Of a DNA stretch of 64,000 bases, positions 1 to 64,000 are shown in pieces. Position numbers and translations under genes: made by a program. The notes under the pieces were generated by a model. The model was not told where the DNA came from. It saw only the letters and a program-made list of their open reading frames with translations, and did no database searches. Every line of letters starts with the position of its first letter. Position 1 is the first letter of the stretch. The stretch is from Candidatus Obscuribacteraceae bacterium (GTDB taxonomy: Bacteria; Cyanobacteriota; Vampirovibrionia; Obscuribacterales; Obscuribacteraceae). Location: assembly GCA_044229845.1 (NCBI GenBank), contig JBGASG010000008.1:32001-96000 (forward strand), read 5' to 3'.

Positions 1-3000
1 GTGCAGTTACGGGCGGTGCGACTATTCGAGGAGCCGCTTGTGCCGATGGGTGGATCGCCAGCTGCAGGCGAAAACTCCGCGCTGGCAAAAGCGCTGACGT
101 TGTATGCCAGCTCGTCCGACAAAGAAGACATATCGTCTCTTCAGGCATTCTTGAAGCAATATCCTCACTCGCGCTGGAGCGCTTCTGTGGCACTGAATGC
201 CGGCTTGTTGCGCCGCGAGCAAGGCTACTTTACTGAGGCGATCGATCTACTTAAGTTGTCCTGGGACGATTCAAAGAACGCGACCTTGAAAGAGCAGCAG
301 CTTGTCGCCCAGCGGGCAGTTTCGGAGCTACTCTTTGTTGAAGCTACTTTTGGCCGACTGAGTGAAATGAAATCAGGGTTGGCCGACATGGGCGATCGGC
401 AGATATTGGGCAGTGCTCGCGAGCGGGTAGATGCGGTACTAGATGCGGTGCACATTATGGAGAAAGCACCGCAAGACGCATTTCTTTGCGGACCGCAAGC
501 GGTCGCAACATTGATTAGGCTTTCCACGGGCAGACCGGCCGATAATGACTCGCCGGTTCGCCAGGCTAAATCCACGCGCGAAGGCACAAATCTTTTGTAC
601 GTGAAGCAACTGGCGGACAGATCGGGACTGAAGCTGCAAGTTGCCAGACGCACCACCCATAGTGCAGAACTGCTGGTTCCTTGTGTCGCCCATTTCCGGC
701 TCGGGCATTTCAGTGTGCTCAGTAAGACAGCGAACGGTAAATACTTTCTCGAAGACCCGACCCTTGACCGCGTCGGCGATATCTGGATCAGCCGTAAGGC
801 AATCAATGCCGAGACCGACGGCTATTTTCTGGTGCGAGCTGGTAGCCTTCCAGACGGCTGGGAAGCGGTCTCAGATAGCGAAGCGGAGAAAGTCTACGGG
901 CGAGGCGGTGCCGAAACCCGCAACGAAGACAAAAGCCACGCGATGCCGATGATCAAATTATCGGCGGGAGGAGTCCCCGCAAAATCACTGAGGATAACCA
1001 GGACACCCAGCAATACCCCGTCACCTAAACCCGACCCCAATCCGGCCGACAACTCGAATGACGATTCGTGCGATTCTTCATCATGGGCCCATAATTTCGA
1101 GGCACAAGACTTTAACGGAAATTGGACGGACAGACCACCGATGGCTGTGCCGTCCGCCTTCCAGATGCAGGCCGAGTTGAATGTGAGCGATACGCCTCTG
1201 TCGTACCGCCTGCCGGTTGGGCTGGCCATGAACTTCTCGGTCAACTACACCCAAAATGAGGTAGATCAGCCCTCTTCATGGACGTTTTCCAACCTCGGAC
1301 CAAACTGGAGCACCAACTTTGTTGCTTGGGTGAAGATAGACGCTTCCAGCAACGCTGTCGCACATCTGCGCAATGGCGGTGTAGAGCGATATCCGTATAG
1401 CGGTAATCCAAGTGTGCCATACTCTCAAAACCTGTACTCGCAGGCGACTCTGGACAATCCCAGTGCGGGAGTGTACCGTCGGCTCCTGCCCGATGGATCG
1501 ATAGAAGTGTTCAGCGTCAGCGATGGCAGCGGCAACTATCTTTTGTCGAGTGTGATCAGCTCGACCGGTCAAGCCACCACTTTGCAGTACGATGTTAACC
1601 ATCGCATCCAGAGCGTGATCGATACCAATGGTAATACCAGCACATTTACACATGTCTCGAACACGCCCGGCAATTCCGGGTTTTATCTGATCTCAGGAAT
1701 AAGCGATCCTTTCGGGCGCTCATGCGCTTTCAGCTATGATGCTACCAATACGTTTTTGCTCAGCATCCAGGATCAGGTGGGTATAGTTTCAACCTTCGCC
1801 TACAACACGGGAACGGGCTTCATCACGTCGATGGTGACGCCTTACGGGACCCACAGTTTCGAAACTTACACCATAACGGCAGGCTACAACTTCCCGGGGC
1901 GCGGGCTGAAAGTGACTTATCCAGATGGCACCATGGCTGTTCTGGAAAACACTCTGGACTTGGAGATCCAGACACGCTACTGGGATCGCGAAGCGATGAG
2001 CCGGTACCCAAACGATCCTACAAACCGCATATTTTCTCACTGCCGGTCGACCCGCTTTTTCAACGAAGGAGTGACGACGAATGAATCAGCCGTAATTAAC
2101 TACACGAAAAACCCGCTTGAATCCCAGGTCTTCATGAACTACCCGGGCAGCTCCTGGCCCAATTTCTTCGGCACGCTCAATCATCCCACCGACACGACGC
2201 AAAGCAACAAGCAAAACCTCAGGCACAGGTTCAGCATCTCAGGCACCATTACTCCCGGCGACATCCTGTACATCAAGGTGATTAGCAATGTGCTGCCGGG
2301 GGGGCAGGAAATAATACCATATACGGTGGCAAGCGGCGATACCGCAGCCAGCATTCTCCAGCAGTTTGCTACGCTCCTCAACAACGATGTCGAGCTCAAC
2401 AAGCGCGGTTATTATGCCCAAATGTTCGGCAATTATCTGATTGCCTTTAGCGGCGACACCTATCCCACCGTGGCCCAGTCCTATACTTCGGTCGGAGCAA
2501 CCGAAACATTCGATTATAAGTTCGACGGCAATCTGTACAGCGATAACGTCAATGTGGTGCTGGGCGGCACGGTGACGCCGGGCGAGACCATTAGCCTATT
2601 TCCGGCTTACACCGATAACCACTACCCGGTGCTCCAGTACGTGGCCCAGGCGGGCGACACGCTAGAGTCAATCGCCAAAAAACTCGCTTACGACATAACG
2701 ACCAACACCTTCTCCCAGCAATACAAGTGGTCGGCCGTTCCCAGAGACAAGAAAATCTGGGTGCACTGCGGCTGGGGCGGCGGCACCATATATGGTAACT
2801 CGACCGGGACAATTACGGTCACCACTCAGAGTGTCACCGACCAAACCCAGAATTTATACGAATGGAATCCTCTCGGCTACGCGACGAAGTTGACTGATCC
2901 GGTGGGGAGGGTCATCTCCAAAACCTACGCCAGCAATAACATTGACTTGCAAGAAGTGCGCGAGACCAGAGACGGCAACAACTTCCTGCTTGGCAAGTGG

Positions 3001-6000
3001 ACCTACAACAGCCAGCATCTGCCGCTGACGTATCTCGATTCGTCTGGGCGCCAGACAAGCTATACTTACAACGTGTTCGGTCAGCTGACATCGGTCACTG
3101 ACCCCCTTTCGCATCTCTCGACCTACCAGTACACATCTAATGCCACCGCTACCGTAGGCGGCACCATCTCCGCCGGCGACCAGGTGAATTTGACTGTCAC
3201 CGATCCGGCGCTGTCAGGCGGCAGCCGCACGGTCTCGTACACGGCCAGCGCCGGGCAAACCCCAGCGCAGGTGGCGGCCGGGCTGACCACCAACATTAAT
3301 GCCGACACTCAACTGCAAGCGCTCGGCTGCACAGGCACCGCCAGCGGTGCCGTCATCACCCTCAAGTGCACCTCCGTCAATGCCACCACCTATAGTCGCA
3401 CCGTCACAGGCGGTGTCACCCTCACCTTGTCCGCCGTCGCCTACGGCTTCTTGACCAAGGTCACAGGTCCCCTGCAGCAAGCGGATGTCACCACCTTTTC
3501 GTGGAACCCCAACGGCACCCTCGCCTCATCGACCAACTCGCGCGGCTACACGCTCGCCTTCCAATATGACGCGCTGGACAGGCTCACGAAAACCACCTAC
3601 CCGGATGGCACCACCGAGGAGACAGGCTACCAAGACCTCGACCCCATCTTCTTCACGGACAGGCTCGGGCGGGTAACCCAGCAGTCTTTCGATAACATGC
3701 AGCAGCTGGCCTTTTCTATCGACCCCCTGGGCAGAAAGACCCAGTACACCTGGTGCTCCTGCGGTGCACTGAAAGTCCTCACCGACCCAGCCGGGCATGC
3801 CACCACCTGGAATTTCGACCTGCAAGGACGCATCGCCGAAAAAGTCTACGCCGACGGCACCAAGACCAGTTACCTCTGGGAGCCCAATCGCAGCGTCGTC
3901 GACGTGAAGCGTGACGCGCTCGCACAAGAGACCCAGTACTACCGCGACTGGGACGGCACGCTCGCCTCGATTCAATATGCCAACGCAGTGAATGCAACCT
4001 CCGCTGTCGTCAATGTCTACGACACGCACTACATGCGAATGGTGCGCGCGCAAAACGGCTGGGGCCAGTACGACTACACTTACAACAACTGCATAACCGA
4101 CCCGCTCGCTCCGCCGATCACAGGCGGCGGCCGCCTCTCCGGCATCACCAATTCGGTCATCCCGAACTCGGCGATAACTTTCCAATACGATGCTGAGGGG
4201 CGCACCACCAACCGCTCCATTAACGGCGCCGCCAACTCAATCACCTGGACATATGACGCCATGAATCGCGTCACCCAGGAGTCAAACGCGCTGGGCGCCT
4301 TCAACTTCACGTACATGAACGACGTCTCGCCGAACAGCAAAGGTGACACCAGGCTGTCCAACATTGCCTACCCCAATGGGCAAAATACAAAGTTCAGCTG
4401 GTTCGACACAAACAGAGATGAGCGCTTGCGCCAGATCTCCAACCAGACATCCACCTCGCAGGTGCTCTCCCAGTTCGACTATTCTTTCGACCCGGCTGGT
4501 CAGATCACCCGCTGGCTGCAGCAGCAAAAGACAAGTCACCAGGGACTGGCGCTCGACTACGATGACGCCGGCCAGCTCACAGGCGCGGTCGGCTCGCAAG
4601 GAGCCGGAACCCTGGCGCCTCCGCACGGCAATCAGAACTATTACGCGTACGACCCAGCGGCCAACCGCACCGCCGCTCAAGTGAGCCAGGTGCAAAAGAT
4701 TGCCTTGAGCGGCACCAAGACCACGGGCGACATAATCACTTTGACGGTCAGCGACAGCGGCTTGACTGGCGGCTCCCAGGCGGTCACCTACACCACCGTA
4801 GCCGCCGACACCCTGACCACCATCGCTACCAAATTGGCGGCAACAATCACCGCCAACAGCAACTTGAAAAACCTGGGCATTGACGCCGTCTCCTCCGGCA
4901 CCACCATTACCCTGCGCTCCAAGTCGCCCAATTTGACGACCTACACCGCAAGCGTCAGCGGACCAGCCACTGAGAAACTGACTTTCGGCATTAACAACGC
5001 CGTGCAGAACATAACCGTAGGCGGCACCGCGCACACGGGCGACGTTCTTCAGGTGATCGTGCGCGACCCGGCGCTCACCGGCGGGCAGACCACCGTCTCG
5101 TACACTGTCCCCGCTTCCCCAACGCTCAACAGCATCGCCTCCGGGCTCGCGGCGGCAATTAACGCCGGCACCGGTCTATCGGCTCTGGCTGTCACCGCCG
5201 CCGCGAACAACACCGTCATTACCGTCACTTCCACTTCGCAGAACGTCACCAGCTACAGTGGCTCTGTCTCCGGCGCTGGCGCCACCGTCACCTTGTCCCT
5301 CGGGCAAGCTATTAATGGCTCGCTGACCGCACTTGTGACCGGCACCAAGACAACAGGCGACATCGTCTCCGTCACCATATTTGATGCCGGCTTGTCCGGC
5401 GGGTCGAAAACGGTTAACTACACCGTTCTGGCCGCAGACACGCTCACGACCATTACGACTGGTCTGACGACCGCAATCAATAACGACACGGCGCTGCAAG
5501 TGATTGGCGTGCGCGCCAGCTCATCCGGGACGAAACTGACACTCACGTCGGTCTCCACCAATGCCACCACTTACCTGCCGTCGACTAAAAACTCCGCCGG
5601 CACCGCGCTCGGCACCGAGAAATTCCTCTGGGGGCTGCCAGCCAACGGCACCACCACCGCGCAAATCTCCGGAACCGTGGCATCTGCTGATGTATTCACG
5701 TTGACCGTTTTCGATGCCGGCTTGACCGGCGGCTCGGTGGCGAAGACCGTCACCGCCAAGACAACGCCGAATGCTGTTGCCACCGGACTCGCCACGGCAA
5801 TTAATGGCGATGCGAACCTCACAGCCATTGGCGTCACCGCCGTCGCATCTACGCCGACCACGTCTGTCTCGGTGACTAACATAACCTCCACGTCGAACAA
5901 TGCCACCACCTATACTTTTAGCCGCACCGGCTCATCCACAATTGCGCTCAGCAAGAGCGTCGGAGTGTCCCAGGCGAGCTTCAACAACATCAACGAGCTG

Positions 6001-7062
6001 ACTGGCATCTCCGCCGGCGGCCCAACGCGCTTCCAGGGCACCACTGACAGACCAGTTTTAACGACCATGACTGTCGCAGGCGGCGCCGTCAACATGCGCA
6101 CATCGCAGAATTTCCAGGCGACGCCGCCTTTGACCTCCGGGTCAAACAGCGTCGCCGTCAGCGCCACCGCCGGTGGCGGCAGCGGCACGACCACGAACAA
6201 TTACAAACTCGAGGTAACCGGCTCTGGCAGCCAGACCCTGACCTACGACGCCAACGGAAATATGACCAGCGACGGCACCAACTCGTACGTCTGGGATTGC
6301 GAAAATCGCCTGATTCAGATCACTTATCCCGGGATCAATAATAAATCGGAATTCACGTACGATCCAATTGGAAGAAATGTTGCCATCGTCGAGACTACTG
6401 GAGGCAGCCCGGCGACACAACAGTTCGTGTGGTTCGCTAGCCAGCGATGTGAGGAACGCGATGGGAGCGGCAATCTAACAAAGCGGTTTTTTGATGATAA
6501 GGGACAGATGAACGGAAGCACTAAGTACTTCTACGCGACAGACCATCTGGGCTCAATTCGAGAAATGACAGACAATTCCGGAGCGGTTCAGTCCCGGTAC
6601 GCTGATGATCCATATGGTCGAGCGACCAAGCTCTTAGCTTCGACTGACTCTGACTTTGGGTTTGCCGGGATGTTTGTACATGCTAGAAGCGGCAGCAATC
6701 TCACGCTCTATCGTCCATACAGCTCTGACCTTGGGAGATGGCTTACAAAAGACCCTCTTGGTGGTGCAAACGCTTACGCATACTGCCTCAATTCGCCAGT
6801 AGCTTATGTTGATCCACTGGGGCTCAGGGCCTACACCGAATCAATCGGGTTGTGTCCACCCTGCTCGCCCCCATGCGACGGAACTCCCGTGCCTCTGCTG
6901 TGCAGATTCAGATTCTCAGAGGAATATGATCCGAGATCGAACAAGTTTTATTGGTCTTCCTCTGTCTATTTCGTCGCACCAGGCAGACGTCCGGGAAGTC
7001 CCAGTATTTATTCCTGGAATCCTAACGGCGACGGAACTTGTAGCTGGCTCGGACCCACCTAG
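1..7062 (+). CDS. Giant Rhs/YD-repeat protein with N-terminal C39-peptidase-like domain, inserted ~95-aa repeats and C-terminal tip; probably 5'-partial
   Basis: YD repeats (YDALDRL, YDAEGRT, YDANGN); Rhs core end DHLGS...YRPYSSDLGRWLTKDPLG...PVAYVDPLGL; CGP..H..DP triad near the N-terminus; ORF is open at position 1. Confidence 0.93.
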   Translation: MQLRAVRLFEEPLVPMGGSPAAGENSALAKALTLYASSSDKEDISSLQAFLKQYPHSRWSASVALNAGLLRREQGYFTEAIDLLKLSWDDSKNATLKEQQLVAQRAVSELLFVEATFGRLSEMKSGLADMGDRQILGSARERVDAVLDAVHIMEKAPQDAFLCGPQAVATLIRLSTGRPADNDSPVRQAKSTREGTNLLYVKQLADRSGLKLQVARRTTHSAELLVPCVAHFRLGHFSVLSKTANGKYFLEDPTLDRVGDIWISRKAINAETDGYFLVRAGSLPDGWEAVSDSEAEKVYGRGGAETRNEDKSHAMPMIKLSAGGVPAKSLRITRTPSNTPSPKPDPNPADNSNDDSCDSSSWAHNFEAQDFNGNWTDRPPMAVPSAFQMQAELNVSDTPLSYRLPVGLAMNFSVNYTQNEVDQPSSWTFSNLGPNWSTNFVAWVKIDASSNAVAHLRNGGVERYPYSGNPSVPYSQNLYSQATLDNPSAGVYRRLLPDGSIEVFSVSDGSGNYLLSSVISSTGQATTLQYDVNHRIQSVIDTNGNTSTFTHVSNTPGNSGFYLISGISDPFGRSCAFSYDATNTFLLSIQDQVGIVSTFAYNTGTGFITSMVTPYGTHSFETYTITAGYNFPGRGLKVTYPDGTMAVLENTLDLEIQTRYWDREAMSRYPNDPTNRIFSHCRSTRFFNEGVTTNESAVINYTKNPLESQVFMNYPGSSWPNFFGTLNHPTDTTQSNKQNLRHRFSISGTITPGDILYIKVISNVLPGGQEIIPYTVASGDTAASILQQFATLLNNDVELNKRGYYAQMFGNYLIAFSGDTYPTVAQSYTSVGATETFDYKFDGNLYSDNVNVVLGGTVTPGETISLFPAYTDNHYPVLQYVAQAGDTLESIAKKLAYDITTNTFSQQYKWSAVPRDKKIWVHCGWGGGTIYGNSTGTITVTTQSVTDQTQNLYEWNPLGYATKLTDPVGRVISKTYASNNIDLQEVRETRDGNNFLLGKWTYNSQHLPLTYLDSSGRQTSYTYNVFGQLTSVTDPLSHLSTYQYTSNATATVGGTISAGDQVNLTVTDPALSGGSRTVSYTASAGQTPAQVAAGLTTNINADTQLQALGCTGTASGAVITLKCTSVNATTYSRTVTGGVTLTLSAVAYGFLTKVTGPLQQADVTTFSWNPNGTLASSTNSRGYTLAFQYDALDRLTKTTYPDGTTEETGYQDLDPIFFTDRLGRVTQQSFDNMQQLAFSIDPLGRKTQYTWCSCGALKVLTDPAGHATTWNFDLQGRIAEKVYADGTKTSYLWEPNRSVVDVKRDALAQETQYYRDWDGTLASIQYANAVNATSAVVNVYDTHYMRMVRAQNGWGQYDYTYNNCITDPLAPPITGGGRLSGITNSVIPNSAITFQYDAEGRTTNRSINGAANSITWTYDAMNRVTQESNALGAFNFTYMNDVSPNSKGDTRLSNIAYPNGQNTKFSWFDTNRDERLRQISNQTSTSQVLSQFDYSFDPAGQITRWLQQQKTSHQGLALDYDDAGQLTGAVGSQGAGTLAPPHGNQNYYAYDPAANRTAAQVSQVQKIALSGTKTTGDIITLTVSDSGLTGGSQAVTYTTVAADTLTTIATKLAATITANSNLKNLGIDAVSSGTTITLRSKSPNLTTYTASVSGPATEKLTFGINNAVQNITVGGTAHTGDVLQVIVRDPALTGGQTTVSYTVPASPTLNSIASGLAAAINAGTGLSALAVTAAANNTVITVTSTSQNVTSYSGSVSGAGATVTLSLGQAINGSLTALVTGTKTTGDIVSVTIFDAGLSGGSKTVNYTVLAADTLTTITTGLTTAINNDTALQVIGVRASSSGTKLTLTSVSTNATTYLPSTKNSAGTALGTEKFLWGLPANGTTTAQISGTVASADVFTLTVFDAGLTGGSVAKTVTAKTTPNAVATGLATAINGDANLTAIGVTAVASTPTTSVSVTNITSTSNNATTYTFSRTGSSTIALSKSVGVSQASFNNINELTGISAGGPTRFQGTTDRPVLTTMTVAGGAVNMRTSQNFQATPPLTSGSNSVAVSATAGGGSGTTTNNYKLEVTGSGSQTLTYDANGNMTSDGTNSYVWDCENRLIQITYPGINNKSEFTYDPIGRNVAIVETTGGSPATQQFVWFASQRCEERDGSGNLTKRFFDDKGQMNGSTKYFYATDHLGSIREMTDNSGAVQSRYADDPYGRATKLLASTDSDFGFAGMFVHARSGSNLTLYRPYSSDLGRWLTKDPLGGANAYAYCLNSPVAYVDPLGLRAYTESIGLCPPCSPPCDGTPVPLLCRFRFSEEYDPRSNKFYWSSSVYFVAPGRRPGSPSIYSWNPNGDGTCSWLGPT
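6317..6332 (+). repeat. 16-bp att-like core AGATCACTTATCCCGG, copy 1 (putative attL, inside rhs)
   Basis: Identical to 11890-11905 and 17728-17743; encodes ITYPG in the rhs frame. Confidence 0.85.
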
Positions 7063-7091
7063 TCGCGGTCTCTCTAAAAGGACGCATCCGG

Positions 7092-7682
7092 CTAGTCAAC
7101 CTTCTTAACCGACTCCTTTGGGCTTGGAATTGTGATCGTCTGCGATGTGAAAACTTGGGAACTGGGAAGCACACTTCCCTCGGCTGTCCCCGGCATGGTA
7201 TCAACCGACGTGACTTGACTCGCCGCGGACGAGGGCTGGGCAGCGACCTGCTCGGCCCTTTTGCGGTAATGCCGCAGCAGAAGTATTGCTGCCGGAAGTG
7301 GGATGAACAGGTAAGTCGAAAGGACTATCGCCGCGCACCAAAAAGCCTTGGCGGATCTCGTTGACTTCGAACGGAAAATCCAGATAAGGTAAGCAGCCGC
7401 AACAACGATGTTCAGTAATTGCAGGGAAACTCTATAGTAACCAAACTCTGTCATTCCGGGCACAAATCGGTGTGGAAGCCCGTACAGAAGCGTCTCCAGC
7501 AGTAATAGCCATTGGGCTGCCGCGTCAAGCAGATAGAATTGAAGCCTATCGCAATCCAGGCGATCTGCAATTTGCAAAGCCAACACGGCTAGATGAAGCG
7601 GCAACAGCGTTAAGACGAGCAAGATAATCCGCGAAGGCAATCCATCCATCCGAGTCTTGTATGCAGTATTTAACAGCTTCAT
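7092..7682 (-). CDS. Multi-pass membrane hypothetical protein (possible immunity or cargo protein)
   Basis: 196-aa ORF with about 4 hydrophobic segments, convergent on the rhs stop. Confidence 0.6.
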   Translation of the reverse strand: MKLLNTAYKTRMDGLPSRIILLVLTLLPLHLAVLALQIADRLDCDRLQFYLLDAAAQWLLLLETLLYGLPHRFVPGMTEFGYYRVSLQLLNIVVAAAYLIWIFRSKSTRSAKAFWCAAIVLSTYLFIPLPAAILLLRHYRKRAEQVAAQPSSAASQVTSVDTMPGTAEGSVLPSSQVFTSQTITIPSPKESVKKVD

Positions 7683-7994
7683 TTCAGCGAAAGATAGCTA
7701 CCGACCTGGCTTCTTGAATCATGATACTCTACATTTCCGGGCATGCAAGCATTGAGGGGTTCTTCTGCTGGCTCGGGCAGGTGGGTACACCACTTTCATA
7801 CAGTTGCGGGCGCGCTGCAGCCAAGCTGTTGATTCACAAACGTGTCCATCACAATCGATCACTGTCGGAAGGAAGAGTCGCGCTAAAGGCGCCAGCATCG
7901 AATGGACCGAAGAACCTTTGCATCAGGCAAGCAATCAGTTATTATCTAATGCGGCTCGTTTATCTAGAACCCGAGGAGATAGAATAGCTCCGAG

Positions 7995-8369
7995 GCAGGA
8001 TAAAGCGATGATTTCATTTTGGCGGAAGCACCGCGGGCGGTGCGTTGCCACGGTTTCAGAGAGTACCCCACATAATGCCGGGTACCCGAGATAGGCTCCT
8101 GGTGACCGCTGAACGGCAGCCGCCCATCGCTGGTGCGTTTGCGGCACCCTTTACCCGGCTTTCTCTTCCTGTCACCGCATACGCCTCGCTAGCTACAGCA
8201 CTCCGACACTATATGTGGTGGCATTCCGGGAACCATCGGCCTTTTCCTGCGTCATCGGAAACTGATGAGTTTACTCGTCATCTCTCCTCGCCCTCATTTT
8301 GAGGAGCCCCTGCAAGCGAATTGCTTGCATCAATGTCCAAGCGCAAAGCGCGCGTGTTCAGAGGTATGA
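7995..8369. repeat. Conserved non-coding module upstream of RHH gene (copy 1; homologous to ~13568-13913, partial copy ~13265-13360)
   Basis: Colinear motifs GCAGGATAA, GCACC-N6-GGTGC, AATGCCG, ACGGCAG.CGCCCATC, CTGCAAGC...GCTTGC and GTCCAAG.GCAA. Confidence 0.8.
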
Positions 8370-8765
8370 ATGCGTTTACCCCAATTCTGTGTTCGCTTCC
8401 CAAAGGAGATGGCAGAAGAAGTCACCCGACTGGCGAAAGCGAACAGGCTCACCCCCGCAGAGATGGTTCGTGAATTGGTCCGCGACGGAATCGTCGCCCG
8501 GGCCGAGGCAACCACCAACTCCCAATTCGCCTACGTAGAGAAGCGTCTGCGGCGAATGGAAGACCGATTTGCTGGCTGGATGATCAAACTCAGTAAAGCC
8601 ATCGCCCAGGTCTTGTTCTTCACCGAGCAGCTCGCGCTGTACGAGGTTGATGAGAAGGACCAAATAGCATTGAAGCAATTGGCGCAAAGCTTCGCGAGGC
8701 AATTTCTGCAACAAAAGACCTCCAGCCATCTAAAAGATGACCAGGAGCATCTGGACCAGGAATAG
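8370..8765 (+). CDS. Ribbon-helix-helix (CopG/TrwA-like) DNA-binding protein
   Basis: N-terminal FCVRFPKEMAEEVTRLAKANRLTPAEMVRELV strand-helix-helix pattern; close paralog at 13914-14303. Confidence 0.75.
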   Translation: MRLPQFCVRFPKEMAEEVTRLAKANRLTPAEMVRELVRDGIVARAEATTNSQFAYVEKRLRRMEDRFAGWMIKLSKAIAQVLFFTEQLALYEVDEKDQIALKQLAQSFARQFLQQKTSSHLKDDQEHLDQE

Positions 8766-9153
8766 CAAGCCGGAGGAGACCAGGGAACGCGTACCGCGCA
8801 CTCAACGTTGCGCAAGGGTGATTCGAATGGCTCAAATCCGGCAATTAGCCTGACGTTGCGCGGTTCCACATCACGCCGTCGGAAATGGACCTTCTGGAGG
8901 TAGCGCGCCTGCGCTCTTATATTGAACTTGACAGCTTTGATATGTGGTTAGGTAATTATTGAGAGATCGGAGAGAGGAGAGTAAACCGAGCCTGCGCCCA
9001 GTGCAAAACCTGTCATATGGAGATTTGCGACTCTCCTCTCACCGCAGCAATAGTCTAACCCGAGGGAAATCTTTGGTCACGTTCGTGAAACCGTATAAGA
9101 GCTTCGGATAAGGCCGCTGCTTCGATCCGCACACTACAATAGAAAGAGGTTCT

Positions 9154-10137
9154 ATGAAGGTTCCAGCTGGTGCGGATATATCCGAACCATGGTTTGACAT
9201 TTGCGTTCTACCACCAAATGGTAAAGCACTTTCCGAGCGCTTTGCGCGAAATGCTCATGGACTTCGAGCCTGTGTCAAATGGCTTGAAGAGAACGGCATT
9301 CAGAGTATCGACTTAGTCATCGAACCGACCGGGCGATACGGTGAAATCGTTGCTGAGTATTTTTCATAAACGCAAGACGCGCGTCTTTGGCGCAGCCGCT
9401 CAAGTTTTCGAAGTACGCTGAATCACACGAGATTCGCATTCGTTCTGATCGGAAGGCAGCGTACCTGCTCGCAGAATACTGCAAAGAGCGTTCTGACAAA
9501 CTTCCTCAGTGGCAGCCAAAGACGAACTTAGAGTGGGAGCTGAGAGACACGGTAGTATTGATTCGTTCGCTGACAAAGCGAACTGTGGCAATCCGATGCC
9601 TTGCATGTGGACTCCGCTCCAAGTTTGTGAAACAGCAGCTCGAAGCCGAGTTGGCGATGGCGGGAGTCTAATTTAGAGCAAACCCTGGGGCGGGCCAAAG
9701 AGCTAATCGGTCAACACCCTGTTCTGAGCAACGATTTCACGCTCTTGTGCACGATCCCTGGAATAGCTGACAGATCAGCGGTCACCCTACTCACGCTTAT
9801 TGATTTCCGGCGCTTTCGTTCAAGTCGGTCTTTAGCATGCTTTCTCGGATTGACCAGCCGAAAACACGCATCAGGAATATCAGTGAGAGAAAAGGATCGT
9901 ATTTCTAAACGAGGAAGTGCGGCAGTTAGGGGAGCTTTATTCATGCCGGCACGCGCCGCGCGAGTACACAATCCCCAGATCAGAGAATTCTCTGAACGCC
10001 TTCTTGCGCAAGGAAAGCACGACTTCACGGTTCAGATGGCGGTGATCCGCAAGCTCGTGGTGACAGCTTGGTCCGTCATCCACAGCCAAACAGCTTGGGA
10101 CGCAAACCACGTAAACCCACACTTCAAAGCGTCTTAG
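9154..10137 (+). pseudogene. IS110-family transposase, frameshifted into three pieces
   Basis: N-terminal GADIS..WFD and EPTGRY (DEDD RuvC-like); C-terminal TIPGI, FLGL...SG.S, ISKRGS..VR.ALF; split over ORFs 9154-9369, 9387-9671 and 9745-10137. Confidence 0.9.
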
Positions 10138-10233
10138 TTCGACATCGAAGTGCACTGAATACGGTGCCAGTTGCTTCGCAACTGGCGAACTTGTTTGCGC
10201 GCGTTCACCAGATTGACATTTGACGGGAAATCT

Positions 10234-10357
10234 CCATGCCGGCTAAAGCCGAGCAGCGGACCCCTCCTGTCAAGGCTAAACCCCTTCGGGGTGTCTGCTG
10301 CGCAGCCAGCCTTGACAGCAGGAACCCGGTCCGCCGCTATTCCGCATGGGGGCATGG
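10234..10357. other. Long nested stem-loop upstream of integrase
   Basis: CCATGCC/GGCATGG, GCGGACC/GGTCCGC and CTGTCAAGGCT/AGCCTTGACAG stems enclosing a small TTCG hairpin. Confidence 0.7.
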
Positions 10358-10506
10358 CGACTTGGCGCGGATTTTTCTGAAAGCAAAAAACAGCAAACCT
10401 CGGAAAGCCACATCCAATCAGCCATAGCAGAAGCAATTTTTGCTCAAGTCGTCGACATAGTGACGACACAACTTTACAAACACCCCCAAAATTCAAAGGC
10501 GAAAGA

Positions 10507-11748
10507 ATGCCCAAATTGACCCAAAAGTTTGTGAACGAAGTAGAACCCCCGGAGCGAGGTCAGAAGATCTACCGGGACACCGTGCTTGTCGGTCTTGCGT
10601 TACGCGTCACTCCCGGAAGCAAGACGTATGTCGTTGAGGCGCGAGTAAATGGTGTCGCCAGAAGAATCACTCTGGGCAAAAATGGCCCGCTGACTCCTGC
10701 CACGGCCCGAAAGAAAGCGCGCAAGATTCAAGCGATGATGGCGGCAGGCAAAGACCCCATGGTCGAGAGAGCGAAGAAAAAGACCATCGGTGTCACCCTG
10801 CACGACATCCTTGAGCAGTTCTTGTCGGTGAGAAATCTGAAGCCGAACACGACCCGGTGTTACCGATATATGGTGACGCGCTGTCTGCGCGACTGGCTAG
10901 ATCTGCCGGTGGTTTCAATCACGCGGGACATGGTAGAGCAGCGACACTCGGACCTGCGCAGGACGACGAGGCAAGGCACATCGGGGGAGGCGCAAGCGAA
11001 CACCGTGATGCACATGCTTGGCACGCTGCTGAACTTCGCTGCAGCCAACTACGACATCGACGAAAAACCCATCATCTTATATAACCCGGTCAAGCGGCTG
11101 TCACAAAATCGCCGCTGGTATCCAGAGCGCAGGCGACAAACGGTGATCCCGGACCACAAGCTGCCAGACTGGTATCAAGTCGTTGTGTCGCTCCGGCACC
11201 CCACCATCAGAGATTACCTTCTGCTCTTACTCTTCACGGGCTTGCGTCGCAATGAAGCCGCCACACTGCGGTGGGCTGATATCGATTTCGAGTCGAAGGT
11301 TTTGACCATTCGGGCGGAGATTGCGAAGAACGGAAAGGAACACCGCCTGCCGTTAAGCGATTTCCTCGAAGATCTGTTGAAGCGACGGCACGCGGAACGC
11401 GGGGATGCAGAGTATGTGTTTCCCGGACGCAGCGCCAAGCGCCACATCGTCGACTCGGACCATGTGATCAGTGGAGTGGCACAGAAGGCCGGTTGCCCAT
11501 TCACCCTCCACGATCTGCGCAGAACCTTCCTCACCGTCGCCGAGCGACTGGCACTTTCATACGTGGTTTTGAAGAAGCTCGCCAACCACTCGGGAAGGAA
11601 CGACACCACGTTCGGTTATCTTGTAGTCGACGTGGAAAGACTGCGTGAACCCATGCAAAAGATCACCAACGAGTTTGTGGCTATGTGCAAGGCGAAAGAA
11701 ACAGAGAAAGCCTCGGCAAATCCAACCGACGTCCAGGAAGCTCAGTAG
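10507..11748 (+). CDS. Tyrosine recombinase/integrase with N-terminal arm-DNA-binding domain
   Basis: N-terminal KLT...D...GLALRVT..SKTY...RRITLG; catalytic R (GLRRNE), K (AKNG), HDLRR, H (ANHS) and Y (TFGY) all present. Confidence 0.95.
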   Translation: MPKLTQKFVNEVEPPERGQKIYRDTVLVGLALRVTPGSKTYVVEARVNGVARRITLGKNGPLTPATARKKARKIQAMMAAGKDPMVERAKKKTIGVTLHDILEQFLSVRNLKPNTTRCYRYMVTRCLRDWLDLPVVSITRDMVEQRHSDLRRTTRQGTSGEAQANTVMHMLGTLLNFAAANYDIDEKPIILYNPVKRLSQNRRWYPERRRQTVIPDHKLPDWYQVVVSLRHPTIRDYLLLLLFTGLRRNEAATLRWADIDFESKVLTIRAEIAKNGKEHRLPLSDFLEDLLKRRHAERGDAEYVFPGRSAKRHIVDSDHVISGVAQKAGCPFTLHDLRRTFLTVAERLALSYVVLKKLANHSGRNDTTFGYLVVDVERLREPMQKITNEFVAMCKAKETEKASANPTDVQEAQ

Positions 11749-11783
11749 AAGCGCTTTTCGCGCACAGGCAAATTTTTCTTGTT

Positions 11784-11906
11784 GTCGACACTGTGGCGAC
11801 AACGATCACAAGGATCCGTTTCATCCGTTTCTTGCATTGCCATCTCCGTGTGGCATCCGCACCACCCACGGTGCCAACGAGTTTTAGAAAGATCACTTAT
11901 CCCGGA
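11784..11906 (+). repeat. Putative attR 1: arm repeats, palindrome and core
   Basis: GTCGACA/GGCGACA (11784, 11795), GCACC-N6-GGTGC (11859-11874), TAGAAAGATCACTTATCCCGGA (11885-11906); same architecture at 17623-17744. Confidence 0.8.
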
Positions 11907-12842
11907 ACGAATAATAAGACAGAGTTCATCTACGCGCCAATGGAGGGAATTGCGAAAATTGTGGAGACGGTCAGCGGCAGCGTGACCAGTACGAAGCAGT
12001 TCCCGGGAGGAGAAGAACGCGACGGTAGCGGTGCTGTGACCAAGCAGTTCTTTGCCCAAGGACAGAGAAATGGCTCTACCAACTACTTCTATAGTCGCGA
12101 CCACCTCGGCTCGGTCCGCACAATGACGGACAACAGCGGTGTTTCTGCATCTGATCGAACTTTCGACCCCTATGGACGGATAACCGTCCTTAGCGAAAGC
12201 ACGGCGCCTGATTTTGGATTCGCGGGAATGTATGTCCACAGCAGGAGCGGACTTAATTTGACGACCTTCAGAGCTTACAATCCGGCCATTGCGCGATGGA
12301 TCAACCGAGACCCTCTGGGCGAAAGGGGCGCACTGAATGCGTATGGTTATGCGGATGGCAATCCCGTCAGCTTCGTTGACAGACTGGGACTCTTCACATT
12401 TGATGCCAAAGCATGCGCTGAGATAGAGAAATTTCTGAAATTCATGGCGGACATGTCTCGGGCAACAGGCAGAGAAGTTGGTGCAGGGTTTAACTACAAC
12501 AACGGTGTGCCAGAATTTCTGCAAGGACCACCCCATCTTGGAACAAGCAATCACGTTGATATTGAGGCGTGGACCTCTGGCGTGGCAATGACGCACGTAA
12601 TCGGTGATCCCGGACCCATGGGCTTTCTCAACGTTCCGCTTTGGGACAATTCAGGGTTCAATCAGAGTGACTATCAATTCTCTTTGAACTCGGCTCAACA
12701 AATCTGGACCATGAATGGCTCCGGCAACCTCTTTGTACTAGAAAGAGGGCAGCTGTACCAGATACAAGCGGGGTGCAACAAGTGTGAGTTCAGGGGAGCT
12801 GGACCGAAGGGCGACCCGGCAATTCACCGGCCAGTCCCCTAA
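11889..12842 (+). pseudogene. Orphan Rhs 3' module (core end plus distinct C-terminal toxin domain) with no start codon of its own
   Basis: Homology to the main Rhs begins exactly at KITYPG; DHLGS, RWINRDPLG and PVSFVDRLGL present; the tip after 12392 is unrelated to the main tip. Confidence 0.9.
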
Positions 12843-12921
12843 TAAGCGTGCCCTTGCGGGAAACCGTGTTGCGCTGACGCAGAATTTGTGCGATCTGTAC
12901 TACCCAGGGACTAAGGTGCGT

Positions 12922-13158
12922 ATGAAAGTCAAGAAAAAAACGGTGACTATCGGGTGCGTGGGACTGCTCATGGGTGGCATCGGGTTTCTGACGTCCGTAT
13001 ACATCCAAGAGGAGCATATTCCACCTGATAATCCACCTCCTGGTTTTAGGAGGTATCGTCGTACGCCTTTGCTGCACACTGTCATCGACAACATCACCAT
13101 CAATTCTGCTTCATTCGTTGCAAGAGGCATCAGTGCTTTGCGCTCCTCCGACAACTGA
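12922..13158 (+). CDS. Small membrane-anchored protein, candidate immunity protein for the orphan tip
   Basis: 78 aa, basic N-terminus plus hydrophobic segment, directly downstream of the Rhs tip. Confidence 0.45.
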   Translation: MKVKKKTVTIGCVGLLMGGIGFLTSVYIQEEHIPPDNPPPGFRRYRRTPLLHTVIDNITINSASFVARGISALRSSDN

Positions 13159-13913
13159 AGATAGATCAGAACCAGGTAGGAAGAGATCGTCGCATCGGCG
13201 ACAGAATAAGCGCCTTGCGCGTCTCACATTGTTGGTCTCATTTACTCGTGAACTAGCTGCCCGGGCAGGATAAACAAGTGCTAGCAAACGGGCGCAAAGC
13301 ACCACGAGTGGTGCCTTTTCACGGTAGCATCGACGTTCGCCGTGAATGCCGCATACCCGCAATCAAGTTGCACTCGGCACTGGGATAGCCACACGTCTAA
13401 ATACGACGATTCGTATGGAGTTGGCACGCCAGTGTTCTATAGTTACACTGACAAAACTGGATTGCACGACTAGATAACATCGGAGTAAATCATGGCCTGG
13501 ATAGCGTACTTCTTAGTTGGAAGCAAGCCGGATGCGCGCAAGTTCTGCCAATTACGAGGCGAGCATAGCAGGATAAGAGGATGATACCAAATGGCGGAAA
13601 GCACCACGGGCGGTGCCTTTCGACGGTATCGTCCACGCCCTACACGAATGCCGCAGACCTAAAAGCATCGCGTAGTCAGTGCGGCACGGCAGTCGCCCAT
13701 CACTAGTGCCTTTCCGGGTTCCATTGCTCTAGCTTTCTTACCCTTGCGGATGTTATCTCACACCATATATGGTGGCTTCGAGGGAACAAATCTCGCCGAT
13801 ATGCTTCAATGGTAATGGCGAGTTACTCGCCGAAACTCCCTCGGGAGTTCCCTGCAAGCTCCTTTGCTTGCGTCAACGTCCAAGTGCAATAGCACGTGCC
13901 CTTTGAGGTATCA

Positions 13914-14303
13914 ATGCGTTTACCCCAGTTTTGCGTTCGCTTCCCGCCAGAGATAGCTGAAGAAGTCTATCGGCTAGCGAAGGCGAACGGCGTCTCACAG
14001 TCCGACATGATTCGGGATCTGGTGCGCGACGGAATCATCGTCCGCGCAGAGGCCACCACGAATTCTCAATTCCAGTACGTAGAGCAACGCCTGCGTCGAA
14101 TAGAAGAACGCTTTGCCGGCTGGATGATCAAGCTTAGCAAAGCGACCGCCCAGACCTGGTTTTTCACAGAGCAACTCGCACTCTTCGAAGTGGATGAGGA
14201 GGACCAGATAGCATTGCGGCGAGCAGCAGAAAGGTTCATGAGCCAATTTCTGCAAATAAAGACCGCTCGCTATGAGCGGGAGCATCCAGTCCAGGACGAA
14301 TAG
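13914..14303 (+). CDS. Ribbon-helix-helix protein, paralog of 8370-8765
   Basis: MRLPQFCVRFP...RAEATTNSQF.YVE.RLRR.E.RFAGWMIKLSKA shared with the first copy. Confidence 0.78.
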   Translation: MRLPQFCVRFPPEIAEEVYRLAKANGVSQSDMIRDLVRDGIIVRAEATTNSQFQYVEQRLRRIEERFAGWMIKLSKATAQTWFFTEQLALFEVDEEDQIALRRAAERFMSQFLQIKTARYEREHPVQDE

Positions 14304-14439
14304 ACCAGAGGAAGCGTGTGCGTCCGGTAGTCCACGTCGTGGGAATTTGTGCAGGGGTGTGGTTTGCTAATTGCACATGCGGCGCGGCTAGTTCGAAGCT
14401 ACGAAAAGCGCTTGCACACCGAGTCACTGAGGGCAAGTC

Positions 14440-14913
14440 GTGGCACGAGCAAGAAGAACAGATACAACGCACAACACCAACAGCGAACTTTTAACACGGA
14501 ATGAAGCTGCCCAGTATCTAGGCGTTTCTCCTAACACATTGGCGATCTGGAGTTGCACCGGGCGGTACGACTTACCCTTCGTGAAAGTTGGTCGGCTTGC
14601 AAAATACCAGAGGTCAACACTGGATCATTTCCTGCAGCGGCGCACGAAACACTGGGACGGAACGGAAACCGGGCGTGCAGACCGGCCTTGTGTAGCACCA
14701 GCATACACACCGTCTAAAAAAGCGCCCGCCGTGCGGCCGCAAGAGGTCGAATTTCGGGAAGTGAGGCTGGTCGAGCCACGCAGAGAAGAGGACCTGCCTC
14801 CATCGAACGGTGTGCTGGAAATCGCTCTACCCAGTGGTATCACTCTTCGACTGCCGGCAGGTTGTTCTCCGGACTTTCTCGCTTCGGTAATCGCCACATT
14901 GGAGAAATCGTAG
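14440..14913 (+). CDS. tnpA: IS66 accessory protein TnpA with excisionase-like HTH N-terminus
   Basis: LLTRNEAAQYLGVSPNTL..W HTH; C-terminal LEIALPSGITLRL typical of IS66 TnpA; overlaps the tnpB start. Confidence 0.75.
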   Translation: MARARRTDTTHNTNSELLTRNEAAQYLGVSPNTLAIWSCTGRYDLPFVKVGRLAKYQRSTLDHFLQRRTKHWDGTETGRADRPCVAPAYTPSKKAPAVRPQEVEFREVRLVEPRREEDLPPSNGVLEIALPSGITLRLPAGCSPDFLASVIATLEKS

Positions 14914-15320
14914 TGTTCAATTTGTCACCATCGGTGCGCATTTTCGTTTGCACAAAGCCGGTCGACATGCGGCGTTCGTTCGACGGGCTGTTCGGGCTTG
15001 TTCAGACGCTGGTGCACCAAGACCCGTTTTCTGGATCGCTCTTTCTCTTCCGCAGTCGACGCGGCGACTTCATCAAAATTCTCTGGTGGGACCTCGACGG
15101 ATTTGCCATTTTTGCAAAGCGTCTCGAAGTCGGAACATTCCGTTTTCCAGAAGTGCGGTTCGTGAACGGCGAGTATGAAGCACTGGAGATGGAACGATCC
15201 GACCTTCTCCTGCTTCTGGAGGGCATCGACACCGATTCTGTGAAGAGACTGAAGCGCTACCGCCGGAAAAGCCCGGGATCAAGCCAAAAGTCCACCCCAA
15301 AAGTACCCGCCGTGAGGTGA
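14913..15320 (+). CDS. tnpB: IS66 accessory protein TnpB
   Basis: PVDMRRSFDGL, DPFSGSLFLFRSRR, KILWWDLDGF..FAKRLE.G.F motifs. Confidence 0.93.
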   Translation: MFNLSPSVRIFVCTKPVDMRRSFDGLFGLVQTLVHQDPFSGSLFLFRSRRGDFIKILWWDLDGFAIFAKRLEVGTFRFPEVRFVNGEYEALEMERSDLLLLLEGIDTDSVKRLKRYRRKSPGSSQKSTPKVPAVR

Positions 15321-15502
15321 GCAAACATCCGATCGCCATCTGGTGGCACTTCCGAGAAACGAGGAGTAAAACATAATAGAATTTTCCAAGACGCTGGCCG
15401 GCAATGTCGCCACCATTGGCGGTGCAATACAGATCAGTCAGATCTAAGCTGCAAAATACGGTCCCGAGTAGTACCATATACGGTATCACCCAGGTATTTG
15501 CC

Positions 15503-17048
15503 GTGCCAAAATCCGAAGATTCCGAAAATACGCGCCTCAGAAAAGAAAATGCCCGGCTCCAAAAGTCGCTGGACCGCATGGAGAAGCAGCTCCAAGAAGC
15601 CAATGACGCCAACAAAGAGCTGCGCGCGCTCATGAAGGATCTCCAGGAAAAACTCGACATCCTTATCGTCCAATTCAAAAAACGGAATCGCAAGGACTTT
15701 GGCAACAAGACTGAACGACACAATCCGCGGCCGGCACTCGCTGACGAATTGTCTCCTCTGACTGCTAAGGAAAAGTCGACTCCAAAACCACGCAATCACA
15801 TCAAGCACATTCTCTCGCAGAACCTTCCCCCTGAGATTGTTCCGCACACCGTTAAGCCGGAAGATGCAACCTGTCCCTACTGCATCGTTGACACCGTTTT
15901 CGTCGGCACCGAAGTGACCCACCAGTTGGAGCGCTTGACTCAAACGCTTAAACATCTGCAGCATGAGCAGGAAGTTCGGGCGTGCCCGAAGTGTAGGAAG
16001 TACATCGTCACTGCAGAAAAACCTTGTTCGCCAATTCCCGGCAGCTACGCCGGACCGGGACTGCTCGCGGACGTCTGTGTGAACAAACTTGCAGACGGGC
16101 TTCCAAACTACAGACAGGAGAAAAGATACAAACGCGAAAGTGCCACCATACCACGGTCCACTCAAAGTGATTGGATGCTGGCTGCCTCGTTTACTGTTGA
16201 GCCCTCTGTACGATCTCGTTACTCGACGCCTGCTCCTTTCTCGCGTAATACAGACGGACGACAGCGAACTTAAGGTCCAGGACCGGAAGCACAAGCGAAA
16301 AATGCGCAAAGGCAAAATGACTGTTTACCGCGGGGATGAGAATCACAGGTTTGTAGCCTTCGATTTCTCTCCCGATCAAACCTTCGCCAGGAACATTGCA
16401 TTCCTCGAACAGTTTGTCGGCATCGTACAGGCCGACGCCGCAAAGGGCTTCGACAAGCTGTACGAGGATGGCACCAAAGTCGAGGCCGGTTGTAACGCCC
16501 ATTCGCGCAGGAAGTACTACGAAGCGCTGGTGATTGATCCTCAAAGCTGCAACCCGATCCTGGACATCTATCACGCACTTTACGACATCGAAGCAGAGAT
16601 CAAGACACGGAGTCCTGCGGAGAAGCTGGCTGAGCGACAAGCACGATCGAAGCCACTCGTTGGGCAGCTTCACGCCCTGGTTCTCTCTCTTAGTGAGAAA
16701 TTGAACCCGAAACATCCAGTCATGCGCGCCGTCCAGTACACACTCACTCACTGGCAGGCGCTCACTCGTTTTCTCGAAGATCCTGCCATCAATATCGACA
16801 ACAACGCCGCCGAGCGAGAAATCAAAGACTTCGTGATTGATCGAAAGAATTTCCTGTTCGCAGGCTCGGACGCTGGCGGTAAGTCGATTGCCATTCTCCT
16901 GACTCTCATTGCCTCTGCGAAGCGCAACAAGATCGACCCACGTGCATACCTCACCGACGTGTTTACGCGCATCAACTCCATGAAGACCAGCGAGCTTGAG
17001 CAGCTTCTTCCGGACCGGTGGACGCCAAACCAAAACAAAGTCTCCTGA
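15503..17048 (+). pseudogene. tnpC: IS66 transposase TnpC with frameshift near 16205
   Basis: Leucine zipper, CPYC/CPKC zinc finger, DDSE, ADA, C.AHSRRK, IDNNAAERE and LLP.RW; reading frame switches at VEP/LYDL. Confidence 0.9.
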
Positions 17049-17114
17049 ATTTCGCTACCTCAGGAAACCACGCCCCACCTTAATTTTCCAGGACGTGAAG
17101 AACCGGACGCACAC

Positions 17115-17164
17115 TCTATCTCTTCCAAATCGAGTTCGGCAGCAGAAGTGATGAGGAGCTTCAC
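17115..17164 (-). pseudogene. Truncated ParE/RelE-family toxin N-terminus
   Basis: GTG-started KLLITSAAELDLEEI just after the antitoxin stop, cut exactly at the IS66 right end. Confidence 0.7.
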
Positions 17165-17172
17165 GTTGAACT

Positions 17173-17391
17173 CTACAGTCTTGACTGAGCTTTTTTGCGC
17201 AGTTTTGCGAGCACTTCCTCGGCTGGCTTCAATTCACCACGGTCCGCAGCGGCAATGCCCTTCTGTATGTCTCGGCGAAAATCCTCAGCCCTAAGCTCTC
17301 GCATCAACTGTTCACGTTCTTCCGGGGACAGCTGATCTACCAGTTTCAAAACCTGGTCGACGGTTGGTCTTTTGTTTCGAGATTGAGTCAT
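17173..17391 (-). CDS. ParD-like/addiction-module antitoxin
   Basis: 72 aa; RRDIQKGIAAADRGELKPAEEVL motif; directly upstream of the ParE-like fragment. Confidence 0.72.
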   Translation of the reverse strand: MTQSRNKRPTVDQVLKLVDQLSPEEREQLMRELRAEDFRRDIQKGIAAADRGELKPAEEVLAKLRKKAQSRL

Positions 17392-17622
17392 GAAAACACT
17401 TCTACGAGACTTCTACAGCCTGCTGATAGTTTACCACGGCCGGACGAACGCTCTAAGAGAGGCACAGGCGCCCGATGAAGGAATCCTATGGGACTTGAAG
17501 CGTCGGAGCATCGCGGATTACCCGGGACAGGATTAGCGAGAATAGCCGCGGAAGAGAAAGAGCCAGAACCTTACGCGAGCAGTCCGAAAACGAAATCAAC
17601 GCAGATTGAATTTGCGCGACTC

Positions 17623-17744
17623 GTCGACACTGCAGCGACAGCGGTGGGACACCTCTTGATCATGCCTCGTCGGAATCCCACTCCTGGTGCGGTAGTGGCA
17701 CCACGTGCGGTGCCAGCGGATCTAGAAAGATCACTTATCCCGGA
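17623..17744 (+). repeat. Putative attR 2: arm repeats, palindrome and core
   Basis: GTCGACA/AGCGACA (17623, 17634), GCACC-N6-GGTGC (17698-17713), 22-bp identity with 11885-11906 at 17723-17744. Confidence 0.8.
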
Positions 17745-17839
17745 TCATCGACGCGAGGTCGTCAACATGAATCGATTCGATCGCAGAGCCCCTCCACGCT
17801 CTGTCTCCGCGTAAAAGAGTCTCCGACTCCGCCTACTCC

Positions 17840-18350
17840 GGCAGTAAGCGATGAAACCGGAGGGTAGAAAGGCACGAAAGGTTCGAAGCGTCTAGCCACA
17901 CACAGAAGCTAAGGACCAAGGGGAGACCGGCACGGTCAGCGAAAGCAAATCATCGTACGCTCCGTAATAAGTGAATTGGTGAAAGTGGCTGTCACACCAA
18001 GCCCAAAAGGGAAGCGGGTTGGCTGCTCCACGTCCTGGGATGAGCAGCGAGGAGGCTACATTCCTGCCGGAGTATAGATGGGACCTAAACCGGTCGCTAG
18101 TCATGTTGACGGAACGCGGTAAACCTCATTGGCTCTCGCCCGTTCTGCGAGTAATCGAAGCGCAAGCAACGACTAACGCCCAGGAGGCAACGGATTCTGG
18201 AAGAAGCGAAAGCCTTGCTGGAATGGCAAGGATCGGGCTAAGCTGTTTTTGGCAAATTAAAAGTAGGCCGCGTGGCAGTCGAAAATTAGGCCACCCACCC
18301 ACCGGAGGCGGATGAACAAAGGCATATACGGCAGCTGGGCTGCCGTATAT
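17840..18350 (+). ncRNA. Probable group II intron ribozyme remnant (5' domains); boundaries approximate
   Basis: Intron-like motifs GAACGCGGTAAACC and AGCGAAAGCCTTGCTGGAATGGCAAGGA upstream of a group II intron RT fragment. Confidence 0.45.
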
Positions 18351-18570
18351 GCGATGAGGGTAAGTCAGCGCGAAGCCGAACTCGTAGACAGTTTTTAGTC
18401 AGTCTTTCGCACTTTTTTGCGTCGCAAGCTTTCTTTGAAGCGATAGCTTTCGCTGTTGGCCTCAACGATGTGACAGCGATGATTGAGCCGATCAAGAACC
18501 GCGGCCGTTAGATTTTTGGTCATGAAGGCAGACGACCAATCACCAAATTCTAGGTTGGTCGTGATGATAG

Positions 18571-19191
18571 TAGAAATGGCCCCGGTTTTTTAGGCCAAGC
18601 CAAGAGATAGAAATTGCTACCCCCAAAATGCTGTAATACAGCAATCCAAGAGGAGCAAAAGAACATGCCCAGACCCTTGCGCAAGCACAACGCAGATTTC
18701 AAAGCCAAAGTGGCACTGGCTGCCATCCGCGAAGAAGGCACGCTCGCTGAACTCTCGGCAAAATATGGCGTGCATGCAACCCAGATCAACAAATGGAAAA
18801 AGGCCGTTCTGGATGGCGTACGCGATGTTTTCGATCCAAACTCAAAGTCTGTGCCGAAGGGCATGGTGCCCGAAGATGAGGTGGAAGCGTTGTACAAAAA
18901 AATTGGCAAATTGGAGGTAGAGCGCGATTTTTTGTCACGAGTGCTCGATCGCTGAGTCGAGCAGAGCGCGCCGAGCGAGTGAATAGCCAACATCAACTAT
19001 CCGTCCGTCAGCAGTGCGAGGTCCTGGACCTTAATCGGACCACGCTCTACTACGAGCCAGCAGCCCCAAGCGAAAGCACGCTCGAGCTATTGCGACGCAT
19101 CGACCGAATCTTCACGGATTCGCCGTTCTTTGGTGCGCGCAGAATTCGAGAAGCATTGCGTGATGAAGGGCAAGACGTCAGTTATCTCTGA
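18571..19191 (+). mobile_element. Truncated IS3-family element (OrfA 18665-18955, OrfB 5' fragment)
   Basis: OrfA RKHNADFKAKVALAAI...LEVERDFL; OrfB LSVRQQCEVL.LNRTTLYY...PFFGARRI; no integrase core. Confidence 0.88.
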
Positions 19192-19330
19192 GATTTCTCA
19201 TGATGCGCTAGCACCAGATGTGGTATCATTCACAACCACTGCGGCGCGTCAAAGAATCCCCGTAAGTGAGCCATGCAACTTCCATCTCTTAGAATCTAGA
19301 ATTTGGCCCGAATGATCGGGGCCACCTCAT

Positions 19331-19690
19331 ATATTCCGCGCAACGCGTGAGCAAAAGTGGAACAAGGTGCGCAGCCTAATGAAACTTATGCTCCGCAGTT
19401 TCTTTAACCTGCTGGTGTCTGTGCGACGGGTGACCGAAAAGAACAAAGGCAAGAAAACTGCCGGAGTAGATCAAGAAGTCGCCCTCACGGCCGAAAGGCG
19501 GACATCGCTGGTTCGAAGCATGGGCAAATACACTCTCTGGAAGGCAAAGCCAACCAGACGGATATACATTCCGAAACCCGGCAAGCCTGGGCAGAAGCGT
19601 CCACTTTCGATACCAACGGTCCGGAATCGCGTGGCGCAGGCGATCGTGAAGAATGCATATGAGCCCTACTGGGAATCTCATTTTGAGAAA
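19331..19690 (+). pseudogene. Group II intron reverse transcriptase/maturase, N-terminal fragment
   Basis: IFRA...KVRSLMKL, VRRVT..NKGKKTAGVD, RRIYIPK, KRPLSIPTVRNRVAQA, EPYWESHFE; ends before YADD. Confidence 0.9.
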
Positions 19691-19850
19691 TCAACGCAGA
19701 TTGAATTTTGAAAGTGCTGCTGCGACTGATGGCGATTTACGCAGGATTCATCCTCAGCGCGTGTCAGCGGTTAGCCACTGCGGGGCGGAACCCGGGTGCA
19801 AACATGGATTATCAGTGACGGCGTATGTAGCGGAAGCTATCTACCGAACG

Positions 19851-21764
19851 CTAACCAAGCGATATCTCAATGTTTGCGATGACTGCGTCGCGATACTTCT
19901 GCGATAGATCTTCTGGGAGTCGTGACTGCTCCAGGACTTCATCAATATTTTGTTGAATACTTTTCGCCAGATCTTGCATGATCTGCATGACTCGCTCTTT
20001 GGTGCCGCCCCACCTATCTGCGACAGCCGCGAAGTCCTTGCGCTTTATTTTGTCGTTACGTCCGTTGATTGTGATCGCAAACTTGTCGCCAGCCAGGTAG
20101 ATTCGAGTGTTCACAAGATCGTAGATTGGCGAGTAGGCAATATCAGCAAGCTCAGGGTAGAGACCCAGTTTGCCCGGTCTGAGCCACTTGATCACTGAGA
20201 TGTTTTTTGCATGCAAATCGCCATTTGCAACGAACCACGAGAAAATAAGGTGGCTTAGATAGAGCCAGAGGTCTGCTTCGCTCAGTCTGAGATCGACCAA
20301 TGTCTTCGCTACTCGCTCTGCTGATGTTCCGTATTTGTCTGCGCGCGATAGGTAGAGCAATGACGCGGCGTCCTCTTGCAGCGCCAGCTTTAGGCTGTGG
20401 TGCATCTCTTCCAAGTCTCGCTTGTTCGGTACGTCGTAGCGTTCGATCAAAAGAGCCCGGCCTGGAAAGAGATCAGTTTTGCTAGTTGCGTCAATCATTC
20501 GCACGGTGGCTACATTGAGTCCTGCACGCCGAGCTAGTTCCATGGTGGCCCATTCGTTTTCGACCATATTTGAAAACGTAGGCGACTGGTATTTGATGAT
20601 GTGGCTGCAAGAATTTGCCAGAACTCCAAGTTCGAGCTTGGGCTGCCCCTTTTGCATGCTCAGCGCCACTGGTAATTTTGCCTGGACGCCTGAGACGCGG
20701 ACAGGCCCCTTTGAACCGAGCCTTCGCATGACGTCTTGTAGCGTCTTTTCATCGATGATGCGATCTTCGACTTCAAGGATCGTTTGCGGCGCCGCCGCTA
20801 AATCAGTAAGTTTCAGTTGCAGTGTGTCAAAAGTAATCTCGAATTCTTGCGAGGTCGTTGTTCTGAGAGTCAGATTGGAGAGGTACTTTTGGCTCGTTGC
20901 TAGAAGCGCAAGTTTGTCTTCCTTTGCGATTTTGAAGGTCGCCTGTAGCTGGCTCTCCATCCAGCCTTCGGGCAGCAAGTTCTCGAAAAAGGCTGGCATT
21001 TGTCTCCCCTCGTAAGCCGGTTGAGCTTTGAGCGGCAGCTGGGGAGAGAGTTCAACCTTCCAATTTGGCGAATACTCAAATCGATATTCGCTAGACAATC
21101 CAGCAAGCTGCCCGATCTCCCAACCGTAGAAGTAGACTTGAAATTCGCGGCGCTTGGCGATTTGAACTTTGGAGACGAACTGGTGTTTGTCCATCAGTTC
21201 GGTCAACCGCCAGTATTCCGGCTTTAGATCATTGCGGTTTGCAAATGCCTGGGCGCGTTCGCGATCTGCTTGACCGAGGCTCTGTATCAAATCGAGTAAT
21301 TTCGATTCGGGCAGAGACTTCTCTGCATAAGACTTCGATGCAGAAAGGCACTCAAAGACAGTTTGCAGTGGGCTTGACACGGCTACCTTTATAGCTTGAG
21401 GTTCCTCGTTCAAGCGCGAAGCGATCAGCGTCGGCGCTTGTATCCAATCAACCTCGGGGTATGGCAAATCTCTGTTGCGGCCGATCCTGACTCCCGGCAA
21501 CACAACCGGTGAATGAGTAGCGCTTCTGGAGGAGATGAAAGCAAATCCATTGATCGGGCTGAGGGTCGCTGCCGTGCTGAACGAAAGATGCCAATCGGGA
21601 AACAACCTTGCTATGATCGCTAGTAGGTTGTCTTGAACGACCCGCTCGGGGTCTGCCCCGGGTTCATCGGAGTATATGCCCCGACTGAGAGCAACTAGCT
21701 GGCCGCGGTGCGCAGCTACTCTTAGGGCGTTCTTGTCGTCTGGGGTAGTTCCAATGTAGAGCAT
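19851..21764 (-). CDS. HipA-family kinase with HipA N-terminal subdomain and an extra ~200-aa AbiEi-like N-terminal region
   Basis: SGVQAKL P-loop, NEWATMELA, NGDLHAKN, SPIYDL; FFENLLPEG (HipA-N); N-terminal LVALSRGIY...LS..TA pattern. Confidence 0.85.
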   Translation of the reverse strand: MLYIGTTPDDKNALRVAAHRGQLVALSRGIYSDEPGADPERVVQDNLLAIIARLFPDWHLSFSTAATLSPINGFAFISSRSATHSPVVLPGVRIGRNRDLPYPEVDWIQAPTLIASRLNEEPQAIKVAVSSPLQTVFECLSASKSYAEKSLPESKLLDLIQSLGQADRERAQAFANRNDLKPEYWRLTELMDKHQFVSKVQIAKRREFQVYFYGWEIGQLAGLSSEYRFEYSPNWKVELSPQLPLKAQPAYEGRQMPAFFENLLPEGWMESQLQATFKIAKEDKLALLATSQKYLSNLTLRTTTSQEFEITFDTLQLKLTDLAAAPQTILEVEDRIIDEKTLQDVMRRLGSKGPVRVSGVQAKLPVALSMQKGQPKLELGVLANSCSHIIKYQSPTFSNMVENEWATMELARRAGLNVATVRMIDATSKTDLFPGRALLIERYDVPNKRDLEEMHHSLKLALQEDAASLLYLSRADKYGTSAERVAKTLVDLRLSEADLWLYLSHLIFSWFVANGDLHAKNISVIKWLRPGKLGLYPELADIAYSPIYDLVNTRIYLAGDKFAITINGRNDKIKRKDFAAVADRWGGTKERVMQIMQDLAKSIQQNIDEVLEQSRLPEDLSQKYRDAVIANIEISLG

Positions 21765-21876
21765 GTAATGATTTCGCGCACAAAATAGGGTTTTCGGGAG
21801 CACTTTCATTACAAGTATACATCATCTGTAATGATTTCGCGCGCCAGAACGATAAACGAAGCGCGATTTCATTACA
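21764..21876. promoter_or_regulatory. Double inverted-repeat operator upstream of the HipA-like gene
   Basis: TGTAATGATTTCGCGC at 21764 and 21827; inverted copies at 21798-21813 and 21861-21876; both spacers 18 bp. Confidence 0.8.
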
Positions 21877-21950
21877 ACAAATCATACATACGTAACGATA
21901 AATTGAGAAAGCGCGCCATGCTCTTGATTATTCATCAGAGCGTGTTAGTG

Positions 21951-22162
21951 AGAAATATCGCCGGTTTTTTAGGCCAAGCCAAGAGATAGAAATTGCTACC
22001 CCAAAAATGCTGCAATACAGCAATCCAAGAGGAGGCAAAAGAACATGCCCAGACCCTTGCGCAAGCACAACGCAGATTTCAAAGCCAAAGTGGCACTGGC
22101 TGCCATCCGCGAAGAAGGCACGCTCGCTGAACTCTCGGCAAAATATGGCGTGCATGCAACCC
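21951..22162 (+). mobile_element. Second, shorter remnant of the same IS3 left end and orfA
   Basis: Near-identical to ~18582-18782; truncated after YGVHAT. Confidence 0.88.
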
Positions 22163-22511
22163 TCCGTCGACACCACATCTGGTGGTTAGCTCTAATGGCG
22201 CGCTTGGCAGGCTCTCCGTTGCCTGGACTCCATGGGTAGCGTGAGCCTTGTGTTGTAAGGAAGAAAAAAGCCCCGCCCTTCACCTTGCCAGTTTCTCTTG
22301 ACCGACCGCAAATCGCTTCACAGCGAGTTGAAATGCAGGATGAAACATAATCGACGTTCTAAGTCTGCTATCTGGACAGTTTGAACACCACCCACTCACT
22401 CCTACTCACGTTCTCCTTGTGATATCAGAACAAGCATGCTTCATGCTGGGAATCTCGCCAAGTCTCCGAGCGGACACCATTGTGTGACATGCTGTTCCTG
22501 CTCGCCAGCGG

Positions 22512-22931
22512 CTACTGGCTGGTTGCTGGTAACTGGAGATTGATCACCGGGGCTGTTGTGCCGCCGGCTGCGGGCGCGGGGTATTTTATGGCGTCAAGAC
22601 TATACGTAGCCGTCACTACATTGCTCGACACTCCACCGACAATCGCAATAGCCCGGATCGTTTCCGTCCAGCGCACCACCAGCGGTGCCGTGTAGAGAGA
22701 GCTCGAGCTGGTAGGCGTCGTCCCATCGCGCGTGTACCTTATCTCGCCGTTGTATGGCACCGCTATTGCCACTTGCCTCGGCGCTGCGAACGAACTACCG
22801 CTCGCGACACTGAAAACTGGGTCTCGCGTTACCGCGCATGCTGCCGCGCAAAACCAGATTGAGAATGTGGCTAAACATCCTGCTTGGATTGACTTAGGAA
22901 AACTGAACCGACTCCATATTTTGGCTAGCAT
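22512..22931 (-). CDS. Exported protein with chitobiase/beta-hexosaminidase C-terminal (Fn3-associated) domain
   Basis: P.FS..SG...IRYTRDGTTPT..S.LY..P...TIRAIA motif; N-terminal hydrophobic segment. Confidence 0.8.
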   Translation of the reverse strand: MLAKIWSRFSFPKSIQAGCLATFSIWFCAAACAVTRDPVFSVASGSSFAAPRQVAIAVPYNGEIRYTRDGTTPTSSSSLYTAPLVVRWTETIRAIAIVGGVSSNVVTATYSLDAIKYPAPAAGGTTAPVINLQLPATSQ

Positions 22932-23113
22932 GGTCTGTCCCGCCTCCTAAATTAGTGATTTGAATCTCGATTTGCTGCTAGAAGTTATATCTGGACATTT
23001 GTCAAAGCCAGGCTGCAGACGCCACTTGTGACGGTGCGTCTACACAATTAGACTAAAACGTGCGAGATTTATATCGCTAAAAGCATGCGCCGGCAATGCG
23101 TGACAACTACGCG

Positions 23114-24133
23114 TCAAACAGATCTGCCGGCGCCGACCGAGAGGCGCTCGATAAATTTGTCCCAGGCTTGGGGATTGACCAGATTGTGCGGTTGTTGGCC
23201 GGAGAAAGCCTTCAATAGCCCATCCACGGCCAGATTAGCCATCGCTGCTCGGGTGGCTGAAGTTGAACTGCCGATATGGGGCGCCAGCACAACGTTGTCC
23301 ATTTCGATCAACTCGCGCGGCACATTCGGTTCGTTCTGAAACACATCCAGTCCAGCACCGGCAATGGTGCCTTCCTTGAGCGCCTGGATGAGAGCCGCCT
23401 CGTCGACAATCGGACCGCGAGCCGTGTTGATCAGAATCGGCCGATGTTTGATCAGCGAAAAGGCGCGCGCGCCCAGAAGACCTCGAGTGTTTGGTGTGAG
23501 CGGACAATGCACGCTGATGAATTCGGACCGCTGCAACAGAGTTGCCAGCGACACATACGTCACCTGCAGCTTTTCCTCCAGCTCTTTGGGAGCGCGGTTT
23601 CGCTGCGTATACAAAATCTCCATATCAAACCCGCGAGCTCGCCGGGCCATTGCTTGCCCGATGCGCCCGAGACCGATGATGCCGAGCACCTTGCCGTGCA
23701 CGTCGGTGCCCAACATCAGATCAGCGGTGAAGCTCTTCCAACGATCTGACCGCACAAATTTGTCGGCTTCGACAATTCGACGAGCCACAGCCAGCATCAG
23801 TGCAAATGCCAGATCGGCAGTGGTGTCATCGAGAACCCCCGGTGTGTTGACCACCGGAATACCGCGCTCCGTAGCCGCCTGCACATCAATGTTGTCGAAG
23901 CCGACGGCCGCATTAGCGATCAACATCAATTTTGGAAGGGCGTGGATCACGTCGGCAGAAAACGAGTTGGGCACCACCGACAGTACTGCATCTTTGTCTC
24001 TCATGTGGGACAGCAAATCTGCTTCCGGCAGTTCGTCCAACTCCCAGGCGTCGACGTCAGCCTGTTCACGCAACCTGTTGACAGCATTCCCTGGATGCTG
24101 CGACGAAACAAACACCTTGGGGCGGACTAGCAT
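23114..24133 (-). CDS. D-glycerate dehydrogenase/glyoxylate reductase (D-2-hydroxyacid dehydrogenase)
   Basis: AVGFDNID, NTPGVL, GLGRIG, INTARG, GLDVFQNEP, APHIGS. Confidence 0.93.
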   Translation of the reverse strand: MLVRPKVFVSSQHPGNAVNRLREQADVDAWELDELPEADLLSHMRDKDAVLSVVPNSFSADVIHALPKLMLIANAAVGFDNIDVQAATERGIPVVNTPGVLDDTTADLAFALMLAVARRIVEADKFVRSDRWKSFTADLMLGTDVHGKVLGIIGLGRIGQAMARRARGFDMEILYTQRNRAPKELEEKLQVTYVSLATLLQRSEFISVHCPLTPNTRGLLGARAFSLIKHRPILINTARGPIVDEAALIQALKEGTIAGAGLDVFQNEPNVPRELIEMDNVVLAPHIGSSTSATRAAMANLAVDGLLKAFSGQQPHNLVNPQAWDKFIERLSVGAGRSV

Positions 24134-24134
24134 T

Positions 24135-25790
24135 TTATCTTGCTCCTACGGGCTCCTTGAGAGCTGCCATGTGCTCGGCTATCAGAGATTTCACTGCCGC
24201 AAGCTCAGCATCATAGCGCCGGTCGTCCCAAGACAACAAGACCTTCATAAGTTCGCCCACTCTCGGTGCCGCATCCAGGCATTGCTTGTGGTGCAAAACT
24301 CCCAGCCGCAGGCGACGGAAGAGCAGGTCTTGCAATGAAACGGAAGACTCGAAAGTCACGCAGAAAGCAATTTCAGCCATGATCGCGGGGAAATCAGGGC
24401 AAATGCGCTCGGCGTACGCCGAGTTTCTTTCCACGATATCCACAACCAGTTGCGCGTCGGCGCCATAATTGGACAGCAAGTGTTCGATAATCGCCGGCTC
24501 CAGCGATTGCTTGCGCGCCGACATGCCGATCACCGCGCTGCGCGTCAGGTAATCTTCCTTGTCGGTCCAACCGCCCAGCATCAGGGTCTGCGTGCCGGCC
24601 GGCTTGATTTGACCGCCGCCAGGCAGGCGCAGCAAAATCTTCGCCATCGCTGCTTCGGCAATCACGCGGTAAGTGGTGAGGTCGCCGCCCACCACAGTAA
24701 CTGTGCCGTTGCTCTCCGCCTGCAGGAGCGCGTAGTCTCCGGCGGCGTCGCCACGCCTGGGCGAGCGCGCCAGTGCCCCCACCCCGGCAAAACTGGCGAT
24801 CACGTGCGAGCGCTGCAGCTTCTGCGTCGCAGTATAGCGATTGACGGCGCGCAACAGATAATCGATCTCTTCGGTTGTCGGGACGGGACTCTCGATGTCG
24901 CCATCGAATTTTTCATCGGTGGTACCGATCAAGAGCGCCCGCTGCCATGGCACCACCACCACATAACGCTGATCATCGCTAGGTAGAAGCAGCGCCGTGT
25001 TCGTCTCGAACACCGACGGCGGCACCACAATATGGGTGCTCTTGGACAGCACAAAAGGTTCCGAACCGGCGGCGTCGGCAAGTTTCATCACCCCGTTGCT
25101 CCACGCACCGGCAGCCACTGCGAGCGCCCGTCCGCGCACGGACAATTCAACGCCGTTGTATCTGTCGCGCACCGTCAGCGTATGCAGCCCGCCGGCATGA
25201 TCGTACGCAAAGGCATTCGCCTGACAGTAATTGAGCGCCAACGCACCGCGGTTGCAAGCACTTTTAACCACGTCCAAAACCAATCGCGAATCGTCGGTTG
25301 TGCATTCGCGAAAATTCAGACCGCCGACTACCAAGCTGCGGTCAAGCGCCGGTGCGCGTTCGAAGGTTTCTCTCTGACCAACATGCCGCTGCGCGTGCCG
25401 CCCCATCGGCGCGCCCTGGAGCAGGTCATACATTCCCAGGGCCAGTCCGGCTTTCAAGTTGAAAAGCGGACGATGCTTGCTGAGCGGCAGCACAAAATTG
25501 CTCTCTCGCACCATATGTGGTGCCAGGCGTTCGAGCAAGGACCTCTCCTTGCACAGCTGAACAGTCAGTTCGAGGTTCAGCTGCTCCAGCTGACGCAGCC
25601 CGCCATGGATTAATTTAGTAGTCTTGCTTGAGGCGCCCGAGGCGAAGTCGTCTTTCTCCAGCAAACAGACGGAAAGCCCACGCGATGCCGCATTTTGGGC
25701 GATTCCGGCACCGATTATGCCACCACCGACGATTAGCAGATCAAATTCGGTCGAAACAGCAGCGTCAACGGACTCGGGACGGGTTTTCAT
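24135..25790 (-). CDS. glpD: FAD-dependent glycerol-3-phosphate dehydrogenase
   Basis: GGGIIG, DFASGASSKTTKLIHGGLR, IGTTD, DLLFRRLRL. Confidence 0.88.
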   Translation of the reverse strand: MKTRPESVDAAVSTEFDLLIVGGGIIGAGIAQNAASRGLSVCLLEKDDFASGASSKTTKLIHGGLRQLEQLNLELTVQLCKERSLLERLAPHMVRESNFVLPLSKHRPLFNLKAGLALGMYDLLQGAPMGRHAQRHVGQRETFERAPALDRSLVVGGLNFRECTTDDSRLVLDVVKSACNRGALALNYCQANAFAYDHAGGLHTLTVRDRYNGVELSVRGRALAVAAGAWSNGVMKLADAAGSEPFVLSKSTHIVVPPSVFETNTALLLPSDDQRYVVVVPWQRALLIGTTDEKFDGDIESPVPTTEEIDYLLRAVNRYTATQKLQRSHVIASFAGVGALARSPRRGDAAGDYALLQAESNGTVTVVGGDLTTYRVIAEAAMAKILLRLPGGGQIKPAGTQTLMLGGWTDKEDYLTRSAVIGMSARKQSLEPAIIEHLLSNYGADAQLVVDIVERNSAYAERICPDFPAIMAEIAFCVTFESSVSLQDLLFRRLRLGVLHHKQCLDAAPRVGELMKVLLSWDDRRYDAELAAVKSLIAEHMAALKEPVGAR

Positions 25791-25995
25791 GAGCTAGATA
25801 TTTATTGTTTCGTGGAGGTTCTTAGCAACTTTAAGATTTGGCCATGAAGGTTGAAGTATTGACCTATCCTTAGGAAAATTGGGCTCTACAGGTCTTTCCA
25901 CAATTATGACCTCTCTGAAGACGGATATCAGCATTGCTCACTTGCAGAATGCAATTTCGGAACGCTCAGCTGCGTCCCTAGGGGTAGAAGGATTC

Positions 25996-28866
25996 ATGTT
26001 CAATAAAAACGTACTCGCCCGTTGTGCCGCCGTCTTGTTGCTGGCAGCCAGTATTGGTGTCACCTTTGGTGCACCGACGACACCAGCCAAGCAAATGAGC
26101 AACGAGGAAGTGCTGGACAAGGTTTTCGAGTTCACTGAACGTCAAGAAACAACCGGCAGCATCGAAACCGTACAGAAGCTGCGCAAAGACGCGCAAGTCT
26201 TTGTCGGCAAGAAAGACCTCGAAAAGGCGCTGGCCAAGCTGCAGGAAGCTTACGGTCTCTGCAAAGACATGAAGTACGCCGATGGTGAGGGTCAAGTGCT
26301 CACCGACATGTCGGCGATCTATCAACAGCGCGGGCAAATACCGCGCGCCAAAATGCTCTGCGAAAACGCCGTCGAAGTCCTCTCTGACTCAACTGATAAG
26401 AAAGCCTTGGCTAAGGCCCGTGTGGTGCTGGCAGAAGTCTACTTGGCACTCGACAACCCGACATGGGCAGTCGAGCAACTCGGACTCGCCCTTAAGTGTA
26501 TGGAGAGCATCAAAGACGTAGACGGCGCCGACGCCGGACAGGTGATGCTCACCGCCGCCGAACTTGCGTCGCGACTCGGACAGTCCAAAGAAGAGATTCA
26601 GTTCTTGAAGGGCGCCGCGACTTTCTACGGACATTCCGGAGACAGCGCCCGCGAAATCGGTCTGCTCAGCCTGCTCGTTAAACGCTGTCAGATGCGGGGC
26701 TACTTCACCGCAGCTTCGGAAGAAGCCCGCAACGCCGTGGTCGCCGCTCGCAAATCCAAGAGAACCGACCTGCTGCAAAACGCGCTCATATTGTTGGGCA
26801 ACTGCCAATATGACTTGTGCGAGTTCGCAGCCTCCCGCAAGTCGTTTGAAGAGGCATTGAAGGTCAGTTCCACCGGCAATAACAATGCGGTCGTCACCGC
26901 CAACAACTATATCGGTTATGCCTATGCTCTAGCCGCGACGGGAGACACCGAGCAAGCCAAATCCTATCTTGAGAAAGCCTTGACGGTTTTGCGCAAGGAC
27001 AGAGGATCGGCGGAGCAGACTGCCGAAGCCCTCAACACGCTCGGCATCATTGACTCCCTGAAAGGACGCCACGCAACCGCCCTCCAGTCCTTGAGAGAGG
27101 CATTGGACATTCAAGGTGTCACAGGCAAGAATCCGAGACCCGGCATTCTCACCACCATCAATCTGGCTTCAGCTGAGGCTCGAGCCGGCGAAAATCGCAA
27201 TGCGAAGAGCCACTACTTGGCGGCTCTGAATGCCTGCAACTCGAAATCATTCAAGGATGTCTACACACAATCACACATTCTTTGCGCGCTGGAAGAGGTT
27301 TGCTTGAACCTCAAAGAAATCGCGCAAGCCCAAGTGTATGCGGACGAGGGCATCAAACAGAGCACGGCATTGAACGATGACTCGGCCCTGTGGCGGCACT
27401 ACAGCAATAAAGTGCGCATTCTGAACGCGCAAGGATTACCATCTAAAGATGCATTGGTGAGCGCCGTCAGTTTCTTCCGCTCGCCGCAAGCCGGTAAGTT
27501 TGCCGCGCCTGAGCGCATGACATATCCCTCCACCCGTGAAGAAGCTGGCTTCCAGCTGGTATCGCAACTGGTTTCCGCTGGCATGGTCGACGCCGCGCTT
27601 TTGACAGCCGAACAACTCAAAGACGAATCGTTCATCAACGAATGGCACCGTCGCGGCGGCGAAGTAAAACCGGGTGACCGCGAACTCTACTGGGACCTCG
27701 TCACACAACGCGCTCACCTGCATGCAGCAGAAAGCGTCAGCCCGCCGTCTCAACTTCTCAAAGACTGGCGCGAATGGCTGCAGCGATTCACGGCACTGGC
27801 CCGCGAAAACCGCCAGCTGGCCGCTTTAGTCGCACCGGTTCCCATCAGCCTCGCCGACGTAATCAAATCAGCTCAATCAACTCATTCCACGGTTGTCGAC
27901 TACCTGGTCGGCCCGCAGCAATCGCTGGTCTTCACCGTCGATGGTGGCGGACGCTTGATGGCGTCGAGACTGAATGTCGGACGCGATAAGCTGCAAGCCC
28001 AAGTGGCAGCATTGCTGACGGCCTCGGGCAAGGGCGACGAAACCGCTCGCGAAACCGAACGTCGCCTGCTCACCGTCCTCTACGCAGAACTGATGCCTGA
28101 GCCGGTGCAACGCGCACTGCCTCCCAACGCGGACAACACTGTCGTCATCGTTCCGGATGCGGTGCTCTTCAATCTGCCGTTTGCCGCTCTCTTGAATCAG
28201 AACGGCAAGTACTTCATCGAAAGCCACACCCTGACCCTGGCTTCGTCAATGGGTAACATCGCCGGCGTGCCGCGCTACTCGCATGACGCGTCGGTCGTGG
28301 TCGGCACCAGCGATGGTGGCGAGAGCCGCGAAGCCGAAGAAGCCACCGGTATCAGCGGCGTCTTCGAGCCGGCGCAGATCATTCGCCTCTCCGGCAAAGA
28401 AGCGCAGTTGAGCGCCATTCAAGATCAGGCAAGAAACAATAATTCGATGCTGCACATCGCACCGACGGTCAACATCCACGAGAGCAACCCGCTGCGCTCC
28501 GTTGTGCCGCTCGGTGCCGGCAACGATCCCAATCAGAAAGTGGAAGCCAATCGACTGTTTGGTCTTTCACTGCCCAGCGACCTGGCGGTCATGAGCGGCA
28601 CCTCCATCAACTCCAAGGACTATCAAGGCAACGGCGTGAAAGTATTCAGCCGCGGACTCGAGTATGCCGGAGTGCGGAACCTGCTGATGAGCCTCTGGGT
28701 CAGCCAGAGTCCCGAACGGACCACCGAGCTTGTCGACTTCTATCGCGGCACGCAATCGGGACTGAATCAAGCTCAGTCTTTGCGCAAGGCCCAGCTGCTG
28801 GCAATCTCAAAAGACCCGTCGCCTCGCTCGTGGGCAGCGTTCCAACTGGTCGGTCCAGGTAATTAA
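25996..28866 (+). CDS. Exported TPR- and CHAT-domain protein
   Basis: Signal-like N-terminus, TPR helices, IVPDAVLFNLPFAAL, SLW.V, WAAFQLVG; start chosen at the ATG after a GGA RBS. Confidence 0.88.
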   Translation: MFNKNVLARCAAVLLLAASIGVTFGAPTTPAKQMSNEEVLDKVFEFTERQETTGSIETVQKLRKDAQVFVGKKDLEKALAKLQEAYGLCKDMKYADGEGQVLTDMSAIYQQRGQIPRAKMLCENAVEVLSDSTDKKALAKARVVLAEVYLALDNPTWAVEQLGLALKCMESIKDVDGADAGQVMLTAAELASRLGQSKEEIQFLKGAATFYGHSGDSAREIGLLSLLVKRCQMRGYFTAASEEARNAVVAARKSKRTDLLQNALILLGNCQYDLCEFAASRKSFEEALKVSSTGNNNAVVTANNYIGYAYALAATGDTEQAKSYLEKALTVLRKDRGSAEQTAEALNTLGIIDSLKGRHATALQSLREALDIQGVTGKNPRPGILTTINLASAEARAGENRNAKSHYLAALNACNSKSFKDVYTQSHILCALEEVCLNLKEIAQAQVYADEGIKQSTALNDDSALWRHYSNKVRILNAQGLPSKDALVSAVSFFRSPQAGKFAAPERMTYPSTREEAGFQLVSQLVSAGMVDAALLTAEQLKDESFINEWHRRGGEVKPGDRELYWDLVTQRAHLHAAESVSPPSQLLKDWREWLQRFTALARENRQLAALVAPVPISLADVIKSAQSTHSTVVDYLVGPQQSLVFTVDGGGRLMASRLNVGRDKLQAQVAALLTASGKGDETARETERRLLTVLYAELMPEPVQRALPPNADNTVVIVPDAVLFNLPFAALLNQNGKYFIESHTLTLASSMGNIAGVPRYSHDASVVVGTSDGGESREAEEATGISGVFEPAQIIRLSGKEAQLSAIQDQARNNNSMLHIAPTVNIHESNPLRSVVPLGAGNDPNQKVEANRLFGLSLPSDLAVMSGTSINSKDYQGNGVKVFSRGLEYAGVRNLLMSLWVSQSPERTTELVDFYRGTQSGLNQAQSLRKAQLLAISKDPSPRSWAAFQLVGPGN

Positions 28867-28911
28867 GGATACTCACTCTCAACTCAAGCGCAGTTCAAGG
28901 AAATCGGAAGT

Positions 28912-30492
28912 ATGAACATGGTTAGCGCCAACATCAATAAACAGTTCATTCGAGTGACGGCAATCATCGCTGCGACGACGGTGCTTATCGGTCCCGCGCT
29001 CGCCGAGCCGCAGACGCTGACCAATACTTCCCTGCCGGTCGGCACTCTCTCCGAGAAACAGACCCGCCGACTGCTTTCCGCAGCCAATTTGAAAGCTAAG
29101 ATGCAATCGGCTATGCGCCTGGGCAAGAAACCCGCGCCGGCGGCTAAGCCGCAAGTGGCCATGACCGGCGGTGCCGCACCAGCGACGGTGGCAGAAACTC
29201 TGCGTCCGCCGATTTCCGTCACTTCACCGGCCACCGGCGAAACCACCTCGCCCGGCTGGCAAGACGATCCCGATGCGTTGCAGCAGCAGTCGGCAAATGG
29301 CGATGCGCGTTCTTTGACTCCGGCGGCAACCCCGCCCGCGACCCCTACTACCGCGCCCGCCGAGACAACTGCGCCGGAAACCCCCGCGGCACCGACAGCA
29401 GCTGCGCCTGAAGCCGGGGCCCCCGCCAGCACCACGGCGATCACCGCCACCGAGATTACTGCCGCTACCGCCACCACCAAAGTCGGCGAATTCAACGTGC
29501 CGACCCTGAGCGGCACCGAACTAATCAAGTCGGCTGACTCCGTGGCCATGAACCCGGCCATGGGCGACGCCATGATCACCTCCAGCCCGGCGCTGCAGGG
29601 CGAAGTTTCGCAAGGCGTGATCGTCATCGACAACGATGAAGAAAAGGAGCAGACGGTCACCATCGCCTACGAAGAGATGCAGACGACTGAAGGCAACACC
29701 GCCGTCAAAGCCGGCGCGCGCTTTCCGGTCGTGATGATGTCCGAGATCAACAGCAAAACCGCCAAGAAAGGCGAACCTATTGAAGCGCGCTTGAAGTACG
29801 ACCTGAAAATCGGGCCGCGTCACATCGCCAATAAAGGATCGCGCGTTCGCGGTCACCTGGACTACGTATTGAAAGCGCGCACCGTGATCGGCTCCATGGT
29901 CACCACCCAGCGCTTCTACCGCAACTCAGGCGTGCTCGGCATCGCCTTCGACGAACTGATTAACGAAAGCGGCGAACACTTTGCTCTGCAAGCCAAGCCG
30001 GCCATGATGGATCGCATCGTCAAAAACAAATACGAAGGACGCGAACTGGGCGTCAACCACAATGGTCAGGTTGCCGGTCCGTTCTCGCAGCAATTGCGCT
30101 ACAAGGCCATTCGCGTCGGCATGAACTTCGCCATGGCTCCTCTCGGTCCGCTCACCTTCGGCGCCATGCCTGTGGCACTGGGCGTCATGGGCGCCGCCAA
30201 CCCGTCGTTCGCCTTCATGAAGCCGGTCGGACTGAACGTCCGCCACCGCCGCATCAAAGGCTTTGCCTGGGGTTTCTTGAGCGGCATTCCCGGAAGTTGG
30301 CTGATCGAAGACACCACAGTGCGCGGACAGGAAGCGATTATCAAACCGGGTGATGAGTTCCTCGCCGTCTTCAAGGAAGAGTTCAAAGGCGAAGCCGTGA
30401 CAGATGCCAGCATGCTTCCGGGCGGCGGCACCAAGGTCAAAGGCGAAGTGCTGAGCGGCGTCAAAGCACCCACCAAGAAGAAAACGAAGTAA
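28912..30492 (+). CDS. Exported hypothetical protein (Ala/Pro/Thr-rich linker plus beta-rich domain)
   Basis: 526-aa ORF with signal peptide and strong codon bias. Confidence 0.8.
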   Translation: MNMVSANINKQFIRVTAIIAATTVLIGPALAEPQTLTNTSLPVGTLSEKQTRRLLSAANLKAKMQSAMRLGKKPAPAAKPQVAMTGGAAPATVAETLRPPISVTSPATGETTSPGWQDDPDALQQQSANGDARSLTPAATPPATPTTAPAETTAPETPAAPTAAAPEAGAPASTTAITATEITAATATTKVGEFNVPTLSGTELIKSADSVAMNPAMGDAMITSSPALQGEVSQGVIVIDNDEEKEQTVTIAYEEMQTTEGNTAVKAGARFPVVMMSEINSKTAKKGEPIEARLKYDLKIGPRHIANKGSRVRGHLDYVLKARTVIGSMVTTQRFYRNSGVLGIAFDELINESGEHFALQAKPAMMDRIVKNKYEGRELGVNHNGQVAGPFSQQLRYKAIRVGMNFAMAPLGPLTFGAMPVALGVMGAANPSFAFMKPVGLNVRHRRIKGFAWGFLSGIPGSWLIEDTTVRGQEAIIKPGDEFLAVFKEEFKGEAVTDASMLPGGGTKVKGEVLSGVKAPTKKKTK

Positions 30493-30633
30493 CTTCATTG
30501 ACCGCACCGCAGCCGGTGTATTCGGTGAAACACGCGCCTCCAAGCTGTACGAGCGCCATGGCTGGAGGCTCCTCAAAGACGGCTTCAAAGCCGGCTCCGG
30601 ACATCTCTACCGCATCATGGGCAAGCGCCTTAC

Positions 30634-31980
30634 TTAGAAGGCGCCGGTGTAGGGAGGCATGCTGCCGCCGACCGATACGTTGACCGGTGCATCGAGCTGC
30701 AATTGCATCGCCAGTCCGGATGGAATGTTGACCTGCTTGCCGCGACGGAGAAACACGCTCTGCGCGACGCCTACACCACCGCCGATGGCGGCACCACTCC
30801 AGGCCCCGCGTCCGGCTCCCCGTCCGCTGCCTGCCGCGATGGCACCGATGGCAGTACCAAGTGCGGCGCCTGTGCCGGCTCCGATACCGCCACGAATGGC
30901 AGCCTGACCGGCTTTGGTCTTCCAGGTCTCACCGCGGAAGGTGTCACTCTGATCGCCGCCGGTTTCAGAATATTTCTCGATGCCACCAACAATGTGGGCG
31001 CTGATTGGCGTCTCTACTCCATCAGGAGTACGCAGCCTGTTGAACTTGATTTGAATCAGTCCGGCTCGTCCCATGAGACCGCCGCCTTTAGCTTCCGACA
31101 CCTGTCCGAGCACGGTGGCGCCGGCGGGAATCTGAGCATCGCCAAGCAAAACGTTCTGGCTGACGGTGGCTTGAATCAAGTCACCAGGTCGCGCCACATC
31201 AGTTGAAATAGAAGTGTTCAAATTGACTGGTATCACCAGTCCTGCCGGTGCGTACACGACGCGACCGCGCATGGGCGGACCGCCCATGGTCGGCTGCTGG
31301 TATGCAGGAGTCTGACGATTGAATGTATCTCCATAGGCGCCTTGCGGATAGCCTCCGCCCGGCTGACCATATCCACCGCCACCGCCGCCGTAGGCGCCAG
31401 GACCCGGTCCGCCATATCCTCCCGGCTGTCCGCCGCCGTTAAAACCACCGGCAGGTGGTCCGCCGTAGTTTTGCGCCGGCGGAGCGTAAGCTGTGTTAGC
31501 CGGTGGTGCGTATGGTGCCGCCGCCGGTGCGCTGGACTGGAACGAGCCGGTCAACTGCCCTATATAACTGTCTACCGAACCCGTGTCGGCAAGAGCGTTG
31601 CGAATGGCACTGGCCCATTTTTGCGCGAGCAATGCCGGTGTCGTATTGGCTGCCTTGGCGTTGTCTGCGTCTACCGTGGCAACTTGATAGCCGCCCAGGG
31701 TGATCACGGGCAGTCCTTTCACGTACACGATGTTGACGCTGGCCGGCGTGCGATCTTTTGTCGCCACCAGCGCATTGTCGAGATTTTTCTGGATGGTCTC
31801 CGCGCGCTGCTCGACGGTCATGCCGCCGGATGCGGAGCTGTTTACGAAGAGCGTTTGTCCGGCCAGTCTGACTGCGCCATCGGCTGCCTGCACCATATTT
31901 GGTATCACCAGGTAGCTCTGACTCATGGCCACAGCAATAACCAGGGCGGTGCGCTTCCAGTAACCAGTTGAAGAACTCAT
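30634..31980 (-). CDS. Exported hypothetical protein with Gly-rich linker and glycine zipper
   Basis: Signal peptide; GAGTGAALGTAIGAIA glycine zipper. Confidence 0.82.
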   Translation of the reverse strand: MSSSTGYWKRTALVIAVAMSQSYLVIPNMVQAADGAVRLAGQTLFVNSSASGGMTVEQRAETIQKNLDNALVATKDRTPASVNIVYVKGLPVITLGGYQVATVDADNAKAANTTPALLAQKWASAIRNALADTGSVDSYIGQLTGSFQSSAPAAAPYAPPANTAYAPPAQNYGGPPAGGFNGGGQPGGYGGPGPGAYGGGGGGYGQPGGGYPQGAYGDTFNRQTPAYQQPTMGGPPMRGRVVYAPAGLVIPVNLNTSISTDVARPGDLIQATVSQNVLLGDAQIPAGATVLGQVSEAKGGGLMGRAGLIQIKFNRLRTPDGVETPISAHIVGGIEKYSETGGDQSDTFRGETWKTKAGQAAIRGGIGAGTGAALGTAIGAIAAGSGRGAGRGAWSGAAIGGGVGVAQSVFLRRGKQVNIPSGLAMQLQLDAPVNVSVGGSMPPYTGAF

Positions 31981-32042
31981 AACAGCCTGCCTATCCCCCT
32001 TACGTGGAAGTCGCTATGCCGGTAGACTAACACAGTGTAGCA

Positions 32043-32879
32043 ATGTTCCCGTTCAGCTTGTCTGAGAGATTGATAAAAGGCGATAGTTTTCAAGCACGGC
32101 TAAACGACCATACGGCGGTCGTTACAGGCGCCAGTCGCGGCATTGGCAGGGCACTGGCCCTGGCATTCTCGAAAGCCGGCGCCCGTGTGGCTTTGCTGTC
32201 TCGGAATCAAGAAGCGCTCAATGCACTGTCCCAGGAGATCCGCGACCAGGGCGGCGCCCCATCTGTTGCAATACGTTGCGACGTGTCCAGTGAAGTCGAC
32301 GTCAAAAACGCCTTTGCTCGACTGGAGGAGACTTTCGGCGACCCGGACATCGTCATCAATAACGCCGGTATATACGTTACGTATCCAGTGAAAGACCATG
32401 ACACAGAGAGCTGGAACCAGGTTTTGCAGACTAATCTGACCGGGGCGATGCTCGTCTCCCGAGCCGCGCTTACCCCGATGATCGAGCGCGGTTGGGGACG
32501 CATCATCAACATATCGAGCATATCCGGAAGGACTGGCGAAGCATTCGGCAGCGCCTATTCAGCCAGCAAATTCGGCATGATCGGACTGACACAATCTCTG
32601 GCTCTGGAAGTGGCAAAGCACAGCATCACCGTCAATGCCATCTGCCCGGGTTGGGTGAAAACTGAAATGGCGATCAGCCAGCTGGAAGATCCAAAATGGT
32701 GTAATCTGAATTCCATAGAACCTTCGGAATCCCAAGCGATTGCCTGTATGTCAGTCCCGCAAGAACGCCTCATCGAGCCAGAAGAAGTGGCTGATCTGGC
32801 CTTGTTTCTGGCCACCGATGCCGCACGCGGTATCACCGGACAATCGATCAATATCTGCGGAGGCATGAGTCTGCATTGA
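32043..32879 (+). CDS. Short-chain dehydrogenase/reductase
   Basis: TGASRGIG, NNAG, YSASK, NAICPG. Confidence 0.93.
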   Translation: MFPFSLSERLIKGDSFQARLNDHTAVVTGASRGIGRALALAFSKAGARVALLSRNQEALNALSQEIRDQGGAPSVAIRCDVSSEVDVKNAFARLEETFGDPDIVINNAGIYVTYPVKDHDTESWNQVLQTNLTGAMLVSRAALTPMIERGWGRIINISSISGRTGEAFGSAYSASKFGMIGLTQSLALEVAKHSITVNAICPGWVKTEMAISQLEDPKWCNLNSIEPSESQAIACMSVPQERLIEPEEVADLALFLATDAARGITGQSINICGGMSLH

Positions 32880-33715
32880 CCACTACTCAGGGAACGCTGG
32901 CTGCTAAAGCTCTGGAGAAACACCCCTGGCCGATCGAAGAAATTGGCGGTCTGTCTTTGATCCGCTCACCGCAGCTGAACGCCACCCAAAAGTTGATTCA
33001 CGCCTTCACCACCCGCCACGGCGGCAATTCGCCGGCGCCTCTCGATTCATTCAATCTGGCCAGACACTGGAACACCGAAGAATCCCGCACCGATGCCATG
33101 CACAATCGCGGCATTCTGTGCAGCGCACTGGGGCTGGACGCCGAGGCGTTGACAGTGCCCGGACAAGTGCATTCGACGAACATATTTCATTTGGAAAGCG
33201 AAAAAGATCACGGCACTCGCCTGCCGGACTACGACGGAGTAATTTCTGCTCGCGTCGGCTGGCCGATTCTCCTGCACTTCGCCGATTGCGTGCCGGTCAT
33301 GCTTTTCGACACAGAAAAACGGGTTCTGGCTGTTTTGCACGCCGGCTGGCGCGGCACTGCCGGTGGTATCGCGAGCAAAGGTATGCAGTTTCTGAAAGAA
33401 ACTTTCCAGAGCGACCCCCGCCACGTGATCGGGGCTGTCGGACCGGCGATCGGCAGTTGCTGTTACGAAACCGGCGAAAACGTGCCCAGCGCCCTGGCGG
33501 GCACAGTCAGCAACATCGAGCCATTCATTACGCGCAAAAACGGCAAACCACATCCCGATCTCAAAGCAATCAATGCCATGCAGCTTCTGGAAGCCGGCGC
33601 CGGGCAGGTAGACGTCACCCAATGGTGCACCGCCTGCCATCCGGAAATTTTCTACTCGCACCGGCAATCGGGCGGCAAGACAGGCCGGCAGGGAGCGCTC
33701 GCCTGCATTCGGTAA
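32876..33715 (+). CDS. pgeF: Peptidoglycan editing factor PgeF (YfiH family)
   Basis: HAFTTR, QVHS, FADCVP, HAGWRG, GPAIG.CCYE, CTAC, FYSHR, GRQ. Confidence 0.92.
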   Translation: MTTTQGTLAAKALEKHPWPIEEIGGLSLIRSPQLNATQKLIHAFTTRHGGNSPAPLDSFNLARHWNTEESRTDAMHNRGILCSALGLDAEALTVPGQVHSTNIFHLESEKDHGTRLPDYDGVISARVGWPILLHFADCVPVMLFDTEKRVLAVLHAGWRGTAGGIASKGMQFLKETFQSDPRHVIGAVGPAIGSCCYETGENVPSALAGTVSNIEPFITRKNGKPHPDLKAINAMQLLEAGAGQVDVTQWCTACHPEIFYSHRQSGGKTGRQGALACIR

Positions 33716-33845
33716 CGCTATAAGATATTTCTGCCTACCAGCTAATTTCTTGAGCCAGATCTATCCTGTTTAATACAGAATATAGATAACCTCGACCAAT
33801 GCTGGTTTCTCTCTTAATGCCGCAGCCTGCGCGTTAACACAGGAC

Positions 33846-35729
33846 ATGACAAGTCGCATCAAGCCAAAGGGACGATCCATAGTCCGCGCCGTTCTGGCGC
33901 TGGGCTCGGTCGTGGTGTTTCTGTCGAACGCTTCAGCGGCTGCGCCCGCCACTTCCGGACAGCCGGCGCATCCCGTCCTCCAGAAGCAGCAAGCGCAAGC
34001 AGACTGGCAACCGCCGGCTGCGACAGCGCCGCCGCCCTCGCCCGAACCGAAGGGTCCATCCACAGCGCCCCATATGCGTAGTCCCGGCGGCGCCGGCAAG
34101 GCTGCCGCGTCGCCACAGACCAGCACGATGCCGCCGACGGCTCCCAGCCTCTCTCAAGACAAATATCCCGATGTGGGCGAACTGGAGAAGATGATGTTCG
34201 GACAGCCTTCGCCGGCAGTCGCCATCGAAACCCGCTTGGACAACCTGGAAAATGCCCTCTACAAGAAAACGTCGCCGGGATTGCCTGTGCCTGAGCGCAT
34301 CACCAATCTGGCACGCGATCTGACCGGCGCCGAGATTCCAGGGCTGGAGGGAGCCTCACAGCCACCCTATTCGCCGGTTCCGGGCTACAACGCAGACCCC
34401 CACGCCGGACTGCGCATGTCACGCCCGCCCGAGCAACCGCCTGCCAATGTCGGTGCCGCACCGCAACCGCCGCAAGAAGACGACAACACGCCTTTCTGGC
34501 AAGAGGCTCTCTCCCACGAACAACTCGATAAGTTTGCCCTCGAGTATCTCAATAAGCGGCGCAGCGAGCAGGGACTGAATGCGCTCAGCTGGGACCCGCT
34601 GGCAGAAAAAATCGGCAAAGAGCTGCTCAAGGACCTTTGCCAGAACAATACCGTGTCGCACAACAACTCCAAGAATGAAAACCCCGACATAAGATACACC
34701 AAATCTGGTGGCACCGACGCGATGCTGGAGAGTGTGGTCGCCGCTCGCACATCCGGAAGATTGAAACTGAACCGAGCGCTGGTACGCCAGCTCTTCGACA
34801 TTATGGAGCAGCGCCAGGACGACAAAATGTCGCTGTTTTCGCCCGATGCCACGCAGTTTGGTTTCGGCTTCGGGCAGACTCCCGAGAACGACCGGCTGAT
34901 CGGTGTCTGCGAAGTGATCACCAAACACGGTGAATTCGCGCCGATACCGGCTGAAGTGAGCGTCGGCGATAAGATCGAGGTAAAGGGCAAAATCGAAGGC
35001 GGCTACCATTTCGACAAAATCAGTTTAGCGTGGGAAGGCGGTTTGCCTGGCGGCGAGCCATTCGAAGAATCGGATGAAGCGTTGCCTTATTTCGCGCCGC
35101 TCGATTACGAAGCACACGGACAGAAAGCCGAACGAAACTGGGAAGGCCGCATCAAGTTCATGCAGATAGTTGCCATTGCCGGCATCGCCGCAGGCAGTTT
35201 CTTCATGCCGCCGGTGGCGCTGGCAGCGCCTTTAATCATGGCGGCGCCGGCAATGTCCGGTTCCAGCAAACCAAGAGCCGTATCCGACATTCCCGTCCAT
35301 GGCGGCGTCAAGGTGGACGGCTCCGGCTCGTTCGCGCATAAAGTAACCGTAAGCAAGGACGGAAAAGAAGGGATATACTACATAACGGTATGGGCAACGA
35401 CGGGAGAAGGCGCAACACCGGTTCCGCTCAGTCGCCGAGCTGTCATCGCCCGTGGTATCACGCAATCCGGCACCGATAATGACGGCGACGACAACGCTCA
35501 GCCCGAAATAAAGCTGGAGAAGACCAAGGACAAAGAGAAGGACAAAGACAAAGATCGCGACGAGAAAGAAGAGAAAGGTAAGAAGGATAAAGATAAAGAC
35601 AAGCGCGACAAGGACGAAAAACAGGCTTACGACGAAGCTCCGGCACCGCCCAGTTTGAACTCCGACGATAAGCCAGTCCCCACGGATGTGAACAAAGATC
35701 TTGATCAAGGCAGCACTGCACCAAACTAG
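33846..35729 (+). CDS. Exported CAP/SCP-like domain protein with K/D-rich tail
   Basis: LEYLNKRRSEQGLNAL.WD...SH....P..RY pattern; signal peptide. Confidence 0.72.
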   Translation: MTSRIKPKGRSIVRAVLALGSVVVFLSNASAAAPATSGQPAHPVLQKQQAQADWQPPAATAPPPSPEPKGPSTAPHMRSPGGAGKAAASPQTSTMPPTAPSLSQDKYPDVGELEKMMFGQPSPAVAIETRLDNLENALYKKTSPGLPVPERITNLARDLTGAEIPGLEGASQPPYSPVPGYNADPHAGLRMSRPPEQPPANVGAAPQPPQEDDNTPFWQEALSHEQLDKFALEYLNKRRSEQGLNALSWDPLAEKIGKELLKDLCQNNTVSHNNSKNENPDIRYTKSGGTDAMLESVVAARTSGRLKLNRALVRQLFDIMEQRQDDKMSLFSPDATQFGFGFGQTPENDRLIGVCEVITKHGEFAPIPAEVSVGDKIEVKGKIEGGYHFDKISLAWEGGLPGGEPFEESDEALPYFAPLDYEAHGQKAERNWEGRIKFMQIVAIAGIAAGSFFMPPVALAAPLIMAAPAMSGSSKPRAVSDIPVHGGVKVDGSGSFAHKVTVSKDGKEGIYYITVWATTGEGATPVPLSRRAVIARGITQSGTDNDGDDNAQPEIKLEKTKDKEKDKDKDRDEKEEKGKKDKDKDKRDKDEKQAYDEAPAPPSLNSDDKPVPTDVNKDLDQGSTAPN

Positions 35730-36975
35730 CCACCACGCCGGGATCGCCCTTCTGGCTGCTGTAGCGATAACGATGTCTGCTGCGCCAGTCGTTTCGGCAA
35801 AGTGCGTGGGCTGCCAGAAGAAGGCGCAAGCCGCACTGGAGGCAGCCACTAAGGGCAAGCAACTCCCTGAACACGAGCTGATGGACTTCGTGAATAAGAA
35901 GGTTGCTCCAGCAACTACAGCGCCAGCCCCGGCACCACCTTTTAAACCAACCAACTCCACGGGCACCCACGACAGTTTCTCGGCGACGCCCAGTCCCGCC
36001 CCCAGTGCGCTACAGGGCGGCACAGATTCAACCATGTTGCAGACAGGCACGCAGTCGACGCTATTGCAGTCGGGCACGCAATCAACGACGTTGCAAACCG
36101 GCACCCAGTCGACGATGCTGCAGACCGGAACCCAGAGCACCACACTGCAGGGCGGCGCGTACGGCACCATTTTGCAAGGAGGCGCAACCCGACAGGGAGG
36201 ACCTGTCAGCATTCTGGTGCTTGTCGATGCTTCTCGCAGCATGAGCGAGAAAATCAACGGCTCGCTGGTCGGCGGCATGCTCGGTCTGGGCGCCCAGGCG
36301 AAGGATCAGCAAAAAATGGACGCCGCGAAAGTGGTGCTCGAGAACACGCTGGCTCGCATTCCTCTCGATGTCAGCCTCGGCTTGCGCGTGTTCGGTCAAA
36401 CTTTCAACAATGACGGCAATGACTGCCTCCAGACGGCTCTGCTGGTGCCTATCGGCAAAAACAACCGCCGCATTATTCGCGATGCTGTGGGCACACTGAA
36501 GCCTTTTGGACTGACACCACTCACCTACGCTCTATACCAGGCCGAGAAGGATCTGGAACCGATCGAAGGCAACAAGACGATCATTCTGATTTCGGATGGC
36601 GTCGATACTTGCGGACAGGATCCGTGCGAATTGATTCGACGCCTGGAGGCCCGGGGCATCCATATCAAGATCGATATCGTTGGATTGGGGCTCGGGCACG
36701 GAATGCAGGGCATGGATGCGAAACGGCAACTCAATTGCATAAGCGAAGCATCGGGCGGCAAGTTCTATGATGCCAACACCGCGGGTGAACTTTTGGACAG
36801 CATCACGACCAGCGTCAAGCAAGCCATCCAGGGCAAAGTGATCACCCGGATGAAACCGACGACACCGCCTCAAGATGAACAACAGCAATCAGCACCGGCA
36901 GATCAAAACAACGATCAGCAGGGCGGCGAAGTGCCAATGGTCATGCCGGTTCCGGCGCAACCCGATCAGCAGTAG
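35701..36975 (+). CDS. VWA-domain protein with 9-aa repeats (start uncertain)
   Basis: MIDAS DASRS, TPL, ILISDG.DTC..DPC. Confidence 0.88.
   Translation: MIKAALHQTSHHAGIALLAAVAITMSAAPVVSAKCVGCQKKAQAALEAATKGKQLPEHELMDFVNKKVAPATTAPAPAPPFKPTNSTGTHDSFSATPSPAPSALQGGTDSTMLQTGTQSTLLQSGTQSTTLQTGTQSTMLQTGTQSTTLQGGAYGTILQGGATRQGGPVSILVLVDASRSMSEKINGSLVGGMLGLGAQAKDQQKMDAAKVVLENTLARIPLDVSLGLRVFGQTFNNDGNDCLQTALLVPIGKNNRRIIRDAVGTLKPFGLTPLTYALYQAEKDLEPIEGNKTIILISDGVDTCGQDPCELIRRLEARGIHIKIDIVGLGLGHGMQGMDAKRQLNCISEASGGKFYDANTAGELLDSITTSVKQAIQGKVITRMKPTTPPQDEQQQSAPADQNNDQQGGEVPMVMPVPAQPDQQ
36010..36183 (+). repeat. Coding 27-bp (LQTGTQSTx) tandem repeat, about 6 copies
   Basis: Visible in the protein translation. 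Confidence 0.85.
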
Positions 36976-36998
36976 ACGGAGCGGTCAGCCTCAGGTAG

Positions 36999-37328
36999 TC
37001 AGGCTTTGACCGGGCGTTTCCACTCGTGGTTCTTAGTTTCGTCCAGAGGTCCCTGGCGGTTGAAATAACTCTCCAGCATGCCCTGCATGCCGCGCTTGCG
37101 CAGGTCCATATGGAACGGGCTCTTATACCACTCACCTAAAGCTTCTTCGGTCTCCCAGATGCTGGCGACCATAAAGCGCAGTGAGTCAGCCGGGTCCTGC
37201 CAGGCTTCAATGTACTTGCATTTGGGATCGTCGCGGTTAACGCGAATCGATTCCTCGGTCAGTTTCAAAAATTCGTCTGTGTATTCAGGTCCGCCGAGGC
37301 GGAGTCCCAGCATATTGAGGATTGCCAT
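36999..37328 (-). CDS. Antibiotic biosynthesis monooxygenase (ABM)-family protein
   Basis: 109 aa; SIWETEEAL.EWYKSPFH motif. Confidence 0.75.
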   Translation of the reverse strand: MAILNMLGLRLGGPEYTDEFLKLTEESIRVNRDDPKCKYIEAWQDPADSLRFMVASIWETEEALGEWYKSPFHMDLRKRGMQGMLESYFNRQGPLDETKNHEWKRPVKA

Positions 37329-37363
37329 GTTTCTCGCTCAAAAACGTATTTGGTTTGTACTAG

Positions 37364-38938
37364 TTAGAACGTCGGCGCCGATATGCGCGATGCAGTTTCT
37401 TTGGCGACATGATCGGAGTACGGAGTGTATGTCTTGGTCAGCATCATCGGATAGATACCCAACGCCAGAATGAAGACGCTGAGCCCATAGGCGACGATTT
37501 TTTCAGTGGGATTCATGTCACTGAGGTGACCAACCCATTTCGGTTGTTCCGGACCGTAGAAGAGTCGTTTCAATAGCCAGAGCATATAGCCGGCTGTGAG
37601 GATGACGCCTGTACAGGCGATGATCAAAGCTGTGTGCACCAGTTCCGGATCCGGTCCGATCGTCGCCATGGCACCGGTAAAGGCACCATAAAAACAAGTG
37701 ACTTCAGCCACAAATCCGGCCAGCCCCGGCAATCCGAGATTAGCCATGGCTGCCAGCATCCAGAAATAGAACACATACGGCATCTGCTTGGCCAGGCCGC
37801 CACCAATTTCAGGAATACTGCGGGTATGGGTGCGGTCGTATATCGTTCCGACCAGAAAGAACAGCGCTGCCGATATCACACCGTGCGCAATCATCTGGAA
37901 GATGGCACCGCTGAGCGCCGCCGCCGAGACGGCTCCCACGCCGATCAATATGAAGCCCATGTGGCTGACCGACGAGTACGCAATCACGCGTTTCATATCT
38001 GTCTGCACCAGGCAGGCAATCGCAGCCCAGACCACATTGAAGCAGCCCAACGCAATGATCCAGGAGCCGTATGTCGCCACCACATCCGGGAAGAAACCCA
38101 TGCAGATGCGCACCAGACCGTAAGATCCCATCTTGAGAAGCAGTCCGGCCAGAATCATTGATATCGGCGTCGGCGCTTCCACGTGTGCATCGGGCAACCA
38201 TGTGTGGAAAGGGAACGAGGGCAGTTTGATAATAAACGCCAGGAAGAAACCCATAAAAGCCAGCGACTGAATGCCGCGTGCCAATGTCGGTGTTTGTTGC
38301 GCCAGCTCGACCATATTGAAGGTAGGAACGGCGCCGCTGGATGAGAGCTGGAAATAAGTAAATAGAATGCCAGCCAGCATCAAGATGCCGCCGGTGAATG
38401 TGTAGAGCAAAAACTTCATCGCAGCGTAGTCGCGCCGCGGACCGCCCCAGATGGCGATCAAGAAGTACATGGGCACCAGTTCCAGTTCGAACATGACGAA
38501 GAACTGCACCAGATCCTGCGACATGAAGACGCCGAGGATGGAAGTCGTCAGCAGCATGACCATGCTGTAGTAAAAGCGCGGACGCATCTTATCAACGCTC
38601 TGACTGGCCAGTACCGCAGCCAGTGTGACGATTGTCGTTAAAAGAATCAGCGACAGGCTCATGCCATCGATGCCGACGTGATAGTCGACAGTCACCGACT
38701 TGTTGTTGCCCGGCAGCATCATAGTGATCCAGGGCAACTTAGTTTCGAATTGCAACGCGATCGAGTTGTAGTCGAAGCGGGCAGCCAGCACCACACTCAG
38801 TACCAGCATCACAAATGAAAGACCAATCGCCGTGGGTCGCGCTGTGCGTTCGGGAAGGATCGGCAGTCCGATGATGATCGTCCCCAGAAGCGGCACGAGA
38901 AGCAAGATTGTCAACAGTAAGTCCACGGCAGCATGCAT
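37364..38938 (-). CDS. nuoM: NADH-quinone oxidoreductase subunit M / NdhD
   Basis: GIDGMS, FELELVPMYFLIAIWGG, KFLLYT, HTWLPDAHVEAP, IAYSSVSHMG. Confidence 0.93.
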   Translation of the reverse strand: MHAAVDLLLTILLLVPLLGTIIIGLPILPERTARPTAIGLSFVMLVLSVVLAARFDYNSIALQFETKLPWITMMLPGNNKSVTVDYHVGIDGMSLSLILLTTIVTLAAVLASQSVDKMRPRFYYSMVMLLTTSILGVFMSQDLVQFFVMFELELVPMYFLIAIWGGPRRDYAAMKFLLYTFTGGILMLAGILFTYFQLSSSGAVPTFNMVELAQQTPTLARGIQSLAFMGFFLAFIIKLPSFPFHTWLPDAHVEAPTPISMILAGLLLKMGSYGLVRICMGFFPDVVATYGSWIIALGCFNVVWAAIACLVQTDMKRVIAYSSVSHMGFILIGVGAVSAAALSGAIFQMIAHGVISAALFFLVGTIYDRTHTRSIPEIGGGLAKQMPYVFYFWMLAAMANLGLPGLAGFVAEVTCFYGAFTGAMATIGPDPELVHTALIIACTGVILTAGYMLWLLKRLFYGPEQPKWVGHLSDMNPTEKIVAYGLSVFILALGIYPMMLTKTYTPYSDHVAKETASRISAPTF

Positions 38939-39115
38939 CCTGAAACTAGTTGTGTGCGCAGCAAGTATATCGACATAGAGAGTCGGATGTCGCGCGGCGA
39001 GCGCCGTTGAAGATTTGTTGAAACACAAAATAATTTCAGAAATGAAAGAAGGAACCAATGGCGTACACTGTGTGGCGCACAGACTTAGATCAAAAGCGAC
39101 TGCGGAGACAAAGCC

Positions 39116-41110
39116 TTGGAAGTTTCACCCGTGCTTCAAAATGCGTACTGGATTGTGCTGGCGCCATTCATCGCCGGCGCCGTCATCATCCTCGGTGCGC
39201 GAGCGAGCAAAACTATGTCGATGCTGCTGTCAATAGCGGCAGTTGCATATGGCTTCGTGCATTCGCTGTTGATCTTCAATACCCTGCACGGCAACCCGGT
39301 TCCATATCAAGTCAACTGGGACTGGTTCGTCTCCGACAGTTTCAAGCTGTCAGTCGGACTGCTTGTCGACAACCTCGCATCCGTCATGTTGATCGTCGTC
39401 ACCGCCGTCAGCTTGCTGGTGCAGATATATACGCATGGCTACATGCGTGAAGATCCGGGCTACTCCCGCTTCTACTCATACCTGTCTTTGTTCACCGGCT
39501 CGATGCTGGGACTGGTGGTCGCCACCAACTTATTTCAGATGTATCTATTTTGGGAACTGGTGGGGGTTTGCAGTTATTTCCTGATTGGCTTCTGGTGGTA
39601 CAAGCCAAGTGCCGCTGCCGCTTGCCTTAAAGCATTTGTTGTCAACCGCGTCGGCGACTTCGGGTTTCTTGTTGGCATCTTGATGTTCCTGGCCGCCACC
39701 ATGGGATTCTGGTCGGCACACGCCGATCATGGATTGCTGATGTTCACCGACCCCACAGGTGGTGGCATCGATCTCACCGGCGCCATGCGCTGGGCATTGA
39801 CCGAAGGCTCCGGTCATCTGACCACATCACTTCTGACCGTCATTTCGCTCTTGATCTTTACGGGACCGATGGCAAAATCGGCGCAGCTACCTTTGCATGT
39901 ATGGCTGCCTGATGCGATGGAAGGTCCGACACCAATCTCCGCACTGATCCATGCCGCCACCATGGTGGCAGCCGGAGTCTACCTGGTGGCACGTGCCTAT
40001 CCTCTCTGGCTCAACTGGGCAGACCCCGCCAATCCGACCACGGTCGACTCGGCGGGACTCAATTTCGTTGCCTGGATCGGCACGTTGACGGCATTGATGG
40101 CCGCCATCATCGCTTGCAGCCAGTACGACATCAAACGCATTCTCGCCTGGTCCACAGTCTCGCAGCTCGGCTACATGTTCGCCGGTCTGGGAGTTGGTGC
40201 CTTCACCGGCGGTATGTTCCACCTCTTCAACCACGCCTTCTTCAAAGCCATGCTCTTCCTGTGCAGCGGCGCCGTCATCCATGCTCTGCACGACGAGCAG
40301 GATGTGCGCAACATGGGCGGGTTGAAGAAATATATGCCGATCACTTACTGGTGTTGTTTGATTGGCACCATATCCATCTCGGGCGTGCCGGGCTTCAGCG
40401 GTTTCTTCTCTAAAGATGAGATCATCGGCGGTGCCTGGGATGCAGGCGCCAAGGGCGTCGCGTGGATCCTTATATTCACCGCCGGACTGACGGCGTTCTA
40501 TATGTTCCGCATGCTTTTCATGGCTTTCCACGGCGAGTATCGCGGCACAGTCAAGCCTCACCACGAAAAGTTCGGCGTCGTCACGGCACCACTTTGTGCC
40601 CTGGCAGTGCCATCGATCGTCAGCGGTTTCCTGGGCACCAGCATGAACTTCTGGCAAGGTCAGCCGTACACGACACCGTTCGGCAACTTCCTCTATTTCC
40701 AGCATCCGCACTTCCCGGAGATTAACTGGACACCGGTGGCGTTATCAATCGGCGCCGCCTTTATAGGGATAGCCCTGGCCGGCCTGGTGTATGTGTCGCG
40801 CACGTTGAAGATCAACGACTGGTTTATCGAGAACGCGCGCCCACTCTACAACCTGTCGTTCAACAAATTCTACTGGGACAATATCTATCTGGGACTTGTG
40901 AACAAGCTGCTGCTGCCTTTCTTCACGCTGTCCTGGCAGTGGGTCGATATGTACATAGTCGACAACCTGGTCAATTTGAACCGCACGGTCGTGCTGGGCA
41001 CGAGCGAAACGCTTCGTCTCTCCGAAAACGGGCGTGGACAGTTCTACGCGATGATTATCTTTGCCTGCGTAGCCGGCATTACGTTGTTTGTTTACCTGAC
41101 CCACAATTAG
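39116..41110 (+). CDS. nuoL: NADH-quinone oxidoreductase subunit L / NdhF
   Basis: WELVGVCSYFLIGFW, NRVGDFG, KSAQLPLHVWLPDAMEGPTPISALIHAATMV, HAFFKA. Confidence 0.95.
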   Translation: MEVSPVLQNAYWIVLAPFIAGAVIILGARASKTMSMLLSIAAVAYGFVHSLLIFNTLHGNPVPYQVNWDWFVSDSFKLSVGLLVDNLASVMLIVVTAVSLLVQIYTHGYMREDPGYSRFYSYLSLFTGSMLGLVVATNLFQMYLFWELVGVCSYFLIGFWWYKPSAAAACLKAFVVNRVGDFGFLVGILMFLAATMGFWSAHADHGLLMFTDPTGGGIDLTGAMRWALTEGSGHLTTSLLTVISLLIFTGPMAKSAQLPLHVWLPDAMEGPTPISALIHAATMVAAGVYLVARAYPLWLNWADPANPTTVDSAGLNFVAWIGTLTALMAAIIACSQYDIKRILAWSTVSQLGYMFAGLGVGAFTGGMFHLFNHAFFKAMLFLCSGAVIHALHDEQDVRNMGGLKKYMPITYWCCLIGTISISGVPGFSGFFSKDEIIGGAWDAGAKGVAWILIFTAGLTAFYMFRMLFMAFHGEYRGTVKPHHEKFGVVTAPLCALAVPSIVSGFLGTSMNFWQGQPYTTPFGNFLYFQHPHFPEINWTPVALSIGAAFIGIALAGLVYVSRTLKINDWFIENARPLYNLSFNKFYWDNIYLGLVNKLLLPFFTLSWQWVDMYIVDNLVNLNRTVVLGTSETLRLSENGRGQFYAMIIFACVAGITLFVYLTHN

Positions 41111-41120
41111 CGAGCGAAAA

Positions 41121-41405
41121 ATGGCTGACGCACATAAAGACGACGATCACGGACACGCTCACGGTCATGGCGACGATCATGGACATGGTCACGGCGCCGC
41201 CGCCGGCGACATCATTTCGGAAGACAGCCCCCAGGACATGGTCCTGACATTAATGGCAATGTTAACGTTGGCGGGGCTGATGACTATGATGTTCTGGTTC
41301 TACCAGCCGGGCGGCGAACCGCCTGCGCACCATGCTGGCGGCGCAGAAACTCACATTCCTGCGTCCACCGATGGTGAAGGGACTCCCAGCGGTGAACACC
41401 ACTAG
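41121..41405 (+). CDS. Small His-rich single-pass membrane protein
   Basis: HGHAHGHGDDHGHGH N-terminus and one TM helix; 10 bp after nuoL. Confidence 0.72.
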   Translation: MADAHKDDDHGHAHGHGDDHGHGHGAAAGDIISEDSPQDMVLTLMAMLTLAGLMTMMFWFYQPGGEPPAHHAGGAETHIPASTDGEGTPSGEHH

Positions 41406-41896
41406 CGGAGCCCATCCCGGTCCGTGCAAGAACGGGAATTGACTTCCTCCCTGACGGGATTCCGGCTAAGCGACTGACACGGTGGGTTCCTGCTTCATCG
41501 AGCTCCGAGATTTCTCTCGAATTCATTCGCTCTCCACAGGCTCAACGGGCGAGCCCAGCCCTGATCGACCCGGTAACCACCGGATCCATACATATGTATA
41601 GCACAGACTAGTGAGTCACGCAAGTTGATGTTTGGCTTCGCTTCGGCTCCGCGGGCGATGCCCATCGAATCGGATTGTTGATGCATTTGAGATTTACGAT
41701 CCATGCAAACAAGGGGAAGTCAGGCGGGCTTTGTGTTATTCTTTCCCTTCGTCGGTGAGTAGGGAAGCCAGCAGGCTTGAGTTTTGCCCGATTCACCGCC
41801 GCGACCACATACGGTCGGCGGATGCCCATTCGCCCCGTACACCGCGAAAAATAAGGGTTCCCCAAATTTGAGCTTGGGGATAGGAGAAAAGGATAA

Positions 41897-43897
41897 ATGC
41901 AGGAAGTCACTATCGGAATCGGAGGAGCCGCCGGCGACGGCTTGGACAAATCCGGTGACACCTTAGCGAAAACCGCTGGTAGACAAGGTCTCCACGTTTA
42001 CGCTTACAACAGCTATCAGTCGATCATCCGCGGCGGACATATTTGGCTGCGAGTGAGAATCGGCGACCAGAAGGTTCTTAACCACGGCGACCGCCTGACG
42101 GCACTGGTCGCACTCAATCAAGACACCATCGAACGGCATGCGCCCGAAGTCGATGACAACGGCTACATCATCTTCAACAGCGAAAAGCTGAAACTCGACC
42201 CGACCCTTGTTAAAGGCAAAAACGTGCAAGTGCTCGCCATGCCGATGAAGCAAGTGGTGGCTGAAGTCGAAAAAGAACACGGACCGATTCAACCGATCAT
42301 GCAGAACACTGTCATGGTCGGCGCCGTGCTCTTCTTGACCCAGATAGATTTCGAAACGGCCGCCGGTGTGTTGAAGGACACCTTCAGCCACAAAGGCGAC
42401 AAGATCATCGACCTCAACGTCGGTCTCCTGCGTGCCGGGTATGAATACGCGAAAGCTTCGTTCAAGACCGACATCAAAGGCTGGAACGTCGAGAAAGTAC
42501 GCCGCCCGTTCGTCACCGGCAACGAAGCCATCGCTATCGCTGCTGCTGCCGCCGGCTGCAAGTTCTACTCCGCGTACCCGATGACTCCCGCCTCCTCCAT
42601 CCTGCACTGGATGGCCACCCACGGCGAGAAAGCCGGCGTCTGCGTCAAGCAAGCTGAAGACGAAATCGCCGTTATGAACATGGCGGTCGGTGCCGGCATC
42701 GGCGGTGTACGCAGCATGTGCGCCACCTCCGGTGGTGGCTTCGCTCTGATGACCGAAGCAGTCGGTATGGCCGGTATCATGGAAGTGCCGGTAGTCTGCG
42801 TCGAAGTGCAGCGCGGTGGACCATCCACCGGTTTGCCCACAAAGACGGAACAGGCTGACCTCAACCAGGTCTACGGCGCCTCGCAAGGCGAATTCCCGAG
42901 ACTGATCGTGCATCCGCTGACCACGGCAGATTGTTTCAACGCCACAGTCGAAGCTTTTCACTTAGCCGACAAATATCAAATGCCCGTGCTGTTCATGTCC
43001 GACTTGCTGCTTTCCGAGCACCCTGAAACTGTCGATGCGGAAGTCTTCAAACAGAAGATCACCATCGACCGCGGCAAGATCGTCAAAGACTGGCCGGAAA
43101 CCAACGGCAAGTTCAAACGCTTCCTGTTCACCAAAGATGGTGTGTCACCGCGGACGGTGCCCGGCACCCCGAACACGATCTTCACATCGGGCAGCGACGA
43201 TCATGACGAACGCGGCATTCTTATCTCCGACATGTTCACCTCACCGCCCGTGCGCCGCATGATCATGCAAAAGCGCATGCGCAAAGTGGAGAACCTGCTC
43301 AAAGAACTGCCGGCGCCCAAACTGGAAGGACCGGCTGACGCCGATCTGACACTCGTCACCTGGGGCTCCAGCTACGGCGTCGTCAAGGAAGCGGCAGAAT
43401 TGCTCACCGCCTCCGGCACCAAGACCAACGTCCTGGCTATCAAGTACATCGCTCCTTTCCATACAAAGGAAGTGACCGAGATCCTCAGCAAGTGCAAGAA
43501 GAAGTTCTCCGTCGAACTCAACTTCACCAGCATGATGGCCCGTCATATCAAAGCCGAAACCGGCATCTCAATGGATGCGCACATCAACAAATACGATGGC
43601 GAACCAATCGAGCCCGCCTATGTCGTCGAGCACGTCAAACGCGTGCTGGGCAACAAGCCGTTTATCCTCGATGCGCATGAAGATGAAGCACGCGAAATCG
43701 CGTATCACTACCTGCGCACCCATGCCGCCGAGAAGCTGCGTCCGACGACAGTTTCCAGCGAACCGGCGAACGGCAAAGGCGAACCGATCTATAAGGTCGA
43801 ATTGATCGAGAGAGCAACCGGCAATCACGCCGGCGTCATCCGCGTCGGCGTGGAGACGGGCTCTACCTATTCGTTCGAACCCGTTGAAAGCAAGTAA
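41897..43897 (+). CDS. korA: 2-oxoacid:ferredoxin oxidoreductase alpha subunit (fused gamma domain)
   Basis: GGAAGDG, IIRGGH, YPMTP, QAEDEI, TSGGG, QRGGPSTGLPT. Confidence 0.93.
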   Translation: MQEVTIGIGGAAGDGLDKSGDTLAKTAGRQGLHVYAYNSYQSIIRGGHIWLRVRIGDQKVLNHGDRLTALVALNQDTIERHAPEVDDNGYIIFNSEKLKLDPTLVKGKNVQVLAMPMKQVVAEVEKEHGPIQPIMQNTVMVGAVLFLTQIDFETAAGVLKDTFSHKGDKIIDLNVGLLRAGYEYAKASFKTDIKGWNVEKVRRPFVTGNEAIAIAAAAAGCKFYSAYPMTPASSILHWMATHGEKAGVCVKQAEDEIAVMNMAVGAGIGGVRSMCATSGGGFALMTEAVGMAGIMEVPVVCVEVQRGGPSTGLPTKTEQADLNQVYGASQGEFPRLIVHPLTTADCFNATVEAFHLADKYQMPVLFMSDLLLSEHPETVDAEVFKQKITIDRGKIVKDWPETNGKFKRFLFTKDGVSPRTVPGTPNTIFTSGSDDHDERGILISDMFTSPPVRRMIMQKRMRKVENLLKELPAPKLEGPADADLTLVTWGSSYGVVKEAAELLTASGTKTNVLAIKYIAPFHTKEVTEILSKCKKKFSVELNFTSMMARHIKAETGISMDAHINKYDGEPIEPAYVVEHVKRVLGNKPFILDAHEDEAREIAYHYLRTHAAEKLRPTTVSSEPANGKGEPIYKVELIERATGNHAGVIRVGVETGSTYSFEPVESK

Positions 43898-43915
43898 TGA
43901 GAGGTTTCCAAATCC

Positions 43916-44794
43916 ATGGCTACTACGCTTGAATTAACAGTCGAAACCTTCAAGGGTCCAGTCGATCCCGACTGGTGCCCGGGATGCGGCGACTTCGGTG
44001 TGCTGCGTTCGCTGCAAACAGCAGCCGCGCAAATCGGAGTGCAGCCCAAGGACTTGATGGTTGTATCCGGCATCGGCTGCTCGTCGAACCTACCCGGATT
44101 CATCAATGCCTACGGCATCCATAGTCTGCACGGTCGTTCGATTCCGGTCGCCACCGGTGTGCATTTCGCCAACACAGACATGAAAACGGTCGTCACCGGC
44201 GGTGACGGCGACGGCTACGGTATCGGTGTCGGTCACTTGATCCACGCCATGCGCCGCAATCTGGACCTCACCTATTTCGTGATGGACAACCAGATTTATG
44301 GTTTGACCACCGGTCAGGCCTCGCCGACCACCACCCGCGGTCACAAAACCAAATCCACTCCTAAGGGCAACGCGGAAATTCCGCTCAACCCGATTGCACT
44401 GGCAATTACAGCAGGCGCTACCTTTGTGGCTCGCGGATTCTCCGGCGAAGCCAAACAACTGGTGGACCTGATGGCTCAAGCCATGCAGCACAAAGGATTT
44501 GCTCTGATCGACATCTTCAGCCCCTGCGTCACCTACAACAAGGTGAACACCTATCCCTGGTTCAAAGAGCGCGTATATAAGTTGGAAGAGACCGACCACG
44601 ATCCGTCCGACCACAAACAAGCGTTCGCCAAAGCCTTGGAATGGGGCGACAAGATTCCGCTGGGAGTGATCTATAAAGAAGAACAGGTCACGTATGAAGA
44701 CACCGAACCGGTGCTGCAACGCGGACCGCTGGTGAAGCAGCCGCTCGGCTTGGCTCCGGACGTGCTCAATGACTTCATCGAAGAGATGATCTAG
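43916..44794 (+). CDS. korB: 2-oxoacid:ferredoxin oxidoreductase beta subunit
   Basis: WCPGCGD, SGIGCS, GDGD, DNQIYGLTTGQASPT, SPCVTYN. Confidence 0.95.
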   Translation: MATTLELTVETFKGPVDPDWCPGCGDFGVLRSLQTAAAQIGVQPKDLMVVSGIGCSSNLPGFINAYGIHSLHGRSIPVATGVHFANTDMKTVVTGGDGDGYGIGVGHLIHAMRRNLDLTYFVMDNQIYGLTTGQASPTTTRGHKTKSTPKGNAEIPLNPIALAITAGATFVARGFSGEAKQLVDLMAQAMQHKGFALIDIFSPCVTYNKVNTYPWFKERVYKLEETDHDPSDHKQAFAKALEWGDKIPLGVIYKEEQVTYEDTEPVLQRGPLVKQPLGLAPDVLNDFIEEMI

Positions 44795-44818
44795 GGAAGA
44801 AACCCTCTTATAGCCTTC

Positions 44819-44850
44819 GGGGCATGCCGTCAGGCGTGCCCCTTTGCTTT
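44819..44850 (+). terminator. Intrinsic terminator after korB
   Basis: GGGGCATGCC-GTCA-GGCGTGCCCC stem followed by TTTGCTTT. Confidence 0.7.
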
Positions 44851-44901
44851 GAGCCACGGGGTTTCATCAGATATGATGAAACAGGCACCACGAGCGATCG
44901 T

Positions 44902-46881
44902 ATGACCGACCAAAACTACCAGCTCGAAAACGAAGCACCCGCCCAGCACCTTCAGCCTGGCACCATCCTCGATGGCAAGTATGAAATTCTGTCCTACATC
45001 GGATGTGGTGGCATGGGTTCGATCTACAAAGCTCGCCACAGCGAGCTGGGAAATTTGGTCGCCATCAAAATAATGCACGGCCGCTTTGCCGCCAATCCGG
45101 AGGCGGTCAAGCGATTTCAAAACGAAGCCCGATTCATCGCCAGCCTGCGCCACAAAAACATCCTGACGGTTTACAGCTTCGGCTCGATCGACGGCCTTGT
45201 CTACATGGCCATGGAGTTTGTCAAAGGTCGCTCGCTGTCCGACCGGCTTTATGATGTCGGTCCGTTTACGTCTGCAGAAGCCCTGCCGATCTTCCTCCAG
45301 GTTTGCGACGCCATGATCGCGGCTCACAAAGTCGATGTTCTGCATCGAGACCTGAAACCGGCCAACGTAATGATGGTCGAGGAAAGCGACGGCAGCGTCT
45401 GCGCCAAAGTGGTCGACTTCGGTCTGGCCAAGTTGCTCGACGGCGGCGAGGGACAGCGGCTGACGCAGACGGGGGAGGTGGTCGGTGATCCGCACTACAT
45501 GAGCCCTGAGCAGGCGCAAGGCGGCAAACTGGATGCACGCTCCGATGTTTACTCTTTTGGTTGCTTGATGTACGAGATTCTCACCGGCGAGCCGCCATTC
45601 ACGGCAGACTCACCCGTCGCCGTTCTCTACAAGCAAATCTCCGAGAACCCACAATCGTTTGCGCAACGGCAAAAACTACCGGCCGCTCTGGAAGCAATCA
45701 CATTCACATGCATGTCTAAAAGTGCCGCGCAGCGCTACGATTCGTTCGCGACACTGCAGACGGTGCTGTCCGAGTTTCTTCAAAATCCCAATTTAAAAAT
45801 CACCGCTCCGGCCAGCGGTCGAGGGACAGGACGACGCCTGATGCTGGTGACAGCCTCTATGGCTATGCTGGCGATCGCGGCGGCAGTGGGTCTGAGGCTG
45901 ATTGATGAAACATCCTCTTCCGCCGACGGAACGCCCCAAGACAGCAACTCCAGTGACGATCTGGCGAGCGCCGGCAAGCCGCCTCATGTGCCAGTCAAAC
46001 CCGTGCGAATGACTGAAGAGCGAGCTATGGCGATTATTGAAACAGGCAAGCGCACCAACGATCCGCTCACCATCGCCAAGGGAAAGGCAAAACTAGTCGA
46101 AGGACTGCATGGGGCGGGCAAATACGAGCGAGCGTTGCACGCCGGCGAGAAGGCGTTGCAGGACCCCGCACTGACGGAACAGCAACGAGCCGACGTGCAA
46201 ATTCTGGTTGCGGACACTTATTCGCGCCTGGGTCAATCACAGAAGGCGCGAGCGCTTTTTGAGCAGACGCTTGCTACGGCTCCGTCCCCCGAGCAACGCG
46301 ACGCTGCTGCGCGGCCGTTGATCGGCTGGTACATCAATAGCAAAGACTGGGCTGGTGCCGAAAGACTGATCAAAGGAATCGACCTTTCTTGGATAGCCCG
46401 CAATCGCCAGTTAAATGGAAACTACATCTACAAGATCGCCGTAGTCTGCCACCACGGCAAGCCGAATGAGGCCGAGCGACTGAAAGAGAGAATGTTGGCC
46501 GCACCATTGGACGACCTGGGCAGAACTTGCGTCCTTTACAACTTTGTGACGGCATTTTCCTCCGGCGGCGATTTAGGCCGCGCTCTTGATTGCCTGCAGG
46601 AGATGCGCGGTCTGGTCAGATCGAGCCACCATCCTCAGGTCGAGCGCATGGATATACAAAGACAGATAGCCGAAATGGCGCTGCTCTATCACGCGGAAAA
46701 ATATGACCAGGTTATCTGGAACGGCAGGACTCTCTGGGAAAAGCTGACGTCGGAACCAATCCCCAATCGCGAACAGTTGCAACAGGCTGGGCAAATCTAC
46801 GCGTCGGCTCTGCGCAGAACGGGCAAAGACAAAGAAGAACAGGCTATTTTGAAACAGCTGCACACCATCTACGGGTTCTAA
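44902..46881 (+). CDS. Hanks-type Ser/Thr kinase, TM segment, TPR-like C-terminal domain (1 of 5)
   Basis: GCGGMG, VAIK, HRDLKPAN, DFG, YMSPEQ. Confidence 0.93.
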   Translation: MTDQNYQLENEAPAQHLQPGTILDGKYEILSYIGCGGMGSIYKARHSELGNLVAIKIMHGRFAANPEAVKRFQNEARFIASLRHKNILTVYSFGSIDGLVYMAMEFVKGRSLSDRLYDVGPFTSAEALPIFLQVCDAMIAAHKVDVLHRDLKPANVMMVEESDGSVCAKVVDFGLAKLLDGGEGQRLTQTGEVVGDPHYMSPEQAQGGKLDARSDVYSFGCLMYEILTGEPPFTADSPVAVLYKQISENPQSFAQRQKLPAALEAITFTCMSKSAAQRYDSFATLQTVLSEFLQNPNLKITAPASGRGTGRRLMLVTASMAMLAIAAAVGLRLIDETSSSADGTPQDSNSSDDLASAGKPPHVPVKPVRMTEERAMAIIETGKRTNDPLTIAKGKAKLVEGLHGAGKYERALHAGEKALQDPALTEQQRADVQILVADTYSRLGQSQKARALFEQTLATAPSPEQRDAAARPLIGWYINSKDWAGAERLIKGIDLSWIARNRQLNGNYIYKIAVVCHHGKPNEAERLKERMLAAPLDDLGRTCVLYNFVTAFSSGGDLGRALDCLQEMRGLVRSSHHPQVERMDIQRQIAEMALLYHAEKYDQVIWNGRTLWEKLTSEPIPNREQLQQAGQIYASALRRTGKDKEEQAILKQLHTIYGF

Positions 46882-46885
46882 TTGC

Positions 46886-48925
46886 ATGATCTGGAGCGGC
46901 GACTTCATATCAGGTCAAGGCGGCGGCGCATCTGAATCTCTCGTGCAGACGGGCGCCATCATCGACGGCAAGTATGAAGTGGTGGCATTTGTCGGCGCCG
47001 GCGGCATGGGTTCCGTTTACAAGGCTCGACACACAGAGATGGGCAACTACGTCGCCCTAAAATTCCTGCACCCGCGTTTCGCCACCGATCCCGACGCGGT
47101 CAAAAGATTTCAGCGCGAGGCGCAAATCATCTCCGCCCTGCGCCACAAGAATATTTTATCGGTCTACGCCTTCGGCAGATACCGCGGCATGCTCTACATC
47201 GCGGTCGAGTACATCGAAGGGACTTCGCTGCACTGGTTGATTTCAGATCGAGGAAAAATCGACGTATCGATTGCCATGCCTGTCTTCCTGCAAATTTGCC
47301 AGGCCATGGAATATGCACACCACAACGATGTGCTGCACCGAGACTTGAAGCCGGACAACGTGATTTTGCTGCCCGGACAGGTCGAAACCACCGGCAGCGG
47401 CACCGTCAAAGTAGTGGACTTCGGACTGGCAAAACTTCTGGACGGCAGTGATGTTCAGAAGTTGACCAAAACCGGTGAGGTCGTCGGAGACCCCAACTAC
47501 ATGAGCCCGGAGCAGTGCCAGGGGCGTCCACTGGATGCCCGTTCGGATATCTATTCGATGGGCTGCCTCATGTACGAATGCCTCTCGGGGCAAGCTCCCT
47601 TCGTTTCAGACTCGCCAGTGGCAACGCTATACAGACACGTGTCCGAGCAACCGGACAGGTTTGCGCAGCGCTCTGGTGTGCCACCGGGGCTGGAGTCGAT
47701 CACGCTCACGTGCATGGACAAGAAACCGGACAATCGCTACGAGTCGTTTGCCGCTCTCGCTGAAGCGCTGCAGAGCTTCCAGCAGAACCCTCAACTGAAG
47801 ACCAGAGCACCACGGGCAGTGGCGGCGTTCGGTCGCTTTCCCAAACGGCAGGCATTGATCGTATACACCGTCACATTCTTGATACTGGCGGGCGGTATCG
47901 GGGCAGCGCTCTACAACTCCACACTCTCCGGGCGCGACAGCGGCAATGCCGACAGCGAATTGCTGGCGGTGGCGCGCGAGCGACTGCGGCAATATGACTT
48001 CAAACTTTCCAAAGGGCGAGAGGTCAACAAACGCGACTCGATGCAAGCCATTAAACTGGCGGAAGAACTGGGCGATACTAATGCCATGGCGCGCGCCACC
48101 ATCGCGCTTGCCGACTCATATGCCACCGAGCACCAGAGTGAGCGCGCCTATCAAGTGGTTTTGAAAGCAATAAACTTGCCCCGCCTTTCCGAAGCCACTC
48201 GCCAGCATCTGGACGCAAAAGTCGCCACCTTCGCTTATGCCTCGGGTAACTGGCAGGAAGCTGAAAGACTGTACGAACCGATTCTCGCCGACTTGCGCCG
48301 GCAGAATGCCGCCAACCAGCTGGGTAGTGGACCCGTTCAGTCGGTAATGCTTTGCCTGGCCGACGCCAAGTTTCGTATCAAGAAAGATGCCGAAGCGCGT
48401 GCTTTGCTGTCTGAACTGCACGACATGCCCTACCAACAGGAAGGCAGGCTCAACTATTACTTCATCCGCCTGCTGGAGATTTATGTAGGCAACGGCATGG
48501 ACGAGCAGGCAAATGCCCTGGTGAAGGGGCTTATGAGCGCGCAGATACCCGACAACGACAAGCTGGACGGGTTAGCCAACGCCTCGTTTTTTTATGCCGT
48601 TAATCACAGATTGCCGCAGGCTGTGGCTATCAACAAAGAGATCGTGACGCTGTCCACTGAAAGCAAGCATGCCAAAGAGTTTCCGCATGCCGACGAGGTC
48701 ATTGCTATGTTTCGGGCGCGGCAAGCTGATAAATGGGACGCGGTGCTGCAAACCGGTGCGAAACTGCAATCGCCTCTGGAGAATTCGAAAAAGCCACACT
48801 GGCCGCGCGTAGTTTGGGCAATTACTTACAGCGAATCAATGACTCGAGGCAAGTTTCCTAAAGACGAAGCCAGCCGCCCCCTGGAGCTTTTGAACATCGA
48901 CCTGCACAACAATTGGAAGTGGTGA
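46886..48925 (+). CDS. Hanks-type Ser/Thr kinase, TM segment, helical C-terminal domain (2 of 5)
   Basis: GAGGMG, HRDLKPDN, DFG, YMSPEQ. Confidence 0.93.
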   Translation: MIWSGDFISGQGGGASESLVQTGAIIDGKYEVVAFVGAGGMGSVYKARHTEMGNYVALKFLHPRFATDPDAVKRFQREAQIISALRHKNILSVYAFGRYRGMLYIAVEYIEGTSLHWLISDRGKIDVSIAMPVFLQICQAMEYAHHNDVLHRDLKPDNVILLPGQVETTGSGTVKVVDFGLAKLLDGSDVQKLTKTGEVVGDPNYMSPEQCQGRPLDARSDIYSMGCLMYECLSGQAPFVSDSPVATLYRHVSEQPDRFAQRSGVPPGLESITLTCMDKKPDNRYESFAALAEALQSFQQNPQLKTRAPRAVAAFGRFPKRQALIVYTVTFLILAGGIGAALYNSTLSGRDSGNADSELLAVARERLRQYDFKLSKGREVNKRDSMQAIKLAEELGDTNAMARATIALADSYATEHQSERAYQVVLKAINLPRLSEATRQHLDAKVATFAYASGNWQEAERLYEPILADLRRQNAANQLGSGPVQSVMLCLADAKFRIKKDAEARALLSELHDMPYQQEGRLNYYFIRLLEIYVGNGMDEQANALVKGLMSAQIPDNDKLDGLANASFFYAVNHRLPQAVAINKEIVTLSTESKHAKEFPHADEVIAMFRARQADKWDAVLQTGAKLQSPLENSKKPHWPRVVWAITYSESMTRGKFPKDEASRPLELLNIDLHNNWKW

Positions 48926-48999
48926 GTTCGGCATAAGTCCTTTTCAGGGAATATTATGGGGGTAGGAAAGTTCGCCGCAATTACTGACTGGACCGACCC

Positions 49000-51231
49000 T
49001 TGAGTCACGACTCCACCGACTATCATCTCGGCGGTGCCGCCAGATCCAATCTGGCGGTCGGATCGCTGCTCGATAGTAAGTACGAGATTCGGGCTTTCCT
49101 GGGCAGCGGCGGCATGGGCGCCGTCTACCAGGCGTACCACAGTGAACTGGATCACGATGTCGCGATCAAAGTTTTGCATGGTCAGGCAGCCGACGATCCT
49201 GACTCAGTGAAAAGATTTCAGCGCGAGGCGCACATCATTTCTGAATTGCGCCACAAGCGCATCCTGTCGGTTTATGCGTTCGGAGCATTGAAATCGCTGA
49301 TTTACATGGCGATGGAGTATCTACCTGGTCAGTCGCTGGCAGCCATGATCGCCGACAGGGGTCCACTCAAGGTGGAGCGGGCAGCTCCGATTTTGTTGCA
49401 AATCTGCGAAGCGATGAGCTACGCACATGCCCAACACGTCTTGCACCGCGACTTGAAACCTTCCAATGTGATCGTCCTCAACTCTCGAGACCCAGATGCC
49501 GAGCCATCCATCAAGGTGGTTGACTTCGGGTTGGCACGGCTGGTCGGAGTCGGCGAACAAAGACTGACGCAGACGGGAGATGTACTGGGCGATCCCAATT
49601 ACATGAGCCCCGAACAATGCCAGGGCAGACAGCTTGATGAGCGATCCGACATCTATTCCTTCGGATGTTTGATGTACGAAGTTCTCACCGGTAAACCGCC
49701 GTTTCTTGGAGAATCGTCTGTGGCATCGCTCTTCAAGCAAATCTCCGATGCGCCCCCGCCATTTCCACCTGAATGTGCCGTACCGTCAGCCTGGCAAGCC
49801 ATTACACTCACCTGCCTCTGCAAAGATCCGGCGCAGCGGTACCAGTCGTTTCAAGAAGTGGCTGACCTGATCAAGCAGGCAATCGCCAACCCGCGCATCA
49901 CTGTCCAATTGCCGGTCAACAAGCAACAAGCCGAAATGGGGCGCAAATGGAAGCTGATTGCAGTCCCTCTGGTGATAGCGGTGCTGGTCGGTGCCCTCAC
50001 CATCGGAATACTCTACGCAAACTACAAGCGTCAGCAGAAGGAGAGCGAGCAATCGCAACTCGAAGAGCCTATCAGGCGCCTTAACTACCGCTTGCACAAC
50101 ACGCTGGTGTCAACGCAGAACTTCGAGCCCAATACCAGAAGTGACGCCGAACAGTTGATGAAACTGGCGAAGAAACTCAAGAAAGGCGAAGATTACGCGT
50201 TCGGCGCCTACATGCTGGCCCGCTACTACTCGATCATCAAAGCCGACCAGCAGCGCGCCATGCAGCTGGTAAATGAAGCGCTCAGCACCGACGATCTCAA
50301 AGGCGAAGACAGACTGGCGGCCACATGGTTCGCCTCCACCACTGCCACCAGTCTGCACGACCATCAGACAGCTGAAAAGCGGCTGGCCGAGCTGTTCTAC
50401 CAGCCCCACGGAGAGCGCTGGATGCACGAGTATCGAGATCATATCAGGGAGGATGTGATCGCCAACAAGTTCGCTCTCGGTAAAGACAAGGAGGCGCTCG
50501 CCATTTGCCGGCAAGTCTACGCCGAAAACGCAGTGGGCAAGCCGGAGGCCAATCCACTCAACCACGCAAAGATGGCCAGAGAGCTGGCTAGTTATGCCAT
50601 GGCGAAGCAAGACTACGCAGAGGCGGATAAGTATCTGAGCACGGTCAACCCCCTGATCTGCGTGCAAGCCGACAACGTCGAACCCGTAGTCAGTTGCATG
50701 GTGACTCTGTACAGCAAGCAAGACCGCATGCAGGAACTGAAAACCCTCGTGCGCAAAATCATGAACAACGAGAAGCTGAACGATTATCGCGGTGCGATGT
50801 TCCTGTATCAGACGATATGCACCCTGATCGAAGACAATCGCCTGGCTGACGCATCACACTACGCCAATCAGATGGTGGCTCTCTCCAGCTTTACCAACGA
50901 CGTGGACAAACAATCTATGGTCGCGTACGCCGAGCTGGCTAAGCTGCGAATTGCGATAAAGGAAGGAAAGCACGATCTGGCGGTCCGGCAGGGGAAGCAA
51001 CTTTTCCAGACTTGTAAACAAAGCGGTTTGGATGGGGTAGCTGTAACCACGCTAGACCTCTTGCAGCCGCTCCTGACGCCTGAGGAAACATCACAAATGA
51101 AAGCCCAGCTCGATGTTCTACAGAAGCAGGAAGACCAAAAGCGTGACGCGGTGAAGCACAAGGAGGAAGTCCAGAGAGATGCGGCGGAGGCAGCATGGGA
51201 TAAATCTGCGGCAGCAAAAGGGGACCGGTGA
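49000..51231 (+). CDS. Hanks-type Ser/Thr kinase, TM segment, helical C-terminal domain (3 of 5)
   Basis: GSGGMG, HRDLKPSN, DFG, YMSPEQ. Confidence 0.93.
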   Translation: MSHDSTDYHLGGAARSNLAVGSLLDSKYEIRAFLGSGGMGAVYQAYHSELDHDVAIKVLHGQAADDPDSVKRFQREAHIISELRHKRILSVYAFGALKSLIYMAMEYLPGQSLAAMIADRGPLKVERAAPILLQICEAMSYAHAQHVLHRDLKPSNVIVLNSRDPDAEPSIKVVDFGLARLVGVGEQRLTQTGDVLGDPNYMSPEQCQGRQLDERSDIYSFGCLMYEVLTGKPPFLGESSVASLFKQISDAPPPFPPECAVPSAWQAITLTCLCKDPAQRYQSFQEVADLIKQAIANPRITVQLPVNKQQAEMGRKWKLIAVPLVIAVLVGALTIGILYANYKRQQKESEQSQLEEPIRRLNYRLHNTLVSTQNFEPNTRSDAEQLMKLAKKLKKGEDYAFGAYMLARYYSIIKADQQRAMQLVNEALSTDDLKGEDRLAATWFASTTATSLHDHQTAEKRLAELFYQPHGERWMHEYRDHIREDVIANKFALGKDKEALAICRQVYAENAVGKPEANPLNHAKMARELASYAMAKQDYAEADKYLSTVNPLICVQADNVEPVVSCMVTLYSKQDRMQELKTLVRKIMNNEKLNDYRGAMFLYQTICTLIEDNRLADASHYANQMVALSSFTNDVDKQSMVAYAELAKLRIAIKEGKHDLAVRQGKQLFQTCKQSGLDGVAVTTLDLLQPLLTPEETSQMKAQLDVLQKQEDQKRDAVKHKEEVQRDAAEAAWDKSAAAKGDR

Positions 51232-51283
51232 CTACAGGAAGCAGGTAGGATAGAGAAGGTCTCAATCGTCCAGGAAACTGAGC

Positions 51284-53362
51284 ATGACTGACCAGCTAGA
51301 CAACCAGAATTACATCTCTGATGACGATGCGGACGCCACCGCCTCGACCCTGCTGGCAATCGGCACGATACTCGACGGCAAGTATCAGATCACTGCGTTC
51401 GTCGGACATGGCGGCATGGGCTCGGTGTACAAGGCTCGCCATTTGGAGATCGGCAACGACGTCGCCATCAAAATCTTGCTGCCCAAAGTAGCGATTGATC
51501 AAGAAGCGGTGCGGCGGTTTCAGATGGAAGCACGCACGATTGCCCGATTGCGACACAAGAATATTCTCACCGTTTTCGCCTTCGGCTCATTCGAAGGGTT
51601 GACGTACATGGCAATGGAATTCATCAAAGGTGAGTCTCTATCTGAGCTGATATTCGAAAATGGTCCCATGGAGCCGCGGCTCGCCATCCCGCTTTTGCTG
51701 CAAATCTGCCAGGGCATGACTTACGCGCATCATAACGGTGTGCTGCACCGCGACCTGAAACCGGCCAACGTGGTCATTCTCACGCCCGGCGTCATCGATC
51801 CTGCCGCCGTCACCACATCTGATATCGACACCATCACCGGTGGCGGTCCGTCGGTCAAAGTGGTCGACTTCGGATTAGCGAAAATTCTTGACGGCGACGA
51901 AGTGCAGAAGCTCACGCAGACCGGACAGGTGGTCGGCGATCCCAATTACATGAGTCCCGAGCAGTGTCAGGGGCACAACCTCGATAAGCGCTCGGACATC
52001 TACTCAATGGGTTGCCTGATGTATGAATTGTTCTCAGGCGAGAAACCATTCCCGGATGACAATCCAGTCACGATTCTTTTTAAGCAGGTAACGAATGATC
52101 CGCAACCCTTCGCAAATCAGAAACACCTGTCTCCGACACTGGAAGCCATCACTTTCACTTGCATGGCTAAAGACCCGGCCGACCGGTACGATTCATTCGA
52201 CGCGCTCGCCCACGTGCTGCAACAGTATCTCGAGAATCCCAGCCTCAGACTGAAGGCGCCCTCGCTCAGGCACCGCTACGGGCACCACCGCTCAAAGTTG
52301 ATCTGGGGAGCCATCTTCACTTTGATCATCGGTGCAGTCGCCACGGTGTCCTGGCTTTATTTCTACAACGCCAAGAAAGCCGAGAAAGAGCAGGCGGCAA
52401 TCGCACGCGAAGAAAAGCTGCACTTCCTGCTTTCCGAGGAGCGCAAACGCACAAAGCCACCCACCATTGACGAAGCTCAGGCACTGGTGAAACTGGCGGA
52501 ACAATCGGCAGATCGCGGAGCTTTGGCGCAATCGCGCGCGATGTTAGCGGACATTCTGGCAGCCAACACCAGGTATGACGAGGCATACGCGGTGGCAGTC
52601 GAGGCCCTGAACATGCCGGAACTACCTCAATACATCAAACCACAAACCCGCCATAACGCCGCTTATAGCGCGTTTGTCCTGCACCGTTATCCGGAAGCGT
52701 CCTACCATTACCGCCTGATCTATCAGAGCATCCGCCAGGCTCGCTACAATCCCACACCCGAACAAGGCTCGGTCGTCCACAATCTGACGACGTCCTTGCT
52801 GGCACAAAACAAGCTGGCCGAAGCTGAAGCGATCATGGCCGATCTCGATCCCAAATGGATAGAACGCAACGGCGTGCTCAACCGAGGACTGCTCTTGCAA
52901 ATCGAACTGTGGGGGAGAAAGGGCAACGCCACAGAATTGGACTCGCTGCGAAAGCAGGTCTTGGGGAGCAAACTCAACGACAAAGACAAGTCTTATGTGC
53001 TGCTCAACATTGCCACGCAACTGCTCAACTGCCGAGACATGCAGGCTGCGCGTATCGCCATCGCTGACTATCGGAGATTGGGTTCATCGCCGCAACTGGA
53101 TCAAAGCGAATCGCATAACCGATTGCGCGTTCTGGAATATAATCTTGAGCTGGTGAGCAGGACGGGTCCACAGTCGTTGCAAACAGGACAGGCTCTGTTT
53201 GCGGAGCAAGAGAAGAAGCCGACCGATCTCTGGTCCATCCAAACCTGCGGAAGTCTATACAAAGAAGACTTGCTGCGCAACGGACAAAAAGATCAAGCAG
53301 CAGCTCTGGACTCACGTATAGAAAAAAGTGTGATGACATCTCTTCACAACGCACATGGATGA
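51284..53362 (+). CDS. Hanks-type Ser/Thr kinase, TM segment, helical C-terminal domain (4 of 5)
   Basis: GHGGMG, HRDLKPAN, DFG, YMSPEQ. Confidence 0.93.
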   Translation: MTDQLDNQNYISDDDADATASTLLAIGTILDGKYQITAFVGHGGMGSVYKARHLEIGNDVAIKILLPKVAIDQEAVRRFQMEARTIARLRHKNILTVFAFGSFEGLTYMAMEFIKGESLSELIFENGPMEPRLAIPLLLQICQGMTYAHHNGVLHRDLKPANVVILTPGVIDPAAVTTSDIDTITGGGPSVKVVDFGLAKILDGDEVQKLTQTGQVVGDPNYMSPEQCQGHNLDKRSDIYSMGCLMYELFSGEKPFPDDNPVTILFKQVTNDPQPFANQKHLSPTLEAITFTCMAKDPADRYDSFDALAHVLQQYLENPSLRLKAPSLRHRYGHHRSKLIWGAIFTLIIGAVATVSWLYFYNAKKAEKEQAAIAREEKLHFLLSEERKRTKPPTIDEAQALVKLAEQSADRGALAQSRAMLADILAANTRYDEAYAVAVEALNMPELPQYIKPQTRHNAAYSAFVLHRYPEASYHYRLIYQSIRQARYNPTPEQGSVVHNLTTSLLAQNKLAEAEAIMADLDPKWIERNGVLNRGLLLQIELWGRKGNATELDSLRKQVLGSKLNDKDKSYVLLNIATQLLNCRDMQAARIAIADYRRLGSSPQLDQSESHNRLRVLEYNLELVSRTGPQSLQTGQALFAEQEKKPTDLWSIQTCGSLYKEDLLRNGQKDQAAALDSRIEKSVMTSLHNAHG

Positions 53363-55349
53363 TCACGCGGGAAATGTCCCCGACTATACAGATCAGGACG
53401 TGCCGCCGCTGCACGTTGGTACGGTGCTGGACGGTAAGTACAAACTCGTCGAATTCATCGGCATCGGCGGCATGGGCTCCGTGTACCGAGCTCGCCATCT
53501 GGACTTAGGAAATGATGTCGCCATCAAATTCTTGCACCCACGTTTCGCCGCGGATCCGGCAGCCGTCAAAAGATTTCAACGCGAAGCCCGCATCATTTCC
53601 GGACTGCGTAACAACAATATTTTGTCTGTCTTCGCATTCGGCAATTTTGAAGGGCATGTCTACATGTCGATGGAATACATCCAGGGCAAGTCGCTACGCG
53701 CACTGATCGCTGAAAACGGTCCACTGACGCCTGCGCAAGCAATTCCACTCCTGACGCAAATCTGCGACGCCATGACGCACGCCCATGCAAATGATGTCTT
53801 GCATCGTGACTTGAAACCGGACAACGCCCTTGCGGTTACCGAGGCAGATGGAAAGCAAGTTGTGAAAGTAGTGGACTTCGGACTGGCAAAACTTCTGGAC
53901 GGCACCGAAGGACAGCGTCTCACCGCCACCGGCGATGTGCTCGGTGATCCCAACTACATGAGTCCTGAACAATGTCAGGGCAAAGAACTGGACGCGCGTT
54001 CCGACATCTATTCCATGGGCTGTCTCATGTACGAAATCTTCACCGGCGAGCCGCCGTTTCTATCAGACAGTCCAGTCGCCACCATGTACAAGCATCTGGC
54101 GGACGCCCCGCCGGCTTTTGCCCAGAAGCAAAAACTGCCTGAAGCCATAGAGGCAATCACGATGCGCGCGCTAGCCAAAACACCCGAGCAGCGCTACGAC
54201 TCATTTGCCGAATTAAAAGATCAACTGCAGGATTTTTCCGCCCATCCGGAGAAGAAAGTAAAAGCACCAGGCAATACAGCGCGACAACGTTCTGCAATTT
54301 CCGCAAAGTCTGCTCTGGCAATCGTGGCAGTCACCACGTGCGCCGTCGGCATCGCTGCGGTAGCTTGGTCTTACTGGAACGGTCGCATGGGTTCGGAGCG
54401 CGAACTGCTGCGCGAACAACTGACCGAAAACCTGAAAGCTATCGACCCCGATCTGCCGGGTCCTTATCAATATCCTTCAGATGCAAAGGTAGGCGAAGCA
54501 TTGAGGATATCGGAGAAGCTCGGGGACGAAACAGCCAATCTGACCGCCAGGCTGGCACAAGCAAAAATGTGCAGTTTTAACGGGCAAATGTCGTTCGGCA
54601 TTCGGGTCGCCGAAGATGCGTTGAAGCGCCCGGACTTAACCAACAAGCGGCGAGCTCAGTTTACCGAGCTGCTGGGCAAGATGTATTTCTACAACGGCAA
54701 TTACGCCGCCTGCGACCGCGTGCTGACCCCGCTGCTGAACGACTCTTCTTTGTTTACCATGCTCGAGAGTGGACGCGATAACTTCGCCTATGTACTGGTT
54801 GCTGCACGTGTTAGATCGGGGAAGTCAGCCGAGGCAGAGAAAGTCGTTCCATTCATGCGACACCGTGCAATGCCAAGCGTATCAGCGATCAATCTGGAAG
54901 CGCTCGCCCTGGGAGAACTTTTGTGCCACCAGAAAAATTTCGTCAAAGCAGAGAAGGTGATGAATCGCACTCTCACCGATACACTTAACGACTTGAGCAC
55001 TGCCACCATTCTCGAAAGTTTCGCGCGCTGGTTTTCAGATAACGGCGATCTAGCCCGAGCACGCAGCGTTCACGAACGCATGGCGGCACTGGCATCAGCA
55101 AATGGTTCACTGTACCTGCGACAGAGGGCAGCAGCTACCGGTCTTTACGTTACCGCGCACAGCAACTCACGCGCGGAGTTGCTCAAAGATTCGCAGGCTC
55201 TTTTCGAACAAGTGAAGAAACCACCTGTCACCCTCAGTGTTCTTGGGGATGTCGCGAAGATTTATCAGCAAGCGCTGAAAGCCGACGGCAGAGTTGATGA
55301 GGCACGCAAGGTAAAATCCGAAGTCGAATCAATCGCCGAAGGATTGTGA
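53355..55349 (+). CDS. Hanks-type Ser/Thr kinase, TM segment, helical C-terminal domain (5 of 5)
   Basis: GIGGMG, HRDLKPDN, DFG, YMSPEQ. Confidence 0.93.
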   Translation: MDDHAGNVPDYTDQDVPPLHVGTVLDGKYKLVEFIGIGGMGSVYRARHLDLGNDVAIKFLHPRFAADPAAVKRFQREARIISGLRNNNILSVFAFGNFEGHVYMSMEYIQGKSLRALIAENGPLTPAQAIPLLTQICDAMTHAHANDVLHRDLKPDNALAVTEADGKQVVKVVDFGLAKLLDGTEGQRLTATGDVLGDPNYMSPEQCQGKELDARSDIYSMGCLMYEIFTGEPPFLSDSPVATMYKHLADAPPAFAQKQKLPEAIEAITMRALAKTPEQRYDSFAELKDQLQDFSAHPEKKVKAPGNTARQRSAISAKSALAIVAVTTCAVGIAAVAWSYWNGRMGSERELLREQLTENLKAIDPDLPGPYQYPSDAKVGEALRISEKLGDETANLTARLAQAKMCSFNGQMSFGIRVAEDALKRPDLTNKRRAQFTELLGKMYFYNGNYAACDRVLTPLLNDSSLFTMLESGRDNFAYVLVAARVRSGKSAEAEKVVPFMRHRAMPSVSAINLEALALGELLCHQKNFVKAEKVMNRTLTDTLNDLSTATILESFARWFSDNGDLARARSVHERMAALASANGSLYLRQRAAATGLYVTAHSNSRAELLKDSQALFEQVKKPPVTLSVLGDVAKIYQQALKADGRVDEARKVKSEVESIAEGL

Positions 55350-57038
55350 CTGCATCTGCAAGAGAAAAGCGCTATCTTCCATAGCGGCGGCTTCAGCCGG
55401 CATATCAACCGCGCGATCGATTTCGGCTGCCACCACAAAAGCATCCAGCCCGGTCGGTCTAACTTTGAAAGCATCCAAAGAATCTTTGCGAGCATTACCC
55501 CATGCCGACTGGCAAGCAAGAGCCATGGCACGAGTGGCGCGGGTCGAATGTTGTTCGTTTACTCCGGCGTGCTCCACGGCGTAGGAGAAATCATTCAACG
55601 CAGCCGGTCGATCGCCAAGCTTGAAGTAGATCATCCCACGCAGACTGTACTCGCCCGCTGAGTTGGGAAGCATTGCCAGAGCTCGATTGCAATCACTTAG
55701 CGCTTCCTGATACTTCTTCATGCGAAATAGAGCGTTTGCCCTCAACAAATACAGCATCTGATTTTTAGGATCTTCGGCAATCGCGCGCGAAGCTGCCTGA
55801 GCAGCCAGCGGAAAGTTGCCCGCCATCTGGGCAGTCTCCGATCTGACCCGCCAATAACGCGGAGAACCGCCGCTTTTCTCAGCTTCCGGATAGGCAATCC
55901 ACCGCAGAGCTTCGTCCAGGTGCGCATCCTGCACAAAAACCTCGGCGAGCGTCGCTCTCATTTCAAGATCTTGCGGATGTCGTTCCAGATAAGTCTCCAT
56001 CAGCCCCTCGGCAGAACTGACATTACGCTGAAGACGGTAAGCAACAACCATTTGGTTGACTGCCCCGGCGTTAAACTGGTAATCACGGATTTGTTTGATA
56101 TACCTCATAGCCTCAGCGGTCTCGTTGAGGTTGGAGCTTACATCGGCCGCTTCGATCAGCCATTCCGGATCCGATTGTGTCGCTCGCAACAACCATTGCA
56201 CGCAGTCGCGCGCACGTTTGTTGTCTTTCACCTGTCGAAACGAACGGTACAACTGTTGCATCGTGTACGCAAAGTCCTCCGGTGGATGTCCCTGCAAATA
56301 CAGCCGCTCTGTTCGGCTGAAGTGATCATCCAGCATCCGCAGACACTTGCCCGGCTCTCGCTTTTGGTATAGGTTGGCATGCTCGACATGATACCAACCG
56401 GGACAATCGGCGAGTTTTTCCGCAGCCGAAAACTGTTCGTCCGCCTTTTCTATGTCACCCATGTCCGCGTAAACGCGAGCAAGTTCCATGTGCATGTTTG
56501 GGAAGACGAACTTAGGCTCGCGCAGCTTTTCAGTGGCCAGTCGAGCCGCCTCCTGATACCGGCGCATGCCACGCAGGACGCCGACTTTAGCCGCATACGC
56601 GTCGCGCTGCCCAGTAGAGCCAGCCGTTTTGATTGCCAGGTTTACATCGGCTAGCGCTCCGTCCTGGTCGCCGAGACTGCAACGCATGTTGGCGCGGTGT
56701 AGATATGCAGACCAGAACTTAGGATTGTGGGCCAACAACCGCGAAAGACTGTCGATGCCATCTTTGGAATTCCCTGACCAAAATATGCACAGCGCCCGGC
56801 GTTCGAGAGCGTCGTCGTCCCTGGGATTGCGCTTCAAATACTGGTCATAGTGCTGAACGGCGAGAGCGTTTTGCAGTGCAAGCCGTTCCTTTTCAGCTTG
56901 CTTCCAGACCGAGTCATTGTTTCTTCTTTGCACGAAATTTGCAGTGGCACCATCCCCGGTGCTGATCGCCGGCGCCGCAAAAAGGCAAGTTGCTGATGCA
57001 ACAATGAAAGCCGAACGAATTAACCGTGTGCCGTTCAT
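55329..57038 (-). CDS. Exported tetratricopeptide-repeat protein
   Basis: Signal peptide; TPR motifs (AYLHRA..., YQEALSDCNRAL, YSLRG.IY..LG). Confidence 0.85.
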   Translation of the reverse strand: MNGTRLIRSAFIVASATCLFAAPAISTGDGATANFVQRRNNDSVWKQAEKERLALQNALAVQHYDQYLKRNPRDDDALERRALCIFWSGNSKDGIDSLSRLLAHNPKFWSAYLHRANMRCSLGDQDGALADVNLAIKTAGSTGQRDAYAAKVGVLRGMRRYQEAARLATEKLREPKFVFPNMHMELARVYADMGDIEKADEQFSAAEKLADCPGWYHVEHANLYQKREPGKCLRMLDDHFSRTERLYLQGHPPEDFAYTMQQLYRSFRQVKDNKRARDCVQWLLRATQSDPEWLIEAADVSSNLNETAEAMRYIKQIRDYQFNAGAVNQMVVAYRLQRNVSSAEGLMETYLERHPQDLEMRATLAEVFVQDAHLDEALRWIAYPEAEKSGGSPRYWRVRSETAQMAGNFPLAAQAASRAIAEDPKNQMLYLLRANALFRMKKYQEALSDCNRALAMLPNSAGEYSLRGMIYFKLGDRPAALNDFSYAVEHAGVNEQHSTRATRAMALACQSAWGNARKDSLDAFKVRPTGLDAFVVAAEIDRAVDMPAEAAAMEDSAFLLQMQSQSFGD

Positions 57039-57083
57039 GGGAGAGATATGCCCGGCTGAACAGCGTTCTACCCGGCTACGACT

Positions 57084-57695
57084 TCAGTTTCGGGCAGCCA
57101 CACCGGACTTCAACTCGCGCTCGCAGAGGCGAGCCGCTGATGTCGCCAGGGCGGCGCCGATCTTTTTCACCTTATCCTGTTGTTTTGCATCTTTGAGGCT
57201 GCCGTCTTCGGCAAAAGCGTCGGAAGCAGAGCTGATGGCAATTTGATCAGGAATTACGGTCACCTGGATGTTGCCGAGAATAGAGCGCACGGTGACCAGT
57301 CCTCGCAAGCCGCCCAGTGCCCCGGGGCTGGCTGCCATAATCGCCGCGACTTTGCCCGTATAACAAGCCAGCATCGGCTCGCCCTTCTCGGAACGAGACA
57401 CCCAATCGATGGCATTCTTGAGAGCAGCACTGATGGAACTGTTGTATTCGGGCGAAGCAATCAACAATCCCTGATGCTCACGAAAGATTTGTTTCAACTT
57501 GAGCGCATTCTCCGGAATGCCATCCGCAGCCTCCAGATCGCCATCATAGATAGGCATCGGATAGTCGCGCAGGTCGATGTAAGTAACTTCAGCTCCGGCC
57601 TCTTCAGCGCCCTGTGCGGCTATCTTCACGAGCTTCTTGTTGAAAGAGTCTTTTCGCAGACTGCCGGCAAAAGCCAGAATCTTAGTCACTGCCAT
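57084..57695 (-). CDS. NADPH-dependent FMN reductase (ChrR/SsuE-like)
   Basis: AGSLRKDSFN, SPEYNSS, LKNAIDWVSR, ASPGALGG; GAGG RBS upstream of the ATG. Confidence 0.93.
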   Translation of the reverse strand: MAVTKILAFAGSLRKDSFNKKLVKIAAQGAEEAGAEVTYIDLRDYPMPIYDGDLEAADGIPENALKLKQIFREHQGLLIASPEYNSSISAALKNAIDWVSRSEKGEPMLACYTGKVAAIMAASPGALGGLRGLVTVRSILGNIQVTVIPDQIAISSASDAFAEDGSLKDAKQQDKVKKIGAALATSAARLCERELKSGVAARN

Positions 57696-57834
57696 CGTCA
57701 TATCCTCAAGCAAAGTTTGCAGGTCGACGAGTTTAACATGTCCAACCCCGCCCAAATGCGTATAGACATTGAAACACCACGTCCATCTCCCTGGAACAAC
57801 CGGATCAGGCTCCACCGAGCCGGAGGAACTTGCT

Positions 57835-58530
57835 ATGGGCACAGCAGCACGGTTCGACAGCGGCAGCGAGCAACGGCTCGCAGATGTCGAGTCATCAGTC
57901 AAGGTTCTGCACCCGGACATCAGACTCGAGATCAGGCAAGCGCAACTGGCGGCAGCCGACGATCCGGTGCAGCGCGGACTGAAGGCGTTCGAAAAAGTCG
58001 GTGCAGAAAACAAACTCAATCTGTCCGTCGAACAAATGGCAACTCTGAAAGTTCTGGAAACTGCTCTTTTGAAGGGCGACCTCGACACCATGGCTGCCAC
58101 CATCAAAAAGCTGAATGAGAATACAAAAGCAGCTTATCCGTTGTTGCAAGCCTTTCGTGATGATCTGTTCGCCGCCGGATTTGCCAACAGCGTCAGCGGC
58201 AACTACTCCGGATTGCAGCTCAACATATTTCGCCCGCTGTCTGATCCCCGCTCGGCAGGGATGGACTTCCTTGGCAGTTCTCGCTACGAGCAAATGCTTT
58301 CCATCGACCAGAATGGCGTCGCCACTGTTGATGCATACAGAAGGAGCCAAGAGCCGGGAGAGAAGGAGGAAGACGACTTCTCGGACCAACGATATTTCGA
58401 CTCGCTGCGCGACCGTCAAAGACTGCGCAATCCACACGCAGAGTTTAAGTCAATCGGACAGGATGCACTCTATTACCTGGAGAACAAGCGGCACAAGCCT
58501 CACGCACCGTTCGGCGAATTTGAAGCTTAG
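57835..58530 (+). CDS. Hypothetical protein
   Basis: 231-aa ORF with GGAGG RBS; no recognisable motif. Confidence 0.7.
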   Translation: MGTAARFDSGSEQRLADVESSVKVLHPDIRLEIRQAQLAAADDPVQRGLKAFEKVGAENKLNLSVEQMATLKVLETALLKGDLDTMAATIKKLNENTKAAYPLLQAFRDDLFAAGFANSVSGNYSGLQLNIFRPLSDPRSAGMDFLGSSRYEQMLSIDQNGVATVDAYRRSQEPGEKEEDDFSDQRYFDSLRDRQRLRNPHAEFKSIGQDALYYLENKRHKPHAPFGEFEA

Positions 58531-59942
58531 ATACTGGGCTCTTGCTTGCGCGGACCAATAAACTCGGCGGCACTGGCGGCATGCAGGAAAGTCGAACGCG
58601 GCGTGATCACCAGAGTGAAGTCACATGCCGGTCTGGCTTCCAGAGCGAGCACACTGGGCCAGCCCGTCAGGTCAGGCACCTTGCTGCGCATAGTGCCGCA
58701 CGAATACTCGTCGGCGCGTGCACTGTGCATCAAAATTTCTTCGTGCTGGCAATCGGTATCGGCAGCCGACCACTTGTAGCGCACCCAGTAGCCTTTGGCT
58801 TCCAACTCCTGAGCAATGGTCTCAGCTGCGTGCTCGCAGCCCCGCGGATAACGCAATGCCACCGACAGCTTGTGCGCGTTGGGACCGCGCCGCTGCGGTT
58901 TGACCGACGGTCCTGGATCGCTGCCGTCATCGACGACTGCAACTTGTGTGTACTCCGGCGGTGCGGTGCCGTCCACGAACGCGCCACCACCACTGATACC
59001 AAGAATCCGGCGAAACACAGCCTTGGACTGGTCGATATCAGGCGTCCAATAACTGATGCCCGAGATCATCTCCGGTGTGCCCGGCAAAGTCGCTGTCGTC
59101 ACCTGACTCGGTTCGATGTCCTTGCCGAATACGGCAATCTTCAACATGTCTTCGGGCGAGAGGTCTGTGCGCACGTATTCTTGCGAGAGCTTGATCATCT
59201 CCGGCAACTTCAGAACTATTTGCGGATCTTTGAGTTTGCGAGCGGCCTGGCGCAAGAACCACTGTTGACGCTCCATGCGACCGATATCGCCGGTGGCGTC
59301 ATGACGAAAGCGAATGTATTGCTCAACTTGTGCCGGTGTCAGTGTCTGCAGTCCGGGCTGCAAGTCGACATTCAGTTTGGCGCTGTGGTCGACGTAATGC
59401 ATTTCCTTCTCGACCAGCACTTCCACCGGTCCGATCAGTTCGCACAATCCTTTCAATCCCTGCGTATCAACACAGATGTAGTGATCGATCGGTACACCGA
59501 ACATTTCCACGAGAGTTTGCTTTGTCAGTTCGGGACCGCCGATGCTGTGGGCGGAATTGATTTTGTCGACGCCGTGAGAACCGGCGATCGGCACGTGCGT
59601 GTCACGGGGCACCGACACCAGTCCGACTTTTTTCTCAAAAGGATCCAGGCTGACCAGGATGATGGTGTCTGAACGTGTGCCAGTGAAACGCTCTGTATTG
59701 CGTCCGTTTGAATCGACGCCCAAAACAAGCAGCGTCATGCGCTCCGAGAGCGAAGGAAATATCTGCATCGAACCAAATGGCTGAGCCGGTGCGGAGGCTG
59801 ATTGGGTCGAGTCCTGATTGATGCCTGTGGCATGCGCCGTGTTCTTGTGTGTAACCGACAAGATGCCCACGCCGATCGCCACGCCAAGCATGATTGCCAA
59901 CGCGGTTTGCAAAATAAACAGCGGGCCTTGAGTACGCTTCAA
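58527..59942 (-). CDS. LCP (LytR-CpsA-Psr) family protein with C-terminal LytR_C-like domain
   Basis: LVLGVD, RSDTIIL, SVPRDT, KINSA, RFRHD..GDIGR.ERQQ. Confidence 0.93.
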   Translation of the reverse strand: MKRTQGPLFILQTALAIMLGVAIGVGILSVTHKNTAHATGINQDSTQSASAPAQPFGSMQIFPSLSERMTLLVLGVDSNGRNTERFTGTRSDTIILVSLDPFEKKVGLVSVPRDTHVPIAGSHGVDKINSAHSIGGPELTKQTLVEMFGVPIDHYICVDTQGLKGLCELIGPVEVLVEKEMHYVDHSAKLNVDLQPGLQTLTPAQVEQYIRFRHDATGDIGRMERQQWFLRQAARKLKDPQIVLKLPEMIKLSQEYVRTDLSPEDMLKIAVFGKDIEPSQVTTATLPGTPEMISGISYWTPDIDQSKAVFRRILGISGGGAFVDGTAPPEYTQVAVVDDGSDPGPSVKPQRRGPNAHKLSVALRYPRGCEHAAETIAQELEAKGYWVRYKWSAADTDCQHEEILMHSARADEYSCGTMRSKVPDLTGWPSVLALEARPACDFTLVITPRSTFLHAASAAEFIGPRKQEPSI

Positions 59943-60504
59943 AAGAGAGATTTCCTGGGAGATGACTGACAGTCATCTTAACTGCCAAGGTGTATCTGGA
60001 CTTGCGTTCAGGCGAAAATTTACGGAGATCTTACGTATTAAAAGGAGATCTCTAGAGGAGCTTTTTCGGACGCTGCAAATCTTGATTACGCCAGAGAAAT
60101 AGCCAAGTGGTGCGGTTCGTCGGACGCGGTCACCAACCACTGACCGGCACAAACACAGGCATAGATTCCAAGCACCGTGTAAAGGATATTTGCGCTGCTT
60201 GTCGACGGTCAAATGAACTCTCTGTGCAGCCTCCCAACCTGCCACCCACGCATCGTCGTCAAATGTCCCCTTACTAGCTTCTGTCGCATGTGCCCACGCC
60301 TTCTGCCGGACCTGCAATTTACCTGTTCGCAGGAGGATTTATCTGCCGCGCTCTCTGAGGCGTTATCTGCCGCCAGCGGCTGAACCTCCGGGGCGATACA
60401 ATCAAATGTGCTTGCCGGTTTACAAACTCCTTGGAAGCGGTAAGAATTCAGTGGGAGCGCGGTTTTGCCGCCTCTTTCCGCCAGCCCAACTTACTAAGAG
60501 CGCC

Positions 60505-61788
60505 ATGACGACTGACAGTCTCTTTGGAACGCAGCAAAGCAACATGCAGCAGGGCAATACACACCAGGGTCCCAGCGGGTTCCTCAATTGGAATCAGAAT
60601 TCCCTGGTGGTTGATTTCGGCAAAATCACCAGCGCCGACGGCAGCGTGATTGGGTTTCTCTATGAAAACGGGCTGCTGCTCGGCCAAGCTCAGCCTCTGG
60701 GCACATGGGAAGGGCTGCGCGCCATAGAGGAATTGCCTGGCTGTGTATTCTCGGGAATCGACCGCTACGGCAACCCACTGGAATTGCCCGGCAACACAAG
60801 CGGTCCCACTGGTGGGCTGGTCTTCAACGACCGTCCATTCAACGTCATCACCGGGCGCATCTCAGACCAGGAACACCGCCTGGTCGGGCGACTGGACAAT
60901 GAAGGTGTCATACACGCCCGTCACCACAAAAATCCATCCGTGCTGCGCCCGCTCGATGAGAACACCCAACTGGCTATGGTGTTTCAGGGCATCAAGACCG
61001 ACGGCAGCCCACTGATGCTCGATTTCAAAAGACCGCTGCATATCTCCGGCAAAACCTACGCCGAAAACGAAATCATTCGCTATTTCGAACAGTACGACAA
61101 TCTCGGGCAAGCTCAACAGCGTTATGTGATGGATAGCATGATGCTCTGGGCTCAGTGCGGCATCCTGCAAGTGGTGCGCAAGAGCGAAGGCACCGCCGGG
61201 TTGGGCAACGTCAAACACGGAGCCTCCGGCGTCACCAGCGTGCGCCGCGGCGTGGTAACACTCGACCGCGACGAGTTCGAGACTGAAATCAAACTGTTCA
61301 AACAGTGGGGCGCGTTGGCATCTGCAAAAACGCGTTTCGGTCCTTACTATGAAGTGCGCCTGAACATGGTGGTGGCGCACGAGTTCGGGCACCAGTTGCA
61401 CTTTTGCTTGTCGCAAGCGACCCAAGATCGCATCAGAAAGATGTACGAAACCAAAAGACTAGAGTGCGATCAAAAGCATGCTCTGCCACCCGAGATCGAA
61501 AGCTATTCAGAGCTTCTGCAAGCGCATCAAATTCCCAATCGCGTTTTCATATCGGGTTACGCGCGTTCAAGCGAACATGAGTACTGGGCTGAGGCAGTCG
61601 GAGCATTCTCCTGCCTGGAAAGCCGGCTGCAGTTGCTGGAATTGGATCCGGACATTCACAATTTGCTCGTCGACATCGTGTTCAGACCTGAAGAAGTAAT
61701 GCGTCCGGTGGTACAGGAAATGATCGGCGATCTGCAAACCAGCCTGGTTCTGGGTGGCGAGTTTCCTGACGACCTGCTTAAGAAGTGA
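60505..61788 (+). CDS. Putative zinc metallopeptidase (HEXXH; anthrax-LF/MtfA-like tail)
   Basis: VAHEFGH plus SGYARSSEHEYWAEA. Confidence 0.72.
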   Translation: MTTDSLFGTQQSNMQQGNTHQGPSGFLNWNQNSLVVDFGKITSADGSVIGFLYENGLLLGQAQPLGTWEGLRAIEELPGCVFSGIDRYGNPLELPGNTSGPTGGLVFNDRPFNVITGRISDQEHRLVGRLDNEGVIHARHHKNPSVLRPLDENTQLAMVFQGIKTDGSPLMLDFKRPLHISGKTYAENEIIRYFEQYDNLGQAQQRYVMDSMMLWAQCGILQVVRKSEGTAGLGNVKHGASGVTSVRRGVVTLDRDEFETEIKLFKQWGALASAKTRFGPYYEVRLNMVVAHEFGHQLHFCLSQATQDRIRKMYETKRLECDQKHALPPEIESYSELLQAHQIPNRVFISGYARSSEHEYWAEAVGAFSCLESRLQLLELDPDIHNLLVDIVFRPEEVMRPVVQEMIGDLQTSLVLGGEFPDDLLKK

Positions 61789-63962
61789 GGAAGAAACCCG
61801 CCGTGCGACGTCCTGGCACAGCCCAATATCTGGTTGTAATGATGGCTCTCAGTGTCACCATCGGTGCTACCGCCCCGGTGGGCTGGGCCGCATCACAGCA
61901 AATGAAACCCGCATTGAAGGCCATCGATCCGTCGCAAGTCAAAATGGATCCTGGTGATGGCTCCGGGGGCAGCTCCGACACAGCTCCCGCGCCCAGCCCC
62001 GAGCCGGTCGCCAAACCGCCGCTCGGCAAAATCAATGGTGCGCCTCTATCTAAAAAAGGTGCGGCTGCTGTGCCGCCGCCACCATCACCGGCACCAGCCG
62101 AGCCTGCCACCACCGTCGATGGCAGCGGCGCATCCGCCTATACGCCGGACAACAACGGTTACGGCACCTACGGCGACGCACCCGACAGCAGTGGCTCCAG
62201 TTCCGGTCCGGCGGCATCCTACGGCAGCGCTCCCTATTCCGGCGCTCCGTCCACTCCCGGCTCATACGGGACAGGCAAACCAGCCGGTTCAGTTGGTGGG
62301 CGTCCGCCGACCAGCAAATTGCCCATGCCGCCCGCTGGCACTAAAGCCGGTGGCAAACCCACTTCCAGACCAGCAGCCACCGCCGCAGGAAACCCTGCCG
62401 GGGGCGGCCTAAGCAGCATGATTCCGGAATTCGGACAGCCACTGCCGGCAGTGCAGGGCGGTGCGCCATCATCCGGGGCCGGCTGGTCTACAAATCAGTA
62501 TGCCCCCGCCGGCGGTGGCGGGAGCAGTGTCGCCCCCGGGCAGCTGGAAAGCCGCATCGTTCGCCTCGAACAACAGGCCTTCGGCTCGACGTATCCTGAG
62601 CACGAAATCGAAGATCGCGTCGACCACCTTGAGCAAGAGGTCTTAGGCAAGAAGTCAACAGATCCGCTCGACCAGCGAGTGTCCCGTATCGAGTCCAAAC
62701 TGGGCATACAGGCGACGTCATTCGGCGGACCACCGCCCCAACAGCGCACTCAAAGGCCTCCAGCACTCACGCAGCCGGTCTCAAAACCACCGGTGGTGGC
62801 ATCCAGACCACCTGAGACCGCCAACCCCATGGGAAGTGGCGGCGGCTTCCCGGCACAGGGTGGCGGCTTCCCGGCACAGGGCGGCGGCTTCCCGGCACAG
62901 GGCGGCGGCTTCCCGGCACAGGGCGGCGGCTTCCCGGCACAGGGCGGCGGCTTCCCGGCACAGGGCGGCGGCTTCCCGGCACAGGGCGGCGGCTTCCCGG
63001 CACAGGGCGGCGGCTTCCCGGCACAGGGCGGCGGCTTCCCGGCACAGGGCGGCGGCTTCCCGGCACAGGGCGGCGGTTTCCCGGCACAGGGCGGCGGTTT
63101 CCCGGCACAGGGCGGCGGTTTCCCGGCACAGGGCGGCGGTTTCCCGGCACAGGGCGGGACCTATCAGACCCAGGGCGGTTACCCGCAACAGGGCGGCTAT
63201 CCCGCGCAGCAACCGGCTGCCAAGCCGCCGGCTAAACCGGCTACGTCCGCAAAACCTGCCGCAAAACCAAAGCTTCCAGCCGGCATCGCCGTTCCGCAAG
63301 CGCCACCGCAGGTAGTGCCCGGCTCCGGACCGGCGGAAGAAGCACCGTTGCGCGACTTCGCTGCCAATGTGGACCTGGACAACTTCTACGACGTCGTCGG
63401 CAAGATGCCCTTTGATTTCGCAAAAGGCGAGTACTTCAGCCAGGTGCGCAAGTTTGAAGGCAATTATGCGCGCTGGGCGTCGTTCCCGATCAAGGTGCAC
63501 CTGCCGCAAGGTTCACCGCCTAACTGGAACCTGGTGCTGCAAAAATCAGTGAAACGCTGGGGGCAGTACATACCGATCAAAGAAGTGCCGCCGGCACAGG
63601 CAGCCGACATCGAAGTGGCATGGATCAATCGCTTGCCGCCGAAGCAACTTGGCTTGACGAACCTGGAAATCTTCAACGGCCGCATGCGCGTCACCATCTA
63701 TCTGTTGCGCCCGAATCTCTATCCGCAGGGTGTAAGCGATCAGATGCTCGGCGAGGTGGTTCTGCACCAGCTCGGGCACTCGCTGGGCATCTTCGGACAC
63801 AGCACATTCCCCACCGACGCCATGACGCCGCTTCCCGAGGGCACCAATCGTGCTAAAGCGAACGGCATCACAGTGCATGACGTCAACACATTGAAGAAGA
63901 TCTACGAATCCAATGGCTTGCCCGATGGCTACCAGAGCGGTCAGCCGGTGGTGTTCCCCTAG
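61785..63962 (+). CDS. Exported Pro/Gly-rich protein with C-terminal matrixin-like domain
   Basis: Signal peptide; W..FPIKV, ADIEV.W, HQLGHSLGIFGHS, Met-turn, D.NTLKKIY. Confidence 0.85.
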   Translation: MRKKPAVRRPGTAQYLVVMMALSVTIGATAPVGWAASQQMKPALKAIDPSQVKMDPGDGSGGSSDTAPAPSPEPVAKPPLGKINGAPLSKKGAAAVPPPPSPAPAEPATTVDGSGASAYTPDNNGYGTYGDAPDSSGSSSGPAASYGSAPYSGAPSTPGSYGTGKPAGSVGGRPPTSKLPMPPAGTKAGGKPTSRPAATAAGNPAGGGLSSMIPEFGQPLPAVQGGAPSSGAGWSTNQYAPAGGGGSSVAPGQLESRIVRLEQQAFGSTYPEHEIEDRVDHLEQEVLGKKSTDPLDQRVSRIESKLGIQATSFGGPPPQQRTQRPPALTQPVSKPPVVASRPPETANPMGSGGGFPAQGGGFPAQGGGFPAQGGGFPAQGGGFPAQGGGFPAQGGGFPAQGGGFPAQGGGFPAQGGGFPAQGGGFPAQGGGFPAQGGGFPAQGGGFPAQGGGFPAQGGTYQTQGGYPQQGGYPAQQPAAKPPAKPATSAKPAAKPKLPAGIAVPQAPPQVVPGSGPAEEAPLRDFAANVDLDNFYDVVGKMPFDFAKGEYFSQVRKFEGNYARWASFPIKVHLPQGSPPNWNLVLQKSVKRWGQYIPIKEVPPAQAADIEVAWINRLPPKQLGLTNLEIFNGRMRVTIYLLRPNLYPQGVSDQMLGEVVLHQLGHSLGIFGHSTFPTDAMTPLPEGTNRAKANGITVHDVNTLKKIYESNGLPDGYQSGQPVVFP
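62838..63152 (+). repeat. 21-bp coding tandem repeat, 15 copies (GGGFPAQ)
   Basis: GGCGGCGGCTTCCCGGCACAG units with only synonymous changes. Confidence 0.97.
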
Positions 63963-64000
63963 TTCTTCCGTGCTACTAAGAAAAGCCGTTCCGCACCGAT

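Follow-up and report, generated by a model that had tools for sequence, protein, structure and literature searches.

It has long been asked how polymorphic toxin genes acquire new tips without discarding earlier ones, and the question is raised here by an rhs gene that is followed by a detached 3′ end. The window (the whole stretch of 64,000 nucleotides analysed, from a Candidatus Obscuribacteraceae bacterium) opens inside this gene (1..7062, + strand), whose start lies some 260 bases upstream of window position 1. Its product has a hydrophobic N-terminus, a peptidase C39 domain and the Rhs hallmarks, i.e., YD repeats, the Rhs-associated core, a DPxGL-type motif and a variable C-terminus. The original prediction was that integrase-driven elements exchanging the toxin tip are stacked in tandem within rhs, each bounded by a 16-mer core. 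Three such cores were claimed, and exact matches are present at 6317, 11890 and 17728, all on the same strand and thus not inverted; no other window site has three or fewer mismatches, and three matches of the 16-mer occurred in 0 of 100 shuffled sequences.

The left core (6317..6332, +), an attL that in sequence is a regenerated attB, is situated inside rhs codons. The middle core (11890..11905, +) is both the right end of element 1 and the left end of element 2, and the terminal core (17728..17743, +) represents attR. The genome is a repeat-rich metagenome bin, and the three cores could in principle be an artefact of assembly. However, independently assembled Logan contigs from other runs bridge all three junctions with 0 differences (core 1, X3 record 25 and X10 record 2; core 2, X3 record 28, X10 record 5 and X12 record 12; core 3, X3 record 30, X10 record 8, X12 record 15 and X15 record 24), and the same pattern is found in 13 genomes, so that the probability of an artefact is negligible.

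The reading frame was found as foreseen. Tip 1 (6317..7062, +), brought by element 1, is now fused to the rhs body. The Rhs homology of orphan tip 2 (11890..12842, +) begins at the core, its frame is intact, and 6316 joined to 11890 gives 2422 codons from window position 1 without a stop. The middle core is 141 bases past the stop codon of an integrase gene (10507..11748), also as claimed, and both core-to-core intervals open with an Rhs tip and carry a paralogous non-coding module and an RHH gene. Thus the stacking holds for the cores and for tips 1 and 2. It does not hold throughout: the third core is not followed by an Rhs tip in the window, and there is no integrase gene in the second interval (11890-17728). 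In genome G001, the 98.6% identical element end does have an Rhs tip after it. The expected place of the element 2 integrase is occupied by an IS66-family element with unequal flanks (14316..17114, +), and it is there that the integrase of element 2 seems to have been lost. A small antitoxin-like gene (17173..17391, −) remains; its homologue on contig C22 sits between an intact integrase gene and a core. The right arm of element 2 (17623..17713, +) contains a repeat pair (17623-17640) and a host box (17698-17713). Element 1 carries an insertion as well, a frameshifted IS110-family transposase gene (9154..10137, +).

The intact tyrosine integrase of element 1 (10507..11748, +) has Phage_integrase and Arm-DNA-bind_3 domains, the latter arm-binding, and the complete catalytic set R247, K274, H335, R338, H361 and Y371. 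Rough dN/dS values are 0.008 and 0.05 for the two pairs free of indels (two of four pairs were discarded for indels), indicative of purifying selection. This genome has six integrase paralogues with 69% identity or more, each of them followed by a core and a tip. Of 36 distinct integrases with 50% identity or more, drawn from 13 genomes and 5 metagenome contigs, 27 are followed by an Rhs 3′ fragment that starts at the same base; four have no core within 3.2 kb, two have a core but no recognisable tip, and three have too little flanking sequence. In the integrase tree, 53 rows of a 65-row clade (SH-aLRT 100) are linked to Rhs and none of the 38 rows of its sister clade, and an HMM control for the Rhs core agrees (0/38 sister-clade loci vs 44/56 loci). 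The linkage of integrase homologues to Rhs fragments, on which the original prediction depended, is thus borne out, and by these sequence comparisons the integrase is a member of an Obscuribacterales clade tied to rhs. Relatives were found in 0 of 300 other genomes of the phylum sampled from other families (E 1e-110), and none among viral contigs.

The attachment site can be placed more closely than by the 16-mer. A total of 37 orphan tips share one starting base. Identity within arrays is 0.95-1.00 over core positions 1-10, 0.64 at position 11, 0.50 at position 14 and 0.17 at position −1 (42 pairs, 21 of them from one genome); between arrays, positions 5-7 are 0.45-0.54 identical. Thus the 16-mer stands as a repeat, with the crossover region narrowed to its first ten bases (6317-6326). 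Direct-repeat pairs with an 11-base period are found 56 bases before the integrase start (10451..10468, +), possibly an arm-type or operator site, and 106 bases left of the core (11784..11801, +), probably an arm-type site. Such pairs recur at fixed distance before the integrase start in 11/17 loci and left of the core in 6/18, against a background of 0.5%; right of the core there is one in 18 loci within 600 bases, and none at a fixed place. With respect to inverted core-type symmetry, a 7-base overlap at positions 1-7 is not the best-scoring window, and symmetry of 7/9 complementary bases is seen only at two G014 sites. The GCACC-N6-GGTGC box at 11859..11874 (no strand assigned), 31 bases to the left of the core, was rejected as a recombination site: it is a genome-wide host motif with 274 copies (8-25 with other spacers), and the breakpoints of the permutations described below fall in the core instead.

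Modules A and B are identical over 4.8-5.5 kb among the assemblies G102, L033 and L032, where they are found in the orders B-A-Z1, B-A-Z2 and A-B-Z3, respectively; over kilobases these three do not differ by a single base, and they may not represent independent samples. The left limit of module identity is base 1, and on the right identity stops after 11-17 bases. Because two identical modules occur in more than one order and the breakpoints lie within the core, the tip and its cargo form the moving unit. Linkage and permuted modules together support the main proposal, that a new Rhs 3′ end is carried in, enters site-specifically and displaces the old tip.

Comparison of sequences establishes the site, the unit, the linkage to rhs, the reordering and the selection on the integrase, and very probably a family of integrative elements exists that targets rhs genes, brings new tips and displaces old ones. 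The integrase would be the agent, acting through circular intermediates. Elements of 3.5-7 kb would be directed by it to about ten bases inside rhs, the codons I-T/D/N-Y some 170 codons before the DPxGL motif. Right of the core, the circle would carry the end of the Rhs core together with a variable C-terminal domain and the gene next to it. Upon integration the new tip would be fused in frame to the rhs body, and the resident tip shifted behind the right end of the element. The target would be regenerated at the left junction, which allows elements to stack; recombination of core with core would remove elements, singly or several at a time, and those that re-enter at the front would alter the order and so the expressed tip.

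The reversibility of this exchange, also proposed at the outset, is in part supported. The permutations point to it, and excision would be expected in this genome too; however, neither the 6316|11890 empty-site joint nor the circle joint of the window element was found in four public runs, searched as contigs only, which drop rare variants, and no small gene that could encode an excisionase is shared across 20 core-to-core intervals. Three apparent signs of excision were set aside: the joint of 6335 with 12012 in X12 is consistent with a paralogous tip, some 100 bases being without a match; X3 record 27 corresponds to the C22 locus, which belongs to the same species, and does not count as independent; and nothing can be concluded from contigs about the differences in depth within X12. 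An HTH_17 ORF at 14440 was likewise rejected as an excisionase, being located within IS66 copies.

The paralogous non-coding modules and RHH genes, whose presence was correctly noted, can be interpreted further. Upstream of the RHH gene (8370..8765, +) is a putative conjugative transfer origin, oriT (7995..8369, +), where homology among copies begins at GCAGGATAA. The second interval has a partial (13265) and a complete (13568) copy (13265..13913, +) and a second RHH gene (13896..14303, +) 69% identical to the first. The same 9-mer, a putative oriT nick-site motif judged by the known consensus, is present upstream of the RHH genes at 11/13 scored loci. Homologues of the RHH protein precede MOB_P-like relaxases, and 11 of 14 loci scanned have a relaxase-type match beside the RHH gene. 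Thus the non-coding module and RHH gene look like a conjugative transfer origin with a likely relaxosome accessory protein. The oriT-like motif is found in only part of the element family. The element itself does not encode a relaxase, and neither a relaxase nor a coupling protein was found in this genome (88% complete); cell-to-cell transfer would use the relaxase-less oriT with the aid of a helper conjugative element.

Tentatively, and with a little under an even chance, the elements may constitute an active cassette system with two enzymes, in which the tip and its neighbouring gene are flanked by the integrase core on one side and by the relaxase nick site on the other. Integration and excision would reorder the array and switch the expressed tip within a population, and conjugative transfer that starts at one nick site of a tandem array and ends at the next would create new backbone-tip hybrids and spread them. 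Since both sides right of the core would be Rhs coding sequence, attL would equal attB and attR would equal attP, and such a one-armed site may need no excisionase. At least two rhs positions would be used by different integrase subclades, other subclades being a class at about residue 1416, L184 and a clade in the opposite orientation.

Other explanations should also be considered. Exchange of tips by host homologous recombination, with the integrase a mere neighbour and the 16-mer a conserved coding stretch, is established for Salmonella rhs (522 bases at 95% identity; PMC3967940) and was proposed more generally (PMC2935791), as far as the accessible parts of these papers go, and some Rhs fragments here do start elsewhere. 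However, window tips 1 and 2 are just 61% identical over 450 bases and the 16-mer is their longest exact run, the 37 orphans have base-exact breakpoints against non-coding left arms, the arm motifs are at fixed distances, and rhs linkage tracks the integrase tree, which makes this explanation highly improbable. Movement of passive tip cassettes in trans by one resident integrase, as in integrons, would account for the 5/20 intervals that lack an integrase (two span just 1.8-2.0 kb) and for the relocation of module B without an integrase of its own. It is quite unlikely, given that 15/20 intervals do have their own integrase, that the window integrase scores 22.3 bits against the integron-integrase profile TIGR02249 (cut-off 265), and that the lack of an integrase in element 2 apparently reflects loss at an IS66. 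Action in trans is compatible with the displacement of tips by integrative elements.

The elements may instead be ordinary selfish islands that use a conserved codon stretch and repair the gene end, as islands in tRNA genes or icd do; the tips would then be by-products, insertion effectively one-way, and no switch selected. Replacement of the target end is the usual rule for integrases in the available part of PMC10111431, decay is seen (the IS110 and IS66 insertions, loss of the integrase, loss of the terminal tip), and excision was not seen in the four contig-only runs. Against this, the replacement tips comprise 250-390 codons with unrelated C-terminal domains, the tip (20/20) and the integrase (15/20) are the only genes common to 20 core-to-core intervals, most orphan tips retain open frames, and order changes occur; this view of the elements is rather unlikely. 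It invokes the same mechanism as the tip-displacing elements proposed here and differs on function only.

A circle as the vehicle of displacement, and the presence of integrases close to orphan tips, were already in print, which reduces the novelty originally claimed. In the accessible parts of their paper, Jackson et al. (2009; PMC2935791) proposed a model of Rhs C-terminal displacement in which a circular intermediate shunts the old tip downstream; the model needed a circular carrier, and its authors stated that Rhs had no known associated integrase. Activation of an orphan tip in Salmonella was described by Koskiniemi et al. (2014; PMC3967940). As in those systems, displaced tips are strung behind an intact rhs; what sets the present elements apart is an integrase clade of their own, a single breakpoint exact to the base, and arm motifs. 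Integrase genes near Rhs or orphan CDI modules, with site-specific recombination as a possibility, were noted by Steele et al. (2017; PMC5727410) and Ruhe et al. (2016; PMC4927057), whose available portions do not define an attachment site, element boundary or reordering. Rhs-associated integrases are also reported from bee-gut bacteria. The “rhs” matches in PMC3414803 are labels of catalytic motifs and not rhs genes. A mapped attachment site inside rhs was not found in the literature searched, and to that extent this part of the claim stands; the TIGER list of island targets in coding genes may include rhs. With carrier, enzyme and base-exact site supplied, a single gene and a pair of short DNA sites would suffice to test the 2009 model.

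Several known systems share some features with these elements. A Xenorhabdus/Photorhabdus study reportedly describes Xer sites beside poly-immunity loci. Integrons have an array behind one expression position, with entry at the front and reordering. The array, front entry and reordering are similar here, but attC hairpin sites are not evident, most units have their own integrase, and entry takes place within a reading frame and yields a protein fusion. In shufflons (R64 pilV/Rci) a tyrosine recombinase alters the C-terminus of one protein by inverting fixed segments at inverted sites; the enzyme type and altered C-terminus are shared, whereas here the repeats are direct, units are gained and lost, and the repertoire is open-ended. 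Relaxase-less mobilisable islands of the MGI type combine an integrase and an oriT, and a helper supplies the transfer functions. The rhs elements resemble them in having an integrase and a putative oriT, and would borrow transfer functions likewise; they differ in that the oriT-like motif is in part of the family only and the cargo is a gene end that needs fusion to a host gene. The element e14 is an example of an icd-type island. Such islands, in the available part of PMC10111431, have in common with the rhs elements an arm-binding tyrosine integrase, a short core in coding sequence, restoration of the gene by element DNA and tandem stacking, but normally keep the same protein, whereas here a different C-terminal domain is acquired. 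A further difference is that arm-type repeats are not present at a fixed place right of the rhs core. The integrase family would be one that makes in-frame protein fusions, and the elements offer a concrete mechanism for the diversification of Rhs toxin carriers in uncultured bacteria.

The label “toxin” stands in part, on knowledge of the Rhs family and on the JAB/MPN-like fold predicted for the C-terminus of tip 2 (Atlas 0.91; best Z 7.2 in structure comparison, rmsd 3.1, 106 aligned). The 79-residue variable C-terminus of tip 1 has no Pfam match, and the adjoining gene (7092..7682, −), a possible immunity gene, is predicted to encode a membrane protein without a family match, on the opposite strand and thus not typical for immunity. 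Tip 2 is followed by a small ORF (12784..13158, +), also without a family match and possibly for immunity. In 42 of 60 rows the largest ORF adjoining the tip is on the same strand, in 14 (window tip 1 included) on the opposite strand, and four have none. The tips may be toxic, and their neighbours may protect against them. VgrG was not found in this genome at its 88% completeness. Only 4/56 tips reach the Pfam cut-off in their variable part, one of them in a known effector family (TseH-like). Together, the tips make up a collection of C-terminal domains, for the most part unannotated, from a lineage without cultured members. Upstream of the integrase gene is a conserved structured non-coding motif (10232..10372, +) that displays compensatory changes; Rfam gave 0 matches across 6000-23000, and promoter and terminator scans were at chance level. 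Contig C18 has a tip homologous to tip 2 on a long rhs frame.

The 16-nt core was found at window positions 6317, 11890 and 17728, as in the original prediction, and no further match with up to 3 mismatches is present in the window; shuffled sequences gave a mean of 0.31 matches and never reached three. The first core lies in frame within a long rhs gene, which begins about 260 bases upstream of the window and displays YD repeats, a peptidase C39 domain and an Rhs core. An intact tyrosine integrase with an arm domain (10507-11748) precedes the second core, which is the exact start of Rhs homology, and deletion of 6317-11889 leaves 2422 open codons counted from position 1, both as claimed from the sequence. 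A possible assembly artefact was checked, and all three cores are bridged, with 0 differences, by contigs of other runs (4 compared, out of 24 listed). No Rhs sequence was found downstream of the third core in the window. A right end in another genome (G001) that matches the window's over 635 bases (98.6%) is followed by a tip, i.e., an Rhs 3′ fragment starting at the core, and locus L088 ends in a terminal core without a tip, as in the window. Thus 17728 is read as a true right end that appears to have lost its downstream tip.

Integrase homologues were sought in 104 genomes of the family, in genome, metagenome and viral collections, and in 300 further genomes of the phylum, which gave no match at E 1e-110. 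Close relatives with named records belong to Candidatus Melainabacteria/Obscuribacterales. The expected linkage to rhs fragments is borne out by comparison: of 36 distinct integrases with 50% identity or more, 27 have a core and tip no further than 3.2 kb downstream, with a left arm that is not Rhs; these 27 come from 13 genomes and 5 metagenome contigs. Among the other nine, two have a core but no tip that could be recognised (in one case the contig ends there), three have too little sequence and four show none. In a tree of 103 of the 106 sequences (3 short rows omitted; quick method, midpoint root), a branch with SH-aLRT 100 contains 65 rows, of which 53 are near an Rhs core, 3 are not and 9 are on short contigs; none of the 38 rows of the sister branch is near Rhs. 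An Rhs-core HMM, which is lineage-built and could miss distant Rhs, matched 44 of 56 ingroup loci versus 0 of 38 sister loci.

A second attachment class is seen at rhs residue ~1416 (W-x-Y-D), about 690 codons upstream of the first, at C1:1059176 and C1:1044350 in the window's own genome and at L091:2133 and L104:5794. These sites adjoin 46-50% identical integrases, all in one tree branch, and have displaced fragments of ~950 codons and intervals of 13-15 kb; in genome G102 the first class is nested inside. At L184:8005-14840, four tandem tips of another Rhs family, with starts in register, lie behind a 48% identical integrase, possibly a third site class. A subclade of 43-45% identical integrases (L110, L111, L114, L117, L119, L120) has the orientation opposite to nearby Rhs cores, with three repeats in G092.

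That a tip moves together with the DNA on its right, as originally proposed, is supported by two modules. Module A has a tip and an integrase; module B has a tip and IS cargo, and gave no integrase match. Copies of each in G102 and loci L033 and L032 are identical over 4813-5505 bases. Their order is B-A-Z1, B-A-Z2 and A-B-Z3, respectively, where Z1-Z3 are three different terminal tips. Identity ends at base 1 on the left and 11-17 bases in on the right; for A in L032, the left junction lies beyond the contig end. The unit and its reordering are shown by this comparison. Junctions of both kinds, A|B and B|A, are found, and a two-unit circle could have been excised and re-entered through either core, or the units could have inserted separately. 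The three sources may derive from related samples. Chimerism at the junctions is unlikely, because assemblers usually work with words longer than the stretches shared here. An array of at least 7 cores in L053-L054 (G014) includes units of 1.8 and 2.0 kb that lack an integrase, and its left arms still resemble Rhs codons.

Tyrosine integrases require homology at the crossover, which predicts identical first core bases. Junctions were compared (37 orphan and 35 full-length; 42 within-array pairs, 21 of them from G014). Within arrays, identity is 0.95-1.00 at core positions 1-10 and falls outside them (0.64 at position 11, 0.50 at 14, 0.17 at -1); between arrays, it is only 0.45-0.54 at positions 5-7. 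The crossover is therefore placed inside the first 10 core bases by this comparison, and probably inside the first 7, a core window that a symmetry test did not pick out. The integrase is the probable catalyst, and excision is inferred, as is its rate. Homologous exchange between tips, as in Salmonella rhs, used 522 bases at 95% identity (PMC3967940), whereas tips 1 (6317..7062) and 2 (11890..12842) are 61% identical over 450 bases, the 16-mer being their longest exact run.

Among integrases with 66% identity or more, a repeat pair with an 11-base period is found 55-59 bases upstream of the integrase start in 11 of 17 cases and to the left of the core, at a distance of 104-107 bases, in 6/18; the background for these positions is 0.5%, and right of the core the pair is found in 1/18. 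In 16/18 of these loci the core also has a GCACC-N6-GGTGC-like box on its left, 29-31 bases away. This palindrome has 274 copies genome-wide, versus 8-25 for other spacer lengths, including window positions 8028, 11859, 13299, 13601, 17698 and 22673, and is a candidate binding site for a host protein.

The genome has six integrase paralogues of 69-100% identity (C1, three on C3, C13, C22); downstream of each comes a non-coding arm, then an Rhs fragment from the same start base. The C22 integrase is 99% identical, yet a different tip follows it (52% protein identity to tip 2); C3 has a different tip and then a backbone that shares 95% identity with window 7995-10022. In the two integrase pairs that were scorable, synonymous changes greatly outweigh non-synonymous ones (rough dN/dS 0.008 and 0.05; two other pairs were discarded for indels). 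At C22:403462 about eight rhs codons are all that is left of the gene in the left arm of a tip, its body having been deleted.

Among 20 core-to-core intervals (up to 12.0 kb), only the tip (20/20) and integrase (15/20) recur widely; the RHH gene (8370..8765 and 13896..14303 in the window) is in 4/20, all in this genome. RHH homologues elsewhere adjoin MOB_P/RlxS-like relaxases, mostly below curated cut-offs, at 11 of 14 loci scanned (16 fetched). The 9-mer GCAGGATAA, which matches the MOB_P nick consensus in reverse complement, lies 146-509 bases upstream of RHH homologues at 11 of 13 scored loci, and the window's non-coding modules start exactly at it. Six close module copies give 15 pairs: in 11 the sequences are 85-100% alike right of GCAGGATAA and unrelated left of it, 3 are related on both sides and 1 is unclear. 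The module with its RHH gene is read as a putative oriT and accessory protein. Transfer from one nick site to the next in an array would join a backbone to the next tip. GCAGGATAA also lies upstream of four integrases outside this genome and is absent before most, and neither a relaxase nor a coupling protein was found in the genome.

The tips have a DPxGL-type motif and 70-220 variable residues. One of 56 scanned matches TseH above cut-off and three match DUF6973. Atlas labels tip 2 as JAB/MPN-like (0.91); its predicted fold (pLDDT 79) has a best Z of 7.2, under the tool's clear level, with JAB/MPN chains in most top rows. On C18, a long rhs frame terminates in a tip homologous to tip 2. No match was found for tip 1, whose neighbour is a membrane protein on the opposite strand. 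The hydrophobic Rhs N-terminus suggests Sec export, and no VgrG was found in the genome. From knowledge of the family, the tips are likely toxic.

Comparison of the loci supports a real family of stacking integrative elements, each of which replaces an Rhs tip at one fixed codon. They are a further form of the integrative elements that rebuild a gene. They work similarly to integrons, but inside a reading frame, and are not integrons. Full-text searches, largely of openly available papers, found no description of an attachment site inside rhs.

Element 2 (second to third core) likely lost its integrase at an IS66 (14316-17114), since the homologous right end on C22 comes after an intact integrase. 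The first IS66 ORF has an HTH_17 domain fused to a TnpA-like end; further copies of this IS66 are on C1, C3, C20 and C22. Upstream of the window integrase, 10232-10372 holds a structured non-coding motif (14 aligned copies) with no Rfam match, found in this genome only at the six integrases. Of its 47 pairs, 11 are changed on both sides, which is covariation among related sequences and not a probability; 96% of cells are paired versus 30-40% when slid. Further right, window 18543-22162 holds an IS-like transposase fragment, whose start is duplicated at 21951-22162, together with a HipA-like gene of 652 residues (19851-21809) and part of the reverse transcriptase of a group II intron (19367-19711).
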